Program-made: the position numbers and the translations under genes
The notes under the pieces: model-generated
What the model was told of the DNA's origin: nothing
The model's input: the letters and a program-made list of their open reading frames with translations, nothing else
Databases searched by the model: none
Part shown: in pieces, positions 1 through 64,000 of the stretch
Layout of the letters: each line of letters starts with the position of its first letter
How positions within the stretch are numbered: position 1 is the first letter of the stretch
Assembly (NCBI GenBank): GCA_963714525.1
Contig: CAVQPB010000004.1
Location: 39,722-103,721, forward strand
Source: an uncultured Pseudomonadota bacterium
Lineage (GTDB): Bacteria > Pseudomonadota > Gammaproteobacteria > Burkholderiales > JALYOK01
DNA length: 64,000 nucleotides
Direction: 5' to 3'

Positions 1-1115
1 TCGAAGCGCATGCTTGGGTTGCCACAGCCTTGTGTGAGTCCGGAAAGGCTAAGGCCGCACTAGCATCCTTGGTGGTAGCCAGAGAATTAGTTCGCGGTGT
101 TGAAGCACCCAAGATCGAGTTTCATCATCTGCTCATCGAAGCCAATGCCTATTTGCAATTGGGTAAACTAACGCCAGCTCACGATGCGTTAAGCCAGGGG
201 CTTGCTCTTGCCCGTGCGCATGGCTATACAAACGGATTTCAACTCACTCCTCACATCTTGGCGCGGCTTTGCGCCGAGGCCTTGCAGCACGATATTGAAC
301 CTCAGTACACCCAGCGCATCATTCAGGTTCGTGGCTTACTGCCACCATCGGGCAACTCCTGCGAAGAATGGCCGTGGCATGTTCGCATACGCGTGCTTGG
401 ACAGTTCGCGATCGAGGTGGGAGGTAGCCAGCCAGCATTCAACCATAAGACACAAAAGAAACCGTTGGAATTGCTCAAGGCACTTATAGCCAAAGGCTCG
501 TTCGGTGCGAGTCAAAGCGTTCTCGTCCAAGAACTTTGGCAGGATTCCGACGGCGACGTCGGCGACAGCGCGTTGCGCATGGCGCTACACCGCCTGCGCA
601 AACTATTACGTGACGACGATAGCGTACTGGTTCGAGAAGGCAAGCTGTCGCTGAACGAAAAATTGTGCTGGGTGGACGCTTGGGCATTTGAGAGCTTTTG
701 CGGCACTGTTGAAACCATGAGTGAAACTGAGCAGGCGACGCGGGCCGATCGGCTGCTGGCGCTGTATGCAGGACCGGCTTTTGACAGTGAAGCCACACAA
801 GCGTGGATGCTACCGGCGCGCGAACGCTGGCGCAGCAAATTCCTACGCAGCGTGACTCTGATCGGTGCGGCGAACGAAAAACGCAACGCTTGGTCGCGAT
901 CGATCGAAGTCTATCAGCGCGGCCTCGAAGTGGATCCGCTGAGCGAGGATTTGTACTATCAATTGATGTCCTGTTATCTCAAGCAGGGCAAGACCACCGA
1001 GGCTTACAATGCTTATCGCCGCTGCCGGGACACGCTTTCAGTGGTGCTTGGGATGCATCTATCTCCTCGAACGGAAGCGCTGCGACAGCGTGTCGCCGAT
1101 CTTGGCGCATCATAA
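1..1115 (+). CDS. SARP/BTAD-domain transcriptional activator (5'-truncated by the window edge)
   Basis: Frame is open back to the window start. C-terminal half has a winged-helix region (WPWHVRIRVLGQF, LRMALHRLRKLL) and a BTAD/TPR region (VDAWAFE, GLEVDPLSEDLY, AYRRCRDTL). Confidence 0.8.
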   Translation, partial: EAHAWVATALCESGKAKAALASLVVARELVRGVEAPKIEFHHLLIEANAYLQLGKLTPAHDALSQGLALARAHGYTNGFQLTPHILARLCAEALQHDIEPQYTQRIIQVRGLLPPSGNSCEEWPWHVRIRVLGQFAIEVGGSQPAFNHKTQKKPLELLKALIAKGSFGASQSVLVQELWQDSDGDVGDSALRMALHRLRKLLRDDDSVLVREGKLSLNEKLCWVDAWAFESFCGTVETMSETEQATRADRLLALYAGPAFDSEATQAWMLPARERWRSKFLRSVTLIGAANEKRNAWSRSIEVYQRGLEVDPLSEDLYYQLMSCYLKQGKTTEAYNAYRRCRDTLSVVLGMHLSPRTEALRQRVADLGAS

Positions 1116-1127
1116 TAGGGAGAAAGC

Positions 1128-2090
1128 ATGCGAGAACGATTCAGGATAAAAAGACGAGGGTTTTACATCAGCATGCCGGGGCTCGTTACCGGCGGCTTTC
1201 TGGACCAGCTTGCCAGCGCAGGCCAACAACTTCCCGAGCGACCGTACGATCTCCCCACCAAAACCGTGCAGGCCAACGGAAGCGAATTTCACTATTTTGA
1301 ATTTGGCGAGGGCGAACCGGTAGTCTTTGTGCACGGCTCGATCGGCGACTATCGAACTTGGGGCTACCAGTTCGAACCGTTCTCCGCGAATTATCGCGTA
1401 ATTTCTTATAGCCGGCGCTACCACTACCCCAACGTTTGGGCGGGGGACGGTTCCGACTACACCACGGGTTTGCACGCAAACGACTTAGCGGCGTTCATTC
1501 GCACCTTGGAGTGCGGTCCAGCTCATATTGTGGGACAGTCATCCGGGGCGTCTATCGCCGCCCTTTGTGCGAGCAAGTATCCTGAGGTTGCGCGAACCCT
1601 GGTTGTCGACGAGCCTGATTTCTTTCCGTGGCTGCCGGAGTTAGAGGGGGGCAGGGCCGCGCTGGACGACTATGTTAAGAGCGTCGATGCGCCAGCCTCG
1701 CGGGCCTTTGCGGCCGGCGATGCCGAACAAGCAATTCAGCTCTTTGTTGACGGCATTCTCGGTGCTGGAACCTATCAGCGACTAACGCCGGAGATGCGTA
1801 TCGTCATGCTGGACAATGTGCCGGAGCTCAAAGCAGAGATCAAATGTGCTGATATCTATTACTCCCCGTTTACGTTCGACGATGCGCGCAACATTCGTGC
1901 GCCGACGCTGCTGTTTGAGGGCAGCGATTGTCTGCCTGTGTTTCGCATTTGTGGTGAGAAGTTCGCTGACTGCGTGCCGAACATAACCCGTGCTACAGCT
2001 CAGGGTTCGCCGCACGCCGCGCATTTCGTCACCCCCGACCAGTTCAACGAGATGGTGCTGAAATTTCTTGACCACAACACAAAGCGGTGA
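1128..2090 (+). CDS. Alpha/beta fold hydrolase
   Basis: VVFVHGS, nucleophile elbow GQSSG, C-terminal His region (SPHAAH). GGAG RBS upstream. Confidence 0.85.
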   Translation: MRERFRIKRRGFYISMPGLVTGGFLDQLASAGQQLPERPYDLPTKTVQANGSEFHYFEFGEGEPVVFVHGSIGDYRTWGYQFEPFSANYRVISYSRRYHYPNVWAGDGSDYTTGLHANDLAAFIRTLECGPAHIVGQSSGASIAALCASKYPEVARTLVVDEPDFFPWLPELEGGRAALDDYVKSVDAPASRAFAAGDAEQAIQLFVDGILGAGTYQRLTPEMRIVMLDNVPELKAEIKCADIYYSPFTFDDARNIRAPTLLFEGSDCLPVFRICGEKFADCVPNITRATAQGSPHAAHFVTPDQFNEMVLKFLDHNTKR

Positions 2091-2094
2091 CGGC

Positions 2095-3288
2095 ATGCAA
2101 AAGCTCTTCCTTATTATAGTTCTGGCGATACTTGGGCAAAACGCAATGGCCCAAAAACGCTACGATCCCGGCGCGAGCGACACGGAAATCAAGATCGGCA
2201 ATACCGCGCCCTACAGCGGTCCGGCTTCGGCCTATGGGACGATCGCCCGCGCGCAGGCCGCCTATTTCGCCAAGATCAATGCCGAGGGCGGTATTCATGG
2301 TCGTAAGATTAAATTCATCAGTCTCGACGACGCCTACAACCCAGCGAAAACCGTTGAGCACGTTCGCCGTTTAGTGGAGCATGAGCGCGTACTGCTGATC
2401 TTCAATCCGATCGGAACGCCGACAAATTCGGCGATTCAGCCGTATCTCAACCAACAAAAAGTTCCGCAGCTTTTTGTTGGAGCCGGAGACGCCAGGTTTG
2501 GAGATTGGAAGCGCTATCCGTGGACCATGGGTTTTCAACAGACCCACTACACCGAAGGCAAGCTTTACGCCAGCTACATCGTGCAGCACTACCCACTGGC
2601 GAAAATCGGTGTCTTGTATCTCAATGACGACTTCGGAAAAGAAATAATCAAGGGCCTGCGCGACGGTTTGGGCGGCCGGGCTAAAGATATGCTCGTCAGT
2701 ACGCAAAGCTATGATTTGCAGGATCCGACCGTGGACTCACAGATCATTTCGCTGCGCGGCGCAGGCGCCAATACGTTCGTGAATTTCGCGTTTCCCAAAG
2801 GCGCCGCACAAGCGATCCGTAAAGCCTACGATATCGGTTGGCGGCCGCGGCAATTTCTCAGCTACGTATCGACCTCCGTCACTGAGGTGATGTTGCCCGC
2901 CGGAGCGGGGAAATCGATCGGGATTATTGCCATCGACAATCAAAAAGACCCGACCGATGAACAATGGACGAATGACCACTCGCTCAAGCATTGGCGGGAG
3001 TGGATGCAAAGCTACTACCCAGGCGGAAACCTTGAGGATAGCTCGAACGTGTATGGCTACACGCTGGCGCAATTGCTAGTGCATGTGTTGAAACAATGCG
3101 GTGATAACCTGACGCGAGAAAACGTGATGCGCCAAGCCGTCAATCTTAAAGATTTACAACTCCCCATGCTGCTGCCCGGCATCCGAATCAACACCGGGCC
3201 GACGGACTATTATCCGATCGAGCAGGTTCGGCTGCTCAAGTTCAACGGTAATCGCTGGGAAATGTTCGGCGACGTTGTTTCGCCATAG
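2095..3288 (+). CDS. Branched-chain amino acid-type ABC substrate-binding protein
   Basis: Signal peptide MQKLFLIIVLAILGQNAMA, then YDPGASDTEIKIGNTAPYSGPASAYG, INAEGGIHGRKI, DDAYNP. Confidence 0.85.
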   Translation: MQKLFLIIVLAILGQNAMAQKRYDPGASDTEIKIGNTAPYSGPASAYGTIARAQAAYFAKINAEGGIHGRKIKFISLDDAYNPAKTVEHVRRLVEHERVLLIFNPIGTPTNSAIQPYLNQQKVPQLFVGAGDARFGDWKRYPWTMGFQQTHYTEGKLYASYIVQHYPLAKIGVLYLNDDFGKEIIKGLRDGLGGRAKDMLVSTQSYDLQDPTVDSQIISLRGAGANTFVNFAFPKGAAQAIRKAYDIGWRPRQFLSYVSTSVTEVMLPAGAGKSIGIIAIDNQKDPTDEQWTNDHSLKHWREWMQSYYPGGNLEDSSNVYGYTLAQLLVHVLKQCGDNLTRENVMRQAVNLKDLQLPMLLPGIRINTGPTDYYPIEQVRLLKFNGNRWEMFGDVVSP

Positions 3289-3385
3289 ATTCTGATACAA
3301 GTGTGTAGGTGAATGCTTTCGGGGGTTCCCAAGGGCCGATTCCAGTCGGTATGCGGACACTGAAAATACGCTATTTAGGTCGTAT

Positions 3386-4950
3386 CTAAGTTAGGGGTTT
3401 GCCCGTCAGGGAGATGGCGGTGCTTGCGCGATTGTGCAAACACTCCCGCAACGCTGTCTTTAGCACTTTCCCATAATTGTTCTTGGGTAGATCGTCAACG
3501 AAAACATAACGGCGTGGCCGCTTGAAGCGGGCGATATGCTGTAAGCAAATATTGTCGAGTTCTTGGGTGGTGATGCTCGCGCCTGGCGCGGGAACGATGA
3601 ACGCGACCACTTCCTCGCCCCATTCCTTGTGTGGGAATCCGATCACACTGGCTTGCGCGACTTTGTTGTTCAGTAGTAAAACATCTTCGATTTCGCGCGG
3701 ATAAACATTCGCGCCACCGGAGATGATCATGTCTTTCGAGCGATCTTTGATCGTCAGAAATCGACGCGAGTCTATGGCCCCGATATCACCGGTGTGCAGC
3801 CAACCGCCGCGCAAAGTAGCGGCGTTTGCTGCTTCATTTTCCCAGTAGCCGCGCATGACGCAGTCGCTTCGTGTGATGATTTCACCGACTATACCAACAG
3901 CTAAGTCGTTATCGTTGGCGTCGACGATGCGAACCTCCACGCCGGTGCGAGCGCAACCTGCAGACGCAAGCTTCGCCCTATCGTGCGTGTGAAGCGCGAG
4001 ACTTCATGATCGCGCTTGGAAAGTCCGGTGATGGTCATGGGCGCTTCGCCTTGACCGTAAATTTGGTAGAGTTTCGTTCCGAATACTTGCAACGATTTTT
4101 CTAAGTCGGTGAGATACATCGGCGCGCCGCCATACATAATACATTTGAGGTTAGCGACCCGGGCATGGGTGGCCGAGCCATCGTTCAACATGCGCACCAG
4201 CATGGTCGGCGCGGCGAAAAACGAGACGCGGTCGTAACGCTCGATCGATTCGAACATCTCGCCGGCTGAAAAGCTTCCTGAAAGGGGAATGACATTGTTG
4301 GAACCGCGCGCCAAATGCGGCAAAGCGTAAAGGCCCGAACCATGGGATAAGGGCGCGGCGTGAATAATCGTATCGCGCTCGTCGAGTGCGTCGATATCGG
4401 CGTAGTAAGCAAGACACATGAACAGCAAATTGCGCAGCGTAATGGTTGCGCCTTTTGGCCGGCCTGTGGTCCCGCTGGTATAGAACAACCAACCCGGGCT
4501 ATCGGGATGGTTATCCGTCGGCATTGAGGGCGATGCGGTGCCCATGCGCGCAACGGTCTCCGGTGTGATCTCGATGAGAACGGGTAGGGCACTCGTTCCT
4601 AATTCTTCGGCAATTCCCGCATAAAGCGCGGGCGATGCGAAGCAGGCTGACGCACCGGAATTTTCTAAGATATAGGCGAATTCTTTTCCATGTAGCTTGG
4701 CATTCATCGGGACCGGGCAAAGCCCGGCGTGCCAACAGGCATAAAGTAGCTGGAGAAAGTACGGGCTATTTTCGCTCGCAAGCGCGACGCGTGCGCCGGG
4801 TTGCATACCGGGCAAGGCGCGCAAGTATGATGCGGTCCGGGTGACTCGATCGCTGAACTCAGCGAAGTTCCAAACCAGGTTGCCGTGCGTCACGGCGGTT
4901 GCGAGCGGTGTGCGTGCCGCCGCGGCGTGAAGTGTATTTGCGAAATTCAT
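3386..4950 (-). CDS. AMP-dependent acyl-CoA synthetase/ligase (one frameshift at about 3975-4010)
   Basis: YTSGTTGRPKG and YGQGE in ORF 3901-4950. GWLHTGD, DRSKDMIISGGANVYPREIE and PKNNYGK in ORF 3386-3940. The two halves join with a 1-nt shift. Confidence 0.8.
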
Positions 4951-5076
4951 AGGGCGTTGCTGATCGGCAAAAGAGGTTCAGAAACTCAACGACTAGCGCG
5001 GTATCATATTACTTCATTCACGTCTTGATGCTTAAGCGCTTAGACGTGAAAATCTCAATTTTCCTCAAGGATCAAT

Positions 5077-5859
5077 ATGCAACTGAAAGATAAAGTCGCG
5101 ATTATCACCGGCGCCGCGAGCGGCATCGGCAAAGAAATCGCATTTGAATACGCGCGGGAAGGGGCAAAAGTTTGCGTCGCCGATTTATCGCTCGAATCCG
5201 CTCAAGCGACCGCGAAAGAGATTCAGCAACAGGGCGGTATTGCCATGGGCGTCGCCATGAACGTGGCAGACGAAGCCCAGGTCGATGCCGGCGTTGCGCA
5301 AGTGGTCGCGCAGTGGGGCAGCGTCGATGTGTTGATCAGCAACGCGGGGATTCAGGTCATCAGCCCGATTGTGGATTTTAAATACGAGGATTGGAAGCGC
5401 GTCACGGCGATCCATGTCGATGGCGCCTTCCTGACCACCCGCGCCTGTATGCGCGCCATGATCAAGACGGGAAAGGGTGGGACGATTATCCTGATGGGCT
5501 CGGTTCACTCGCACTTGGCTTCTCCGTTCAAAGCTGCTTATGTCACGGCGAAGCATGGCCTGATGGGACTTGCGAAAGCCATCGCTAAAGAAGGCGCGAA
5601 GGACGGCATTCGTTCCAACGTGATCAGTCCCGGATTCGTGCGCACGCCATTGGTCGAGAAGCAAATTCCCGAGCAGGCGAAAACCTTCGGTATCAGCGAA
5701 GAAGATGTGGTGAAAAAAGTGTTCTTGAAAGATACCGTCGATGGGGAATTCACGACGACTCAAGACATCGCTAGGACCGCCGTATTTCTTGCGGCGTTTC
5801 CGACTAACGCGCTAACGGGACAGTCGATTACCGTCAGCCACGGTTGGCATATGCAATAG
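5077..5859 (+). CDS. bdhA: 3-hydroxybutyrate dehydrogenase (SDR)
   Basis: TGAASGIG, NAGIQ, GSVHS, YVTAKHG, PGFVRTPLVEKQIP, SHGWHMQ match the BDH subfamily. Confidence 0.8.
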   Translation: MQLKDKVAIITGAASGIGKEIAFEYAREGAKVCVADLSLESAQATAKEIQQQGGIAMGVAMNVADEAQVDAGVAQVVAQWGSVDVLISNAGIQVISPIVDFKYEDWKRVTAIHVDGAFLTTRACMRAMIKTGKGGTIILMGSVHSHLASPFKAAYVTAKHGLMGLAKAIAKEGAKDGIRSNVISPGFVRTPLVEKQIPEQAKTFGISEEDVVKKVFLKDTVDGEFTTTQDIARTAVFLAAFPTNALTGQSITVSHGWHMQ

Positions 5860-5945
5860 TGACATCGCCACGAGGCGCATGGATATTGCCTCGCAAGGTA
5901 CCCTGTCTTGTGAGGCAATATCCACGCGCTTCTCAGCGCATCGTG

Positions 5946-7463
5946 TTAAAGTTTTTTCCAATCCTTAGCTTGTTCGAACGCATACGCGGCACGGTAGATC
6001 GTCGCTTCGTCGAAATGTTTGCCGATCAGCATCAACCCCACCGGCAAACCTTTGCTCATGCCGCATGGAATCGACATAGCGGGATGGCCGGTCGCATCGA
6101 ACGGCGCCGTGTTCGGTATCATTTCGAATGCGCGCGCGACGATCTCTTCGATGGCGGCGCCGGGTTTCGGTATGGGCGTGGCCTTCATCGGTAGCGTCGG
6201 CATCAGTAATAGATCGTATTTTCCCAGCGCCGTGTCGTAAGCGGCGCGCAATTTGCGCGACAGGTTTTGCGCTTTGCCGTAAAAGTGGCCACGATAGTGT
6301 TGGATGAAATATTCGCCGAGAATCATGGTTAGTTTGAGCGTGTGCGACAACTCATCGGCGCGCTCTTTCCAGCGGGCGTGATGATCGATCATGCTGGTGG
6401 CATACATGCCGCGCCAGTTGAAGCCGTGGCCGTTGTCTTTCATCATCTGCTGCGTGCCGCCCTCGGCGGCGATGGGCAGCCAGATCGCGAGGCCCATGGC
6501 ATGCATCGGGATCGACACTTCCTCGACTTTGGCGCCGAGCTTCGTCAACAGTTGCGAGCCGGCGCGCACTTTCTCATCGACATCTTTTTCTGAACTGGCG
6601 AGGCCGAATCCTTCTTTGACCACGCCTATCTTCAGGCCCTTTACGCCGTCCAACATTTTCTTGGAATACTCAATCGACTTGGCATTGGCGTATTGGCGCG
6701 GATCCAGACCGTCGGGCCCGGCGAGCACTTCGAGCGCCAACGCATTGTCGGTCACATTGGCGGTCATCGGGCCGGTGTGATCGATGGTGAGTTCGATCGG
6801 CATCACGCCGGTGTAAGGCACCAGACCGTGGGTTCCTTTCATGCCGTATATACCGCAATAGGAAGCAGGAATGCGGATCGAGCCGCCCTGATCGCCACCG
6901 ATGGCGATATCCACTTCGCCCGCTGCAACTAACGCGCCGCTACCGGACGACGAACCGCCGGCGGAGTAACCCATCTTATGGGGATTGTGCACCGGACCCG
7001 TCGCGCTGGTGTGAGAGCCGCCGGAAAAGCAAAAATATTCGCACACGGATTTACCGAGGATAGTCGCGCCCGCGTCGAGTAAGCGCGTTACCACGGTGGC
7101 GTCGATATCGGGGACGTAACCTTCAAACGTCGATGCCCCATTCATCATCGGCACACCGGCGACGCAGACGTTATCTTTGATCGCCACGGTCTTGCCCGCG
7201 AGCTTGCCCTTCGCCGCGCCTTTAATAGTCGATTTGTAGTACCACGCGGCGTATTTGTTCTCGTCGCCCTCGGGCCGGTAGCCGGGCGTGCGCGGATATT
7301 TGACCTGCGGTAAATAATCGGCAGCCGCATCGACCACGTCATAGGCATCGAAGTTGCCTTGCAACAAAGTGTTGTAGGTTTTGAGTTCCTCCGGCGATAG
7401 ATCGATGCCTAAACTTTGCGCGACGTCGTCGAGTTGCGTCAGGGTAGGGCGCTTTACAGCCAT
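5946..7463 (-). CDS. Amidase (amidase-signature family, NHase-associated)
   Basis: VAIKDN (catalytic Lys), GGSSSGS, GDQGGSIRIP. Last gene of the NHase operon. Confidence 0.92.
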   Translation of the reverse strand: MAVKRPTLTQLDDVAQSLGIDLSPEELKTYNTLLQGNFDAYDVVDAAADYLPQVKYPRTPGYRPEGDENKYAAWYYKSTIKGAAKGKLAGKTVAIKDNVCVAGVPMMNGASTFEGYVPDIDATVVTRLLDAGATILGKSVCEYFCFSGGSHTSATGPVHNPHKMGYSAGGSSSGSGALVAAGEVDIAIGGDQGGSIRIPASYCGIYGMKGTHGLVPYTGVMPIELTIDHTGPMTANVTDNALALEVLAGPDGLDPRQYANAKSIEYSKKMLDGVKGLKIGVVKEGFGLASSEKDVDEKVRAGSQLLTKLGAKVEEVSIPMHAMGLAIWLPIAAEGGTQQMMKDNGHGFNWRGMYATSMIDHHARWKERADELSHTLKLTMILGEYFIQHYRGHFYGKAQNLSRKLRAAYDTALGKYDLLLMPTLPMKATPIPKPGAAIEEIVARAFEMIPNTAPFDATGHPAMSIPCGMSKGLPVGLMLIGKHFDEATIYRAAYAFEQAKDWKKL

Positions 7464-7518
7464 GAAATATTTCTCCTTGTTAGTTCGAGATAACTTGGTG
7501 GCGAGTCAACACGACTGC

Positions 7519-7860
7519 TTACCGCAGTTGATGGGCGGAGCCTGCGATAGACATGGAAAATTTTCTTGCAGCGAGTTGATCGGGGGACGTGACACCCTTC
7601 GCGACCATGATGTTTTCAGCCGCGGCCAGCCACTGCTGATAGTAAGTTTTTGGCGCGCCGCCAATGGCCTCGACGGCGGTGGCGGCGGCAACTTCCTTGG
7701 AAAAACACTCGACCCATTCGCCCCAGGTAAAGTGCCCTGCATTAGCCAACTGCACGATGATGGCAAATGCGCGCGCTTCCCACGGCTCGTTAAACTTGAC
7801 TTCGTCGTCGGCCGCGAGCGGCAGCGATTTGCAGAGCAGCGGCGATTCGGTCGACGCCAT
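7519..7860 (-). CDS. Nitrile hydratase accessory protein (P14K/NhlE-like)
   Basis: FNEPWEARAFA, FTWGEW, YYQQWLAAAE. Directly downstream of the NHase beta genes. Confidence 0.85.
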   Translation of the reverse strand: MASTESPLLCKSLPLAADDEVKFNEPWEARAFAIIVQLANAGHFTWGEWVECFSKEVAAATAVEAIGGAPKTYYQQWLAAAENIMVAKGVTSPDQLAARKFSMSIAGSAHQLR

Positions 7861-7865
7861 TTTTC

Positions 7866-8216
7866 TTACTTCGCGGCGTCCATATAGTCGTCGAACACAT
7901 CGACACGCAAGGTATCGCGTTCCGATGCGTGCGGGCCCCACACTTCCCGCGCGGTAAAGCGCACACTGTAACAATGCTGCGGTTTTTCAGGTAAACCGTG
8001 GGCGTGGGTGTCGGGAAATGCGAACACGCCGTAGTCGGTTTCAATCGTGCCATGTTTGTCGCGCAAATAACCAGGCAACCGAATATGCGTGGTTGGATTG
8101 AGATTGCGAACGCGAATGCGATCGCCGACTTTAAACAGCGGTGCGACCTTGGCGTCGACGCGCGCGGACGCTCCCTGGGCGAGCAAGCCCGGCACAATTT
8201 CTGGCGTAAGTAACAT
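7866..8216 (-). CDS. nthB: Nitrile hydratase beta subunit, C-terminal SH3-like half (separate gene)
   Basis: FKVGDRIRV, HIRLPGYLR, FPDTHAHG, YSVRFTAREVWG. Own ATG preceded by AAGGGGG. Confidence 0.85.
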   Translation of the reverse strand: MLLTPEIVPGLLAQGASARVDAKVAPLFKVGDRIRVRNLNPTTHIRLPGYLRDKHGTIETDYGVFAFPDTHAHGLPEKPQHCYSVRFTAREVWGPHASERDTLRVDVFDDYMDAAK

Positions 8217-8217
8217 G

Positions 8218-8529
8218 TTAGTTTCCCCCTTTTGCCAGTTGCGCCATACGTACGTCCAGTTCTGCCTGCGTGACGATGCCGCGCTTCGCTAGTACGGTTT
8301 CAAACGCCGTAAGCCAATGTTCGTAGTACGACGACTCAAGATAATGGGCCGGCGGCATTTGCTCGATGGCGTGACGAAATTCATCGACGGTATAGCCGGC
8401 AAAAACAAAGGTCGAAGCGAACAACCCAAACGCGCGGCCTTCCCATTTTTCGTGAAACACCGGTTCGTTCTTTTCCGGATTAATTGGGCCCAGACCGTGC
8501 CTTCCACCCAGATCGTGCATTCCGTTCAT
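8218..8529 (-). CDS. nthB: Nitrile hydratase beta subunit, N-terminal helical half (separate gene)
   Basis: MNGMHDLGG, PVFHEKWE, DEFRHAIE, YYEHWL. GAGGAG RBS upstream. Confidence 0.88.
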   Translation of the reverse strand: MNGMHDLGGRHGLGPINPEKNEPVFHEKWEGRAFGLFASTFVFAGYTVDEFRHAIEQMPPAHYLESSYYEHWLTAFETVLAKRGIVTQAELDVRMAQLAKGGN

Positions 8530-8548
8530 ATTGAGCTCCTCGTCGAGA

Positions 8549-9148
8549 TTAGGGGGATTTGGCTTTGGTGACGCCGATCATAGAATCGCGCGTGACCAAA
8601 TCGGCCAGCTGTACCTCCGACATTTTTTCCGTGCCGGGCGGACGCTCCGGCAAAACCAAATAGCGCAATTCTGCCGTGCTGTCCCAAGTACACACTTCAA
8701 CGTTGTCGGGAATTTCCGTGCCGAATTCTTTCAACACCCCGCGCGGATCGGCGACGATGCGCGCGCGATAGGGCGCGGCTTTGTACCAGACCGGCGGCAA
8801 GCCCAACGTCGGCCACGGATAGCACGAGCATAGCGTGCAGACCAACACGTTATGAACCGAAGGTGTGTTCTCGACGACGACCATGTCTTCGCCTTGCAGG
8901 CCGGAGTAACCGAGTTCTTTGATCGCCGCGGTGGCGTCAGTCAACAAACGTTTCTTGTATTCCGGATCGACCCAAGCTTTAGCGACGACTTTCGCGCCGT
9001 TGCGCGGCCCTATCTTGTTTTCGTAAGTGTCGACCAAGGCGTCGAGCGCCTTCGGATCGATCAGCCCTTTTTCAGCGAGTATGGATTCCAGTGCCTTAAC
9101 CCTCAGCGCGGGATCCGACTCTCTTTTATCCGAGTGCGATGATGCCAT
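8549..9148 (-). CDS. nthA: Cobalt-type nitrile hydratase alpha subunit
   Basis: [10 protein letters not shown] Co-type metal-binding motif, [26 protein letters not shown] before MASSHS. Confidence 0.96.
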
Positions 9149-9440
9149 GACTGTTCCTTTCTTATTGAGCGCAGGCAATTCTTGCCGTGAGAAAGTGATA
9201 AACGCCGACCGCGAAGCTATATTTCGCGCGGTGCGCCACCTTTTAATATCGTACTGCAAATTCTTCTACTTGAAAACTGTTTAGTGCGGCGAGCTTTCCT
9301 AAGCTGATTGATGTCGATCACCGCAAGGTATAGGCTTCAAACAAATTGAACCGGCGCGCGAAACATATGTCTCAAAAATTTAACGCCGTAAGACTAGAAT
9401 TTTGTCATGGCTGAGGAGTTGTGTTGAGTGAGGGTTCGCG

Positions 9441-10418
9441 ATGTCAAATGAAAACGGTCCAACCGACGCATTGTTACGGTTATTTCTGGAAATGGCCAAA
9501 GACGAGAGCCTAACCAAAACCGCCGAACGCCTGAATGTTTCACAACCCTCTCTAAGCCAGCACCTGCATCAACTCGAGGACGCGCTCAGCCAACGCCTAA
9601 TGGAGCGGCACGGCCGTGGATTGCGCCTGACGGAAGCCGGCAAGGAACTCGAACACCGGCTGCACGGCGTGTATCACCACATCGACATCTCCATCGCCCG
9701 GTTTCGTGGCACCGTGGGCCAGACTTCGGGAACCATTGGCATCGCCGGCGTACATAATTTGAATGTTTATTTTTTACCACCGGTAGCGCGCGGGTTTTCG
9801 GTCGAATACCCAGACGTTAACCTGCGCATCCTGGGACGAACTTCTGCCGATTCAGCTAAAGCCGTGTCGGAGGGCCATGCGGATATCGGCTTGGTCTACG
9901 GTACGAATATTTCCGATGACCGGCTGGCCATGCTGCACTTGTTTAACGAGAACATGGTTGTAGCCGCCCCGGCCGGCCACCCGATCACTGAGCGTATCCG
10001 TTCCGACGGCGCCTTACCCAAGCACACACCGGTTCTCGCCCTGCCGCGGGGTTGCGCGATTAGAAGCATGGTCGATCACGCATTTCCACCGGGACATCTG
10101 GTGATCAAGGCCGAGGTCGAGGCCCTGGATGCGATGCTGTGCCTCGCCGGAAGCGGCATGGGCGTGTGTATTTTGCCGTCCCATCTTCCCATGCGGTTCT
10201 TCGAATTCTATGGGCTCGAACGTATTGTTTTGCAGCGGCCCAAGATGATGCGGGAAGCATCGCTAATTTTCCGCAAGGATGTCGAGCAACCGCCCATTAT
10301 TCAGGCACTTGTGAGGCGGATTCGCGCGGCCGCACGGCCTTTGGAATCGCGAAAAGATGCGGAAGCGATTGCGCTGGTTGCGGGCGATCAGACGCAAACA
10401 GAAATCGTCGCAGGTTAA
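9441..10418 (+). CDS. LysR-family transcriptional regulator, divergent from the NHase operon
   Basis: HTH SLTKTAERLNVSQPSLSQHLHQLE, RLTEAG, C-terminal substrate-binding domain. Confidence 0.9.
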   Translation: MSNENGPTDALLRLFLEMAKDESLTKTAERLNVSQPSLSQHLHQLEDALSQRLMERHGRGLRLTEAGKELEHRLHGVYHHIDISIARFRGTVGQTSGTIGIAGVHNLNVYFLPPVARGFSVEYPDVNLRILGRTSADSAKAVSEGHADIGLVYGTNISDDRLAMLHLFNENMVVAAPAGHPITERIRSDGALPKHTPVLALPRGCAIRSMVDHAFPPGHLVIKAEVEALDAMLCLAGSGMGVCILPSHLPMRFFEFYGLERIVLQRPKMMREASLIFRKDVEQPPIIQALVRRIRAAARPLESRKDAEAIALVAGDQTQTEIVAG

Positions 10419-10746
10419 TGCATCTATTTGCTTTCGTTATATCTGCTATTCATTTTCGCCACTGTTTGGGCATCGCACTTTGATTTAATCTTTGTCTATC
10501 TCGGAGGGGAATCATGCGCCCAGTCAATGCTGACGCCAACGCATGATGGTCATTCTCTTTTGCTGATTTTGCATAACTAGGCAAATCAGTCCACGCGATG
10601 AGCTGCGTGGCATGGCAACAATGATGTTGCATCCCAGGTTATCTGACCTAAAAACATGACTTTGTAAGCTGGAATGTACGTGGGTTAGGGCGTACGAAGT
10701 CATCGGATGTTCAGCAACAATTTGAAGCCTAGAGGATGCCCTTTTA

Positions 10747-12255
10747 ATGCAGTCGGATTTAGACGCCAAACTCCAGAAACGCAAGCTTGATGCGCTGAAA
10801 CGCGGCATACACCGAGTTCGCGGTGACAGTTCTACCCCATTTTCTATTCATGTCGTAGGCCTAGGCAAAGCGGGCTGCGACGTGATTACTCAGATGTTGC
10901 GCGACATAGCGGCTTCGCATTTGGCCGACGATCGAGTTCGTATTACGGCGCTTGCGGTGGATATCGGCGACAGGGCACTTGCCCAGGTTCGAGACGTTGC
11001 TAGCACATTAAAGTCTGATAGGGTATTTGTCGAAACGTTTGCCCTCGATGTTCCTAGTCGGGCAGAACTGCAAGATAGCCTCCAGCGCCATCGCGACTTC
11101 TTGAAACTGGAGTACCCGCTTTATTATTTTAATCCCCATTACGAACCCTGGATTCCAAATGACGTAGTCGTTTCGCCTAACGACGGGCATTTTGATCGAG
11201 CCGTCGTGAAGGCGCTATATAGCCGCGCATACTACGATGGTGCGCGTCCTCTTGCTGCTTCGCTACGACGTTTCCGCGAAAGTGTCGAGACGACGTCACT
11301 GGATTCAATGGTTTGCATCGTCTTCGGTCTCGGAGGCGGTACCGGTAGCGCTGTCGCCACCGATCTAGCGCGGCATTTGTCGACCGTCGAATTCGGCCAT
11401 CGCGTGGTGGTAACCGGTATCGGTATCGCGCCCTGCGAAGGCGATGATCCTAAGCATCGATCGGGGGCCGTATTTCCAGTAATTTCTGAAATCGATTGTA
11501 TGCTGGACGAAACCAAGAACCGCGGCGTGGTAGCGGCGTTCGGCGATTTGTACCGTAATCCATATACCGGCGGTTTTATCATTGTTCCGCAGCAACCCAC
11601 TTGGCACGGAACTAAAGACCTTGCCGCGACCCACCAGCGCATAGATCGTGAGCTAGCGTCGCTCCTACTCGCGGACCACGGCGCGCAGTTGTGGGAAACC
11701 TTGCGTTTTCTCAATTGGGTTGCGGCTCCTTCGACCCAGCATTCGGCGGCGCGCACGCCTTACGGCCCGCAGTGGTTACATTTGTGGAATTTCGTAGATA
11801 CCGATAATAAAGGGAAGCTCACGACGACCGATTAGCCTAAAGCAGCTCGGCGTTCGCTCGAGCTATCAACCCGAGATCATCGAGTTGCGTTCGCCCGTTC
11901 CGGATGACCCGGAACTTACGACGATCGTGACGAGCATCGATCAATTCTTCAAGCCCGAGGCGAACACACTCATTCGCAAGGCGGCGTAAAGGGCTCGGTG
12001 CAGTTCATCTTGCCGCGTTTGCGCAAGACCGATCTCGACTTGTTTTTTGACGCGCAAGATGCTTACGACGCTCTGTCGAAAACGCAAAAATTGCTTGCGC
12101 ACGCTTGGCTTTTGGACCTTGGCATCATGCTCTGTGAACCCGGCGCCCATCTGGAAGGCATGGCCGGCGCCGGTCTATGGAGTAGCGACAGTTGGGTCGC
12201 TGTGCCATACGACGCGATTCGGATCGCCGAGGAACCACGCAAGGCGGCCGCGTAG
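10747..12255 (+). CDS. Tubulin/FtsZ-signature protein, putative beta subunit of an atypical (AnhB-like) nitrile hydratase; two compensating frameshifts
   Basis: VVGLGKAG and FGLGGGTGS motifs; collinear paralog of 12773-14461. Frame 1 stops at 11835, frame 2 carries ISLKQLGVRSSYQPEIIELR, frame 1 resumes by about 11975. About 502 codons if repaired. Confidence 0.65.
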
Positions 12256-12334
12256 GTGAATACTGCGCCATTAATAAATCGTCCCACGACGATCGGCGGG
12301 TTTGCAAGTCAGTTCGGCTGGATGGAGTAATACG

Positions 12335-12661
12335 ATGCCCCTTGATTGGTCGGTGGTTAAATCGAAATATGGGACGGGCTTCAAAGTGCCGACGGTAGCC
12401 GGAGGCAAGTTTCTTAAGGTTGCACGTGCCGATGATGAAGCGATCTACATCGAATCTCCGATCTGGAGCGCGGTGTTGCGCCGAGCCGATCTTGAAAAGG
12501 CGGTCGAGTTGATCGAAACGGGCACTATTTCCCGCGATCCCGGATTGTTCGTCGAAGATTACATGCTCTATGTATCGAATACGCGCGCGACATCGGTCGC
12601 GCATATTTTGCGCGATCTTGGTTTTCTCGATCAGACCGAGACGTTTTCGATTAGGTGTTGA
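12335..12661 (+). CDS. 108-aa protein between the two tubulin-like paralogs; putative AnhE-like metallochaperone
   Basis: GGAG RBS before ATG 12335 (MPLDWSVVKSKYG). Function inferred from position and size only. Confidence 0.6.
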   Translation: MPLDWSVVKSKYGTGFKVPTVAGGKFLKVARADDEAIYIESPIWSAVLRRADLEKAVELIETGTISRDPGLFVEDYMLYVSNTRATSVAHILRDLGFLDQTETFSIRC

Positions 12662-12772
12662 GCGTAGAAAATCGCTCTAATAAGCGGAAAAATTGCACTG
12701 TTCCGGAATGCAAGACTCGATGCAAGTTTCGTAATGTTTTGCTCAACGTAGTTTAACGTGAAGGAGGTTTAA

Positions 12773-14461
12773 ATGAGTGGATCTATCTATCACAGCGCAA
12801 CTGGCGCCCAGTCGCCCCACTGTATGCACGCCATCGGCATCGGCCGCACTGGCATGGTCTACATCGAGGCGCTGCTGCGCACCGGTGAAATCGAGGATTT
12901 GCTGGCTGATCCGCGCGCGACTTTCGCGGCGATGGTGGTCGATATCGGCGATCAAGACATGGGTATCGTTACCGATTATGCTAACTCGTTCAAAAAGCGC
13001 CTCGAATCGCGCGGCATCCCAATCGAGCGCTTTCAATTCCAGGCAATCGCATTGCCGGTGCCGGCCAAGGACGAATTCTTCGAGGGCATGAACCGTACCC
13101 GCGAGTGGTTAAAGTTAGAGTATCCGCGCTATTACTGGAACCCGAACTTCGAGTCCTATGTGCCGCACAAGTACGAGCTTCCGAAGGCCGGCAACCATTT
13201 CCCGCGCGCGGTGGCCAAGGGCATCTATGCCAACGCCTATTACGCCGGCGACCGCCCCATGGATTTAGCGTTACGCAAGTTCGTTGACCAGGTCGAGAAG
13301 GCGACGCTGCCGTCGATGGTAACGGTGTGCTTCAGCTTGGCGGGCGGCACCGGCAGCGGCATCGTGGTTGACCTGGCGCGGCACTTGTCCAACGTCAAGC
13401 TCGGCCGGCGCATCCCGGTCATCGGTGTCGGCCAGTTGTCCTCCAGTGGGGATCCAGACACCTATCATAACAACCCCACGATGTATACCACGCTCAATGA
13501 CCTTGACTGCATGCTTGACGACGATAAGAACGCCGGCGTTACCGCGGTGTGGGGCGACCTGTATCGCAGCCCGTTCACCGGCGGCTTCTTCGTGGTCAAC
13601 CCCGAGCAGAGTTGGCAACGCCTGACCGCCTACACCACCACCGGCGAGAAAGAGATCCGCCAAGGCTTCAAGGAGATGGTGACCAATCGCTTCGTCGCCG
13701 ATTCGTTCATGCGCTTCGCGGTGCTGGAGAACGGACGCGTGCTGTTCAGAGCGATGCGCCCGGCGGGATTCACCGGTGCGCCGCACGAGACGCTATCGGC
13801 CAAGTCACGCAACTGGACACTATTCGATGTCGCTAAGCTGAGTCACCCTGGTGTGCAGGTGCTGCCGGGCGAAGCGGGCTCAAAGTGGGATTCGGTTCTG
13901 GCGCAATGGATCGATTTCGTGCCCAAGTACAGCGGACTGAAAGATGGTTTCAAGACCGACTACGCCGAAGTGCATGTTCACGCCTCACGTGACATGGGCT
14001 TCGACATGCTCGATAAAGCCTTTAAAGATATGGTTACTAAGCAGTACCTGCTTGACGGGGACTCGACCTACCAGGGCTACCACCATGAGTTCTTCGATGC
14101 GCTGACCGCGTATGGGAATATTATTCTTCCGGGCGTCGCCAAGACCGACTTGACTGCCTTCTGGGAAAGCCAGAAGAACTACGACAAACTGACTTGGGAA
14201 GAAAAACTGAACGAGCACGCCTGGTTGATCGACATCGGCCCCATGCTGTCCGAACCTGCGATCCGTTTCGAAGGCATGGCCGGTGAGTGCATCTGGGGTT
14301 GCGCGTGTTGGGTAGTCGTGCCCTACGATCAATTGCGGGGCGACAAGTTACCACCGCCTAACCGCAAGGTGATCATGGAAGAAGGTATTGCCATGATGAC
14401 CAAGACCGTAGTTAAGACGCCTGGTGGCGATGCTAAGAAGCCTGCCAAGGCGCACGCTTAG
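12773..14461 (+). CDS. Tubulin/FtsZ-signature protein with C-terminal CIWGCAC motif, putative alpha (metal-binding) subunit of an atypical (AnhA-like) nitrile hydratase
   Basis: Strong RBS AAGGAGGT. AIGIGRTG, FSLAGGTGSG, Cys cluster at 14288-14308. 562 aa. Confidence 0.7.
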   Translation: MSGSIYHSATGAQSPHCMHAIGIGRTGMVYIEALLRTGEIEDLLADPRATFAAMVVDIGDQDMGIVTDYANSFKKRLESRGIPIERFQFQAIALPVPAKDEFFEGMNRTREWLKLEYPRYYWNPNFESYVPHKYELPKAGNHFPRAVAKGIYANAYYAGDRPMDLALRKFVDQVEKATLPSMVTVCFSLAGGTGSGIVVDLARHLSNVKLGRRIPVIGVGQLSSSGDPDTYHNNPTMYTTLNDLDCMLDDDKNAGVTAVWGDLYRSPFTGGFFVVNPEQSWQRLTAYTTTGEKEIRQGFKEMVTNRFVADSFMRFAVLENGRVLFRAMRPAGFTGAPHETLSAKSRNWTLFDVAKLSHPGVQVLPGEAGSKWDSVLAQWIDFVPKYSGLKDGFKTDYAEVHVHASRDMGFDMLDKAFKDMVTKQYLLDGDSTYQGYHHEFFDALTAYGNIILPGVAKTDLTAFWESQKNYDKLTWEEKLNEHAWLIDIGPMLSEPAIRFEGMAGECIWGCACWVVVPYDQLRGDKLPPPNRKVIMEEGIAMMTKTVVKTPGGDAKKPAKAHA

Positions 14462-14477
14462 TGCGATTGGCGCCATG

Positions 14478-14511
14478 GGCCGGGGGCGGTGTTACAGCCG
14501 CTCCCGGTTTG
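14478..14511 (+). terminator. GC-rich hairpin after the 562-aa gene (weak terminator or mRNA stabiliser)
   Basis: CCGGGGGCGG...CCGCTCCCGG followed by a short T run. Confidence 0.4.
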
Positions 14512-14639
14512 TGGGCCTACGTTCGCGGTCGGGGCGGCCTCGTCGCCGCACCGATCGCGCTGAATTCCTGCGTGGCGCCCGTGCGCCACTCAAAACAAAT
14601 TTTTCTTTTCAACTTTTGGTTTCTGGCTTAGCATTTTCC

Positions 14640-15455
14640 ATGGACGATAGAATTCGCCCTTACCTAATCGAGCAGCAACCCTACTACCAAGCGGCGGGCA
14701 AGGAAATCGCGCTATTCAGCGCCGCCTTTGCGCGGCGCCTGCCGATGATACTGAAAGGTCCGACGGGCTGCGGCAAAACGCGGTTTGTCGAACATATGGC
14801 GTGGCGTCTAAAGCTGCCGTTGATCACGCTGGCCTGCAACGAAGACATGACGGCATCGGACTTGGTGGGGCGTTACCTGCTGGACACCGACGGCACCGTT
14901 TGGCATGACGGCCCGCTGACGTTGGCTGCGCGCTACGGCGCGATCTGCTACCTGGACGAAGTCGTCGAGGCGCGCCAGGACACCAACGTGATCATCCATC
15001 CGCTTACCGACGAGCGGCGTATCCTGCCCCTCGACAAACGCGGCGAACTCGTCAAAGCCCACGCGGACTTTCATCTGGTGGTGTCTTACAACCCCGGCTA
15101 TCAAAGTGCCGCCAAGGATCTCAAACAGTCCACCAAACAACGTTTCGGCGCCATCGACTTCGACTACCCACCGACCGACATTGAAACCAGTATCGTCGCC
15201 CACGAGAGCGGTGTCGCAGCGGACCTCGCTGCAAAACTGGTGGGCATCGCGCATCAGTCGCGCGCACTATGCGGGCGAGGGTTGGAGGAGGGCATCTCCA
15301 CCCGAATGCTGATCCACGCTGGCGGACTCATCGCCGACAACATAGCCGCACATGACGCCTGCCGACTGGCGATGACCACTCCGCTCACGGACGATAAGGA
15401 TTTGCTCGGCGCCCTAGACGGCTTTGTCGAAAACTATTTTGGACCGGCGCCATGA
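14640..15455 (+). CDS. cbbQ: CbbQ/NirQ/NorQ family AAA+ ATPase (copy 1)
   Basis: [46 protein letters not shown]. Confidence 0.9.
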   Translation: MDDRIRPYLIEQQPYYQAAGKEIALFSAAFARRLPMILKGPTGCGKTRFVEHMAWRLKLPLITLACNEDMTASDLVGRYLLDTDGTVWHDGPLTLAARYGAICYLDEVVEARQDTNVIIHPLTDERRILPLDKRGELVKAHADFHLVVSYNPGYQSAAKDLKQSTKQRFGAIDFDYPPTDIETSIVAHESGVAADLAAKLVGIAHQSRALCGRGLEEGISTRMLIHAGGLIADNIAAHDACRLAMTTPLTDDKDLLGALDGFVENYFGPAP

Positions 15456-17455
15456 TTACCGACGACGTGGCGCTACGGTTGCAAGTGTTACGCAACAACG
15501 ATCGCCCGGCGCACGAGGCGCTAGTGCAAGTCATGACCGATCTGAACGGACATTTCAGCGGACAACTCAATAAGGCGGCTCTGATCGATTTGCTGTGCCA
15601 AATCAGCGTGGAATCGCCCCCATCCGCCGTCGCGCTGATCGATAGGCTCACTTCGTTACCCATCGAGCTAGATGTGATGACCTTACGCAAGTGGGCGTTT
15701 CACGGCTTGCAGCGTTATCGCAGCGAACCGGCTAAACGCCTAAGGCATTTTGAGGTCGACGATCCATTCGCCTTCGCCGACCGTGAGGCCGAGATCGATA
15801 GCGAACACCTGCTCGCCAGGCGTGAGGAATTACTACACTATTTGGCCGGCTTCGGGTTCTCCAATTTGCGGCTTGAGTTACAGGAACCTTCCCCTATCGG
15901 CGCCTTCGCGCAAGGCCCGGCGATAGGCGATGACCTGCTGCTTTTCCCTCGACGCTTCGGCGCTAATGTATCTAATAGGCGCGAGCTGCTATATCGCGCC
16001 GTCGCTGCGCACGCCGCGGCGCACTTACAGTTCTCCCCGCGAGCTCGGCTTGCGGGTAATCGGCAGCCGATGCTGATCGCGATTATGTCGCTGATTGAAG
16101 ATGCCCGTGTGGAGCGGCTCCTGGCGCAGCGCTACCCCGGTCTAGGCGCGTTGTGGGGGCTGTTCCACGTTGCTACCCGGACTAGCGCTGGTTTTGATTT
16201 CGCCGGATTGGCTGCACGCCTTGCCCATGCGGTACACGATCCCGATTACGTCGATAGCAACTCGTGGGTGATGAAGGGCCGCCAACTGTTTGAGGAGGCC
16301 GCGCACGATTTGCACGACATCACCGCATTCGACAAGGTCGCTCGTTTGTTAGCGATCGATATCGAGAAAATGCGCTTGGCGTTCAAAGCGAGCGCCTATC
16401 GGGTCGAGCCGATTTATCGCGACGATAATTCCCTGTTGTGGAATTTCAATCCTCCCGCGACTGTGGATGAGACGGAAACGGTGATGCGCGAGAAATTCGA
16501 ACTCAAGCCGCTGGAATTGAATGAACAGCAAATGCAAAACCTGCACCGAGTCGAAGTCGACCAACGCCGTCGCACGCACTACCCGGAGTGGGATTGCAAG
16601 CTCGAAGCCGTGCGCGAGAACTGGGCGACCGTCATCGAAACTGAATCCGCGGCGAAACCGGGAACAACTCGTAGATCTTCGCGCGCCATTTCCCATGCCG
16701 GCATTCGCTTTAAAGGACTGGAACGTATTCCTGATCGATCGCTCCGCCTCAATCGTTTAGAGGAAGGCGACGAGCTCGACTTGAACGCCGCCGTGGACAG
16801 CATGGTGTCGCGCCGGAGCCGCGCAATCCCGGATTCGCGCATCTTCCGGCGTCATGGCCGGCGCCGCCGCTCCACCGCAATCGTGTTATTGATGGACTTG
16901 TCGGCCTCCACCCAACGCTTCGTGCCCGGGAGTTTCACCAGTGTGCTCGACGTCGAAAAACGTGCCGCGACGTTGGTGGCTGAATCGCTGGATCCATCCC
17001 GCGACCGGGTGGCGGTGCATGGCTTTTCGTCCAACGGCCGGCAAGAAGTGAATTACGTCTGTATTAAAGATTTCGATGAATCGTTCGGGCTCGAGCAAAA
17101 AAGGCTTTTGCACCGGCAGGAAGGGCGTCTGTCGACCCGCATGGGCGCCGCGTTGCGGCACGCGAGCCTTGCTCTTGGTCGCGAGGAGGCGGACCACAAG
17201 GTCATCTTGTTGCTTACCGATGGCGAGCCTTCGGATATCGATGTGTTCGAGGAAGACTATCTGGTCGAAGATACCCGCCACGCCGTGACCACTGCCGCCG
17301 CCCGGGGCATCAAAACTTTCTGCCTAACTCTAGACCGGCACGCCGACGCCTATGTGCGCCGTATCTTCGGTATGCGCAATTACATGATCGCCGACAAGGC
17401 CGACGCATTTGCGGGCAGCACCGGCCAGGCGCTGGTGAAATTGATCGCCCATTGA
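15452..17455 (+). CDS. CbbO/NorD-like VWA-domain adaptor (copy 1)
   Basis: EDARVE, YPEWD, MIDAS DLSAS, STRMGAALRHA, TDGEPSDID. ATGA overlap with cbbQ. Confidence 0.88.
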   Translation: MITDDVALRLQVLRNNDRPAHEALVQVMTDLNGHFSGQLNKAALIDLLCQISVESPPSAVALIDRLTSLPIELDVMTLRKWAFHGLQRYRSEPAKRLRHFEVDDPFAFADREAEIDSEHLLARREELLHYLAGFGFSNLRLELQEPSPIGAFAQGPAIGDDLLLFPRRFGANVSNRRELLYRAVAAHAAAHLQFSPRARLAGNRQPMLIAIMSLIEDARVERLLAQRYPGLGALWGLFHVATRTSAGFDFAGLAARLAHAVHDPDYVDSNSWVMKGRQLFEEAAHDLHDITAFDKVARLLAIDIEKMRLAFKASAYRVEPIYRDDNSLLWNFNPPATVDETETVMREKFELKPLELNEQQMQNLHRVEVDQRRRTHYPEWDCKLEAVRENWATVIETESAAKPGTTRRSSRAISHAGIRFKGLERIPDRSLRLNRLEEGDELDLNAAVDSMVSRRSRAIPDSRIFRRHGRRRRSTAIVLLMDLSASTQRFVPGSFTSVLDVEKRAATLVAESLDPSRDRVAVHGFSSNGRQEVNYVCIKDFDESFGLEQKRLLHRQEGRLSTRMGAALRHASLALGREEADHKVILLLTDGEPSDIDVFEEDYLVEDTRHAVTTAAARGIKTFCLTLDRHADAYVRRIFGMRNYMIADKADAFAGSTGQALVKLIAH

Positions 17456-17499
17456 CTAACGATTTTTTCTTACAACCCATTAACATCAAGGAACGTTGA

Positions 17500-17982
17500 A
17501 TGTCTATCAAACCAGGAGATCAAGTTCCCGCCGCGACCTTCAAGCAGCTTACTGCTAGCGGCATGGCGAATATCGACACAGGCAAATTGCTAAAAGGAAG
17601 AAGGGTTGTGTTGTTCGGCCTGCCCGGGGCTTACACGCCCGTCTGCTCAGCTAGTCACTTGCCGGGATTCGTGGCGAGAGCCGCCGAGCTAAAATCCCAG
17701 GGCGTCGACGAGATCGTGTGCGTCTCAGTCAATGACCCATTCGTGATGCACGCTTGGGGAAAGGAACATGGCGCCGACGGCAAAGTAACCATGTTGGCGG
17801 ATGCCGACGGTGCATTCACCCGCGCCATGGGACTGAGCCTGGATCTGCCGGATTTTGGATTGAGCGGGCGCTCAGAACGCTACTCGATGGTGGTCGACAA
17901 CGGCGTGGTGAAGAACATCAACGTCGAAAAGAGTGTACTCGACCATGGTGTTAGTAGTGCTACTTCTTGTATGATTAGTTGA
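17500..17982 (+). CDS. Peroxiredoxin (Prx5/type II)
   Basis: PGAYTPVCSASHLPGF, SVNDPFVM, RSERY. Confidence 0.92.
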   Translation: MSIKPGDQVPAATFKQLTASGMANIDTGKLLKGRRVVLFGLPGAYTPVCSASHLPGFVARAAELKSQGVDEIVCVSVNDPFVMHAWGKEHGADGKVTMLADADGAFTRAMGLSLDLPDFGLSGRSERYSMVVDNGVVKNINVEKSVLDHGVSSATSCMIS

Positions 17983-18003
17983 TGGCAACGCGAAGGTATT
18001 TTA

Positions 18004-18993
18004 ATGGCCGAGCAACCGAAAAGCGATGTGCGAATTCCCGTGACGGTGATCACGGGTTTTCTCGGATCGGGTAAAACCACGCTGCTGAACCATATTTTGA
18101 GTCAGCAGCATGGCCGCAGAATCGCTGTCATCGTCAATGAGTTCGGCGAGGTGGGGATCGACGGTCAACTCATCGTCAAAGACGATGACGAACAGTTAGT
18201 CGAATTCAACAATGGCTGTTTGTGCTGCACCGTGCGCGGCGATCTCATCGAAACCATCGATAAGCTGCGCTCCCGTGCGGGGCAGCTCGACGCGATCCTG
18301 ATCGAGACGACGGGTTTGGCGGATCCTGCCCCGGTCGCATCGGTATTTTTTGTCTCGGATAAAGTCAGGGCGGGTGTGCGGCTCGATTCCTTCGTCACGG
18401 TGGTGGATGCGGTCAATCTGGAACAGAACTTGAGCCAGAATCATGAGGCCTATGAGCAAGTCACGTTCGCCGATATCACGCTGATCAACAAGACGGACTT
18501 GGTTTCCAAAGAGGATTTGCAGCGCGTCGAAGCGCGTATCCGCGCCCTCAATCCGCTGACTCGCATCTACTATACGGCGCACGGCGTGGTCGATTTGGCA
18601 AACATTCTCGACGTCGGCGCCTTCGAACTCGAAGCCAAGCTCGAAGTCGATCCGAAGTTCCTGGATGACTTGGAGCACGAACACGATCCTGAAATCGGTT
18701 CCATCGTGCTGCGAGAAGATAGGCCCATCGACGTCAATCGGTTCATGACCTGGATGACCTCGATCTTGCAAGAACAGGGCGAGGATCTGTTCCGTAGTAA
18801 AGGTGTATTTTATGCGCAGGGATTTCGCGAGCGGGTTATTTTTCAGAGCGTGCGCATGTTAACGTCCATGCGTCCATTCAAGCTGTGGCAAGCCGACGAA
18901 ATAAAGCGTAGCGAGTTTGTCATGATTGGGCGGAAGTTGAATCGTGAAAAACTAGCCGAGGGTTTAGCAAGCTGCGTCGCGCGCACCCACTAG
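18004..18993 (+). CDS. COG0523/CobW-family metallochaperone GTPase
   Basis: TGFLGSGKTT, NEFGE, GCLCC, ETTGLADP, NKTD, short His patch HEHD. Confidence 0.92.
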   Translation: MAEQPKSDVRIPVTVITGFLGSGKTTLLNHILSQQHGRRIAVIVNEFGEVGIDGQLIVKDDDEQLVEFNNGCLCCTVRGDLIETIDKLRSRAGQLDAILIETTGLADPAPVASVFFVSDKVRAGVRLDSFVTVVDAVNLEQNLSQNHEAYEQVTFADITLINKTDLVSKEDLQRVEARIRALNPLTRIYYTAHGVVDLANILDVGAFELEAKLEVDPKFLDDLEHEHDPEIGSIVLREDRPIDVNRFMTWMTSILQEQGEDLFRSKGVFYAQGFRERVIFQSVRMLTSMRPFKLWQADEIKRSEFVMIGRKLNREKLAEGLASCVARTH

Positions 18994-19073
18994 GGGACGT
19001 GCGAAGTGATCTTAACGATGTTTTTGGTTTAGTTGTTGAACTGTCATTCACTTTACAAAAGGAGATCAGCATC

Positions 19074-19292
19074 ATGACTACGCAATCAACCCATAACACC
19101 ATCGCCACAACCCCCAGTTTGGCGGGTAGCGATTTACTGGTTCACGGCGCTGCCATCGGCAGCAAATGGCCGGCATTGTTCGCCGTCATCCTGGGTGCGG
19201 TTGTACTTTTCGGCGTCGGTTTTTCGAACCTCAGCGTGAGCCACAACGCTGCTCACGATACTCGCCATGCCATGGTTTTTCCATGCCATTAA
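19074..19292 (+). CDS. cbtB: Cobalt transporter subunit CbtB
   Basis: Single TM helix and C-terminal HNAAHDTRHAMVFPCH. AGGAG RBS. Confidence 0.88.
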   Translation: MTTQSTHNTIATTPSLAGSDLLVHGAAIGSKWPALFAVILGAVVLFGVGFSNLSVSHNAAHDTRHAMVFPCH

Positions 19293-20041
19293 GCGGACAG
19301 CGATCTTTCCGGCACATCGTGTTGTCCGCGGTGATTGCCGGATTGATCACCGGCGTGTTGATCACGTTGGTGCAGATGTTCACCACCGTGCCACTCATCG
19401 CCCAAGCGGAAGTGTATGAGCAAGGCGGTGTAAAACCCGAAGCCGTTGCGCCGGTCGCCAAAGATGCGGTCGATGCGGCGCACGACCATGATGCTCATGA
19501 TCATGGGGCGGAATCCTGGGCGCCGAAAGATGGGTTTGAGCGCACGTTTTATACCGCGCTTACGTCCGTCCTAGTTGCGATTGGCTACGCTCTGCTCCTG
19601 GGAGCTTGTTTTTCGCAAATGCGATCGGTCGGCTGGCGCACCGGGTTGGCGCTCGGCGTCGCTGGGTTTCTGGTGTTTCAACTTGCGCCGGCGCTCGGGC
19701 TTCCTCCGCAACCGCCAGGATCACCTTATGCCGATCTGGTGGCGCGGCAACTATGGTGGGTAGGCACTGCGGTGGCAACCGCGTTGGGATTGGGCGCTTG
19801 GTTTTATGCTCGTACACACTCGAAGGCATTGTGGATACCGGTCGGCATTGTGTTGATCTTGCTTCCCCATGTCATCGGTGCGCCGCAGCCCGTCGAAGGC
19901 CAGGTTGCTATCTTGCCCAAAGAGCTATCGCAACGCTTTGCGTTGTTGGCGTTATTCACGGCCGCTGTTTTCTGGATCGTGCTGGGAAGCCTGCAAGGCT
20001 ATGTGTTCGGCAGGCTGGGTCGGCGTCAGGCGCCCGGTTAG
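19283..20041 (+). CDS. cbtA: Cobalt transporter subunit CbtA
   Basis: PLIAQAEVYE, His patch HDHDAHDH, WAPKDGFER, LGLPPQPPG, RQLWW, PHVIGAP. Confidence 0.9.
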   Translation: MPLSGQRSFRHIVLSAVIAGLITGVLITLVQMFTTVPLIAQAEVYEQGGVKPEAVAPVAKDAVDAAHDHDAHDHGAESWAPKDGFERTFYTALTSVLVAIGYALLLGACFSQMRSVGWRTGLALGVAGFLVFQLAPALGLPPQPPGSPYADLVARQLWWVGTAVATALGLGAWFYARTHSKALWIPVGIVLILLPHVIGAPQPVEGQVAILPKELSQRFALLALFTAAVFWIVLGSLQGYVFGRLGRRQAPG

Positions 20042-20044
20042 CGA

Positions 20045-20395
20045 ATGGAGAGAAAACCGGACGACCCGCCGCTCGTTTACGACGCGCACATTTTTTGTTG
20101 TATTAACGAGCGGCCGCCCGGTCACCTAAGGGGATGCTGTGGCAGCAAGGGCGCTAGACGGCTTTGCGACTACATGTGCCGCCGGGCGATGGCCACCGGA
20201 CTGGGGCACAGAGTTCGAGCGAATTTAGCAGGATGTTTGAACCAGTGTGAGTTTGGTCCGACCATGGTGATCTATCCCGAAGGCGTTTGGTATACCTATA
20301 ACAATGAGGACGACATAGACGAAATATTAACGCGCCACGTGATCAGGGGTGAGCGCGTCGATAGGTTGCTGCTGCACCCTGATCAATCGAAGTAA
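20045..20395 (+). CDS. Thioredoxin-like [2Fe-2S] ferredoxin
   Basis: HIFCCINER...GCC...GCLNQC, GPTMVIYPEGVWY. Confidence 0.88.
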   Translation: MERKPDDPPLVYDAHIFCCINERPPGHLRGCCGSKGARRLCDYMCRRAMATGLGHRVRANLAGCLNQCEFGPTMVIYPEGVWYTYNNEDDIDEILTRHVIRGERVDRLLLHPDQSK

Positions 20396-20502
20396 GTAGG
20401 TCACGGTTTATCAAGATTCGTTCCTTTGGTGCGCCATCGGACAGGGATGGTTTTTGCTCGCATTTCAGCCGGTTCGCGAGCCGGACAAAGAGGAGTAGCC
20501 AT

Positions 20503-20947
20503 ATGTTATCGCTTAACACCGATCGATTTTGGACCATCATGTTCACAATTCCCTTGCCGCTGATGCTGAGTTCCGTCGCCGTCGGGCATAAGGCTGCAAT
20601 GGATCCTGAACCCAATGCCCATCGCGGCCCAGGTTGTGATAGCGCCGATGAAACTCGACGTGACTCATTTAAATCGCGGGGTTGCATCGACAATAGACGA
20701 TGCCGGAACAATTCTCAACCTTGCACCGGGACTTAGCGACCCTATACTTACTTCCGACGGCGAGGCGTTTTTCGCGGAGATCGATACCCAAGCTCAGCTA
20801 GGCAATAATCTCGCCATGCCGAGGCAAAAAACACTACGGCGCTGGATCAGCGGGTACCATGACGTCACGCGCATCCGTTCGAATAAATTCATCAGTTTCG
20901 ACAGCCCAAGCGCCACCCAACCCTTCACCAGCGATCGCATTCGGTAA
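20503..20947 (+). pseudogene. Frameshifted or degenerate exported-protein ORF whose N-terminus resembles the downstream TonB receptor leader
   Basis: AGGAG RBS. FWTIMFTIPLPLMLSS resembles IWAILFNIPLPLMLST at 21448 onward. Possibly continues in ORF 20615-20947. Confidence 0.4.
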
Positions 20948-21447
20948 ATCATCTAACCACCCGGTTGGTTCATTTCTCAGTGGTTCTAAACGCGGCCTGC
21001 ATCCGATGGCTAATGCCGCGAATCAGATACCCCTCTATTCCCACGCCGTATCCGACACTGACTTTGCGTTGTTGCTCGAGCCAAGGTGCGGCCCTGTGGC
21101 GGAATCCGTTTTAATCCCATCGAATAGTCGTCGGCAGCGGCAACGCTTCCGATCTTGTATTAAGCCCATGGTTGTAGCGCAGCGATCATAACGTTCATCG
21201 GAGCCTTGATGAATTCGAAGCGATGCTGCATGAGCGCGCCTCTTCAATGCTGCAGTGATCGGCCTGGGAGGCAATACTGGTGCGGCTTCCAGGCCATTGC
21301 CTAGACCATTGAATGCGCGCCCACGTACGAGACTGCTAGACGAAATACACGAGCGGAAACAGCCACGGGTTTTAGCGAAGTGCTAGCCGCTCGCAAGCTT
21401 AACCATGTAATCGGTGGATAAAACTCTTGTCATCTAAGGAGCAGGAA

Positions 21448-23619
21448 ATGCGCATGCTGGACAAAGATAAAATCTGGGCCATTTTATTTAACATACCTTT
21501 GCCGCTGATGCTAAGCACAACGGTGTTCGCACAGGACGCGGTCGTCGAGCTTGAACCCGTCATCGTCAGCGAACCTTATCCGCCGCCGGGATTGAACCTC
21601 GACACGGCATCTGAAACCGGCAGCCGGTTGGGAATTCCCATAGAGCAAACGCCGGCGAGCGTAGAGATTGTCGATCGGCCCCTGATCGAGTTGCGCACCA
21701 GTCGCACCGCGGCCGAGGCAGCGGAGGGGTCGACTGGCCTTACTTACGGCAATCCCCCGGGTGATCCATCGGTGTTTTCGTTTCGCGGTTTTACCGACAA
21801 CCAAATCACACAGCTCTACGACGGGATACGCATTGGCCCGGCAACCATGACCTCGCGGCCGTTCGATAGTTTTAATCTCGATCGCGTCGAGGTGTTAAAG
21901 GGGCCGTCGTCAATGCTCTATGGTGAAGGCGCGGTCGGCGGTGCGGTGAATTTTGTCAGCAAGCGCCCGGTGCGTGGCCAACGCGAAATCGAGGCGTTGG
22001 CCGGCTACGGCAGTTTTGATTCGTTGCGCCTCGGCATCGGCGGTGGTGGGTCAATCGGTGATAAGCTTCATTATCGAGTGGATCTGAGTCGAAACACGTC
22101 CGACACATTTATCGATCGCGCCGATTTCGAGTATCTGAATTTCACCAGTGCGTTGCTGTGGGACATCAGCGATCGCGTATCGCTGCAAGTGTCGTTCGAC
22201 GCATCGCGTGACCGGATCAGCCCTTACTGGGGTACGCCGCTGGTCACGCCGGAATTCGGTACCCAACCGATTGCCGGCATCATCGATGCGGACGATGGCC
22301 GCGTGGTCGACGAACGCCTGCGCGATAAGAACTACAACGTCGCTGATAACACCATGGAAAGTGATATCTATTGGGGCCGCGGCAAGCTGAACTGGAAATT
22401 GTCCGACGCGTGGACGTTGCGCAACGAACTCTATTATTTCGATGCGAAGCGAACTTGGCGAAATTCCGAAACCTATATTTTCAATAGCGCGACGGGTTTG
22501 ATCGACCGCGATCGATTCTTCGTTTTCCACGACCAGCAAATCATCGGCAATCGTTTTGAATTGAAGTCCGATGGCACGTGGTTCGGCCACGGTAATAATT
22601 TCCTGGTCGGGCTGGACGTGAATAATCTGGATTTTTTCCGCCCAAGTTTTTTTGCGTCGGGTGACAGCGTCGATCCCTTTAATCCCGAGCCGGGAAGCTT
22701 CGGTCCGCAGGCTGACGCCGTGCGCACGGCGAAGATTCGGACCTATGCTTTGTTCGCCGAAGATCAATTCAAGATCACCCCGAAATTGCAGCTAGCGGCG
22801 GGGTTGCGCGCCGAAACCGTAGAGCTTGAACGTAAGAATTTTGCAGCCGATGGTTCGGAACGCCCAGACGGTTTGAATCGCACCTACCGGCCGGTCACGG
22901 GCCGGCTCGGACTTATCTTCGAAGCTATGCCGGGCCTGAGTATTTACGGTCAAGTTAGCACTGCCGCCGATCTTCCCGGCGGTGGCAATATTTTGCTAGC
23001 CAGTGCGGGCGATGATTTTAATCTCACTAAAGGTCTGCAATACGAACTCGGTCTAAAGCAGCATTTCTGGCAAGGCAAGGGCGAGTGGACGGCAGCGTGG
23101 TTTGACATTACACGCAAAAATATTCTGACCCGTACCGGCGTCACGCCGGCGGGTGACGACATTTTAGAAAATGTCGGCAAACAGTCGTCCCACGGCCTGG
23201 AACTCGCGTTGAACTGGCAAATCAATCCCGCATTGCGAATCGCAGGCAACTACGCTTACATCCGAGCGCGCTTCGACGAATTCAATGACTTCGATGGCAA
23301 CACGCCGGCCAATGTCGCGAACCATGTTGCAAATATCGAAGGTTCGTATCGATTTGCGAAAGATATTCCACTGGAACTCGGCAGCAATATTCGCTACGTC
23401 GGAGAGCGTAATTCAAATAACGCCAATACCATTCGGCTGAAAGCTTATACAACCCTCGATGCATATGCCGCCTGGTTATTAAAGTACGGCCGGCTCACGC
23501 TGCGCGGCCGCAATCTCGCCGATAAAGATTACGTCGCGTGGGTGGATATCTTCTATCCGGATCAGGTATTGCTCGGCAGTCCGCGCAGTGTCGAACTGGT
23601 GTTCAGCGCGAAATTCTGA
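21448..23619 (+). CDS. TonB-dependent outer-membrane receptor (probably metal uptake)
   Basis: Signal peptide, plug (TPASVEIV, RGF, RVEVLKGPSSMLYG, GGAVN), C-terminal NLADKDY and terminal F. Confidence 0.92.
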   Translation: MRMLDKDKIWAILFNIPLPLMLSTTVFAQDAVVELEPVIVSEPYPPPGLNLDTASETGSRLGIPIEQTPASVEIVDRPLIELRTSRTAAEAAEGSTGLTYGNPPGDPSVFSFRGFTDNQITQLYDGIRIGPATMTSRPFDSFNLDRVEVLKGPSSMLYGEGAVGGAVNFVSKRPVRGQREIEALAGYGSFDSLRLGIGGGGSIGDKLHYRVDLSRNTSDTFIDRADFEYLNFTSALLWDISDRVSLQVSFDASRDRISPYWGTPLVTPEFGTQPIAGIIDADDGRVVDERLRDKNYNVADNTMESDIYWGRGKLNWKLSDAWTLRNELYYFDAKRTWRNSETYIFNSATGLIDRDRFFVFHDQQIIGNRFELKSDGTWFGHGNNFLVGLDVNNLDFFRPSFFASGDSVDPFNPEPGSFGPQADAVRTAKIRTYALFAEDQFKITPKLQLAAGLRAETVELERKNFAADGSERPDGLNRTYRPVTGRLGLIFEAMPGLSIYGQVSTAADLPGGGNILLASAGDDFNLTKGLQYELGLKQHFWQGKGEWTAAWFDITRKNILTRTGVTPAGDDILENVGKQSSHGLELALNWQINPALRIAGNYAYIRARFDEFNDFDGNTPANVANHVANIEGSYRFAKDIPLELGSNIRYVGERNSNNANTIRLKAYTTLDAYAAWLLKYGRLTLRGRNLADKDYVAWVDIFYPDQVLLGSPRSVELVFSAKF

Positions 23620-23624
23620 GGACG

Positions 23625-25112
23625 ATGCGTCGCGTTCTTCGGACCTTAGTTCTGATTCATCGCTATCTCGGGATTGCGATGTGCTTGTTGTTTGCAATGT
23701 GGTTCGCGACCGGCATCGTAATGCTATTCGTGCCCTATCCGGCATTGACGTCGGCAGAGCGATTCGCAGGAATGGAACCACTGAAGCTACACCGGTGTTG
23801 CGTAACGCCGGCCACGGCGTATGCAAAATCGGGATTGGCGGAACCCCCCGAGCACATGCGTCTGGTGACGGTGCTGGGCCGTCCGGTGTATCAATTACAG
23901 CCGTGGGATGGCGCCATTGTTTCGGTGTTCGCCGATACCGGCGAGCGGATGCCGCCGATGAATGCGCAACAGGCTACGAGTGTCGCGCGCTTGGCCAGCA
24001 ATGTCGATGGCGTCCGATATGTTGAGTTGAGCGATTACGATCAATGGACGGTGCCGAACGGCCTCGATGCCCAGCGCCCATTTCATCGGATCGCGCTCAA
24101 CGATGCGGCCGGCACGGAATGGTATGTGTCGCAACGCACCGGCGACGTAGTGCGCGATACGACGGCGTTCGAGCGACGCTGGAATTATGTTGGCTCAGTG
24201 ACTCATTGGATTTATCCCACGGCGCTGCGAAAAAACTGGGCCTTGTGGGATCGCGTGGTTTGGTATGGATCTTTAATCGGCATTGTCATGACGCTCAGCG
24301 GCATCGTGTTGGGGATTACACGATTGCGTTTTAGAACCCCATATCCATCGGAGCGGCGTAGTCCTTTTTCTGGCTGGATGTATTGGCACCATATCCTCGG
24401 TATCACCTGTGCGCTATTCATTCTGACTTGGATATTCAGCGGTTGGTTATCGATGGATCATGGCCGAATATTCACTAAGCCCGAGCCGAGCCGAGCCGAG
24501 CGTCAGCGCTTCATGGGCGGCGCATTCAACCCGGAACGGTTCGGTAGTCCATCATTAGCCATCGAAACGGCGGGTGCGAAGGAGATTGAATTCCGCCAAG
24601 TCGCCGGCGAGGGTTTTTATCGTGTTCGCATCGACGCGCAGCGCCAACAAGTGCGACCGGCGAATAATCGGGATGGGGTCGGGACTGAATTTGAAGCGTC
24701 TTTGCTAACACGCGGCGCGCAATCGGTGTTCGGTTCAATTCGAATTTTGGCGACGGATCGGCTTGACCGCAATGATGCCTATCACTATACAACCGATGCA
24801 TCTGCACCGCCCCCGATGCTGCGAATTCGCTTTGACGATCCGGCAAAGACTTGGCTGCACATCGATCCAGTTTCCGGCCAGATGGCCGAGAAAGTCGATA
24901 GCCGCCGCCGGCTCTATCGCTGGTTATACAACGGTCTGCACCGTTTCGATTTTCCATTTTTTGCCGCACGTCCGACGCTGCGGCAGGCTTGTATTGTGAC
25001 TTTATGTGCGCTCGGATTCGTGTTTAGTTTGACCGGTGCGGTTATCGGTTATCGGCGGCTGTTACGCGATTTATTTTTGTGGCATTCAGTTTTGCGAACA
25101 GCAGCACAATAA
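23625..25112 (+). CDS. PepSY-associated TM-helix membrane protein
   Basis: HRYLG, HWIY, WHHILG, RWLYNGLH His motifs. Follows the TonB receptor. Confidence 0.85.
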   Translation: MRRVLRTLVLIHRYLGIAMCLLFAMWFATGIVMLFVPYPALTSAERFAGMEPLKLHRCCVTPATAYAKSGLAEPPEHMRLVTVLGRPVYQLQPWDGAIVSVFADTGERMPPMNAQQATSVARLASNVDGVRYVELSDYDQWTVPNGLDAQRPFHRIALNDAAGTEWYVSQRTGDVVRDTTAFERRWNYVGSVTHWIYPTALRKNWALWDRVVWYGSLIGIVMTLSGIVLGITRLRFRTPYPSERRSPFSGWMYWHHILGITCALFILTWIFSGWLSMDHGRIFTKPEPSRAERQRFMGGAFNPERFGSPSLAIETAGAKEIEFRQVAGEGFYRVRIDAQRQQVRPANNRDGVGTEFEASLLTRGAQSVFGSIRILATDRLDRNDAYHYTTDASAPPPMLRIRFDDPAKTWLHIDPVSGQMAEKVDSRRRLYRWLYNGLHRFDFPFFAARPTLRQACIVTLCALGFVFSLTGAVIGYRRLLRDLFLWHSVLRTAAQ

Positions 25113-25305
25113 ATCGATGATCGGCCTATGAGCCAATACCAGTGCGGCGTTCGAAGGATGCCTTGCCAGGAACCTGTATCCATGCGCCTTCTGGAGCAAC
25201 CTTTTTCTGAATCTCGTTCGAGGCCGGCGGCGATATCGGCGGCATCTGGTATTGCAACTTCAGCGAGCTTTATCCTTCTTGGCAAGAAGTTCGCAAGTAC
25301 TTCCA

Positions 25306-25977
25306 CTAATTTGATCGCGGTTTAGTCTGCTTATCGAGAAAATCCACCTCACGAACCACCGTGCTCGGCTTGGCTTTGAATCCCAAAATCTCATTGGCAT
25401 TGATAATGGCAGTGGCGATCTCTTCAGTGGTCACGCGCTTACTCATGGCCTGATCGCGAATAATTTCATAGGCTTGATCTTCCGAGATGCCTCGAGTTTG
25501 CATGAGTATGCCCTTGGCCTTGGTGAGCCGGCGGATGCCGTTGAGCCGCTGCTCGAAGCGCTCGATTTGTTTCGCTTGTTCGCGTTCCTTGGCGGCGAGT
25601 TGCCGGGCGATCACCATCGAGGTTAACAGGCCAAAGGATTTCACCGGCGAGGCCAACACACCGTGGGCATTGACCCTGATAACCGCTTCGACGACGGTCG
25701 GATTTTCGTAGTTGACTACGACGATAAGCGGCGGCGTAGGTTCGGTTTTAAGCCACGAATAATCCTGATCGATCACTTCGGGACGAACGGCAAGGAATAC
25801 CAGATCGACCTCATCCGGAAGTTTATCCAGCGGCGGCCAAAAGGCTTTAACTTGACAGCCGATGCGCTGCAGTTGGCGAATGATTTCCTCGCCGTCGTGA
25901 TCGCTCGGGTGAAACACCATCACCCGCAACGAGCGCAAGTTGCGTAACAGTCGAGAGGTGCCGGACATGGGTTTCAT
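25306..25977 (-). CDS. amiR: ANTAR-domain antiterminator AmiR
   Basis: Pseudo-receiver (QLQRIGCQV, YENPT) plus ANTAR (KAKGILM, SEDQAYEIIRDQAMSKR). Paired with amiC. Confidence 0.9.
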   Translation of the reverse strand: MKPMSGTSRLLRNLRSLRVMVFHPSDHDGEEIIRQLQRIGCQVKAFWPPLDKLPDEVDLVFLAVRPEVIDQDYSWLKTEPTPPLIVVVNYENPTVVEAVIRVNAHGVLASPVKSFGLLTSMVIARQLAAKEREQAKQIERFEQRLNGIRRLTKAKGILMQTRGISEDQAYEIIRDQAMSKRVTTEEIATAIINANEILGFKAKPSTVVREVDFLDKQTKPRSN

Positions 25978-26007
25978 CGCTTAATTACCCTCGAAAAATT
26001 ACTGTAC

Positions 26008-27147
26008 TCACACCCGCGCCGACCAATCTTCCAAAGAATGCTCGACCAGGTAGGGATCCGGCTTCACCGGCTGCTTTGCTTCGTGCAGAATATCAAATTG
26101 GCCGTCATTGCGCACGCGGCCTATGCGCGGCGTCAGGTACGCATGGTGATTTTCCGCGTCGATTTTAACCATGCCCTGGGGCGCCATGAATTCCATGCCC
26201 AGCAACGCTGGGACCAATTGTTGAACATTATCTGTACCGGCAGCCGATAGACCGGCGGCGAGCAAATAGGTTTGAAAATACGCCGCTTCCCAGCACATAT
26301 TGGTGATGGTGTCGGAGCCGAAGCGTTGGCGAAGTTTAGTCACGCAACGTTGATTGGCATCGCTATCGATGGATTGAAAATAGGTGGCCGCGGTGATGTG
26401 GCCCGTGGCAACACCGGCGCCCATTTGTCGTACTTCGGTTTCCGAAGTCGTGAGGCTGGCGATCGGCATGGCTGCCGGGTCCAGCCCGATTTCGGCATAG
26501 GCGCGATAAAACGCGCCGGTCGCTTGGCCGACCACGGTTGAAAAGATAAAATCCGGCCGCTTGTTTTTAATGTCCTTCAGCACCTCTAAAAAATCTTCCG
26601 GGCCCGCGTTGAGCTTGAGGTAGCGCTCCCCGGTTTTTTCGCCGCCGCGCTCAAGTAACAGGTCGCTCATAATGCGATTCGATTCGTACGGATAGATGTA
26701 ATCCGAACCGACCATGTACACGCGCGAGCCAAACTCCCGCATCATGTATTCGGCGAGCTGCACGCTGTTTTGGTTGGGAGCGGCGCCGGTATAAATGACG
26801 TTGCGAGAATATTCGAAGCCTTCGTAGAGCGTGGGGTAAAACAGTAATCCGTTCCAGCGTTCCACCACCGGCAGCACCGCCTTGCGCTCGCTCGACATGT
26901 AGCACCCGAGGATGATGCGAACGCCATCGTCGACCATGAGCTTCTCGGCAAGTGTCTTATAGGTGCCCGGTGATGATCCGGGATCATAGTAGACCGGCTG
27001 TAATTCCCGTCCATCTACACCACCGGCGGCATTGATCTCGTCGAACGCGAGTAACGTTCCTTGCAGTTGAGACGATTCTATATCGGAGGTAACCCCGGTT
27101 TTTGAAAAGAGGATGCCCACTCGCAGCGGAGCATTATGTTTATTCAT
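26008..27147 (-). CDS. amiC: Amide sensor AmiC (cytoplasmic periplasmic-binding-protein fold)
   Basis: No signal peptide. GILFSKTGVT, GCYMSSERK, YPTLYEGFE, GAAPNQN, GSDYIYPYESN. Confidence 0.9.
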   Translation of the reverse strand: MNKHNAPLRVGILFSKTGVTSDIESSQLQGTLLAFDEINAAGGVDGRELQPVYYDPGSSPGTYKTLAEKLMVDDGVRIILGCYMSSERKAVLPVVERWNGLLFYPTLYEGFEYSRNVIYTGAAPNQNSVQLAEYMMREFGSRVYMVGSDYIYPYESNRIMSDLLLERGGEKTGERYLKLNAGPEDFLEVLKDIKNKRPDFIFSTVVGQATGAFYRAYAEIGLDPAAMPIASLTTSETEVRQMGAGVATGHITAATYFQSIDSDANQRCVTKLRQRFGSDTITNMCWEAAYFQTYLLAAGLSAAGTDNVQQLVPALLGMEFMAPQGMVKIDAENHHAYLTPRIGRVRNDGQFDILHEAKQPVKPDPYLVEHSLEDWSARV

Positions 27148-27376
27148 TCAAACCCTAATAGTCAACTACGCCGCGCGTAGTCAGCTTAGGACGGAGGGTG
27201 ACGCGGGTTCCGGGGAATTAAAAGTATACCCTTTGTGCAGATAGTTTGGGTAAAGCCTGCCATGAAATTTGTTCCAGTGTCGTTCTTGAATTTGAAGTGA
27301 TTTCTTGAATATCCCAGTGCTACACGCCGGTGCGGCCTAGACGAACTAGCACTAAGATAGTGCGTGCAAATACTGC

Positions 27377-27406
27377 TTGACTTGAGAGTTTCTCTCGCGG
27401 TAACGT
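27377..27406 (+). promoter_or_regulatory. Putative sigma70 promoter of the urt-amiE operon
   Basis: TTGACT-N18-TAACGT about 40 nt upstream of the ANTAR hairpins. Confidence 0.45.
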
Positions 27407-27446
27407 ACAGCTAGACTACGCGTCTATCGAGATTATGATTGTTCTT

Positions 27447-27487
27447 CGCCGCCAACGATGTCGGCGCAAGAAAACGGCACAGGAGCC
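27447..27487 (+). promoter_or_regulatory. ANTAR (AmiR) dual-hairpin RNA motif
   Basis: Hairpin 1 CGCCGcC-AACGAT-GtCGGCG and hairpin 2 GGC-ACAGGA-GCC. Both hexaloops have A1/G4, and hairpin 2 overlaps the terminator. Confidence 0.8.
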
Positions 27488-27521
27488 CACCGGCAACTTT
27501 AGTTGCAGGTGGGCTTTTTTT
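27484..27521 (+). terminator. Intrinsic terminator (attenuator) in the urt-amiE leader
   Basis: AGCCCACC-gGCAAC-TTTA-GTTGCa-GGTGGGCT followed by a T run. Confidence 0.85.
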
Positions 27522-27824
27522 ATTTGCTTGCGTCGGTTGGCATGACTCGTGCTTCGGGGAAATGGACGAATAGTTGAATGGTTTTATTTTAATTTTTTTC
27601 GGAGGCTCGACTGCTGCTAGTGCAATATTCCGTAACCATCAGAACATACAAAAATGAGTGATTTTTTCGTCTGGTGACGCGCAAGCAAGTCGTTCATCGA
27701 GCTATATATATCGATGAGCAGCGAGACCTCGCGGGAGAAGACGCATTTTAAATTTCGTCGATTGCGAACCACTAGATAGAGTCGGTTGCCGCTTCACTTT
27801 AACCAAGAATAGAGGAGCTTAGTC

Positions 27825-29009
27825 ATGAGTTTTGCCAACAGACGTGATTTCATTAAGGCCGGAACAGCGATAGGCGCGGCAGCGGCGGTAGGACCTTGGG
27901 TCGGCAACAATGCGTTCGCTCAGGATGTCGTGAAGGTCGGTATTTTGCACTCGTTAACGGGGACTATTGCGATTGCGGAAAAGTCCGTGGTTGACGCGGA
28001 GCAACTTGCAATTGAGGAAATCAACGCCGCAGGCGGCGTGATGGGCCGCAAGATACAAGCGGTGGTGGAAGATGGCGCGAGCGATTGGCCGACTTTCGCC
28101 GAAAAAGCGCGTAAGTTAATCGAAAAAGATAAAGTAGCCGCGGTGTTCGGTTGTTACACGTCAGCGTCACGTAAGGCGGTTCTGCCGGTGTTCGAAAAGC
28201 TCAAAGGCTTGCTCTACTATCCAACCTATTACGAGGGTTTAGAAGTCTCTCCCAATATCATGTACACCGCCCAGGAAGCGACCCAGTCGGTTATCGCGGC
28301 GATGGAATGGCTGTACAAGAACAAGGGCAAAACTTTCTACATGATCGGTTCCGATTACATCTGGCCGCGCACCACCATCAAGATCGCTAAGGCGACGTTG
28401 GCGCGCCTCGGCGGCAAGCTGGTCGGTGAGGATTACTATCCCCTGGGGCACATCGAGTTCTCTTCGGCGATTAACAAAATCAAAGGTTCTAAGCCGGAAG
28501 TGATTTTGAATTGTACGGTGGGTGGTAGCAACGTGGCGTTCTTCAAGCAATTGACCGCAGCGGGAATCAAAGGCGCCACACAGCCGATTCTGTCGCTGGC
28601 GGTGTCTGAGGAAGAAGTATCCGGTATCGGCGCGGAGAATACCGAGGGTTCACTAACTTGCATGGGTTACTTCCAAAGCCTGAAGAATCCGATGAACGAA
28701 AAGTTCGTCAAAGCATTCAAGGCGAAATATGGCGCCAATCGACCCACGGGCGATACATTGTCTTGCGGATACACCTCGGTCTACCTATGGAAGCTTGCCG
28801 CCGAGAAAGCAAAGAGTTTCGATGTCGATAAGGTCGTCGCGGCCTCGTCGGATCTGGAATTCGATGGACCGGAAGGCAAGATCAAATTTCATAAATCCAA
28901 TCATCACCTTTGGAAACACGCCCGCATTGGGACTTTCCGCAAGGACGGCCAAGTCGACATGATTTACGAATCCGCTTTGATCGAACCTAATCCGTTCCCG
29001 AAACTGTAG
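27825..29009 (+). CDS. urtA: Urea/short-chain amide ABC substrate-binding protein (UrtA/FmdD-like), Tat-exported
   Basis: NRRDFIK Tat motif, KVGILHSLTGTIAI, EDGASDWPTFAEKA, TSASRKAVLP. Confidence 0.88.
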   Translation: MSFANRRDFIKAGTAIGAAAAVGPWVGNNAFAQDVVKVGILHSLTGTIAIAEKSVVDAEQLAIEEINAAGGVMGRKIQAVVEDGASDWPTFAEKARKLIEKDKVAAVFGCYTSASRKAVLPVFEKLKGLLYYPTYYEGLEVSPNIMYTAQEATQSVIAAMEWLYKNKGKTFYMIGSDYIWPRTTIKIAKATLARLGGKLVGEDYYPLGHIEFSSAINKIKGSKPEVILNCTVGGSNVAFFKQLTAAGIKGATQPILSLAVSEEEVSGIGAENTEGSLTCMGYFQSLKNPMNEKFVKAFKAKYGANRPTGDTLSCGYTSVYLWKLAAEKAKSFDVDKVVAASSDLEFDGPEGKIKFHKSNHHLWKHARIGTFRKDGQVDMIYESALIEPNPFPKL

Positions 29010-29034
29010 TCGACCGGTGGCAGGGCATCGCTAA

Positions 29035-29058
29035 CGTAAGCCGCTCCGGCGGCTTACG
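29035..29058 (+). other. Perfect intercistronic hairpin after urtA (mRNA stabiliser or partial terminator)
   Basis: CGTAAGCCGC-TCCG-GCGGCTTACG. Confidence 0.55.
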
Positions 29059-29134
29059 GTTTATGTATTTGCTATCGGCATGGATATAAGAAGATCGAAG
29101 CTGAGGTTGAATCTAGAACAAGAAAGATGAACAA

Positions 29135-30037
29135 ATGAACTTCGATATGCTTGCGATGCAGGCCTTTACCGGCTTAAGCGTATTTACCGTTCTAATGTTG
29201 ATGGCGTTGGGGCTGGCGATCGTCTTCGGTCTGATGGGTGTAATCAACATGGCCCATGGCGAACTGATGGCGATGGGAGCCTACACGACCTATGGCGTCT
29301 CGTTACTGTTCGAATCCTACTTTCCCAACGCCATGGGTGTGTATTTTCTCATCGGCATCGTACTGGCATTTTTCGTCACCTTTGCCTTCGGCTATTTGAT
29401 GGAGCGAGGTCTGATAAGATTTTTGTATCAGCGCCCGCTTGACACCATGCTTGCGACCTGGGGTTTGAGCCTAATTCTGCAGCAAATCTATCGACAGTTT
29501 ATCAATCCCAGAGAAGTCGAAGTGCCAACCGTATGGTGGCTGCAAGGTACTTGGCAGGCGACCGATACTTTATCGTTTCCATTAAGCCGGATTTTCATTA
29601 TCGGGCTTGCGATCGTGACTTCTGTTTTGGTTTATTTACTATTGTTCAAAACCCGCTGGGGTCTGCGTATACGCGCCGTCACCCAAAATCGATCCATCAG
29701 CGGGGCGGTGGGTATCAACACCGAGCGGGTCGACGCCTTTACCTTTGCGTTGGGCTGTGGCTTGGCGGGCATTGCTGGTAGTTCGTTCACCATGCTGGCT
29801 TCGACCGGGCCCGTCACCGGTCAGGCTTATATCGTCGATACATTTATTGTAGTAGTGTTCGGCGGCGTCGAGAGCCTGCTGGGAACCATTGCCTCGGCTT
29901 TTATTATCGGCCAAATGCAATCCTGGTTTGAATTCTTTATGAGCGGATCGATGGCGCGGGCGAGCATTCTAGTGCTTGTGATAGTCGTGCTTTATTTCCG
30001 CCCCAATGGCCTGTTCGCGACTAAGGTTCGGCGCTGA
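29135..30037 (+). CDS. urtB: Urea/amide ABC permease
   Basis: GLAIVFGLMGVINMAHGE, LATWGLSL, VVVFGG. Confidence 0.88.
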   Translation: MNFDMLAMQAFTGLSVFTVLMLMALGLAIVFGLMGVINMAHGELMAMGAYTTYGVSLLFESYFPNAMGVYFLIGIVLAFFVTFAFGYLMERGLIRFLYQRPLDTMLATWGLSLILQQIYRQFINPREVEVPTVWWLQGTWQATDTLSFPLSRIFIIGLAIVTSVLVYLLLFKTRWGLRIRAVTQNRSISGAVGINTERVDAFTFALGCGLAGIAGSSFTMLASTGPVTGQAYIVDTFIVVVFGGVESLLGTIASAFIIGQMQSWFEFFMSGSMARASILVLVIVVLYFRPNGLFATKVRR

Positions 30038-31197
30038 TGGCCGGCTCAGCTTTTCCCGCGAAACCGACGGCTCTCTGGGATTTCGTCAATCGTTACGCTC
30101 TAGTCATATTGGCGGTGCTGTTGTTGGCAGTCATTCCGTTTTCGTTAGGAACATTCAGGCTCGGCCTCGCCGCAAAATATCTCTGCTTTGCTTACTGTGC
30201 CGTCGGTATCGTCCTGATTTGGGGCTACGGTGGCATTTTAAGTTTAGGTCAAGGTGTGTTCTTTGGCCTCGGCAGCTACATGATGGCGATGTTCCTGAAG
30301 CTCGAGGCGGCGGCTAATGCCGATTCCTCCTCCAGCACCGCGTTATCCGCCTTCTTCGGTCAGGCGGGTTTGCCCGACTTTATGTCTTGGAATAGCGTGG
30401 AAAAGCTTCCCTGGTGGTGGGAACCTTTTCATCACGTTTGGTTTACCCTGCCGGCGATCGTTATTCTTCCCGCGCTGCTCGCGTTTGTTCTTGCGTACGT
30501 GAATTTCCGCAAGCGCGTCGGTCCGGTTTATTTTTCCATCATTACGTTGGCTTTGTCCGGCATCATGGCGATCGTCATTATCGGTCAGCAAGGTTATACC
30601 GGCGGCATCAACGGCATCACCGATTTCAAGACTTTCTTGGGTATTGATATCGATCAGGACAACGCCAAAGTCGTCATGTATTACGTAACGGCGGTGTTGT
30701 TGCTGCTGGCGGTGATCGTGGGAAGCTTCATCTTAAAGAGCCGCCTAGGTAAGGTGCTGGTCGCCATCCGCGACCGCGAAGATCGAGTGCGTTTCTCCGG
30801 CTATGACCCGGCCATGTTTAAGGCCTTTATCTTTGCCGTGGCCGCGGTGTTTTCGTCCATCGGCGGCGCGATGTTTACCATGCAAGTGGGTCTCGCTTCG
30901 CCTTCGCTGGTCGGCATCGTACCGTCCATCGAAATGGTAATTTACGCCGCTGTAGGTGGCCGCCTATCGCTGATCGGAGCAGTCTACGGTACGTTGGTAG
31001 TGAGTTACGCCAAGACCTTTTTCTCGGAGAATTTTGTCGAATATTGGTTGTACTTCATCGGCGCATTGTTCATCATCGTTGTAATGTTTTTGCCCGGTGG
31101 CCTAGCCAGCCTAATGGACAAATTGCGAGTCGGAAAAAAGCAACCTCAAAACCTCAAGACGCCGGTCGGTAAGAACCTCGAATCGGAAGCCCAGTGA
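30037..31197 (+). CDS. urtC: Urea/amide ABC permease
   Basis: WGYGGILSLGQGVFFGLG, LPDFMSW, AIRDREDRVRFSGY, AVGGR. Confidence 0.88.
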   Translation: MAGSAFPAKPTALWDFVNRYALVILAVLLLAVIPFSLGTFRLGLAAKYLCFAYCAVGIVLIWGYGGILSLGQGVFFGLGSYMMAMFLKLEAAANADSSSSTALSAFFGQAGLPDFMSWNSVEKLPWWWEPFHHVWFTLPAIVILPALLAFVLAYVNFRKRVGPVYFSIITLALSGIMAIVIIGQQGYTGGINGITDFKTFLGIDIDQDNAKVVMYYVTAVLLLLAVIVGSFILKSRLGKVLVAIRDREDRVRFSGYDPAMFKAFIFAVAAVFSSIGGAMFTMQVGLASPSLVGIVPSIEMVIYAAVGGRLSLIGAVYGTLVVSYAKTFFSENFVEYWLYFIGALFIIVVMFLPGGLASLMDKLRVGKKQPQNLKTPVGKNLESEAQ

Positions 31198-31931
31198 GTA
31201 CGGAAATCCTTTCGGTGTCGGATCTCACCGTTTCTTTCGACGGCTTCAAGGCCGTCGATCATTTGAATTTGTTCGTTGAGAAAGATGAATTGCGGTGCGT
31301 CATCGGCCCGAACGGCGCCGGTAAGACGACCTTGCTCGACATGATCTGCGGCAAGACCAAGCCATCGGGTGGCAGCATCAAATTCAAGGGCCAAGAGCTC
31401 ACCAAAGCAACCGAATACAAGATCACCCGCGCCGGTGTTGGCCGAAAATTCCAAACGCCGTCCGTCTACGAAGACCTAACCGTCTGGGAAAACCTCGAAC
31501 TTTCTTATCCTAAGAAGCGCGGTATTTTCGCTTCGCTGTTTTTTAAGTCCACCGAAGAAATCAAGCAGCGCGTCAACCAAGTCGCGCAAGACATGTACTT
31601 AAAAGACGAAATGGATACCAAGGCGGGCACCTTGAGCCACGGTCAAAAGCAGTGGCTGGAAATCGGCATGCTGCTGATGCAAGAACCGGAACTGCTGCTG
31701 TTGGACGAGCCCGTCGCCGGGATGAGTGCGCGTGAACGCGACCTCACGGCAGGATTATTAAACCGTATTTCCAAAGGCCGCTCGATTATTCTTATCGAAC
31801 ACGATATGGAATTCGTGCGCAAAATCGCCCACCGCGTGACAGTGTTGCACCAGGGCAAGGTGTTAAGCGAGGGCAGCATGGATCAAGTGCAAAGCGATCC
31901 CAAAGTCATCGAGACCTATCTCGGGCTGTAG
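31194..31931 (+). CDS. urtD: Urea/amide ABC ATP-binding protein
   Basis: GPNGAGKT, GRKFQTP, LSHGQKQWLEIG, DEPVAG. Confidence 0.9.
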   Translation: MSTEILSVSDLTVSFDGFKAVDHLNLFVEKDELRCVIGPNGAGKTTLLDMICGKTKPSGGSIKFKGQELTKATEYKITRAGVGRKFQTPSVYEDLTVWENLELSYPKKRGIFASLFFKSTEEIKQRVNQVAQDMYLKDEMDTKAGTLSHGQKQWLEIGMLLMQEPELLLLDEPVAGMSARERDLTAGLLNRISKGRSIILIEHDMEFVRKIAHRVTVLHQGKVLSEGSMDQVQSDPKVIETYLGL

Positions 31932-31933
31932 CC

Positions 31934-32623
31934 GTGCTGAAAGTCACTCACCTCAACGTGAATTATGGTGAAAGCCATGTGATTCGGGACATCAGCTTCG
32001 ATGTCACCGAAGGCGAAACCGTCGCGGTCATGGGACGCAACGGCATGGGCAAGACGACGTTATTCAAAGCCTTGATTGGAATTATTCCTGCCAAGAGCGG
32101 CCACATCGCGCTTAACGGTGTGGAACTTTCCAAAGCCAAGAGTTATGAGCGGGTTGCGCAAGGTATGGCGTATGTTCCACAGGGGAGGATGGTGTTTCCT
32201 TACCTGACGGTAGAGGAAAACATCCGTACCGGCATGGAAGCCAAGCCCGACGCCGACATTCCCGAGTATATCTACGGTACATTTCCCGTGTTAAAGGAAA
32301 TGAAGGATCGCAAAGGCGGCAATTTGTCCGGTGGCCAACAGCAACAACTGGTCATCGCGCGGGCGCTGGTGACCAATCCGAAAGTGTTGTTGTTGGATGA
32401 GCCGACCGAAGGTTTGCAGCCTTCCATCATCAAGGATATCGCCAAGGCACTAAACAAGCTGAAGCAAGAGCGTGGATTCTCGATCGTCGTGTCCGAGCAA
32501 GTATTGAGTTTCGCGATGGAGATCGCCGATCGATTTCTGATTATCGAAAAGGGAGAGTTTGTTTACCAAGGACCGAAAGAGTCGGTCGATAAAGCGAAGA
32601 TTCACTCGTACCTCACGGTATAG
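31934..32623 (+). CDS. urtE: Urea/amide ABC ATP-binding protein
   Basis: GRNGMGKT, YVPQGR, LSGGQQQQL, DEPTEG. Confidence 0.9.
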   Translation: MLKVTHLNVNYGESHVIRDISFDVTEGETVAVMGRNGMGKTTLFKALIGIIPAKSGHIALNGVELSKAKSYERVAQGMAYVPQGRMVFPYLTVEENIRTGMEAKPDADIPEYIYGTFPVLKEMKDRKGGNLSGGQQQQLVIARALVTNPKVLLLDEPTEGLQPSIIKDIAKALNKLKQERGFSIVVSEQVLSFAMEIADRFLIIEKGEFVYQGPKESVDKAKIHSYLTV

Positions 32624-32667
32624 ATTTGTTGACGCGGGGCAACCTGCATTTTTGAGGAGAACCAAAG

Positions 32668-33708
32668 ATGTTACATGGAGATATTTCTAGCAGTAATGAT
32701 TGCGTCGGCGTCGCCGTAGTTAACTACAAGATGCCGCGTATGCACACCAAGAAAGAGGTGATAGAAAATTGCCACAAGATCGCCGACATGGTCACCGGCA
32801 TGAAGCTCGGCCTGCCGGGCATGGACTTGGTGATCTTCCCGGAGTATTCCACCCATGGCATCATGTACGACAGCAAGGAAATGTACGACAACGCTGCGTC
32901 TATTCCTGGCGAAGAAACGGAAATTTTCGCCGCTGCGTGCCGCAAGGCGAATGTGTGGGGCGTGTTTTCTCTCACCGGCGAACGCCACGAAGAGCATCCC
33001 AACAAAGCCCCGTATAACACGCTCATCCTGATGAACAATCAAGGTGAAATCGTGCAGAAGTACCGCAAGATCATGCCCTGGGTGCCGATCGAAGGCTGGT
33101 ATCCCGGCAATTGCACTTACGTGTCCGATGGTCCGAAGGGCCTCAAGATCAGCCTGATCATTTGCGACGATGGCAACTATCCGGAAATCTGGCGCGACTG
33201 CGCCATGCGTGGCGCCGAGTTGATCATCCGCTGCCAAGGCTACATGTATCCCGCCAAAGAGCAGCAGATTATCATGGCCAAAGCCATGGCCTGGGCAAAT
33301 AATACCTACGTTGCGGTCGCGAACGCCGCCGGCTTCGACGGCGTCTATTCCTATTTCGGCCATTCCGCCATCATCGGCTTCGACGGCCGTACTTTGGGCG
33401 AATGCGGTGAGGAAGACATGGGCGTGCAATACGCCGCGCTATCGAAGGGACTGATCCGAGACGCGCGCAAGAACATGCAGTCCGAGAATCATTTGTTCAA
33501 GCTGCTGCATCGTGGATACACCGGCAAAATCAATTCGCGTGAAGGCGACAAAGGCGTCGCGGCATGCCCGTACGATTTCTACAAGAAGTGGATCACCGAT
33601 CCGGAAGGCGCGCGCGAGCAAGTAGAAGCCATTACCCGTAAGACCGTTGGAACGTCGGAAGCACCGATTCCCGGCATTCCCAACGAGAAAGAGGTCGCGC
33701 ATCGGTAA
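32668..33708 (+). CDS. amiE: Aliphatic amidase (nitrilase superfamily)
   Basis: [22 protein letters not shown]-terminus; triad motifs [17 protein letters not shown]. Confidence 0.96.
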
Positions 33709-33716
33709 GCGATAGC

Positions 33717-33752
33717 AAAAAATCCCACCATCCGGTCGATGGTGGGATTTTT
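33717..33752 (+). terminator. Intrinsic terminator after amiE
   Basis: AAAAATCCCACCATC-CGGTC-GATGGTGGGATTTTT. Confidence 0.8.
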
Positions 33753-33847
33753 TCTTACCGATCAAAAAATGCAGCTCGAGTTCGTTAACAACGTAACTCC
33801 GCGACGACAAATCAGCGCGCATTATTCGCCTTCTTTAATCGGGATGT

Positions 33848-34294
33848 ATGCAAACACTGACGCATATTCTAGGCTACGCAACCGATCACACGATCGCGCA
33901 CCGGCTTCATCTTCTAGAGCACGATGGCGCGGTGCATTACGTAACCCTGAGTAAGCAAGACACGTTACGGCATCGTCTGCGCGCGACTACCGACCGCGGC
34001 GACGAGATTGCCATCGCCTTACCGCGCTCGGAACAACTGGCAAATGGCGCCGTCTTACTCCTGGAAGCTAATCGCGCCGTGGTAGTGCGCATGGAGACCG
34101 AGCGATGGCTGATATTGAAAGCCAGGGATACGGCGGCCGCTTTGGAAGTGGGTTATTTCGCCGGTAATATGCACTGGAAGGTTAAGTTCGATGGCGACGC
34201 TATCAAGATTGCCATGGAGGGACCTGAGCAAGGGTATTTGGATCGACTACACCATCTTTTGGCTGATGGAAAGACTGCGCGTATCGATGAGTAA
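33848..34294 (+). CDS. ureE: Urease accessory protein UreE-like (no His tail)
   Basis: RHRLRATTDRG, LANGAVL, GYFAGNMHW (GNxH motif). Confidence 0.75.
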   Translation: MQTLTHILGYATDHTIAHRLHLLEHDGAVHYVTLSKQDTLRHRLRATTDRGDEIAIALPRSEQLANGAVLLLEANRAVVVRMETERWLILKARDTAAALEVGYFAGNMHWKVKFDGDAIKIAMEGPEQGYLDRLHHLLADGKTARIDE

Positions 34295-34961
34295 CTCAAA
34301 ATCCTTGCTCATTGCGCTGCAGCACGGAGATACGTTTTTTCCGAGTGGGGGCAATGCGTTTTCTTGGGGCCTGGAAACGTTACACGCGGATGGGTGGTTG
34401 CCTGACCCAGTAGAACTCGAATCATTCCTTTTCGGCCAACTTATTCATCGCTGGGCGACCTGCGATCGTTTGGCGTTGGTACGATCCTATGGGGCAGCGG
34501 ACGATCTCGATAAAGTGGCAGCCTGTGACGCCGAGTTGGATACGCTTGCACTTGCCCGCGAACTCAGAGAAGGTTCCAGACGCGCCGGTGGCACATTATT
34601 AAAAGTCCATAGCCAATTGGGAACGCCCAAGGCCGATGCATATCGCGAACGGGTGCGTAATGCGCAGGCGTTTGGGCATTTGGCCGCGGTGCAAGGCTTA
34701 ATCTGGCGTGGCGTGGGTATGTCCTTGGAAGAAGCGCAAGTTACCTCGGCGCATACGCTTTGTCTGGGCGTGTTGGGCGCGGCAATCCGGTTGGGTATTG
34801 TCGGGCACATCGATGCCCAGAAAATTCTTCAAACCGCCCACGTGACTCTAGACGATTTGCTGCTTCAGTCTTGCAATGATGAACTGTCGAGTTTCGTTCC
34901 TGCATCGGAGATCGCCATGATGCGCCACGAAGTCGGTCAGTCGCGCTTGTTCGCTAATTGA
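34287..34961 (+). CDS. ureF: Urease accessory protein UreF
   Basis: DTFFPSGGNAFSWGLE, AAIRLG, C-terminal HE...RLFAN. Confidence 0.88.
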   Translation: MSNSKSLLIALQHGDTFFPSGGNAFSWGLETLHADGWLPDPVELESFLFGQLIHRWATCDRLALVRSYGAADDLDKVAACDAELDTLALARELREGSRRAGGTLLKVHSQLGTPKADAYRERVRNAQAFGHLAAVQGLIWRGVGMSLEEAQVTSAHTLCLGVLGAAIRLGIVGHIDAQKILQTAHVTLDDLLLQSCNDELSSFVPASEIAMMRHEVGQSRLFAN

Positions 34962-34977
34962 CGTAACAGGATAGGCT

Positions 34978-35679
34978 ATGCTCCTCACCCCGACGGAAAT
35001 GGAACGGCTTACGATTTACACCGCGGCAGAGATCGCGCGCAAGCACCGGGCCAAGGGTCTCAAACTCAACCACCCAGAGGCCATCGCTTTCATTGTCGAT
35101 GAAATCCTGGAAGGCGCGCGGGAAGGGCGCTCCGTCGCGGAATTGATCGGCTACGGGTCGACCCTATTGAGCATGGACGATGTCATGCCCGGGGTGGCGG
35201 ACATGATGCCCATTATTCAAGTGGAAGGCACTTTTCCCGACGGCACCAAACTGGTGACGGTTCACGACCCCATCCGTCCCGGCAAAGGCAAAGGCAAGAA
35301 ACAGACGCAGATTCATCCCGGCGAAATTATTACGCCGGACGAGGATATCGAGCTCAACGCCGGGCGGAAAAAAATTAAAGTCAAAGCGCTTAACACCGGT
35401 GACCGGCCCATCCAAGTTGGCAGTCACTACCATTTCTTCGAAGTCAACCGCGCGCTGCAGTTCGATCGCGAGAAATCCTATGGCATGCACCTGGATATTC
35501 CTGCGGGGACGGCGGTGCGTTTCGAGCCGGGCGAAAGTAAAGAAGTCACACTTGCAGCGTTTGGCGGTACCGGAGAAGTCTACGGACTCAATAGCTTGAC
35601 CAATGGCTCGACCCGCAGTCCCGAGCGCAAGGCGCATGCGCTGAAGCTTGCCAAAGAGCGCGGCTTCAAGGGGGCATGA
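34978..35679 (+). CDS. ureAB: Fused urease gamma/beta subunit
   Basis: [25 protein letters not shown] fused to [24 protein letters not shown]. Confidence 0.92.
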
Positions 35680-35681
35680 TC

Positions 35682-37396
35682 ATGGCGAAGATGACGCGCA
35701 AAGAATACGCCGCCATGTATGGCCCCACCAAAGGCGATGCGGTGCGGCTCGGCGATACCTCGCTGTTCGCCGAAATCGAGCACGACTACGCGATACCCGG
35801 CGACGAATGCCTGCACGGCGGCGGAAAAACACTGCGCGATGGCTTAGGGCTGACCGCCGGTTACGACAGCGCGCATGGGCGCGCTCGATATGTTGATCAG
35901 CAACGCCGTGATCATCGATCCGGTGCTAGGCATCGTCAAAGGCGACATCGGCATCAAGGATGGACGTATCGTCGCCATCGGCAAGGCGGGCAATCCGGCC
36001 GTGATGGATGGCGTGCATCCGGAGTTGATTTGCGGTGCGGCGACTACGGTCCGCGATGCCGAGGGATTGATCGCCACACCCGGCGGCATCGACGTGCACG
36101 TGCATTTCGACAGCGCGCAATTGTGCGAACACGCCATCGCCTCGGGCCTGACGACCATGCTGGGCGGCTCTCTCGGCCCGATCACCGTCGGCATCGACTG
36201 CGGCGGCGCCTGGAATGTCGGCAAGATGCTACAAGCGGCCGAACATTGGCCGATCAATTTCGGCTTTCTCGGCCGCGGCAATTCGTCGAAACCACGCTCG
36301 TTGATCGATCAGCTCGCCGGTGGCTGCCTGGGACTCAAGATCCACGAGGATTGGGGCGCCATGCCCGCCGTGATCGATACCTGCCTCACGGTGGCCGATG
36401 AACTCGATTTTCAGGTGCAGTTACATACGGACACTTTGAACGAGAGCGGCTTTCTTGAAGACACCCTCGCCGCGATCAATGGCCGCACCATCCACATGTA
36501 CCACACGGAAGGGTGCGGGTGGCGGCCACGCGCCCGATATCATCTCTGTCGCCGGTCACGCCAATTGTTTGCCGTCGTCGACCAATCCGACCAATCCCTA
36601 CACCGTCAACACCTTCGATGAACACCTGGACATGATCATGGTGTGTCATCACTTGAATCCCTCGGTGCCGGAAGATGTTGCATTTGCCGAGAGCCGCATC
36701 CGCGCCCAAACCATCGCCGCTGAAGACGTGCTCCACGACATCGGCGCCATCTCGATGCTCGGCTCCGATAGCCAAGGCATGGGGCGCATCAACGAAGTGA
36801 TCTGCCGCACCTGGCAATTGGCGAGCAAGATGAAGGATCAGCGCGGCCGGCTCAAAGAAGAAAAAACCAAACTCGGCGACAACGAACGCATCAAACGCTA
36901 TATCGCGAAATACACCATCAACGCCGCGCGCACCTTTGGCATCGATGCCCATATTGGGTCCTTGGAAAAAGGTAAGCTCGCCGATATCGTGCTTTGGCGT
37001 CCGGCATTTTTTGGGGTGAAACCCGAACTGGTGGTGAAGGGTGGATTTATCGTCTGGTCCGCCATGGGCGACAGCGCCGCGAGCTTGATGACCTGCGAGC
37101 CGGTATTGATGCGGCCTCAATGGGGTGCGTTTGGCCAGGCGAAGCAATCGCTCAGCGTGAATTTCGTCAATCAGCTTGCCGTGGACAATCGCATTGAAGA
37201 AAAACTCGGCATACGCAAAGCTTGCCTTGCTGCACGTGGCACGCGCAAATTGAACAAGCAGCATATGTTGCACAACAACACTTGTCCGAACATCACCGTG
37301 AATCCGCAGACTTTCGAAGTATTCATCGACGATAAGCTAGTCACCTGCGAACCGGCGCGCGAGTTGCCGCTGGCCCAGCGCTACATGCTGCGCTGA
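35682..37396 (+). CDS. ureC: Urease alpha subunit, divergent (two extra-G frameshifts at about 35878 and 36511)
   Basis: Spread over three frames: YGPTKGD; [28 protein letters not shown]; [28 protein letters not shown]. Confidence 0.88.
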
Positions 37397-37397
37397 T

Positions 37398-38036
37398 ATG
37401 AGCGCGATCCTGAAATCACAACGCCATCCAGGTTCCGCGCGAGTCGGAATCGGGGGCCCCGTCGGCTCGGGAAAAACGGCATTGTTGGAACAACTCATCC
37501 CGCGCTTTATTGCCCGCGGCACCGAGATCGCTGTCATCACCAACGATCTAGTCACTAAAGAAGATGCGGAACGCATTAAGCGCAGCGGCCTGATCGCTGC
37601 GGACCGGGTGATGGCGGTGGAAACCGGCGCCTGCCCCCACACCGCCATCCGAGAAGATCCTACGTTGAATCTGCAGGCGGCGGAATTTCTGGAACAGCAG
37701 TTTAATCCTTTGGATTTGATTCTGATCGAAAGCGGCGGCGATAACTTAGCTTCGTCATTTTCGCTCGATCTGGTGGACTATTGGTTGTTCGTCATCGATG
37801 TCGCTGGCGGCGACGATATTCCACGCAAGCGCGGTTTGGGTGTGCTGCAATGCGATTTATTGATCATCAACAAAACCGACATCGCGCCTTACGTGCGCGT
37901 CGATCTGGCACGTATGACCCTTGAGGCGAAAGCGGTGCGGGCGGGGAAACCGTTGTTGCTGACGAATTGCGCCACGGGCGAAGGTGTGGATGCCGTGGTA
38001 GAACAGATTGCCCGCGAGGTGTTGTTTGACCGGTGA
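37398..38036 (+). CDS. ureG: Urease accessory GTPase UreG
   Basis: [33 protein letters not shown]. Confidence 0.95.
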
Positions 38037-38916
38037 TCGTATTCTTGCGGAAGACGTCGGTGTTCTCGCCCTAGACGCCGGGATCGTCCGTGCGCCGTTG
38101 CGGCCAGCCGAATTGCAGTTTGCAGCCGACGAAACTAGCCGGACGTACGTCGCGAAGCAGTTCGCGCCCTATCCCTTCCATTTTTGCCGTCCGTTCTATG
38201 TCGATGGCGATCCAGCCGGCATGGCGACGGTTTATGTTCAGTCTTGTGCCGGCGGTATTTTCGAACACGATCGTTTGCACCTGAATATCGAGGCAGCTCC
38301 GGGCAGTCTAGCCCATGTGACCACGTCCGCGTCCACCATCGTTCACAGCATGCCTGCGGGCGAGGCGAGTCAAGTCGTCCACCTTGTCGCCAACAGTGGC
38401 TCGCTGATCGAATACCTGCCAGATCCGATGATCCTGTTTCCGGATGCGCGCATCCACTCAGCCGTTAATGTGGTGATAGACGATACGGCACGCGTCATCT
38501 TGAGCGATGCGTTTTTGCTGCACGACCATCGCGATCGTGGTGAAGCCTTCGACTGGCTACACAGCGACATCACCGTTCGCGACGCACAGACGAAAGTGCT
38601 GGTAAGAGATCGTATCCGTGTCGATGGCCGGTCGATGCTGGCGGCGATTCCCGGTGTCACGGGAAGATACACCGCTCAAGCGAGTTTTATGTGTTTGTGC
38701 CGAGGATTGTCCACGGATTTTTTAAACGCAATGCGTGCTGCTCTGGATTCGGTGGAAGGTATTTATGCCGGTGTGTCCTTGCTTCCCGGCGGCGCCGGTG
38801 TGTTTTCGCGCATACTCGCCGTCGACGGTGTTGCGTTGCGAGCAGCGCAACTTGCCCTGTGGTCCGAAGCCCGCAAAAGCCTCACGGGTTTGACGCCGAT
38901 GCCAAGGCGGAAATAG
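38026..38916 (+). CDS. ureD: Urease accessory protein UreD/UreH (start uncertain)
   Basis: [28 protein letters not shown]-terminal PRRK. Confidence 0.85.
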
Positions 38917-39078
38917 ATCGGTAAACTAAGGAAGCTATGATTTATTCCGATTTCGTCGCGAGACGGCGTTGCTCACAAAAAATATCTCCTTACATATCAT
39001 CTATATGCTGCGTCGATATTTTTTGTTCGCGCCTTGTCTCGCTTAGAACTCGAAATAAATCAGAGCTTCCCTAACGCT

Positions 39079-39916
39079 ATGAGTAACGATATGCTTAAAC
39101 CAGTCGCGCCCCTGAACGATTTCGTTAAACAATACGTAATCCATCAAGAGCCTTATTATCGCGCCGTGGGCGATGAAATAGAGCTATACGAAGCGGCCTA
39201 TGCGGCGCGCATGCCGATGATGTTGAAGGGTCCGACAGGCTGCGGCAAAACCCGCTTCATGGAATACATGGCTTGGAAATTGGGGAAACCTCTCATCACG
39301 CTCGCCTGTAACGAGGATATGACCTCGTCGGATCTAGTGGGGCGCTTTCTGCTCGATGCCTCGGGCACCCATTGGCAGGACGGTCCACTTACCTTGGCCG
39401 TGCGTAACGGCGCCATTTGTTATTTGGATGAAGTGGTGGAGGCGCGGCAGGATACCACCGTTGTGATTCATCCGCTGACCGACACCCGGCGTATGTTACC
39501 GCTCGACAAAAAAAATGAAACCGTCGCGGCCCACCGGGATTTTCAGTTGGTGATTTCCTACAACCCCGGTTACCAAAGCGTGCTGAAGGATCTCAAGCAA
39601 TCGACCAAGCAACGCTTCGGCGCGTTAGACTTCGGCTATCCCGAATCACGATATCGAAGCGGAAATCGTCACGCACGAATCCGGTGTTGATTCCGATCGC
39701 GCCAGCAAATTGGTCAGCATCGCCGAGCGCGCACGCAATCTCAAAGGCCACGGCTTGGATGAAGGCACCTCGACCCGCATGCTGATCTATGCCGGTCAGT
39801 TAATCGCGAGGAATATCGATCCCGTCGCGGCGTGCCGCGTGGCGCTGGTGCGGCCCATTACCGATGATCCCGATATGCGCGATGCGTTGGATGCAATCGT
39901 TCGGACTTACTTTTAA
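39079..39916 (+). CDS. cbbQ: CbbQ/NirQ/NorQ family AAA+ ATPase (copy 2; frameshift at about 39645)
   Basis: [27 protein letters not shown]; continues in another frame as [12 protein letters not shown]...[15 protein letters not shown]. Confidence 0.88.
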
Positions 39917-39963
39917 TACGAACCTCTTGGTTTGCTATCAGGCTTCGAGCCTATGATCGTCGC

Positions 39964-40131
39964 CACCCTCATCCCAACCTTCTTCCGCCCTCGCGGGAGA
40001 AGGAGAAAATCCCCTCTCCCCCGAAATCGGGGGAGAGGGTCAGGGGCGAGGCGGGGAATTCGCGAAGCATGCTTCGCGCCCGCCGAGCGGCGTCTCGCTG
40101 CAGCGAGACGCGCGCACCGCAGGTGAGGGGG
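39964..40131. repeat. Composite palindromic repeat element (CCCTCTCCC/GGGAGAGGG type)
   Basis: CCCTCATCCCAACCTTCT...GGGAGAAGG, CCCTCTCCCCCG-AAAT-CGGGGGAGAGGG, inner hairpins GCGAAGCATGCTTCGC and GCGTCTCGCTGCAGCGAGACGC, ending GGTGAGGGG. Confidence 0.7.
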
Positions 40132-40181
40132 TATTCAGTTATTGAGTGAGTGACCTCAAATTCTGTAATGAGCTATAACCG

Positions 40182-42488
40182 TTGATCACCGATACGTCAG
40201 ACATTCGGCAACTACTTCCGACAGACCTCGATCCGTCCCTTGTGGCGCTAATCGAATCTGCGCCGTTTGTAGCTCACGGCAAGCTAGGTCACATCGGGCT
40301 AGACACGTACATTCGGGGCTTAATCAAACTCAAAGCCCATGGCGCAAGCTGGGCGCCGCTCGTCGCCTATTTGCGCCAGGTACCGCAGGTAGTGGAGATT
40401 CTAGACGCGAGCGTCATTCAACCATTAGTAGAAGCCGCGATGCGCGTGAGTGAGCGTACCGGCGCCGCGCCGCTTGATCAGTTCTTCGCGACCAGCACAC
40501 TTGCCGCACAAAAGCTCGGCGATACGCTATCGTTCCTCGAATACTTGCGCTTAGTTAGCGAAACATCCGCGGTGTCCCCGAAGGTATTGCCGCTATTCTT
40601 CGATCATTTGCCGACTTTGCTCGATGGCCTAACGATCAGTGGACTCAGGCGCTGGGTGCAAGTGGGTTTACGCACCCATTCCCGCGACGCCGATGCGCAG
40701 AAAAAATATTTTTCTCTCGACAGCAAAGACGCGATCGCCATGCTCAAGCTGGGCGGCGAGGGTACGCTGTTCAGCCACGTGCATCGGCGCTTGCAGCTTT
40801 ATCTGCGCGCGCTGTGGGGGCACGAGTGGATCATGCATCCCAAAGCCAAGAAGGATTTGGCGATCCATAATCATCGGCCATTCATCGATGAAGAAACCAT
40901 CTATCTGCCCGATGCCTACGGCGGTAAAAAGATCGGCCCCGGCGCCGAACTCTATCGTGCCGCCGCCGCCCATGCCGCCGCGCATCTGACCTTCACCCGT
41001 GCTCGTTTCAAAGTCGGTAACTACAAGCCGATCAAAATCGCGGTCGTATCGATGCTGGAAGATGCCCGAGTGGAAGCCCTGGCGATCCGGGAATTTCCCG
41101 GCCTGCGAAATATTTGGAAAGCGTGGCACACGGCCACACCGGAACTCGGTGGGACTTTTGTCGAGCTCTTGGCACGCTTGTCGCGTGCGTTGCTCGATCC
41201 GGAGTACGCCGACGATCATCCCTGGGTCGCGCGCGGCCGCAGGATGTGGACGGAGAACCAAGCGCGCCTCGACGATCAAAACCTGAGCGTTGAACTCGCC
41301 AATCCCCTCGCTAACGACATCGGCCAATCACGCTTACAGTTCAATTACAAGACTTACGTTGTGCAACCGCCGTACCGCGATGACCACTCCTTCATGTGGC
41401 ATTACGGTGATGATAACGTGCCGCCGGCATTTGACGAGGACGACGACATCGTCCTCGAAGAAATCAAAACCAATCCGCAAGAAGCCGATCGAGCCGACTA
41501 CCCTGAACTACGCGAAGCGCAGGTAGAAGACCCCGATCCGGAGAAAAAAGAGCAGGAGTCCCCACACGCCATCGCGCTGGAGCTGGTCACGCGTTCTGTC
41601 GACTACGGCGAGTGGGATTACACCATCGGCCTCGAGCGGCCTTCCTGGTGTACGCTATTCGAAAAGCAGCCGGTACTCGGCGATCCAAGTTCGATCGACG
41701 CCGTGCTGCATCGTCACGAAGCGTTACAGCAACGAGTCAAAGCATTGATCCGCGCTGCGCAGATCCAACAGGCGCTGCGTCTGCGGAAACAACACGAAGG
41801 TGATCGCATGGATCTCGATGCCGCGATCCGCGCGGTCATCGATATTCGCAGTCAGCACGAACCGGATCCGCGCATCAACATGCGCACCGTGCGCCGTGGC
41901 CGCGATTTGTCGGTGCTGGTGTTGTTGGATATTTCCAAGTCCACGGGCGATATAATCCGCAGCGAAAACACAACCGTGCTCGATTTAGCGCGCGAGTCAT
42001 TGGCTTTGTTGGCCGAAGCGATGAGTGAGTTGGGCGATGAATTCGCCATCCATGGCTTTACTTCAAACGGCCGCCGCGATGTCAGTTATTTTCGCTTTAA
42101 AGACTTTGGCGCACCCTACGGACCACAAGCTAAAGCCGCGCTCGCCGGCATCACGCCGTTACTCTCAACGCGCATGGGGCCCGCCATTCGTCACGCCGGC
42201 GAGTTCTTGCGCGCGCAGGCGTCCGGGCGCAAACTATTATTGGTGATTACCGACGGCGAGCCGTCCGATATCGATATCCACGATCCGCGTTATTTAATGA
42301 TGGATGCGAAAAAAGCCTGTGAAGGATTGATGCGCCACGGCATCCAGCCGTTCTGCATGAGCCTCGATCCCCGTGCCGACAAATATGTTTCCACCATCTT
42401 CGGCCGGCGCAATTATTTGGTGATGGACAAGATCGCCCGACTACCGGAAAAACTACCGTTGATTTACCTACGCATGACTCAGCATTAG
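40182..42488 (+). CDS. CbbO/NorD-like VWA-domain adaptor (copy 2, long form)
   Basis: GLRRWV, LYLRALWG, EDARVE, YGEWDY, MIDAS DISKS, TDGEPSDID, LPEKLPLIY. Confidence 0.88.
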   Translation: MITDTSDIRQLLPTDLDPSLVALIESAPFVAHGKLGHIGLDTYIRGLIKLKAHGASWAPLVAYLRQVPQVVEILDASVIQPLVEAAMRVSERTGAAPLDQFFATSTLAAQKLGDTLSFLEYLRLVSETSAVSPKVLPLFFDHLPTLLDGLTISGLRRWVQVGLRTHSRDADAQKKYFSLDSKDAIAMLKLGGEGTLFSHVHRRLQLYLRALWGHEWIMHPKAKKDLAIHNHRPFIDEETIYLPDAYGGKKIGPGAELYRAAAAHAAAHLTFTRARFKVGNYKPIKIAVVSMLEDARVEALAIREFPGLRNIWKAWHTATPELGGTFVELLARLSRALLDPEYADDHPWVARGRRMWTENQARLDDQNLSVELANPLANDIGQSRLQFNYKTYVVQPPYRDDHSFMWHYGDDNVPPAFDEDDDIVLEEIKTNPQEADRADYPELREAQVEDPDPEKKEQESPHAIALELVTRSVDYGEWDYTIGLERPSWCTLFEKQPVLGDPSSIDAVLHRHEALQQRVKALIRAAQIQQALRLRKQHEGDRMDLDAAIRAVIDIRSQHEPDPRINMRTVRRGRDLSVLVLLDISKSTGDIIRSENTTVLDLARESLALLAEAMSELGDEFAIHGFTSNGRRDVSYFRFKDFGAPYGPQAKAALAGITPLLSTRMGPAIRHAGEFLRAQASGRKLLLVITDGEPSDIDIHDPRYLMMDAKKACEGLMRHGIQPFCMSLDPRADKYVSTIFGRRNYLVMDKIARLPEKLPLIYLRMTQH

Positions 42489-42495
42489 GAGGCCA

Positions 42496-42909
42496 ATGGA
42501 GATCCTAAAAATACACCGTGAAGCCTTTCAGATCGAAGCGGACAAGGGAAGATTTTTAATCATCGTATGGTCGTCGCGCGGCGCGGATACCACGCCGATG
42601 CTCGACTATGCTGCCCTGGTCAACGCCCAATTCCCCGATGCCTATCTGGCGCAAGTCGTGATCGATGAGGAGCCGGAACTGGCGGCAACGTTCGGTATTA
42701 ACGACTCGCCCGTGCTCATGATCATGCGCGAACAAGTCATTCTTTATCTTGAACCCGCGTTGCCCGAGCCGGAGATTTTCGAAGGTCTTCTGCGCCGTGC
42801 CGGCAATTTGGATATGGAGCGGGTTCGCGCCGAGATCCAACAAGAAAGAGAAGCCGAAATGTCACTGTTTTCGCGCCGTGTTTGTCCGACGGCGAAGCGC
42901 TCGGCTTAA
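42496..42909 (+). CDS. Thioredoxin-fold protein lacking CxxC
   Basis: DEEPELAATFGINDSPVLMIMREQVILY and LDMERVRAEI are thioredoxin-like; WSSRG sits at the WCxxC position. Confidence 0.6.
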   Translation: MEILKIHREAFQIEADKGRFLIIVWSSRGADTTPMLDYAALVNAQFPDAYLAQVVIDEEPELAATFGINDSPVLMIMREQVILYLEPALPEPEIFEGLLRRAGNLDMERVRAEIQQEREAEMSLFSRRVCPTAKRSA

Positions 42910-42914
42910 TAATC

Positions 42915-43122
42915 GTAGGGTGCGCAACGCGCACGCGGATCGTTTATGTGGAATGTCGGGTTACGCTTCGCTCACCCAACCTACATTTTTATCGAGGCAT
43001 TACCAAGTTTGGCGTAGGTCGGAAAAGCGCAGCGCCTTCCGACGAATGAGGATAGTTGGAAACGATTAAACGATTGATGTAATTTGGCGCGAGGGTTGTT
43101 GTTCGGCGGGTTGCACCCGCCC
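42915..43122. repeat. Cluster of GTAG-family REP palindromes
   Basis: GTAGGGTGCGCAACGCGCAC (42915), an inverted unit ending CCTAC (about 42985), GTAGGTCGGAAAAGCGCAGCGCCTTCCGAC (43014), GTTCGGCGGGTTGCACCCGC (43101). Confidence 0.75.
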
Positions 43123-43222
43123 CATCATTTTACCTTGCCACGAGCCGCTCCCAGCTTGCCTTGTGGCGATGCCTATCTGGAGAGCCAATATCCATGCGCT
43201 TCTTCAGGCACATGCTTAAAAT

Positions 43223-44443
43223 CTAAGCAGCTTCTGTTTTCAGAAACAACTCACGGTTCGGGGCGAAGTGGGAGTAAAGCGGCAGCAAGGCGCCACCCAT
43301 CGCCCGGGCATCGGCGCCGATGGAGCCCGCCAGCAATTGCGGCCGCGTCAGGCCTTCCCAACTGTAGCTATCGAGCACGTTTCCGGTTTGCTCGATAACT
43401 CGGTCGATGAGATCGCGATGCATCGAACCATCGACGACGACCGCTTCCAGGTCGAGCAGCGCCGTCGAAGATGTCACGGTCAACGCCAAGGCAGCGCAGG
43501 CATCTTTCAACCACAGCGAAGTGTACTCGGCCATTTGCGGCGACAATGCCCGTTCGTCGTGGGCAGCGGCAACCGGCTGGCCATGTTGTTTAAACAGTTG
43601 CTCCAACACAAATCCCGAGGCTTTATGCAATAGTTGCGGTGGTTTCTTGCCGTCTTCGCTGCGCAATGGCAATGAGCCGACGGCGCCGGCGTTTCCCGTG
43701 GAACCTGGATGGAGATGGCTATCGATGACCAGCCCGCCGCCGATGAATGTGCCGATGAAAAGATAAAGATAATTACGCAAACGCCTACCTTGGCCCGCAA
43801 CCAGCTCCGCGACGCATGCTGCCGTCGTATCTTTGGCGAACTCCACCGGTAGCGAGGTCATGGCTTGAATGCGGCGATGGATATCGATCTCGTTCCACGC
43901 GTCCATGACGCTCACGGGCGCGCCGAGAAAATCGCGCCAGCCGCCCAGCCACAGCGGCGCGGCCACGCCGACGCCGACCAGACGGCTGGCGTGTTCGCCG
44001 AGTTGCGTATCGACCACCGCGAGCTTGCGTTCGATAGCGGGAAAAATAATATCTGGATCGGGATACTCGTAGCCCAACACTTCGCGGTAACGCACTTTCC
44101 CGACGAAATCCATCGCCAGCACATCGAGGCTGCGGCGTCCCACTTTGATGCCGAGCGTGAACGCGCCGTCTGGATTCAGCGCGATCGGCACGGAGGGTTG
44201 GCCGATGCGTCCGCGCAATCGGTCCTGCTTGATGACCAGGCCATCAGCGAGCAAATTATTGATAATGACCGAAGCAGCTTGGCCGCTAAGCCGCGTTAAA
44301 CGTGCGACCTCCGCCTTCGGCAAGGCGCCGTGCAAACGAATCGCCTGGAGCACGATGCGTTCGTTGAACTGGCGCATGCCGACGTGGTTGGAGCCGACAG
44401 GACGCGTCAAGAACATGGCCGGCGCGCCGGAGACGTCATTCAT
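43223..44443 (-). CDS. ROK-family transcriptional regulator (FrcR-like)
   Basis: N-terminal HTH (NERIVLQAIR...), GQPS, FIGTFIGGG, GNAGAVG. Confidence 0.88.
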   Translation of the reverse strand: MNDVSGAPAMFLTRPVGSNHVGMRQFNERIVLQAIRLHGALPKAEVARLTRLSGQAASVIINNLLADGLVIKQDRLRGRIGQPSVPIALNPDGAFTLGIKVGRRSLDVLAMDFVGKVRYREVLGYEYPDPDIIFPAIERKLAVVDTQLGEHASRLVGVGVAAPLWLGGWRDFLGAPVSVMDAWNEIDIHRRIQAMTSLPVEFAKDTTAACVAELVAGQGRRLRNYLYLFIGTFIGGGLVIDSHLHPGSTGNAGAVGSLPLRSEDGKKPPQLLHKASGFVLEQLFKQHGQPVAAAHDERALSPQMAEYTSLWLKDACAALALTVTSSTALLDLEAVVVDGSMHRDLIDRVIEQTGNVLDSYSWEGLTRPQLLAGSIGADARAMGGALLPLYSHFAPNRELFLKTEAA

Positions 44444-44447
44444 ACAG

Positions 44448-45236
44448 TTAGGCGAGATAATCCGGCGGCAGCTCGTCCGGCCGTTTTGCGCCCGTCATCA
44501 CTGCCACCGTGTCGGACATACTGATTTTTTTCGGGTTGACGATACAAGCACGCTTGCCGAGACGGGCGATGTGAATGCGATCCGCGATTTCGAACACGTG
44601 CGGCATGTTGTGTGAAATCAGCACCACCGGCAGGCCCTTGTCGCGCACCCGGCGTATCAGCTCCAGCACCATGTTGCCTTCCTTCACGCCGAGCGCGGCG
44701 GTCGGCTCATCGAGAATCACCACATGTTCGGCGAACGCGGCGGCGCGCGCCACCGCCACGCATTGGCGCTGGCCGCCCGAGAGCGTCTCGACTGCCTGCG
44801 TCATCGAGCGGATGCCGACCTTGAGGTCGTTCATGCGCGCGATGCTCTGCTCCAACATCTTCGTCTTGTCGAGCATGCGCAGCACGTTGCCCAGGAAGCC
44901 TTCACGCCTGATCTCGCGGCCGAGAAACAAATTCTCGGCGATGGTCATCGCCGGCGCCACCGCGAGATCCTGATAGACCGTCTCGATGCCGACGCGGCGC
45001 GCGTCGATCGGGCCCTTGAAATGAATCGGTTTGCCGTCGAGGATGATCTCGCCCTCATCGGGAATGGTCGCGCCTGAAAGGCATTTGATCAGCGAAGATT
45101 TGCCGGCGCCGTTATCGCCGATCACCGCGAGGATCTCGCCGGCGCGCAGCTCGAAGTCGGCGCCATCGATCGCGGTCACTTGGCCGTAGCGCTTCACCAG
45201 GCCTTTGGCCTGCATTACCAATTCGGTGGTAGCCAT
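44448..45236 (-). CDS. frcA: Fructose ABC transporter ATP-binding protein
   Basis: GDNGAGKS, LSGGQRQ, DEPTAALG, ISHNMPHV. ATG overlaps the permease TGA. Confidence 0.85.
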   Translation of the reverse strand: MATTELVMQAKGLVKRYGQVTAIDGADFELRAGEILAVIGDNGAGKSSLIKCLSGATIPDEGEIILDGKPIHFKGPIDARRVGIETVYQDLAVAPAMTIAENLFLGREIRREGFLGNVLRMLDKTKMLEQSIARMNDLKVGIRSMTQAVETLSGGQRQCVAVARAAAFAEHVVILDEPTAALGVKEGNMVLELIRRVRDKGLPVVLISHNMPHVFEIADRIHIARLGKRACIVNPKKISMSDTVAVMTGAKRPDELPPDYLA

Positions 45237-46196
45237 CAACGGCCTCCCTTGCGCGAAAGTTGATCGACTGTCACGGCCAGAATGACCAAAATGCCTGTGA
45301 TCAAGACTTGGTAGACCGACGACACGCCCATCAAGCGTGAGGCCGTTGCGCAGCACGCCGACGACGATCGCGCCTATCAATGTGCCGAGGATCACGCCGC
45401 GGCCGCCGAACAAGCTGGTGCCGCCAAGTACGACCGCCGTGATCGCGTCAAGGTTCTCGGTCTGTCCGGCATTCGGATCGCCGACTCCGGTTCGTGCGAC
45501 CGCCAGCAGTGAGGCGATGCCGTAGAACACGCCGGCGAGCACATACACGTTGAGCAACACATTTTCCGGTGGAATACCCACGAGACGCGTGGCTTCCGGG
45601 TTGTTGCCGACTGCGTAAACGTGGCGGCCGGCAGCGGTTTCGCGCAGCCAGAACCAGACGCCAAGATATAGCAAGATCATCAGCACCGTGCCGTAGGCAA
45701 CGTTGGCGCCGCCGATCGGGAAGGTGCTGCCTAGCCAGGTCATCATCGGCGGGACATCGGTGATGGTCTGCGCATTCGAATAGAGCTGGGTGATTGCAAA
45801 GGCGATATTAAACGTACCCAAGGTCACGATAAACGGCGGCAGTTTGATACGGGTGACCAACAGGCCGTTGATGAGGCCGAACAGCGCCGTCACGGTGATA
45901 CCTGCGAGGATCGCCAGCGGCGCCGGTACGCCCAATTCGGCGGCAAACTTGGTCATGACAATGCTGCCGAGCGCCATGATCATGCCGCACGACAGATCGA
46001 TGCCGGCGGTCAGAATAATTAGAGTTTGGCCGATGGCGATGACTCCGACCACCATGACCTGCTGGAGAATCAGCGAGAAATTTTCGCCGCTAAAGAAACG
46101 ATCGGTGGTCGCGCCGAAGATCGCGCAGGCGATTATCAGCGCGATAAAGGGACCGAGCTGGCCGATCGGCGGCAGTTTGCTTTTTATTGCTTCCAT
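45236..46196 (-). CDS. frcC: Fructose ABC transporter permease (frameshift at about 45334)
   Basis: GIDLS, PPFIVTLG, GGTSLFGGRG. True C-terminus LMGVSSVYQVLITGILVILAVTVDQLSRKGGR* lies in another frame. Confidence 0.8.
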
Positions 46197-46279
46197 TCGC
46201 GTCCTCCAGAGGGTTTGGCTATGCGCCATCTTACCGGGGCGCGAGCGGCCCCGGTGAGATCTGTTTCAACTTAGCAAGT

Positions 46280-47275
46280 CTATTTCTTACCCCAGCACAG
46301 GTCGGTGCCGGTTTTTACGTCTTTACTATCCACGCCGGCCATGGCTTTGCTCGCGATCAAGGTGACACCGGTGTCGGTGTAGCCGCTGACCTTCTTGCCG
46401 CTCTTGGCATACTCGACGCCGGCTTCGACGCCCATCGACGCCATCTTCAGCGGGTATTGCTGCGAGGTTGCCGCGATCTTGCCGGCGCCGACGTCCTTCA
46501 CGCCTTCGCAACCGCCGTCCACGGAGACGATAACAACGCCTTTCTCTTTGCCCGCTTTTTTCAGCGCGTTGTACGCACCGGCAGCCGCGGGCTCGTTGAT
46601 GGTGTAGACCAGATTGATGTCGGGATTCTTCTGTAGGCAGTTCTCCATCGCCGTCTGGCCTTTGGCGCGGTCGCCGAAGCTGTCGGCCATGCAGACAATC
46701 GCAGCGTCCTTGCCCAGTTCGTTGGTCTTGGCGTCCGGCGCCGGCAAGCCGAAGCCTTTTAGAAAACCATTGTGACGTTGCGCGCCGACCGGGTGGCCGG
46801 GGAATAGATCCAAGGTCGCGATCACCGGTTTCTTATCGCCGAGCGCGACTTTCGCGTACTGGCCGATCAATACGCCGGCTTTATAGTTGTCGGTCGCGAA
46901 CAGCGCATCGGTGGCTTCCATCGGATCCGTCGGGCTATCGAGCGCAATCACCATCACGCCTTTTTCTTGCGCTTTCTTGATCGCCGGGATGATGGCCTTA
47001 GAATCGCTGGGGGTGATCAGTATGGTCTTCGCGCCCCCGGCGATCATGTTCTCCATCGCCGTTACTTGGCCGGCGTTGTCGCCGTCAGTTTTGCCAGCGC
47101 CCGACAGCAACTTCGCGCCCTTGGCTTTGGCGGCCGCGGCAGCGCCTTCTTTCATTTTCACGAAGAACGGGTTAGTTTCTGTTTTAGTGATGAGGCCGAT
47201 GACGGGTTCCGCTGCATAGATGGACGTGGTAAAGCAGGCGAGGGCAGACAACGCTACAATGTTTTTCGCTTTCAT
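46280..47275 (-). CDS. frcB: Fructose ABC transporter substrate-binding protein
   Basis: Signal peptide, LITKTETNPFFVKMKEGA, ATDN, YTINEPAAAG, QQYP, C-terminal CWG. Confidence 0.85.
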   Translation of the reverse strand: MKAKNIVALSALACFTTSIYAAEPVIGLITKTETNPFFVKMKEGAAAAAKAKGAKLLSGAGKTDGDNAGQVTAMENMIAGGAKTILITPSDSKAIIPAIKKAQEKGVMVIALDSPTDPMEATDALFATDNYKAGVLIGQYAKVALGDKKPVIATLDLFPGHPVGAQRHNGFLKGFGLPAPDAKTNELGKDAAIVCMADSFGDRAKGQTAMENCLQKNPDINLVYTINEPAAAGAYNALKKAGKEKGVVIVSVDGGCEGVKDVGAGKIAATSQQYPLKMASMGVEAGVEYAKSGKKVSGYTDTGVTLIASKAMAGVDSKDVKTGTDLCWGKK

Positions 47276-47391
47276 GGATACTCCTTCCTTGTGTGGGTGT
47301 GAGCCGGCGATATGGCCACCGGGCTGATATTTTTTGGCGGGTTCAATGCAATCTGCCCGCTCCGGTCGCCACTATATTACAAACTAGAGAC

Positions 47392-47412
47392 TAAATCAAT
47401 CTAGTTTATTTA
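47392..47412. promoter_or_regulatory. Candidate ROK operator between frcB and the PfkB kinase
   Basis: Imperfect palindrome TAAATCAA-TCTAG-TTTATTTA in an AT-rich divergent intergenic region. Confidence 0.4.
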
Positions 47413-47513
47413 ATAGATTTTTTGCTAAACTAGTGGCAGAAAATCCTATTTATTAACCTTATAAAAACGCTTTAACTAATTGTTCAGTAGTGATTTTATC
47501 GTGAGGATACATT

Positions 47514-48453
47514 GTGTTCGTAGTCACCGGCGAAGCTTTAATTGATTTCATGGCAAAACCCGACGGCAGTTATGAACCCGCCGTGGGTGGAGCGCCCTAC
47601 AATTTTGCTCGCGCCTTGTCATTACAAGGCCTTCCCGTAGGCTATCTGAATCCGTTGTCGGATGACCGCTTCGGGTTAATGCTGCGTAACGGCCTCACAG
47701 AGGCTGGCGTTACACATCTGGGTTCGACCAGCGTAAAGCCCACCTCGCTGGCGTTGGTCAGCGCAAACGAATTAGGACAACCGAACTACAGCTTTTACCG
47801 CGAGGCGGTGGCCGATCGCGAACTCACGTCGGACACCGTAGTAGCGGCCATCAACGCTTCGATTTTGGCATTTCACACGGGGGGCCTAGCGCTGGTGCCG
47901 CCCGATCATGAGACGGTGCTCGCCGGATTGCGCTACGCGCGTGAGCTGGGTGTACCGCGGACGGTCGACGTTAACCTGCGCCCGCAAGTAGCGAGCAGCA
48001 TGGGCGTGTCGTCGGCACACTATCGCGACGCAGCGTTTGCCGTGATCGGGGAAGCAGATATCCTAAAAGTCAGCGATGAAGATCTGCGGCACCTGGGACT
48101 CACCTCCGAACCCAAAGTCGCGGCAAGGGAACTGCTGACCTTCGGCGCCCGGCTGGTCGTGCTCACCATGGGTGCGATCAGGCGCGTGGGTGTTGAGCGA
48201 AAACCATGAGCTATTTCAGCCGGCCGATCAGGTCAAGGTTGTCGACACCGTCGGCGCGGGCGATTGCTTTTTCGCCGGATTTATCGCTTTGTTGGCGCGG
48301 GACGGTGCGATCGCTTCGCTGTTGACCGTAGCGCCCGATGAGGGCTTGCTGGCTCGCGCTTTAAGCCATGCGACACGCTGCGCCGCGATCAATATTTCCC
48401 GCCAGGGTTGTCAGCCGCCTACATGGGATGAAGCGGTGAAGCGAACGGCATGA
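47514..48453 (+). CDS. PfkB-family carbohydrate kinase, probably fructokinase (frameshift at about 48177)
   Basis: GEALIDF, GGAPYN, DVNLRP, KVSDEDL; DTVGAGDCF lies in the next frame. Confidence 0.82.
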
Positions 48454-49503
48454 CATCCCAGCACCGAACGACGCCGACGGACTCGACAGTTGGCGCGAAG
48501 AAATGTCTTCCGCCTACCTTTACCGCCGTCTCGCCGCGCGCGAAGAGGGCACGCGCAAGACGCTGTTTCTCGACCTTGCCACGGCGGCGGAACGCCAAGC
48601 GGGAATTTGGTCCGACCGCGCGACGGCGAGTGGTCGCGCGCTGCCGCGATCATTCACACCCGGGCTGCGCACGCGCATCGTCGCGTTCTTGATTCACACT
48701 TCAACCCACGCACCTTGCGGCCTATACTCGCGGCGATGAAAGTGCGCGGCCTGTCGGTCTATCGTGGGCCGGTCAGCGCGGCATCGTCGCAGGATCATGT
48801 GGACGAGGCTGGACGCCATCGCGGCGTCGGACACGGCGGCAATTTGCGCGCGGCGGTGTTCGGCGTCAATGACGGGCTGGTGTCGAATGCCAGTCTCATA
48901 CTCGGCATCGCCGGTGCGGGCAGCGATGCGAAGATCATCTTGTTGTCCGGCGTCGCGGGGCTGTTGGCGGGCGCGTTTTCCATGGCCTCCGGCGAGTATG
49001 TTTCGGTGCGCTCCCAGCGCGAGATGTACGAATATCAAATCGATCTCGAACGCGAAGAGCTAAGCCTTTATCCGCAAGAGGAAACAGATGAGCTCGCCTT
49101 GATCTACGCGGCGCGCGGCTTGGCGCAAGGAGAGGCGCAGCAACTGGCGGCGAGCATGACCAGCAACCCGCAGCAGGCGCTCGACACGCTCACCCGCGAA
49201 GAACTCGGGCTCAACATGGATCAGCTCGGTTCACCGTGGGGCGCGGCGTCGACTTCGTTTTTGTCCTTCGCCGTCGGCGCGGTAATTCCGCTGCTGCCGT
49301 TTTTGATCGGCGCTAGCGAGTATCGTCTGGGTTGGTCGGTGGCGTTGACCGCAGCGGCATTGTTCGGCGTCGGCGGCGCGCTAAGCCTATTTTCGGGGCG
49401 CAGCGCATTGCTCAGCGGCGTGCGCATGTTGTCGATCGGCGCCGCGGCAGGCGCAGCAACTTATTTTATTGGATCGTTGCTTGGCGTTAATCTGGGAAGT
49501 TGA
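48450..49503 (+). CDS. VIT1/CCC1 family Fe/Mn transporter with N-terminal ferritin-like domain (frameshifts at about 48458 and 48695)
   Basis: WREEMSSAYLYRRLA N-domain; LRAAVFGVNDGLVSN, SMASGEYVSV, REELG. Confidence 0.8.
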
Positions 49504-49509
49504 TTTTCA

Positions 49510-49980
49510 CTAAACCTTTACCAGCTTCTTTTCGTAGTTTTCGACAAAAAACCGCGCGCCTTTTTGCGTGACTACATGACCTTCCGCTTCCAGGCGCCGC
49601 TTCAAATTGTCGACTCCACCAGGATATTTCGCGTTTAACTCACCGCCGGTTTTAAGCGCGCGCCAATACGGCGTGATGGTTCGCTTGCCCTCGAGTTCAT
49701 TCTCATGGGCGGCATGGGCCGCGATCCACGCGAAGATACCGGACGTCACCGTACAGCCGATGGTGGCGTGATGTTTGTTGGCAACCTTCGCGCCGATTTC
49801 CATCGGTGTAATCAGTTTGTGCTTAGGTACGCTGGCCATGATCTCGTCCACCTCGCGCGGTGAGGGAATCGCGATCGTGCCATCGCCGTGGCGTTTGATC
49901 ATGCGGGTGGGAATGGGTTTAACCGCCGGTAGATTATGGTCAAACGCTAATTTCTCGCGCCAGGATTTTTTCGCTTTCAT
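49510..49980 (-). CDS. MGMT/alkyltransferase-like DNA-binding family protein
   Basis: VPKHKLIT, TPYWR, LEAEGH. Resembles ATL-type proteins lacking PCHR. Confidence 0.6.
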   Translation of the reverse strand: MKAKKSWREKLAFDHNLPAVKPIPTRMIKRHGDGTIAIPSPREVDEIMASVPKHKLITPMEIGAKVANKHHATIGCTVTSGIFAWIAAHAAHENELEGKRTITPYWRALKTGGELNAKYPGGVDNLKRRLEAEGHVVTQKGARFFVENYEKKLVKV

Positions 49981-50153
49981 GTCTTGAACGATAAGTTGAA
50001 TAGCCACATTATTGTACTCAGCTCCTGACAGCGTGGTGTCAGCAGAGATATCAGAATCGGCAGGCTGGAGACGCGCATGGATATTGCCTCGCAGGCTATG
50101 CCCTGCTGAGAGGCAAGCTGGTATTGCTTTGTGGCATGGTGTGTAAATCGCGG

Positions 50154-50227
50154 GTAGGGTGCGCATCGCGCACGCGGATTTGTTCTCACATGTTGGTCAA
50201 TGGATGTTCCGCGTGCGCGTTGCGCAC
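50154..50227. repeat. Inverted pair of GTAG-family REP units
   Basis: GTAGGGTGCGCATCGCGCACGCGGAT (25/26 identical to 42915) and inverted TCCGCGTGCGCGTTGCGCAC. Confidence 0.75.
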
Positions 50228-50390
50228 GGTTGGTATTTACGCCGGCGTTTGACGTGACAAAGACTTTCGGAAGCGGTCAAATAAATGCTAGCATTCAATC
50301 CGCGCGGAAAGCTTACCAGCCCAACGTGCAGCCGGAGTGCCTCCGAACCTAAGGAGGCGGGCTCCTCGTCGAATCCTACAGGAGATAGAC

Positions 50391-53300
50391 ATGCAATCAG
50401 TTAGCTTAGAGGACAAATACGTCTCGACCCACGGACGTATCTATCTGTCTGGTATTCAGGCTCTAGTTCGCTTACCGTTGCTGCAACGACAGCGCGATCA
50501 AGCAGCCGGGCTCAACACCGCGGGCTTTATTTCAGGTTATCGCGGCTCGCCCCTCGGCGGGCTGGATCAGGCATTGTGGAAAGCGGAAAAACATCTTGCC
50601 GCGCAGCACATTAAATTTCAACCCGGTGTAAACGAAGAACTCGCCGCTACGTCGGTGTGGGGCACGCAGCAAGTGCACTTGATCGGCGAATCCAACTACG
50701 ACGGCGTGTTCGCCATGTGGTATGGCAAGGGGCCAGGCGTCGACCGCTGCGGCGATGTGTTCAAGCACATGAATTTCGCCGGCACGTCGAAACACGGCGG
50801 TGTGTTGCTGGTGGCCGGCGACGATCACGGCGCTTATTCGTCGTCGTTGCCGCACCAAAGCGATCACTTGTTTTCTGCGTCCATGATCCCGGTACTCTAT
50901 CCCTGCAATGTGCAGGAGTACGTCGACCTCGGGCTGCACGGCTGGGCGATGTCGCGTTTCTCCGGCTGCGCCGTGGCGTTCAAGGCGCTGGCGGATACGG
51001 TGGAATCGTCCGCTTCCATCGATGCCGATCCGTTCCGCGTAAAGATCCAATTGCCCGATGATTTCGTCATGCCCGAGGGCGGTCTTAATTGCCGTTTATC
51101 CAGCGATACGGTACTCGTGCAGGCACGATCCCAAGAAGCCTTGATGCAGGACTACAAGATCTACGCCGCTATCGCCTACGCGCGAGCCAACCAGTTAAAC
51201 CGCACCACCATCGATTCACCCCACGCAAAACTCGGCATCATCGCGTCCGGAAAATCCTATCTCGACGTGCTCGAAGCGCTGGATGAACTCGGCATATCGG
51301 AACAACGGGCCGCCGAGATCGGAATCCGGGTGTTTAAGGTGGCGATGCCGTGGCCGTTGGAACCGGACGGTGTGCGCGAATTCGCTCGCGGCCTCGACGA
51401 GATACTGGTGGTAGAAGAAAAACGCCAGATCGTCGAGTATCAACTGAAGGAGCAACTGTACAACTGGCAACCGGATGTGCGCCCGAGAGTGATCGGCAAG
51501 TTCGATGAGCAGGGAGAGTGGGTTCATTCGCGCGGGCAATGGTTACTGCCCGCCAAGGCGGATTTTTCTATCGCCCAGATTGCCCGGGTGATCGCGGCGC
51601 GGGTGCAGCGTTTTCATCGCAGCGATGTGATCAAAGCGCGGCTGACTTTTCTCGAAGCGAAAGAAGCAGTGCTGAAAAAAGCCATCGATACGCCGCCGCG
51701 CCCGGCGTTTTATTGCTCCGGTTGTCCGCACAACACCTCGACCAAAGTTCCCGATGGCAGCGTCGCCCTTGCGGGAATCGGCTGCCACGCCATGGCCACG
51801 GCCATCTATCCCGATGCGAATAAGACCCTCACGCAAATGGGCGGCGAGGGCGCGCCGTGGATCGGCCAAGCGCCGTTCTCGAAGCGCGAGCATATTTTCG
51901 CCAACTTGGGTGACGGCACCTATTTTCATTCGGGTCATCTGGCGATACGCGCGGTGCTCGCCGCCAAGGTCAAGATGACTTACAAAATTTTGTATAACGA
52001 TGCGGTGGCGATGACCGGCGGCCAACCTATCGACGGGCAAATTTCCGTGCCGATGATCGCACAACAGCTCGCTGCGGAGGGCGTGCAGCGCATCGCGCTG
52101 GTCAGCGAAGACATTTCGCGCTATGACGACCGGTCGTTGTTGCCGGCGTCCGTCACCATCCACGATCGCAAAGACATGGACGGCGTGCAGCGCGAACTGC
52201 GCGACTACGATGGGCTGTCGGTGCTGATCTTCGACCAGACCTGCGCCGCAGAAAAACGCCGCCGCCGTAAGGCCGGCGAATATCCGAAAGCGACATCGCG
52301 CCTGTTCATCAACGAGGCGGTATGCGAAGGCTGCGGCGATTGCGGTGTGCAATCGAACTGCACGTCGATCCTGCCGGTTGAAACGGAATTCGGCCGCAAG
52401 CGTATGATCGATCAATCGACTTGCAATCAGGATTATTCGTGCGTACAAGGATTTTGCCCGAGCTTCGTCACCATCGAAGGCGGCACGCCGAAAAAATCGC
52501 AAGCGGCTAAACAAAAAATTCCTGCCGAACTCGAATCATTGCTTGCGCCGGCGGAGTGTTCAGTTCAAAGCTCGTCGTACAACATTTTAATCGTCGGCAT
52601 CGGCGGCACCGGTGTCATCACCATCGGTGCATTGCTCGGCATGGCGGCGCACTTGGAAGGCAAGGGCATTTCGGTGCTCGACATGACGGGCATGTCGCAA
52701 AAAAACGGCTCGGTCACCTCTCACGTGCGTATCGCGCGCGACCCACGTGATATCCGCGCCCAGCGCATCGCTACCGGCGAAGCGGATCTCATACTCGGTT
52801 GCGACATGCTCACCGCCGGCGCCCATGATGCTATCGCTAAAACCGGGCCGGGCCGCACGACTGCAGTCATCAACCTGCATCAACAACCGCCCGGAGCGTT
52901 TGCACAAAATCCCGATTGGCAATTTCCTACCGACAAGATCCGCGCGCTGATCGACGAGTCGGTAGCGGGCCGTTCGCACTACGTCGACGCCACTCGGATT
53001 GCTACCGCGTTACTCAGCGATTCGATTGCGACGAATTTATTCATGCTCGGATTTGCGTTTCAGAAGGGGTTGATCCCGCTACAAGAAACGTCCATCACCA
53101 AGGCGATAGAACTGAACGGCGTCGCGGTTGAGGCGAACCGTTCTGCGTTTTCTTGGGGACGGCGCGCGGCGATGAATATCGATGCCGTCGAACGGATCGC
53201 ATCGCCGGCGCAGCCGGTGGTGGTGCAATTGCCACAAAGCCTAGAGACATTATTGCGTAAACGCGTTGCGTTTCTGACGGACTACCAAAATGCAGCTTAC

Positions 53301-53900
53301 GCCCAACGCTATGCCGACTTCGTCGAACGGGTGCGCCAGGCGGAAACGAAAGTGAGCACGCGGGACGACTTGAGTCTAGCAGTTGCCAAGTATCTGTTTA
53401 AACTGATGGCTTACAAAGACGAGTACGAGGTCGCACGCCTCTATAGCAACGGCGAATTCGAACGCCGGCTAAGCAATGCTTTCGCGGGCGATTTCAAACT
53501 CAAATTCAATCTCGCGCCGCCGTTATTGGCAAAGCGCGATGCCCAGGGCCGCCTCATCAAAGCCAAGTATGGCGCATGGATGAAACAGGCGTTCAAGCTC
53601 CTAGCGAAACTTAAGTTTTTGCGCGGTACTGCGCTCGATATTTTCGGCCGGACGGAAGAACGAAAAATGGAGCGCCGATTAATCGAAGCTTACGAACGTT
53701 CGATTGGCGTGAGCTTGGCAAAGCTGACCAAAGCGAATCTTGCGACAGTCATCGAGCTCGCCAATCTTCCCGAGCACATCCGTGGCTATGGCCACGTCAA
53801 GCACGCTCATGTCGAGACCGTGCGTCCCCGTTGGCAAGCGCTTGAATATAAACTCGCCGGCGCTAATATTGAGGTGATCAAACCAAAGCAAGCGGCGTGA
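50391..53900 (+). CDS. Indolepyruvate:ferredoxin oxidoreductase family protein (fused alpha/beta)
   Basis: SGYRGSPLGG, WYGKGPGVDR, CSGCPHN, GDGTYFHSG, CEGCGDC ferredoxin, GIGGTG, AYKDEYEVARL, IRGYGHVK. Confidence 0.93.
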   Translation: MQSVSLEDKYVSTHGRIYLSGIQALVRLPLLQRQRDQAAGLNTAGFISGYRGSPLGGLDQALWKAEKHLAAQHIKFQPGVNEELAATSVWGTQQVHLIGESNYDGVFAMWYGKGPGVDRCGDVFKHMNFAGTSKHGGVLLVAGDDHGAYSSSLPHQSDHLFSASMIPVLYPCNVQEYVDLGLHGWAMSRFSGCAVAFKALADTVESSASIDADPFRVKIQLPDDFVMPEGGLNCRLSSDTVLVQARSQEALMQDYKIYAAIAYARANQLNRTTIDSPHAKLGIIASGKSYLDVLEALDELGISEQRAAEIGIRVFKVAMPWPLEPDGVREFARGLDEILVVEEKRQIVEYQLKEQLYNWQPDVRPRVIGKFDEQGEWVHSRGQWLLPAKADFSIAQIARVIAARVQRFHRSDVIKARLTFLEAKEAVLKKAIDTPPRPAFYCSGCPHNTSTKVPDGSVALAGIGCHAMATAIYPDANKTLTQMGGEGAPWIGQAPFSKREHIFANLGDGTYFHSGHLAIRAVLAAKVKMTYKILYNDAVAMTGGQPIDGQISVPMIAQQLAAEGVQRIALVSEDISRYDDRSLLPASVTIHDRKDMDGVQRELRDYDGLSVLIFDQTCAAEKRRRRKAGEYPKATSRLFINEAVCEGCGDCGVQSNCTSILPVETEFGRKRMIDQSTCNQDYSCVQGFCPSFVTIEGGTPKKSQAAKQKIPAELESLLAPAECSVQSSSYNILIVGIGGTGVITIGALLGMAAHLEGKGISVLDMTGMSQKNGSVTSHVRIARDPRDIRAQRIATGEADLILGCDMLTAGAHDAIAKTGPGRTTAVINLHQQPPGAFAQNPDWQFPTDKIRALIDESVAGRSHYVDATRIATALLSDSIATNLFMLGFAFQKGLIPLQETSITKAIELNGVAVEANRSAFSWGRRAAMNIDAVERIASPAQPVVVQLPQSLETLLRKRVAFLTDYQNAAYAQRYADFVERVRQAETKVSTRDDLSLAVAKYLFKLMAYKDEYEVARLYSNGEFERRLSNAFAGDFKLKFNLAPPLLAKRDAQGRLIKAKYGAWMKQAFKLLAKLKFLRGTALDIFGRTEERKMERRLIEAYERSIGVSLAKLTKANLATVIELANLPEHIRGYGHVKHAHVETVRPRWQALEYKLAGANIEVIKPKQAA

Positions 53901-53953
53901 AAAATAAAGGATGAAGGCGGAGGGATGAAGGATGAAAAATCGCGATTATGCAT

Positions 53954-54790
53954 TTACGACATGCCTTGCGTGGAGATCCCATGTCTAGCGGCCCAGCCCA
54001 GTCCATCTTCGGTGCGACCGAGCGGACGATATTCGCAACCGACCCAACCGCGATAATCCAACTCATCGATTAGATCGAACAGGAAGGGATAATTAATTTC
54101 GCCGACGTTCGGTTCATGCCGGCCCGGCACGCCGGCAAACTGAATGTGGCGGATAACCGCGATGTTTTCGCGCAAGGTCTGGGCCAGATTGCCTTGCATA
54201 ATTTGCTGGTGATAGAGATCGAGATGCAGAAACAGGATGTCGCTTCCGACTTGCTCGATAATGCGCCGCGCTTGATCGACCCGATGCAGAAAGAATCCGC
54301 GCATGCCTTGCGTGACATAACGCTCGCCGCCTTGCACCACATCCATTTTGTTATTGATCGGCTCGATCACGGCGGCGACGCCGATGTCCGCCAGCGCGTT
54401 GGCTGCAAGCTTTAAGTTTGATACAAAGGTACTCTCCGCCTGCTCGTAAGGCGTGTTGGAATCGTAAACGCCTGCCAGCACGTGCACGCATTCCGGTTTG
54501 AGCACGCGTGCGTACTCGACGGTTTTCGCAAGGCCCGACTGAAACTCCACCTCTCGCCCCGGCACGGCGGCGAGACCGCGATCTCCCGCTTGCCAGTTGC
54601 CTGTAGGCGTATCGATCAATGCGAGGGCGAGGCGATGTTCGGCGAGTAAATCCATTAGTTGCTGCGCCGGATAGTCGTACGGGACTTGAAACTCAACGGC
54701 GCGGAAGCCGGAGGCCGCCGCGCGCGCGAAGCGTTCTAGAAAAGGAACTTCACTGAATAGGTAATGAAGGTTGGCGGCGAATCTAGGCAT
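53954..54790 (-). CDS. Hydroxypyruvate isomerase family (Hyi/OtnI)
   Basis: MPRFAANL, IEPIN, DLYHQQ, PGRHEP, GCEYRP. Confidence 0.88.
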   Translation of the reverse strand: MPRFAANLHYLFSEVPFLERFARAAASGFRAVEFQVPYDYPAQQLMDLLAEHRLALALIDTPTGNWQAGDRGLAAVPGREVEFQSGLAKTVEYARVLKPECVHVLAGVYDSNTPYEQAESTFVSNLKLAANALADIGVAAVIEPINNKMDVVQGGERYVTQGMRGFFLHRVDQARRIIEQVGSDILFLHLDLYHQQIMQGNLAQTLRENIAVIRHIQFAGVPGRHEPNVGEINYPFLFDLIDELDYRGWVGCEYRPLGRTEDGLGWAARHGISTQGMS

Positions 54791-54819
54791 TGCGACATTA
54801 TGCCTGATCCATTAGTTTT

Positions 54820-55248
54820 TTATGGACGCGCCCGCTGGCGAAACTCCAATTGCTGACGTTGAATATCGAACGATAAATCTTGCTGCTGGCGTTCCCGATC
54901 GAACAACTGGTTCTGCAACGGCGCCGGATTGATCTGGGTTGATGGAGAAGAAGGCGTACGTGGTGCGTTCCGGGTCGCTCCCTCCAACAGCCGTTGGCGC
55001 TGTTGTAATTGCTCCTGCGCGCGGCGCTGGTCGGCGTTCAGTTTGGCGCGCTCTTCCAAACGCTTCGGCTCGGCAGCGGCGTCCTGCGGCGAGGCAGTCT
55101 GCTTTTGCTCCAAGTTAAGCTGTTCTTCTTGCATGCGGCGCTGCGTCTGCGTTGCGTCAACGGCGTCTTGGTTCGACTCCGCGCTCGACGGAACAGACAA
55201 GCCACTGGATACGAAAGCGATAATAGCGAAAATGTATGTGGGCCTCAT
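54820..55248 (-). CDS. Hypothetical secreted Gln/Arg-rich coiled-coil protein
   Basis: Signal peptide followed by low-complexity Q/E/R-rich sequence. Confidence 0.55.
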   Translation of the reverse strand: MRPTYIFAIIAFVSSGLSVPSSAESNQDAVDATQTQRRMQEEQLNLEQKQTASPQDAAAEPKRLEERAKLNADQRRAQEQLQQRQRLLEGATRNAPRTPSSPSTQINPAPLQNQLFDRERQQQDLSFDIQRQQLEFRQRARP

Positions 55249-55422
55249 GTGGGTTTTGAATCGTTAGGACGAAAATAGTTCACACACATTCGCAAGGATA
55301 CGCAACTTGATGCCTAGCAAATTTTGCCATCCTCTGAATAAAGCGTATACCATGGCGAAAACGCTTAGCCGGCCCAACCGTTAAGCGAGGGAGTTGCAAA
55401 GACAAAACGAGGAGAACAAACC

Positions 55423-56796
55423 ATGGTTGGACCCGCACCCGTCGTCAATCCCTATGCCTACGACAATAGCGCCGTCGAAACGCCACCCGCGACGCTCGGT
55501 GGCGCCTTGCGCCGGGTCGGACCAGGCCTGGTGTTGACCGCATCCATCGTCGGTTCCGGCGAGTTGATCGCCACTACCAAGCTCGGCGCCGAGGTTGGTT
55601 ATGTATTGATGTGGGCGGTGATCATCGCATGCCTAATCAAAGTCGTCATTCAGGCTGAGATCGGCCGCTATACCATCGCCACGGGTGAAACCGCGTTGCA
55701 ATTCATGAACCACATGCCCGGTCGGATACTCGGTTTATCGTGGGCTATTTGGCTTTGGATGATCGCCGGCATTCTGGTGATGTTCGCCGTCGGCGGCATG
55801 TACGGCGGCGTCGCGCAATCGCTGCACCTGCTAATGCCTGCCGTAAGCGTCGACGTTTGGGTCGGGGTGTTGCTGATTGTCACTTTGGCGGTGTTGCTTA
55901 CCGGCTCCTATGCCCAGATCGAATTCGTGGCAACTTTTCTCGTCGCCATATTCACCATACTTACCGTCGTTACCGCGGGCATGTTGTTATTCCATCCGGA
56001 GTATTTCAGTTGGAGCAGTGTCGGCAAAGGCCTCGCGTTCGATGTGCCGGACAAAGGATTTTTCACCGCCATCGCGGTATTCGGCATCACCGGTGTCGGC
56101 GCAATCGAGTTGACACAATATCCCTATTGGTGCGTGGAAAAGGGGTATGCGCGCTTCGCCGGGGTGCGCGATGGCAGCGCCGCATGGGTTGAGCGCGCGC
56201 GCGGCTGGATCCGCGTTATGCATGTCGACATCTTTGTTGCGATGTTGATCTACACGTTTGCGACAGTCGCGTTTTATCTGCTTGGCGCCGGCGTGCTGCA
56301 TACCTTGGGGCTTATTCCAGAGTCCAGCAAGATGATCGAAAATCTCTCCAAGATGTATACCGAAATGCTAGGCCCCACCGGCCTGTATTTATTTTTCTTC
56401 GGCGCCATCGCCGTGCTCTACAGCACCATCTTCGCGGCGACCGCAGGCATGTCGCGCCAGTTTGCCGATCTCGTCGGCCTCGCGGGCGTCTACAAAGGTA
56501 CTGACTACATACAGCGTCGAAAGTGGCAACGCATCATGGTGGTCGTGTTCAATTTTCTTCCCGTGTTGTTGTACTACGCCGTCAAGCTACCAGCGTTGAT
56601 GGTCACCATCACCGGCGTTTCCATCGCGCTGCTGCTGCCGATCATCTCGATCTGCACGCTATATCTGCGTTACAAAAAGCTCCCGCAAGAAGTCGCGCCG
56701 CCGCAATGGGTGTCGGTGCTGCTGTGGATTACAACAATCGTCATTACCATCGGCATGACGTGGTATGCGTTAAAACAATTGCCGATGTTTAAGTAA
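55423..56796 (+). CDS. Nramp-like (APC superfamily) transporter
   Basis: GPGLVLTASIVGSGELI, RYTIATGE, many TM helices. GAGGAG RBS. Confidence 0.8.
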   Translation: MVGPAPVVNPYAYDNSAVETPPATLGGALRRVGPGLVLTASIVGSGELIATTKLGAEVGYVLMWAVIIACLIKVVIQAEIGRYTIATGETALQFMNHMPGRILGLSWAIWLWMIAGILVMFAVGGMYGGVAQSLHLLMPAVSVDVWVGVLLIVTLAVLLTGSYAQIEFVATFLVAIFTILTVVTAGMLLFHPEYFSWSSVGKGLAFDVPDKGFFTAIAVFGITGVGAIELTQYPYWCVEKGYARFAGVRDGSAAWVERARGWIRVMHVDIFVAMLIYTFATVAFYLLGAGVLHTLGLIPESSKMIENLSKMYTEMLGPTGLYLFFFGAIAVLYSTIFAATAGMSRQFADLVGLAGVYKGTDYIQRRKWQRIMVVVFNFLPVLLYYAVKLPALMVTITGVSIALLLPIISICTLYLRYKKLPQEVAPPQWVSVLLWITTIVITIGMTWYALKQLPMFK

Positions 56797-56801
56797 CATA
56801 A

Positions 56802-56901
56802 TGTAGAGCGGGTGCAACCCGCCGAACCGCATTTCACCCGGCTGATAGCGAAGCCAGGACGCCAATCATTCTTCGGAAGGCGCTGCGCTTTTCCGACCTA
56901 C
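56802..56901. repeat. GTAG-family REP pair
   Basis: GTAGAGCGGGTGCAACCCGCCGAAC plus, at 56873-56901, an exact 29-nt reverse complement of 43014-43042. Confidence 0.75.
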
Positions 56902-56916
56902 AGGTGTTCGCAACTC

Positions 56917-58230
56917 CTAATCCACCACCGCCTGATAAACCAAAGCCTTAAACAAGCGCCGGTAATATTGCCGCGACGGTCCCGGCGCTTGCGACATATA
57001 CACCGCAACGATTTCCTCTTTCGGGTCGACCCAGAAGAACGTGCCGCCATATCCGCCCCACGTGAATTCTCCGGCGGAACCGGGGATCGTGGACATGCCT
57101 GCGCCGGTGCGCACCGCGAACCCTAGGCCGAAGCTGTAACCGGGCGAGCTGAACAATAATTCCCCGGGTGTGGCCGGTGCGGCGATGCGGTTTCCCAGAT
57201 GATCGGAAGTCATGAGGTTAATCGTCGTGCGGCTCATGACGCGGGCGCCGTCGAATTGGCCGCCGTTGGCGAGCATGAGCGCGAAGCGCAAATAATCGTT
57301 TGCGCTCGCCACACCGCCTGCGCCGCCGGAATCGTTTTTTGGTTGCGCGGCAACATCGATCATGCGATTCGGCGCTCCCGAGGTGGGGTCGATGGCCAAC
57401 GGCTGAGCGAGGCGCGGAAGTTTTTCGGGCACAAGCCAGAATCCGGAGTCGGTCATCTTCAATGGCTTAAATAATCGCGTGTCAAGAAACTCGCCTAGGC
57501 TTTTACCCGACGCGGCTTCGACCACGCGGCCAAGGACATCGGAGGCGAGGCTGTAATCCCAAATCGTGCCCGGCTGATGGATGAGCGGAATTTTCGCCAG
57601 GCGCTCCACTTGTTCCGCAGGCGTCATGCCGCGCGAATCGAAATCGCGCACATTCTGTAGGTACAGCCCCGCTTTGATGTGCGCCTCTTTTACCGGCGCG
57701 TTGGCCGTGAGTTCACCGTAGGCGAGGCCTGCCGTGTGACGCAGCAAATCGTAGACCGTCATTTCGCGCTCGGCGGACACGGTTGAATAGGTAATTTTCG
57801 CAAACTCAGCATCGGCCTTTGCGACACTCACTTGCAGGTTCTTCATCGCCGGCAAATGTTTCGACACGAAATCGTTGAGTTGCAGCTTGCCATCCTCAAC
57901 GAGCATCATCGCGGCGACGGAAACCATGGGCTTGGTCATGGAATAAATGCGAAAGATCGCGTCTTTAGCCATGGGAGTCGCGGTTTCTTTGTTTTGAAAC
58001 CCGATGCTTTCGCTGTACACCAAACGATTCTTGCGCGCGATCATCATCACCACGCCGGGCAGCTTACCTTGCTCGATCTCTTGTTTGAAAACCTGAGTGA
58101 TTTTCGCCAGCCGTTCGGCGGAAAAACCCGCCTGCTCCGGCTTCGCGGTCGGCAGATCTTGCGCAACCGCGGCGTGGACGACGAGGGCAGCAAGCACCAT
58201 AAAGAGGTGACGGCGGTACGCAATATTCAT
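56917..58230 (-). CDS. Serine hydrolase (class C beta-lactamase-like esterase/amidase)
   Basis: Signal peptide, FRIYSMTK (SxxK), LLRHTAG, WDYS, WGGYGGTFFWVDP. Confidence 0.88.
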   Translation of the reverse strand: MNIAYRRHLFMVLAALVVHAAVAQDLPTAKPEQAGFSAERLAKITQVFKQEIEQGKLPGVVMMIARKNRLVYSESIGFQNKETATPMAKDAIFRIYSMTKPMVSVAAMMLVEDGKLQLNDFVSKHLPAMKNLQVSVAKADAEFAKITYSTVSAEREMTVYDLLRHTAGLAYGELTANAPVKEAHIKAGLYLQNVRDFDSRGMTPAEQVERLAKIPLIHQPGTIWDYSLASDVLGRVVEAASGKSLGEFLDTRLFKPLKMTDSGFWLVPEKLPRLAQPLAIDPTSGAPNRMIDVAAQPKNDSGGAGGVASANDYLRFALMLANGGQFDGARVMSRTTINLMTSDHLGNRIAAPATPGELLFSSPGYSFGLGFAVRTGAGMSTIPGSAGEFTWGGYGGTFFWVDPKEEIVAVYMSQAPGPSRQYYRRLFKALVYQAVVD

Positions 58231-58295
58231 TTTTTCTCCGTTGTGTTTTTGGCGATGTCGCTCGAAACTATGTCCCAAACTGCCATGGTATTCCG

Positions 58296-58811
58296 CTAGT
58301 CATCGTCTTTGTCGTAGGTCTTGTGAGGTTCGGAAATGCCGGTATCCGCCGCTTCTGTTTCGCTCAACGCCAACGAATAAAACTCGGCTACGCAGTAGGA
58401 ATTGATCTCGCAGGTCAGCACAATGCTGGCCTCAACGCCCTGCCACATATATTGCTCGTGGCGTTTGCGTGGGCGCAGCGGTTCGCCGTACATTCTGTTT
58501 AAGGCGGCGAGTAGTGCAATCTTATTGTTCGAGCCGAAAGTTTGCACCACGCCGGCGCTGAATTGATCTTTGTAATATCGGTAGGCGATCTTGACCACCT
58601 CCGCCTGACTGAATGTCAAACTTTCTCCCTTTTTCCGGTAGTACGCGACGTCACCCTCGCGGCGTATTAAGTTCATGTTATCGCGCTGCGAGTCGAACGC
58701 GCTTGACCAGGGAACACCACGAAAATCCCGCAACTCATCTTTCACTGTTTCAGCGCCGGCAATACCGGCGATGATCAGCGTAGCGCAGAGGCCTGTTGAC
58801 CAATAACGCAT
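58296..58811 (-). CDS. Hypothetical exported protein
   Basis: AAGG RBS, signal peptide, FRGVPW N-terminal motif. Confidence 0.6.
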   Translation of the reverse strand: MRYWSTGLCATLIIAGIAGAETVKDELRDFRGVPWSSAFDSQRDNMNLIRREGDVAYYRKKGESLTFSQAEVVKIAYRYYKDQFSAGVVQTFGSNNKIALLAALNRMYGEPLRPRKRHEQYMWQGVEASIVLTCEINSYCVAEFYSLALSETEAADTGISEPHKTYDKDDD

Positions 58812-59102
58812 GGGTAGTGTTCCTTTTCCGTGGCAACCATTCAACAGTATTGTGCCGCCTGCCGGCGTTATACACAATTGGTTAAACCGTTAAACGTTCA
58901 GCGTCGAATGGAAATATCGACGCTAGCGATATGCGCGCGCGCTGCGCTCAATTTTCTACAACGGCATTGCCAGGAGGCGCGCGCAGCTTGCGGTCCAGGC
59001 ATGCCTAGCCTGGGAGGCAAGCTGGACAAGGCTTCTGGCATGGTAGCTCACGGAAAACAAAAACGTTGACGCAAACAATAAAATGGGAAATAATTCCCAA
59101 AT

Positions 59103-59990
59103 ATGCAAACCGCGAAGGCACCGCTCCTCGCCGCGCTTCTGACGTTATTGCGTCCGTTAGTGCGGTTTTTGTTAGCGCGCGGCATTGCTTTCGATAGTTT
59201 TGTCGAGGTTGCTAAGCGAGCGTTTATCGAGGTAGCGGAAAAGGATTTTGGACTTCCCGGCAAAAGGCAAACCGATTCGCGTATTTCAGTGTTGACCGGC
59301 CTCACGCGCAAGGAAGTGGCTAGAGTGAGAGATGAAGTGGAACCATTGTCCGTGGTGGCAGACCAACGCCTGAACCGCGCGGCGCGAGTGGTCAGCGGAT
59401 GGGTGCGGGATTTCGCGCCGGCAAAAACAACGAAAGTAGCGCCGATGACCTTGGCGCTCGACGGCGTGCAGCGCAGCTTCGCCGAATTGGTGCGGCGTTA
59501 CAGTGGCGACATGCCGGTGCAATCGGTGTTGGACGAGTTGTTGCGCGCCGGTACCGTGACGCGCCGGGCGGATGGTTCGGTGCAGTTGGTGAATCGAACT
59601 TATCTTCCGGCCAAGGACGCAGTGGGAAAGGTTTCCTTGCTCGGCAACGATGCGAGAGATTTAATTGCGACGATCACCCACAACTTGGATGCGGATCCGG
59701 CAAACGCTTATTTCCAGCGTAAAACGAGCTACAACAACTTACCCGCGAACGCGCTCGACGATGTGCGTCAGTTACTGCGCGATGAGGGGCAGGTATTTTT
59801 GGAGCGATTCGATCGTTTGTTGGCGGCGAAAGATCGAGACATGAATGCTTCAGTGTTAGGCGAAGGACGCAAGCGTGCCGTGATCGGCTTGTATTATTTC
59901 GAGGAAGACGTGGAGGCAACGTCGATTCCTGCGAAAAAGATTGGGCGAGACGGAACGCCCGGCAGAATAGAAAGTCGACAAAAGAAATGA
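59103..59990 (+). CDS. DUF6502-like protein
   Basis: LLRPLVRFLL, SRISVLTGLTRKEV, SFAELVRRYSGD, TITHN, YFQR. Confidence 0.7.
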   Translation: MQTAKAPLLAALLTLLRPLVRFLLARGIAFDSFVEVAKRAFIEVAEKDFGLPGKRQTDSRISVLTGLTRKEVARVRDEVEPLSVVADQRLNRAARVVSGWVRDFAPAKTTKVAPMTLALDGVQRSFAELVRRYSGDMPVQSVLDELLRAGTVTRRADGSVQLVNRTYLPAKDAVGKVSLLGNDARDLIATITHNLDADPANAYFQRKTSYNNLPANALDDVRQLLRDEGQVFLERFDRLLAAKDRDMNASVLGEGRKRAVIGLYYFEEDVEATSIPAKKIGRDGTPGRIESRQKK

Positions 59991-60009
59991 CTCAGTTTGA
60001 GGAGATTAA

Positions 60010-60987
60010 ATGATGGCGCGATTCACTAAATATATTTTGATGACGATCGTAGTATTGGGACTGATGGCCTGTGCGCAACAACTTAGCAGGCAAGCCGACG
60101 GCGGCATGACTGGCACCGGCAGCCCCATGGTTACCATAGGAACGGTGACGAAATTCGGCAGCGTCGTTGTCAACGGTTTCGAGTGGAATAGCGACAATGC
60201 ACGCGTGATCGTGAACGGTAGACCATCGACGGTCGCGGCGGGATTACGTTTGGGCATGATCGTGCGGGTCGAAGGTAATCGTCCCGTCGATGGCGCCGAC
60301 CGCGGGGTCGCCAATACGATTCAATACGAGAGCGATTTGATCGGTCCGCTAGCCATCACTTCCCTGCGCGCCGATGGTGCAACGACAAAGTTTAGCGTCG
60401 CCGGCCAACCGGTGTTCGCCGACCGGACGACCGTGTTCGAAGGCTTCGATCGATTGGCTTCGCTGAGCGATGGCGATCGACTCGAAATCAGCGGCTTTCG
60501 CGATCGCTACTATGCGTTGCACGCAACCTGGATACGCAAAGCAAGCGACGGCGAGGATCAAGTGCGCGTCAAAGGTATCGCGTCCAACGTCACGGATAAA
60601 TCCTTTAAGGTCGAGGGATTGACAGTGCGTTATCCAAATGAACTTGCCGTACGCGCGTCGGGGATACGCGAAGGTACATTTGTTGCGTTGAGCGGCAAGA
60701 TGGCGGCGGGCGAGGAGTCGACGCTGCTGGCAAGCGCGATGACTCCGGTGTCGGTTGCGGTCTCTTTGCCGGAGGATACGCCGGTGATCATGGAGGGATT
60801 GATCAAGAGCGTAACGCCGGCCGGATTCACCATGCACAACCGGCCGATCGTGATCGGCAGCACCACTTCGTTTGCGCAAGGCAGTGCGGCTGATCTACGC
60901 GAGGATACTAAGGTGCATGTGATCGGTCGTTTTAAATCCGGTGCGTTCGATGCGTTCAAAGTGATCGTCGCGAACCAGGCGAATTAA
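60010..60987 (+). CDS. DUF5666-like repeat lipoprotein
   Basis: Lipobox [30 protein letters not shown], repeated OB-like modules. Confidence 0.7.
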
Positions 60988-61108
60988 TGCAGTAAAGATT
61001 CTCCGCCCAGCCGCAAACGGAGAGTCATGTAAACGCGGCAACGAGAACGTGGGGTCTGCAAGCTCCCCGTTTTCTGAAGTCTTTCTATCGCTAACTATGG
61101 AGATGCAA

Positions 61109-61639
61109 ATGATGTTACGTTTAAATTGTTCTACCTCAACCTTGCGCATGGCTGCTGCCGGCGCCGCTATCGCTCTACTCACCCTCGGTGGCTGCGCCAT
61201 GTCCGGCAAGCAAATGGCTGAACCGGCCGCGATGCCCGCTAAGGACATCGTCGACACGGCGGTTGCCGCAGGTTCGTTCAACACGCTGGTCGCTGCCGTT
61301 AAACAAGCCGGCTTGGTAGACACACTGAAAGGCAAAGGTCCGCTGACAGTATTTGCGCCGACGGACGCCGCGTTCGCGAAGATCCCGAAAGATCAACTCA
61401 ACGCGATCCTTGCCGACAAAGCACTGCTGACCAAGATTCTGACCTATCACGTGGTGGCCGGCAAAGTCATGGCGGCGGATGTGAAGCCGGGGCCGGTCAA
61501 AACCGTACAGGGCAGCAACATGACCGTGTCGATGGATGGCGGCAATGTCATGGTCGATAAAGCCAAGGTAGTCAAAACGGACATCGCGGCGTCGAACGGC
61601 GTGATACACGTCATCGACAGCGTGATAGTGCCAAATTAA
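61109..61639 (+). CDS. Fasciclin (FAS1) domain lipoprotein
   Basis: Lipobox [36 protein letters not shown]. Confidence 0.92.
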
Positions 61640-61963
61640 AGCGGGAAAAAAGTGAGAACACAGAGTCTGCAAACTCGGTGTTCTCGCAAGATTATCTATC
61701 GCTAGATATGGAGATGCAGATGATATTTGGACGAGTTATGGGTTCTGCGACTCAGAGTGTACCGTGTCCGAATCCCGCTCCGCAACTAGGGGTGTTGTCC
61801 GATTATCGCTGACCAGATCGAGTAAAACCTGGCTGAATAAATCAGCCGCATTCATCGTTGCGCGATTAAGTCCTCGCTGCTTTTTATGCAGCCATGGGAG
61901 TGTTTTTGTCTAGTGAAACTGGGTTAATCGCGACGCGATCGATACACTTTTAGGAGAGAAATT

Positions 61964-63370
61964 ATGATGCGAGTAAGTTATTTACGATGGGGCTTGATCG
62001 CCCTGCTTGGCATGGGACTGGTAGGCTGCGATGACGATGATTCCGATCAAGATTCCGCGCAACTGCGCGCTGTTCACGCTTCACCGGACGCGCCGCGCGT
62101 CGATATTGTGGTGAACAACAAGAAACTGGCGGAGGCGTCGTATCCCGAAGCCACCGGATTTCAGTCCGTAAGCGCTGGCAATGCGACAATCAACATCAAT
62201 GTAAACGGCAGCAATCCTACCGTTACGGCGTTGAGCGCCACGGCGGCGTTGGAGCGCAACAAATATTACACGGTGTTTGCAGCCAACGAGGTCGCAAGCA
62301 TCGAGGCGCTTATCGTCGTTGACGAAAACAATGCACCTGCCGGCGGGAATGCGAAGGTTAGGGTGGTTCACGCCGCGCCCAATGCGCCGGCGGTAGACGT
62401 TTTCGTGACTGCGCCGACGGCCGATCTCGCCAGCGCAGCGGTGACGCCGACCCTCAACTTCGCGTTCAAAGGCATCGTCCCCGCGAACGGCGTGAAGGCG
62501 CTGGAGATCCCCGGCGGCGACTACCGCATACGCGTAACGCCGACCGGCGACAAGGCGACGGTGGTCTACGATTCCGGCACTATCAACGTGGCGTCGGGTT
62601 CGGACTTGGTTCTCGCCGCGATCCAGGAAAATAGCACGGCGAGCGTCGCGCCCATTTCGCTGTTGCTGCTGCCGAAGTCCGGCGCGTCGGTGGTGCTCGC
62701 CGATGTGCGCGCCAAAGTCCGCGTCGGTCATTTCTCACCCAATACGCCGACGGTGGATGTGTACCTCGGCGCGCCGGGTTCTCTTTTGACACCGGCGACC
62801 GAAGTCGTTTCCAACGCAACGTTCCCGGTAGCATCTTCGTTCCTGACGGTTTCTCCGGGCAGCTATCGAGCGTCGGTCGCACTTGATGGAACCACCAGCG
62901 AGGCAATTGGGTTGGACGCAAACATTACCAATGGACTAGACGTCAGCGTTTTCGCAATCGGTCTGAATGGTGCAACCGGTGCGCAAGCATTGCGTCTGAA
63001 TGCGTATGCCGACGATCTCACGGCGCCGTCTGCGGGTAAGGCCAAGTTGCGAGTATTGCATCTTTCACCCGATGCGCCCAATGTCGACGTTGTAGTCCTA
63101 AGCGCCCCGGGTGTAATCGCATCGAGAGTTGTAACAGACCTCGCGTTCCCGAATGCGTCTTCAGCATATTTGGAGTTGGATCCCGGCACCTATACGGTTG
63201 CCGTGGCGCCGACTGGTCAAAATAGCCCGGTGTTGCCGACCAATGCCGGTGTACCGATTACGCTGGTGGCGGGCGACATTAAAACGGCTGCGGCGATCGG
63301 ATGCCTTGCGGTTTCCGGTACGTGTGCGGGTGGCGCGGCATTTAGCCTGACGCTACTAAACGATAACTAA
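61964..63370 (+). CDS. DUF4397 repeat lipoprotein
   Basis: Lipobox LVGC; four repeats of the RxxHxSPDAPxVD type. Confidence 0.85.
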   Translation: MMRVSYLRWGLIALLGMGLVGCDDDDSDQDSAQLRAVHASPDAPRVDIVVNNKKLAEASYPEATGFQSVSAGNATININVNGSNPTVTALSATAALERNKYYTVFAANEVASIEALIVVDENNAPAGGNAKVRVVHAAPNAPAVDVFVTAPTADLASAAVTPTLNFAFKGIVPANGVKALEIPGGDYRIRVTPTGDKATVVYDSGTINVASGSDLVLAAIQENSTASVAPISLLLLPKSGASVVLADVRAKVRVGHFSPNTPTVDVYLGAPGSLLTPATEVVSNATFPVASSFLTVSPGSYRASVALDGTTSEAIGLDANITNGLDVSVFAIGLNGATGAQALRLNAYADDLTAPSAGKAKLRVLHLSPDAPNVDVVVLSAPGVIASRVVTDLAFPNASSAYLELDPGTYTVAVAPTGQNSPVLPTNAGVPITLVAGDIKTAAAIGCLAVSGTCAGGAAFSLTLLNDN

Positions 63371-63539
63371 GCCTTCCTATGCATTAGTAAACATTCAACA
63401 GGGTCAATTGTTTTCGAGAATTTGCTTCGAGGGCCGTTGACCCTGCATCGCCAGGAGCCGCTCTGGTATTGCCTCGCAGCCATGCATGGCAGGCGAGCCA
63501 CACCGCTATTGGCGCGTGGCGTTGCCTATTCGAATTCAG

Positions 63540-63851
63540 CTAAGGCTTGGATGGGACGTCGGAGTAGTAAGTCTGCTTCAAAAAATAAACCACATCGTCG
63601 ATTTCGTCGTTGCGCCATTTTACATTCACTACTTCCGACCATAACCGAGTCTGCATGCGCAAATCGAAATAGGGATTACGGGACAGATGCCGATCGGTAT
63701 ACATATTGTCTTCATGACAGCCGCGGCAGATCGTATCGTGAAGCGCCTGACCGCGTTGTAAGCGCGTGTCGATCTGCTGCGCAAATGTTTGAGCGACAAT
63801 CGAGACTGTCAACGCAAGCAGCAAACCAACGCGTCGAATATTTTTATGCAT
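63540..63851 (-). CDS. Small monoheme c-type cytochrome
   Basis: Signal peptide, RGQALH...CRGCH, DVVYFL. Confidence 0.75.
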   Translation of the reverse strand: MHKNIRRVGLLLALTVSIVAQTFAQQIDTRLQRGQALHDTICRGCHEDNMYTDRHLSRNPYFDLRMQTRLWSEVVNVKWRNDEIDDVVYFLKQTYYSDVPSKP

Positions 63852-63868
63852 GTGCGTTTTCCCAAAGA

Positions 63869-64000
63869 CTAACCACTATAGGAACCCAGACTTTTGCCTC
63901 CGCAAACATACAGCGTCTGGCCGGTCATGTACCACGCCTCGTCGGAAGCAAAAAAATGCGCGGCATACGCGACTTCCTCCGGCGTGCCGATTTTGGGCAG
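63869..64000 (-). CDS. SDR oxidoreductase, C-terminal fragment (runs off the window)
   Basis: Manual translation: [43 protein letters not shown]. Confidence 0.75.

Follow-up and report, generated by a model that had tools for sequence, protein, structure and literature searches.

Nitrile hydratases are industrial catalysts and the textbook case of a non-corrin cobalt or low-spin iron centre whose cysteine ligands are oxidised. Biochemical descriptions of the acetonitrile hydratase (ANHase) type go back to 2007, and reviews treat it as just another cobalt nitrile hydratase; Okamoto and colleagues reportedly found in 2010 that AnhA carried more cobalt when made together with AnhE. According to later papers, the ANHase genes lie in the order alpha, AnhE, beta and encode a cobalt enzyme with AnhE as its metallochaperone (PMC3511329, PMC7193024), activators help cobalt insertion into alpha subunits (PMC7329996, citing Okamoto 2010), the Rhodococcus member of the family is a cobalt nitrile hydratase (PMC3511329, PMC3766881) and the Rhodococcus jostii RHA1 enzyme contains one Co, two Cu and one Zn (PMC3766881). 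The placing of AnhA as the upstream gene rests on such citing papers. In the literature searched we found nothing linking ANHase to a tubulin fold or naming its metal ligands, and nothing structural on acetonitrile hydratase; the cysteine site assignment and the subunit swap described below appear to be unreported there.

We analysed a stretch of 64,000 nucleotides (the window) in which an ANHase-type locus adjoins a classical nitrile hydratase (NHase) cluster and is followed by genes related to cobalt and amides. The features concerned are as follows.

5946–9259, minus strand: classical Co-type NHase cluster, made up of an amidase (5946–7463), an activator-like gene (7519–7974), NHase beta split over two ORFs (7866–8216 and 8218–8529) and NHase alpha (8549–9259)
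10747–12255, plus strand: g1, the upstream ANHase large-subunit orthologue (AnhA position), Cys-free and interrupted (ORFs, BLASTP, tree)
12172–12192, plus strand: GLWSSDS, the degenerate g1 counterpart of the Cys motif (base reading and alignment)
12335–12661, plus strand: AnhE homologue of 108 aa, metallochaperone-type, starting at ATG 12335 (listed ORF start TTG 12302)
12773–14461, plus strand: g2, the downstream ANHase large-subunit orthologue (AnhB position), intact, 562 aa (homology, AF2 model, motif)
14288–14308, plus strand: CIWGCAC, that is C506-I-W-G-C510-A-C512 of g2, a candidate metal-binding cysteine claw
14640–15455, plus strand: CbbQ/NorQ-type AAA+ ATPase with AAA_5 and CbbQ_C domains (listed ORF start GTG 14424, likely start near 14640)
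15452–17455, plus strand: VWA-domain partner of the AAA+ ATPase, of NorD/CbbO-like architecture
17500–17982, plus strand: peroxiredoxin (Redoxin/AhpC-TSA)
18004–18993, plus strand: CobW/COG0523-type metallochaperone GTPase
18999–20041, plus strand: putative cobalt transporter subunits CbtB (18999–19292) and CbtA (19166–20041)
20042–20389, plus strand: small Cys-rich conserved ORF of unknown family (tblastn with the homologues from loci L003 and L069), with no match in Pfam
25306–27147, minus strand: AmiR (ANTAR; 25306–25977) and an AmiC-like amide sensor (26008–27147)

The closest described system is the RHA1 enzyme. By tblastn, g2 matches positions 165221–166936 of plasmid pRHL2 with 48.4% identity over 99% coverage, in a locus where two large-subunit genes flank a 99-aa gene and adjoin an aliphatic amidase and a Ni/Co transporter. 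That 99-aa gene encodes the RHA1 AnhE, to which the window's AnhE is 37% identical over 99 aa (E 9e-27); the latter has no match in Pfam or NCBIfam. Judged by sequence and gene order, g1–AnhE–g2 are thus homologues of the RHA1 genes AnhA–AnhE–AnhB for a cobalt acetonitrile hydratase, and the two systems also share a linked amidase, an AmiC-type binding protein, a Co/Ni transporter and a GEC..GCAC motif. The locus therefore does not encode a new kind of enzyme, since the ANHase family has been known since 2007/2010. The differences lie elsewhere: RHA1 carries the motif in its upstream subunit and has lost it downstream, the reverse of the window; proteobacterial AnhE has an additional tail ending in an invariant Cys; the window's g1 is interrupted in the assembly; and proteobacterial loci add CobW, CbbQ/VWA, peroxiredoxin and the small Cys-rich ORF, which are all absent from the annotation of the 19.7-kb RHA1 stretch.

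Within the window, the motif is read from the codons tgc atc tgg ggt tgc gcg tgt inside the intact g2 ORF. BLASTP of the 562-aa g2 against the ORF at 11998–12255 gives 37 of 74 identical residues without a gap (E 5e-24), EGMAGE-CIWGCAC-WVVVPYD lying opposite EGMAGA-GLWSSDS-WVAVPYD, so that the gapless alignment and the loss of all three cysteines claimed in the sequence-only reading hold. The N-terminal parts of g1 and g2 are likewise paralogous (36% identity over 339 aa, E 6e-73), and the paralogy of the two genes is much stronger than chance allows.

The same reading needs one correction, as the Cys-free paralogue is broken in this assembly. Frame 1 of g1 runs from 10747 to 11835 and ends at a TAG (11833–11835), about 150 nt (roughly 11834–11986) can be translated in the next frame, and from about 11990 to 12255 frame 1 is open again; given this stop and frame change at 11833–11990, the GLWSSDS segment is the tail of an interrupted gene. 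In relatives, g1 is a single ORF of about 500–530 aa. Relative to loci L003, L054 and L007, the window has one extra base near 11832 and one base fewer near 11972, two indels that compensate each other, and near-identical contigs from four of four runs (four studies) are without the stop and both indels. RNA runs were absent from the list of matching sequencing runs. The interruption may be a pseudogene or an assembly error. If the two indels are real, the heterodimer may not form in this strain and its enzyme may lack activity.

To put the motif into evolutionary context, we surveyed 80 loci, in 76 of which the motif place of g2 is covered, the other four ending before it. All 76 covered g2 orthologues carry C[ILF]WGCAC, and GEC..GC.C is retained in more distant family representatives even where the flanks have diverged. 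Three Rhodococcus plasmids have GECLLGCAC in g1 and no motif in g2, the window clade has the motif in g2 and has lost it from g1, and 16 of the 80 loci carry it in both genes. In a tree covering 55 rows from 21 of the 80 loci, together with the window and three Rhodococcus representatives, the g1/g2 split has 100% support, Rhodococcus genes and the window's g1 fall within their respective orthogroups, and the g1 rows that lack the cysteines group in a single clade of 14 (99%).

Across both Cys-containing classes, 87 positions are invariant and identical. Cys-free g1 has lost 19 of these, and Rhodococcus g2 has lost 23. The two sets of losses share 13 positions where 5.0 would be expected (p 1.3e-5, with a Rhodococcus Cys-free class of three sequences), and outside residues 499–516 the overlap is still 7 against 2.6 expected (p 0.002). 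On these alignments, the loss of the motif is reciprocal and independent, the same 13 otherwise invariant residues having been erased twice, and such a shared loss fits one Cys-based active site per chain with a degenerate partner subunit. Mean pairwise identity in the one-site clade is 53% for g1 and 78% for g2, compared with 65% and 79% in the two-site clade, in line with relaxed constraint on the partner chain. Recent gene conversion might have given both genes of the two-site clade the motif, an explanation that we rejected: just 9–15 of 23 third-codon positions are identical (4 loci), so that the match is due to selection instead, and the flanking residues 441–498, only 52% identical, also oppose conversion. 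It follows that the proposal of a catalytic alpha and a structural beta subunit applies to the window clade only, as the roles are swapped in Rhodococcus and both chains carry the motif in 16 of 80 loci; even in the window, the structural beta exists as a Cys-free counterpart but one that is interrupted in the assembly.

Classical NHase (PF02979, with oxidised cysteines in C-[ST]-L-C-S-C) resembles the ANHase-type locus in its likely reaction, nitrile to amide, in three cysteines ending in C-x-C, in having one catalytic and one non-catalytic large subunit (predicted here for the ANHase type), and in a small activator or metallochaperone with cobalt-supply genes. The window's own NHase alpha does carry the CTLCSC noted earlier, as VCTLCSC in 8549–9259 on the minus strand. 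However, the g2 motif has the spacing C-x3-C-x-C, as opposed to C-x2-C-x-C, and has only the terminal C-x-C in common with the classical claw; the two ANHase-type subunits are paralogous to each other; neither g1 nor g2 matches an NHase family in Pfam or NCBIfam; and BLASTP against the window's NHase alpha finds no sequence similarity (best E 1.1).

The folds differ as well. The AF2 model of g2 (pLDDT 88.3, pTM 0.90) aligns along the whole chain with CetZ, FtsZ and tubulin at Z 19–22 across 290–380 residues, including CetZ1 (4b46; Z 21.7, rmsd 4.7, 322 aligned), FtsZ (2vxy; Z 20.5, rmsd 4.2, 297 aligned) and BtubA (2btq; Z 19.2, rmsd 4.2, 382 aligned). Both domains of the tubulin/FtsZ fold are present in the model, the Foldseek and VIA matches listed for g2 are tubulin/FtsZ-type chains, and the nucleotide-binding loops T1 (GxGxxG) and T4 (GGTGSG/GGGTGSG) are retained in all four copy classes. 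At the sequence level the relationship is faint: the Pfam Tubulin and Tubulin_2 families give only weak matches, the ESM Atlas returns 'tubulin-like' clusters only, and a PDB search finds marginal tubulin matches only, at E 0.16 or worse, hence no solved relative by sequence. On the predicted model, g2 has a tubulin/FtsZ fold, which bears out the claim that the motif-bearing chain and classical NHase have unrelated folds. What sets g2 apart from the tubulin superfamily is an enzymatic gene context and a C-terminal extension (about residues 456–545) with the cysteine claw. Folded alone, residues 436–552 gave a poor model (pLDDT 65.1, pTM 0.44), with which a wide VIA search found nothing above Z 4.2 and short helix hairpins only.

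Taken together, we favour an ANHase-type enzyme in which the g2 claw would be the metal site of the active site and in which one of two sites has decayed reciprocally, a reading to which we assign a probability of about 0.6. Two paralogous large subunits of tubulin/FtsZ fold, g1 and g2, would make a nitrile hydratase with AnhE as metallochaperone, its cobalt supply and maturation probably served by CbbQ/VWA, peroxiredoxin, CobW and CbtAB, and the locus would be tied to amide sensing and amidases. The G-E-C-x-W-G-C-A-C block in the C-terminal extension of g2 would form the metal-binding claw, its three thiolates, probably with the backbone amides of C-A-C, holding a non-corrin Co(III) as C-S-C does in classical NHase, and a putative aromatic and polar pocket of the same chain (R110, the R119–N125 loop, F315, W475, D487 and E505) would complete the site. 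The ancestor may have had such a site in both paralogues, after which lineages would have retained one, in g2 in the window clade and in g1 (AnhA) in Rhodococcus, the other chain turning into a faster-evolving scaffold.

The metal at the motif, which we infer to be cobalt, has copper and zinc as rivals. Sites rich in thiolates are often occupied by Cu(I) or Zn, and a Cys3 site would suit either just as well. Copper or zinc at the motif is possible because the RHA1 enzyme is reported to carry two Cu and one Zn beside its one Co (PMC3766881), so that the three cysteines might form a structural or auxiliary Cu, Zn or Fe–S site while other residues hold the catalytic cobalt, for which further conserved residues (H204, C246 and H482) are at hand. 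We consider this unlikely. H204 and C246 are also kept in Cys-free chains and therefore do not track the putative catalytic chain; a structural site would not be expected to decay jointly with an aromatic and polar pocket in two independent lineages, nor should every one-site heterodimer be able to do without it in one of its chains; and the one Co reported per functional RHA1 enzyme fits the single motif per heterodimer, which two Cu do not.

The gene neighbourhood bears on whether the cysteines are metal ligands at all. Among the 57 large loci, CobW is present in 54, the small Cys-rich ORF in 47, peroxiredoxin in 36, CbbQ in 30, VWA in 26, AmiC in 34 and AmiR in 27; transporters of the NicO or CbtA/B kind occur in 27 and DUF255 thioredoxin-like genes in 8; the Rhodococcus loci are flanked by cobalt ECF transporters, and amide and cobalt metabolism is the consistent genomic setting. 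The linked peroxiredoxin and DUF255 genes could point to a redox or regulatory role of the cysteines, as a disulfide or sulfenate switch, but peroxiredoxin linkage equally fits cysteine oxidation of a metal claw, and both the invariance of the entire G-E-C-x-W-G-C-A-C block and the co-located CobW, AnhE and cobalt transporters speak for metal insertion, which makes such a switch quite improbable. That g1 and g2 are instead cytoskeletal or segregation-type tubulin-like GTPases whose motif lacks an enzymatic role, as the full fold, the retained T1/T4 signatures and the database label 'tubulin-like' might suggest, is hardly credible given that the Rhodococcus orthologues are reported to be subunits of a purified nitrile hydratase (PMC3511329, PMC7193024, PMC3766881), that the genomic setting is one of amide and cobalt metabolism and that the phage records searched gave no match.

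Returning to the claw as active site, the idea of a convergent three-cysteine site on an unrelated fold stands in so far as the fold is unrelated and the cysteines are invariant in the copies that look catalytic and are lost with a defined set of residues. A fuller version, which we put forward tentatively and at somewhat less than even odds, would have an NHase-like claw with probably oxidised cysteines and non-corrin cobalt arise convergently on a tubulin/FtsZ-fold heterodimer, descend from a two-site ancestor and then lose one site in opposite chains, so that most Proteobacteria would have the g2 site only and Rhodococcus the g1 site only, with the two-site form found in a sponge-symbiont/gammaproteobacterial clade and the nucleotide pocket serving as a structural or regulatory cofactor site.

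This residue-level hypothesis, of three cysteines and about ten pocket residues singled out by two independent natural 'knock-outs', makes the ANHase-type enzyme directly testable and offers what may be a clean case of the same metal claw evolving convergently on an unrelated fold. As a natural experiment, the reciprocal site loss would also bear on the origin of pseudo-enzyme partner subunits, with a parallel in tubulin heterodimers such as alpha/beta-tubulin and BtubA/B, where paralogues pair and one chain is functionally degenerate. Annotators should also be warned that proteins labelled 'tubulin-like' are probably enzymes when amidase and cobalt genes lie beside them.

The small AnhE gene lies between g1 and g2 in 76 of the 80 loci, and all 40 aligned sequences have its His90 and C-terminal Cys108. 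The predicted complex of g2 with the window's AnhE, which lends docking weak support and carries no weight in our reading, has a median score of 0.56 (0.56, 0.76 and 0.54 in the single runs; best of three controls 0.00), to be read against a score mark that 58 of 80 solved complexes and 2 of 110 mismatched pairs reach, yet with just 7 of those 80 complexes, but both mismatches, at 0.60 or below. The runs share at least 82% of their contacts, with a partner pLDDT of at least 85.

The two large genes of the locus, g1 (upstream, in the AnhA position) and g2 (downstream, in the AnhB position), flank a small metallochaperone-type gene, AnhE, and lie beside a classical nitrile hydratase (NHase) cluster on the opposite strand:

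Features of the locus in the window
8549-9259, minus strand: classical NHase alpha with VCTLCSC, read from the sequence, adjoining the ANHase-type genes
10747-12255, plus strand: g1, Cys-free paralogue with an interrupted reading frame
12172-12192, plus strand: GLWSSDS counterpart in g1, within ...LEGMAGA-GLWSSDS-WVAVPYD
12335-12661, plus strand: AnhE homologue (AnhE alignment A3)
12773-14461, plus strand: g2, ORF of 562 aa, reading ...FEGMAGE-CIWGCAC-WVVVPYD...
14288-14308, plus strand: CIWGCAC motif of g2, from the translated sequence

The sequence-only reading had aligned CIWGCAC with GLWSSDS without gaps, and this holds far above chance: the C-terminal regions of g1 and g2 form a gapless alignment with 37 of 74 residues identical (BLASTP, E = 5e-24), and identity over their first 339 residues is 36% (E = 6e-73). 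The CTLCSC it had named in the classical NHase alpha is likewise present. The species-genome collection yielded 118 confirmed relatives, from which we kept 80 loci. Of these, 76 cover the g2 motif position (the other four stop short of it), and all 76 read C[ILF]WGCAC (44 CIWGCAC, 16 CFWGCAC, 16 CLWGCAC), so that the conservation of the cysteines across homologues, a check proposed with that reading, is complete among the covered g2 orthologues. More distant representatives retain G-E-C-x-x-G-C-x-C despite diverged flanks, with A, V or T inside C-x-C, and g1 is Cys-free and Gly/Ser-rich at this position in most loci.

Pfam gives only weak Tubulin and Tubulin_2 matches to the window's tubulin-like genes. 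An AF2 model of g2, built from the 71 rows of g2 alignment A1 (pLDDT 88.3, pTM 0.90), matches CetZ, FtsZ, tubulin, BtubA and TubZ (Foldseek, VIA-align), including CetZ1 4b46 (Z 21.7, rmsd 4.7, 322 aligned) and BtubA 2btq (Z 19.2, rmsd 4.2, 382 aligned). These matches, and the absence of similarity between g2 and the NHase alpha of the window itself (best E 1.1), support the proposal of a fold unrelated to classical NHase. The FtsZ core ends near residue 455, and the motif (506-512) sits in a C-terminal extension. Nucleotide binding is probably retained, since every class of copy preserves the T1 GxGxxG and T4 GGTGSG loops.

Among 5.8 billion proteins searched there were 938 relatives; the top 120 all share at least 77% identity, and those with a name are 'hypothetical' or 'tubulin-like'. 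The family is small, as an exhaustive search of 50%-identity representatives returned only 184 clusters. Against plasmids (tblastn), g2 matched pRHL2 with 48.4% identity over 99% of its length. The annotated stretch in Rhodococcus jostii RHA1 comprises an aliphatic amidase, a 514-aa 'tubulin-like' gene, a 99-aa gene, a 568-aa gene and a nickel/cobalt transporter, and its 99-aa gene shares 37% identity (E = 9e-27) with the small ORF that separates g1 and g2. According to PMC3511329 and PMC7193024, the RHA1 acetonitrile hydratase (ANHase) is a cobalt NHase with the gene order alpha-AnhE-beta, AnhE being a metallochaperone. RHA1 and the window thus share two large genes with a small gene between, but RHA1, R. 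rhodochrous and R. qingshengii carry the motif in the upstream gene (FEGVGGE-CLLGCAC-WVVVPH) and have lost it downstream, whereas the window has it in the downstream g2. The reviews' gene order implies that AnhA is the upstream RHA1 gene. AnhA reportedly contained more cobalt when co-produced with AnhE (Okamoto et al. 2010); if AnhA is indeed the upstream gene, the cobalt-bearing subunit would therefore be the motif-bearing one.

This reciprocal loss is our principal new finding. We inferred a quick LG+G4 tree of 55 rows, drawn from 21 of the 80 loci, chosen for spread and each contributing its two large genes plus a third paralogue where there was one (the other 59 being omitted for speed), together with the window and three Rhodococcus pairs. 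In it, g1 and g2 separate with 100% support, the Rhodococcus genes fall into their respective groups, and the Cys-free g1 rows are united in one clade of 14 (99% support). Both genes carry the motif in 16 of 80 loci, mostly from sponge-symbiont, Arenicellales and other gammaproteobacterial MAGs. Recent gene conversion as the source of this shared motif is ruled out: in the four two-site loci examined the motif blocks of the two genes match at no more than 9-15 of 23 third-codon positions, and flanking residues 441-498 show 52% identity, which argues for selection on an ancestral feature. The simplest history suggested by these sequences starts from an ancestor with two sites, followed by two or more independent losses, of the g1 motif in the proteobacterial crown and of the g2 motif in Rhodococcus. 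Some loci also hold truncated, shorter tubulin-like third paralogues, nested within the g2 group and devoid of the Cys motif (L017:12664-14085, L035:12599-14026, L033:13340-14962, L038:13621-15273, L068:12235-13500 and others); none was found in the window's own genome.

Loss of the motif is correlated with loss of other residues. Using full-length rows (75 Cys+ g2, 18 Cys+ g1, 55 Cys-free g1 and 3 Cys-free Rhodococcus g2, where Cys+ copies carry C-x3-C-x-C; rows below 490 aa or missing the region were dropped), we found 87 positions invariant and identical across both Cys+ classes. Cys-free g1 has lost 19 of them and Rhodococcus g2 has lost 23; the two sets share 13, where 5.0 would be expected (p = 1.3e-5): F103, R110, Y121, N125, F315, W475, D487, E505, C506, C510, A511, C512 and V515. 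Excluding residues 499-516, the overlap is 7 versus 2.6 expected (p = 0.002), and the union of losses highlights the loop R119-Y-Y-W-N-P-N125. This overlap is what one would expect if each chain built its own active site, a Cys claw with an aromatic/polar pocket, and if a chain losing its site decayed as a unit. In the one-site clade, mean pairwise identity is 53% among g1 and 78% among g2; the corresponding values in the two-site clade are 65% and 79%. Thus g1 evolves faster where it lacks the site, consistent with such decay. W260 (alpha numbering), invariant in all Cys-bearing copies, is a Cys in 91% of the 55 Cys-free g1 (VWGDLY to SCGELF in the one-site clade), so that the 'scaffold' chain has gained a conserved Cys there.

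The genomic context is cobalt-related, with cobalt ECF transporters at the Rhodococcus loci and AnhE in 76 of 80 loci:

Neighbours (BLAST) in the 57 loci represented by 16 kb or more
CobW: 54/57
Cys-rich small ORF: 47/57
Peroxiredoxin: 36/57
AmiC-like sensor: 34/57
CbbQ/NorQ ATPase: 30/57
AmiR: 27/57
CN_hydrolase amidase: 27/57
NicO or CbtA/B transporter: 27/57
VWA partner: 26/57
Classical NHase alpha: 6/57

All 40 aligned proteobacterial AnhE have an invariant His90 and, unlike RHA1 AnhE, a 9-residue extra tail ending in an invariant Cys108, a possible metal-handover ligand. Several CC and CxxC pairs mark the small Cys-rich ORF (20042-20389, plus strand), directly after CbtA, which lacks a Pfam match; given its conservation in 47 of 57 large loci, it may be an additional component for maturation or redox functions. 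Directly 3' of g2 (14424-17455, plus strand), an AAA+ ATPase of the CbbQ/NorQ type precedes a VWA protein of 667 aa; the two, found together in 25 of the 57, show the architecture known from Rubisco and NO-reductase activases.

The analyses above show the homology, the fold, the conservation, the reciprocal and correlated losses and the cobalt-related setting; which metal the motif binds and how, whether its cysteines are oxidised and its part in catalysis we infer as follows. AnhE, with CobW and perhaps CbbQ/VWA, would deliver cobalt to the Cys-bearing chain, where C506, C510, C512 and the amides of the C-A-C tripeptide would hold low-spin Co(III); C-S-C of classical NHase and C-G-C of acetyl-CoA synthase are models for such ligation. 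The linked peroxiredoxin may serve cysteine oxidation, and the site-less partner would act as scaffold. The functional RHA1 enzyme is described in PMC3766881, citing Okamoto & Eltis 2007, as containing one Co, two Cu and one Zn. One Co per enzyme fits one motif per heterodimer, and the accompanying Cu and Zn keep alive the rival reading of a metal other than cobalt at the motif. The enzyme family itself is already known; our analysis adds the residue-level site and its swap between subunits across lineages. In the literature searched, no paper linked 'tubulin-like' or FtsZ with ANHase or treated its metal ligands; the original ANHase papers and supplements, outside that search, may bear on the motif's novelty.

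The g1 frame 1 stops at a TAG (11833-11835), the next 150 nt or so are open in the following frame alone, and from about 11990 the sequence is back in frame 1. Relative to its closest relatives (loci L003, L054 and L007), the window has one base more near 11832 and one fewer near 11972. The former is absent from 95-99% alike contigs of all four runs (four studies), and three runs have an additional base after 11972/11973, the fourth run's contig breaking off there with a loose end. The whole-genome copy is identical to the window, whose locus is the only one of the family in its genome; either g1 became a pseudogene very recently or its assembly is in error. The classical NHase beta also lies in two ORFs in different frames, NHase_beta_N (8218-8529, minus strand) and NHase_beta_C (7866-8216, minus strand), with the junction ...AAAAGGGGGAAACTAACATG..., which could be a homopolymer frameshift or a naturally split beta of the kind that PMC7329996 reports for Streptomyces canus. 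Taken together, the split beta and broken g1 make one ask whether this genome has assembly indels or nitrile genes in decay. In the closest genome relative (L003:7980-9700), the g2 ORF ends early (7980-9398) and the Cys motif is still at the expected place in another frame, suggesting a frameshift in this MAG's g2 too.

Follow-up and report, generated by a model that had tools for sequence, protein, structure and literature searches.

The gene pair and its neighbours

The window, a stretch of 64,000 nucleotides from an uncultured Pseudomonadota bacterium, carries a gene for an AAA+ ATPase (Q1) and a gene for a VWA adaptor (O1) directly behind a pair of tubulin-like genes and in front of several genes related to metal handling (Table 1).

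Table 1. Features of the Q1/O1 locus; positions are nucleotides of the window unless residues are given.
Feature	Position	Strand	Basis or remark
Classical cobalt nitrile hydratase, alpha and split beta	7866-9148		divergent from the Anh genes
anhA-like gene, tubulin/FtsZ-fold subunit	10747..12255	+	40% identity to the 514-aa protein of RHA1; Pfam Tubulin E 2e-11
anhE-like small gene, 108 aa	12335..12661	+	37% identity, E 2e-22, to the 99-aa ORF of RHA1
anhB-like gene, 562 aa, tubulin/FtsZ fold	12773..14461	+	48.6% identity over 566 columns to the 568-aa protein of RHA1
AnhB C-terminal tail, KTPGGDAKKPAKAHA	14414..14458	+	ending compared across loci
Q1, CbbQ/NorQ-type MoxR AAA+ ATPase, 271 aa	14640..15455	+	Pfam, structure alignments, conserved start
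Q1 Walker A	14757-14780	+	
Q1 Walker B, D106-E107	14955-14960	+	
O1, VWA adaptor, 667 aa	15452..17455	+	Pfam, Foldseek, orthologue alignment
O1 helical N-domain	residues ~1-330		predicted model
O1 low-confidence linker	residues 333-471		predicted model
O1 VWA domain	residues 472-667		predicted model
O1 MIDAS, DLSAS	16895-16909	+	
O1 MIDAS, T562	17135-17137	+	
O1 MIDAS, TDGE	17216-17227	+	
Peroxiredoxin (Redoxin family)	17500..17982	+	Pfam; operon-like spacing
CobW/ZigA-like G3E GTPase metallochaperone	18004..18993	+	family profiles
CbtA, proposed cobalt transporter subunit	19166..20041	+	Pfam CbtA E 8e-48; TIGR02458 above cut-off
Small 2Fe-2S-ferredoxin-like protein	20045..20395	+	NCBIfam NF041613 E 1e-20, below family cut-offs
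amiE, aliphatic amidase	32668-33708		15 kb from Q1/O1

The combination of an AAA_5 domain (PF07728, E 3e-32) and a CbbQ_C domain (PF08406, E 8e-28), both above cut-off, in a protein of around 270 aa with intact Walker A and B motifs places Q1 in the CbbQ/NirQ/NorQ subfamily of the MoxR class. Intact Walker motifs had already been noted in the original prediction; they read GPTGCGKT and YLDEVVEA and align with the equivalent motifs of the solved CbbQ and NorQ structures, to which Q1 is similar over its full length (CbbQ 5c3c, E 1e-118; NorQ 9qhd, E 2e-86); the similarity to CobS is weak (E 2e-7). The position of the ATG at 14640 is kept in 17/17 orthologues, and given this conserved start a longer ORF with a GTG start at 14424, which overlaps anhB, was rejected.

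O1, which starts 4 nt within the end of Q1, has the C-terminal VWA domain with a DxSxS-T-D MIDAS of the CbbO/NorD-type adaptors, and the motifs DLSAS and TDGE were found as predicted. The MIDAS residues (D482-x-S484-x-S486, T562 and D590) are invariant in 14/14 orthologues and are also conserved across every O group compared. In the structure model, which has low confidence over residues 333-471 and 594-600, the VWA fold comes closest to that of NorD, the best six matches in a Foldseek search being the NorD VWA domain within NorQD complexes. The N-domain carries the motif of CbbO-type adaptors (H187, H191, E216, D217, R219 and E221), which is absent from the NorB-linked proteins.

The upstream genes encode a probable tubulin-fold hydratase

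The three genes preceding Q1 have the same order as a locus of Rhodococcus jostii RHA1 (pRHL2, NC_008270.1, 163335-166915; 40, 37 and 49% identity, respectively), with two paralogous large subunits and a gene of about 100 aa in between, all with homologues in RHA1, as is characteristic of acetonitrile hydratase genes. In the RHA1 record these genes are annotated as hypothetical or tubulin-like, and the genes beside them encode an aliphatic amidase as well as a Ni/Co transporter. The published anhA-anhE-anhB genes of R. jostii RHA1 are presumably located on plasmid pRHL2, and the pRHL2 locus agrees in gene order and sizes with what is described for the cobalt acetonitrile hydratase AnhA-AnhE-AnhB. 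For this enzyme, two secondary sources state the gene order alpha-AnhE-beta and describe AnhE as a cobalt metallochaperone (PMC3511329, PMC7193024). The tubulin-like enzyme upstream of Q1 is therefore, as judged from its sequence, probably of a described though obscure type, acetonitrile hydratase AnhA/AnhE/AnhB, with nitrile hydration as its predicted activity.

The anhA-like frame is broken twice in the assembly, by a stop at 11833-11835 after which the homology continues in the next frame (11837-11986) and returns to the first frame near 11985, so that a 362-aa tubulin-like ORF represents the front portion of an anhA-like gene of about 500 aa; contigs from two other studies have one base fewer at 11832 and one more after 11972/11973. 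The anhE-like gene, found between both tubulin-like genes, is present in 75/80 related loci. A fusion of the small tubulin-like gene with AnhE in Proteobacteria was considered and rejected, the two being separate ORFs. When AnhB was compared by sequence with solved structures, the matches to tubulin were no more than marginal (E about 0.2), and a fold search was needed: with an AF2 model (pLDDT 74) the best 50 Foldseek matches were all tubulin, FtsZ, CetZ or TubZ. Three cysteines close to the C-terminus of AnhB (C506-x3-C510-x-C512) are invariant in 28/28 sequences.

The neighbourhood of the pair is conserved

Q1 lies directly 3' of anhB in 17/80 related loci, and in one further locus with cobW in between. 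In the 67 loci that could be assessed (at least 3 kb downstream of AnhB), the gene next to AnhB is Q1 in 14 and the CobW-like GTPase gene in 51. Hosts of the pair were found among the Burkholderiales and Rhizobiales, together with one Rhodobacterales MAG; Rhizobium subbaraonis JC85 and Xanthobacter sp. NM-25 are culturable examples. The junction between anhB and Q1 is spanned by contigs of four independent studies, and the 178-nt gap itself showed neither a terminator-like nor a promoter-like site. Within 9 kb of the RHA1 pRHL2 locus no Q/O genes were present, and because most Anh operons, including that of RHA1, do not have the pair, it cannot be essential to the enzyme type. Q1/O1 is an optional add-on and not a core part of the Anh enzyme system.

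The co-occurrence with the tubulin-like pair, proposed earlier as a check, was found both in this synteny and when O1 was taken as the starting point: a search of 401 genomes from the order gave O1-type proteins (identity of 77% or more) only in G000, G469 and G743, and AnhB in exactly the same genomes, although the three genomes behind these O1-led tests are related to one another. Neither an O1-type protein nor AnhB was present in five further genomes belonging to the same genus. An O1-led metagenome scan yielded 38 loci, mostly with Rubisco-linked or unlabelled pairs, and no O1 orthologue above 45% identity, and for this reason the scan gave no unbiased test of synteny.

Of the genes further downstream, that for the peroxiredoxin is present in 6/12 long loci with the pair and in 27/40 long loci without it, and that for the CobW-like GTPase in all 40 long loci without it; the ferredoxin-like gene recurs behind the CobW-like gene in most related loci. 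The anhE-like gene and the genes for the CobW-like GTPase and CbtA, all near Q1/O1, handle cobalt.

The window contains a second cobalt enzyme that could be served by the pair, the classical nitrile hydratase. It shares one island with Q1/O1, and four other loci (L004, L005, L012 and L014) likewise carry a classical enzyme near the Anh genes. Its alpha subunit is, however, encoded within 10 kb in only 3/12 long loci with the pair, next to 3/40 without it, and L003, which comes from the same genus and is the locus most closely related to that of the window, has no classical enzyme in the 10 kb upstream of anhB, which makes this client highly improbable.

Relation to Rubisco and NO reductase chaperones

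CbbQ/CbbO remodel inhibited Rubisco and NorQ/NorD insert non-haem iron into cytochrome-c NO reductase, and how MoxR AAA+/VWA pairs act on their clients is still debated. Such pairs are very common in bacteria, yet the clients reported for them are limited to Rubisco, NO reductase and a handful more. No cbbL/cbbM or norCB had been noticed in the window, and a Pfam scan of its 60 ORFs indeed gave no RuBisCO_large or COX1-family protein.

Trees of Q and O proteins, made with quick searches and SH-aLRT support only, were labelled by gene neighbourhood. In the O tree, O1 belongs to a clade of 16 rows (SH-aLRT 100) with every member in an Anh operon, a uniformity that is partly built in because the Anh-linked rows were found through AnhB. 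Rubisco-linked CbbO forms a separate clade of 18 rows (SH-aLRT 99), and NorD also stands apart from the O1 clade. The Q tree has a matching Anh-linked group of 17 rows (SH-aLRT 93, not starred) within a starred clade of 21 rows, and the Anh- and Rubisco-linked Q groups come together in a group of 40 rows (support 90). In this comparison with the cbb and nor clades, which had been proposed as a check, both proteins fall outside these clades, with weaker support in the Q tree.

The grouping of the Q proteins could be taken to mean that Q1/O1 is an ordinary CbbQO Rubisco activase that drifted off its cbb operon, the more so as Q1 is closer to the solved CbbQ than to NorQ (E 1e-118 against 2e-86). 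A matching Rubisco in the genome had been named as evidence against a new client, and a form-I Rubisco is in fact present, but on another contig, where it belongs to a full cbb operon and is followed by its own CbbX-type AAA+ gene. Moreover, Q1 and O1 are both outside the Rubisco-linked clades, a tblastn scan of the 18 pair-carrying loci found no Rubisco gene, and RuBisCO_large (PF00016) was not found in 3/5 other pair-carrying genomes (of which the completeness is not given). A displaced Rubisco activase thus appears extremely unlikely. With CbbQ/CbbO the pair shares, besides the alignment of Q1, the close-spaced gene order and, in O1, the HxxxH...EDxRVE motif of the N-domain and the MIDAS of Rubisco-linked adaptors; it differs in its place in both trees and in its neighbours, which are a cobalt hydratase and metal-handling genes and not Rubisco genes. 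O1 (667 aa) also differs in size from O2 (768 aa), the adaptor of the second pair in the window.

Another possible client is the cytochrome-c-type NO reductase of the genome, which a displaced NorQD could mature in trans. A cNorB-like gene (464 aa; PDB 3o0r_B, E 2e-89) is present on contig C11 with no norQ or norD adjoining, and this 96%-complete genome has no Q/O pairs other than Q1/O1 and Q2/O2. Nevertheless, Q1 and O1 lie outside the NorB-linked clades, the N-domain motif of O1 is missing there, the synteny of Q1/O1 with anhB is kept across classes, and no cytochrome c domain is present in the ORF that precedes the cNorB-like gene; in addition, some cNORs are reported to function without NorQD (PMC12067857). 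We consider a role of the pair in NO reductase maturation very unlikely. The likeness to NorQ/NorD nonetheless extends to the architecture (an AAA+ ring plus N-domain, linker and VWA domain) and the VWA fold, and metal insertion would parallel the likely role of Q1/O1, whereas the pair is not part of a norCBQD cluster and its client would be a soluble cobalt enzyme instead of a membrane haem-copper oxidase. Separately, we observed that the genome also has a qNOR gene.

Relation to amidase-linked pairs

In 21/84 context-labelled Q rows a Q/O pair is located directly 3' of amiE. No other pairs are related more closely to the Anh-linked one than these amiE-Q-O modules, which have a different upstream gene and mostly form separate clades. 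The nearest relatives outside the Anh clade directly follow amiE; they are L133, L050 and L016/L017 in the Q tree and L133 and L050 in the O tree, and the same holds for L168 and L208. At the 70% threshold applied to Q, L050 was flagged as a carrier of the Anh-linked pair in the comparison of AnhB tails, wrongly so given that its pair follows amiE. AmiB of the Pseudomonas aeruginosa amidase operon is presumably of the CbbQ/NorQ type. According to PMC12591593, amiB, the ATPase gene of this operon, is hypothesised to encode a chaperone and AmiB is poorly described.

Q1/O1 might accordingly serve the aliphatic amidase AmiE, which converts the amide to the acid in the next step, and be located beside anhB merely as part of a shared nitrile/amide island. 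AmiE is encoded within 10 kb in 7/12 long loci with the pair, but not in the other five, and in the window amiE is 15 kb away. At least seven loci (L005, L009, L016, L017, L020, L021 and L025) hold anhB-Q1-O1 plus a separate amiE-Q-O, which suggests two clients, and the stem that divides the O1 clade from the amidase-linked rows is long (0.58). On this evidence AmiE is an unlikely client of Q1/O1, if a less remote one than Rubisco or NO reductase.

A proposed role in maturation or reactivation of the hydratase

We propose that Q1/O1 is probably a dedicated MoxR-AAA+/VWA remodeller that helps to mature or reactivate the tubulin-fold cobalt acetonitrile hydratase encoded just upstream. The identities of the genes, the integrity of their motifs, the conserved position next to anhB and the separate clades are observed; the binding to the hydratase, the subunit bound and the outcome of the remodelling are what we infer. 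Maturation, in the sense of metal loading, is slightly ahead of reactivation. Its operon context suggests that chaperones of this class have a further, new client enzyme, and in the literature library searched no paper joins nitrile hydratase with CbbQ, or tubulin-like with CbbQ; nitrile hydratase and MoxR do occur together in one paper. The original prediction of a new client, with cobalt insertion into or reactivation of a putative hydratase, agrees with the tubulin-fold enzyme as conserved partner, the cobalt genes nearby, and a neighbourhood and trees that disfavour Rubisco and NO reductase, and needs amendment in that the hydratase is of an already described type and the pair accessory.

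The mechanism that we envisage is modelled on NorQD, for which structures are solved, and on what has been studied of CbbQO. Six Q1 subunits would form a ring, and a finger from the VWA domain of a single O1 would occupy the ring pore. O1 could then grip the hydratase via the MIDAS metal, on an acidic group of AnhB, as well as with its N-terminal domain, and ATP hydrolysis would twist O1 such that the C-terminal, cysteine-bearing part of AnhB opens. The outcome would be either the entry of cobalt, with the help of AnhE and the CobW-like GTPase, or the release of a dead state, that is a mis-metallated, over-oxidised or inhibitor-bound hydratase. A complex prediction of the O1 VWA region (420-667) with AnhB gave no verdict (score 0.00) and weighs neither for nor against binding.

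A comparison can also be made with AnhE and the activators of nitrile hydratases, which belong to the same enzyme system and are likewise concerned with maturation of the cobalt centre (PMC3511329); AnhE is a small ATP-independent protein, whereas Q1/O1 would be ATP-driven and is present in addition to AnhE and the CobW-like gene in one operon sub-clade only. CobS/CobT of the aerobic cobaltochelatase similarly form an AAA+/VWA motor for cobalt insertion, but they are only distantly related and their target is a tetrapyrrole on CobN, not a protein metal site.

The tail of AnhB

The 562-aa AnhB was originally described as ending in a low-complexity tail that could be pulled as a handle by the ATPase. 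The tail is there (KTPGGDAKKPAKAHA, ...KAHA), in a part of the model with low confidence (538-562), and the ending -HA occurs in 16/16 loci with Q1/O1 next and in 0/41 assessable AnhB without the pair, a link that amounts to one evolutionary contrast and has no statistical weight because all 16 AnhB form one clade. The handle itself is not supported as stated and does not fit the current finger-in-pore model: in the solved NorQD complexes, what occupies the AAA+ pore is a finger belonging to the VWA domain of the adaptor itself, and the proposal for the client is that it is gripped via the MIDAS and acidic residues (PMC13036017, PMC9976466).

The conserved end of AnhB, ...TPGG(D/E)xKKxAKAHA, might instead be a docking element for the O1 MIDAS, by which Q1/O1 would pry open the adjacent three-Cys segment and admit cobalt from the CobW-like GTPase and AnhE, a reading that we put forward as speculative and rather doubtful. 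If true, no earlier ATP-driven MoxR/VWA machine would be known to insert metal into a cobalt enzyme that is soluble, non-haem and non-tetrapyrrole and, together with the amiE-Q-O modules, CbbQO-like pairs would be seen to service hydrolases and hydratases of nitrogen scavenging in general and not to be Rubisco specialists.

If tied to this hydratase, which is soluble, has two subunits and is easily assayed by the conversion of nitrile to amide, Q1/O1 would be convenient for studying the MIDAS grip, the role of the N-domain, and metal loading versus repair. The tubulin-fold nitrile hydratase deserves notice in its own right: it is widespread and very conserved, with 60-92% identity across alpha-, beta-, gamma- and deltaproteobacterial and cyanobacterial genomes and MAGs, its genes being mostly annotated as hypothetical.

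Gene organization and the Q1/O1 proteins

The CbbQ/NorQ-type AAA+ gene (Q1) and the VWA adaptor gene behind it (O1) were found in a tight plus-strand gene string that runs from a LysR regulator through a PepSY protein. Q1 is a MoxR AAA+ member of the CbbQ/NorQ type. The solved structures of CbbQ (E 1e-118) and of NorQ (E 2e-86) each align to it end to end, and its Walker motifs A (GPTGCGKT) and B (YLDEVVEA) are present in these alignments. O1 is a VWA adaptor of the CbbO/NorD type. Its MIDAS residues (D482, S484, S486, T562 and D590) do not vary among 14/14 orthologues, and its predicted model (pLDDT 71) consists of a helical N-domain modelled with confidence, a linker of low confidence and a VWA domain, for which the top six fold matches are NorD from the 2026 NorQD complexes. 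No Rubisco or haem-copper oxidase genes were found among 60 window ORFs scanned, so that the original prediction of intact Walker and MIDAS motifs with no Rubisco or NO reductase gene in the window was borne out.

We also observed an N-domain motif in O1, H187-x3-H191 ... E216-D217-x-R219-x-E221 (residues 187-221, window 16010-16114), that is common to Anh-, amiE- and Rubisco-linked adaptors and absent from NorB-linked ones. In the CbbO class it may bind a metal or the client.

Features of the window and of other contigs of the host genome
Feature	Location	Strand	Remarks
Acyl-CoA synthetase gene	3386-4950		frame-split
Classical cobalt-type nitrile hydratase	7866-9148	-	divergent from Anh string; alpha VCTLCSC; beta as separate N- and C-terminal genes
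LysR regulator	9441-10418	+	head of gene string
Smaller tubulin-like gene (anhA-like)	10747-12255	+	frame-broken in assembly
Second tubulin-like gene (anhB-like), 562 aa	12773-14461	+	
Q1, CbbQ/NorQ-type AAA+	14640-15455	+	Pfam AAA_5 and CbbQ_C
O1, VWA gene, 667 aa	15452-17455	+	4-nt overlap with Q1 stop
Peroxiredoxin, CobW/ZigA-like GTPase, CbtA, small ferredoxin-like gene, TonB-dependent receptor, PepSY protein	3' of O1, in this order	+	
amiE	32668-33708		
ureC	35875-37396		frame-split
Q2/O2 (second pair)	39115-42488		after ureD, downstream of urease genes (33848-38916); Q2 frame-broken, O2 768 aa
cNorB-like gene	contig C11 82934-84166 (L097)		no norQ/norD nearby
cbbL	contig C6		frame-split

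Identity of the tubulin-like enzyme

A tblastn search of plasmids with the 562-aa protein (AnhB) yielded a match on pRHL2 of Rhodococcus jostii RHA1 (48% identity, 99% of length). The order at this locus is aliphatic amidase, tubulin-like protein (514 aa), two hypothetical proteins (99 and 568 aa), HTH protein and nickel/cobalt transporter. Searched back on the window, the 514-, 99- and 568-aa proteins matched 10783-12222 (40% identity), 12335-12631 (37%, E 2e-22) and 12782-14422 (48.6%), respectively, and the three matches keep the RHA1 gene order. From gene order and gene sizes, the pRHL2 locus is probably the published anh cluster, encoding the cobalt acetonitrile hydratase (ANHase). This enzyme type, reportedly described in 2007, is obscure and mostly unannotated. 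Two publications give the RHA1 gene order as alpha-AnhE-beta and AnhE as a cobalt metallochaperone (PMC3511329, PMC7193024). The original prediction of a putative tubulin-like hydratase as client is supported as far as the gene linkage of pair and enzyme goes; homology and shared order with RHA1 suggest that the enzyme itself is one of an already described type.

The 50 best fold matches of the AlphaFold model of AnhB (28-sequence alignment, pLDDT 74, pTM 0.78) were all tubulin, FtsZ, CetZ or TubZ, and the tubulin-fold label therefore stands. C506, C510 and C512 (C-x3-C-x-C, window 14288-14308), invariant in 28/28 sequences, sit some 50 residues ahead of the tail, where the model of the C-terminal part is poor, and form a candidate metal site, reminiscent of the cysteine claw in classical nitrile hydratases. 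The AnhA paralogue has no cysteines at the aligned position. Some of these operons hold one more AnhB-like paralogue, the third and a shorter one (about 370-455 aa matched, 41-47% identity). It is found after O1 in L020, L021, L025, L041, L042 and L044 and behind the ferredoxin-like gene in L065-L073, and is absent from the window.

Linkage of the pair to AnhB

An AnhB-led scan of species-representative genomes gave 119 confirmed relatives, of which the best 80 (59-92% identity) came from alpha-, beta-, gamma-, delta-proteobacterial and cyanobacterial records. The constant part of these best 80 loci is made up of anhA-anhE-anhB with a CobW-like gene behind them; AnhE is present in 75/80, the five exceptions being contigs that begin at anhB or a divergent paralogue. 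Of these loci, 67 extend at least 3 kb 3' of anhB, and there anhB is followed by a CobW-like gene in 51, Q1 in 14, a peroxiredoxin in one, and other or nothing in one. With short loci included, the pair comes immediately after anhB in 17 of the best 80, and in L018 it is also present, with cobW between anhB and Q1. The CobW-like gene is kept within 10 kb in 10/12 long loci with the pair. From these counts, Q1/O1 is an add-on confined to one part of the Anh family and no replacement of AnhE. The two long pair loci lacking a CobW-like gene within 10 kb are L020 and L025; all 40 long loci without the pair have one.

Two converse, O1-led searches bear only weakly on the fact that these loci were ascertained through AnhB. 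In a 401-genome sample of the order, three genomes (G000, G469 and G743) encode an O1-type protein with at least 77% identity, and exactly these three have AnhB; they are relatives, so that the agreement is consistent with linkage but not strong proof. G469 holds the whole string, the G743 contig stops within O1, and both proteins are missing from five further genomes of that genus. An O1-led metagenome scan gave no orthologue above 45% identity.

Phylogeny and possible clients

For comparison, Q matches were taken from a 401-genome phylum sample and 40 neighbourhoods were labelled by upstream gene (form-I Rubisco 9, form-II Rubisco 7, cNorB 7, amiE 6, the remainder other or unknown). In the Q tree (85 rows, quick IQ-TREE, SH-aLRT) the NorB-linked rows form a single clade and the Rubisco-linked rows a group of 18, while the 17 Anh-linked rows group together (support 93), nested with four amiE-linked rows in a starred 21-row clade. 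The O tree (80 rows, LG+G4) separates the contexts more clearly: in it, a 16-row clade with a long stem (support 100) unites the Anh-linked adaptors, separate from Rubisco-linked CbbO (18 rows, 99), from NorD and relatives (18 rows, 100) and from two amiE-linked groups, and the context labels need 10 changes on this tree (minimum 8). The shared context of the Anh-linked rows is partly built in, since they were ascertained through AnhB. The proposed comparison with the cbb and nor clades thus places the Anh-linked pairs outside both. As it also lacks the defining Rubisco and nor neighbourhoods, the pair differs from the CbbQO Rubisco activases and from NorQD, and is neither.

The host genome does contain a form-I Rubisco, on which the pair could act as activase, but this is part of a complete cbb operon (CbbR, FBPase, PRK, transketolase, GAPDH and PGK) and has a CbbX-type AAA+ gene beside it, and RuBisCO_large was not found in 3/5 other pair-carrying genomes, for which completeness is not given. 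A second RuBisCO-family match in the host genome carries a fused sugar-kinase-like domain; it is probably a Rubisco-like protein. Service to an NO reductase in trans is conceivable, as the host genome has a qNOR and a cNorB-like gene with no norQD beside it, and Q1/O1 and Q2/O2 are the sole pairs of their kind there; tree position, N-domain motif and synteny argue against it. The 217-aa ORF upstream of the cNorB-like gene lacks a cytochrome c domain.

The classical cobalt nitrile hydratase, as a further possible client, occurs within 10 kb in just 3/12 long loci with the pair. In the window it lies with an amidase-signature amidase at 5946-9148 on the minus strand, so that one island encodes two unrelated nitrile hydratases.

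The most serious rival client is the aliphatic amidase AmiE, which is not known to have a metal cofactor. Q/O pairs lie directly 3' of amiE in 21/84 context-labelled Q rows, and some of these are the closest kin of the Anh-linked pair; yet at least seven loci hold anhB-Q1-O1 and amiE-Q-O strings side by side, and amiE is not nearby in 5/12 long loci with the pair. The amiE-Q-O module is widespread (e.g. L140, L141, L152, L154 and L065-L078). O2 is sister to Rubisco-linked CbbO in the O tree (support 99), apart from the amiE-linked pairs.

The AnhB tail and the proposed function

All 16 AnhB proteins followed by Q1/O1 end in ...TPGG(D/E/Q)...(K/R/Q/E)(A/E/Q)HA. The HA ending is found in 0/41 assessable AnhB without the pair, whose ends vary or stop just past ...TVVxTP, and also in L006, L008 and L039, where pair status is unassessable. 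In an AnhB tree built without the tail columns, the pair-linked proteins fall in one starred clade (18 rows, of which 16 have the pair and two are unassessable), and the association is therefore one evolutionary event, without statistical weight. The clade spans Burkholderiales, Rhizobiales and one Rhodobacterales MAG; the variant operon, with tail and pair, seems to move as one.

In the solved NorQD complexes, a finger of the adaptor VWA domain occupies the AAA+ pore; the proposal there is that the MIDAS, binding acidic surface residues, and the N-domain hold the client (PMC13036017, PMC9976466). The earlier idea that the ATPase pulls the tail as a handle does not fit these complexes, and the tail is possibly a MIDAS-docking element.

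By analogy, it seems fairly probable that Q1/O1 serves the hydratase as a dedicated, accessory remodeller, similar to NorQD and CbbQO in build and action. Q1 would form a hexamer with the finger of one O1 in its pore, and the client would be gripped by the MIDAS and N-domain of O1. We slightly favour a role in maturation of the cobalt centre, because genes for cobalt handling lie nearby (AnhE, CobW-like GTPase and CbtA) and because the conserved cysteines of AnhB sit near its C-terminus. Reactivation is kept open, since kinship is closer to CbbQO and most Anh operons, the RHA1 locus included, do without the pair. In the open literature searched, which did not include the original ANHase reports, we found no paper that connects nitrile hydratases to pairs of the CbbQ or MoxR type.

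Frame breaks in the assembly

The anhA-like gene appears as a 362-aa ORF with a stop at 11833; homology to intact orthologues shifts to the next frame at 11837-11986 and then returns to the first. Contigs from two other studies (X1 and X6) have one base fewer at 11832 and one more behind 11972/11973, two mutually compensating differences that coincide exactly with the break points. Because these contigs lack both breaks, assembly errors are probable, a strain-specific lesion being the alternative. Q2 is also split in this genome, as are the acyl-CoA synthetase gene, ureC and cbbL, the latter three suggesting that indel errors are frequent in the assembly.
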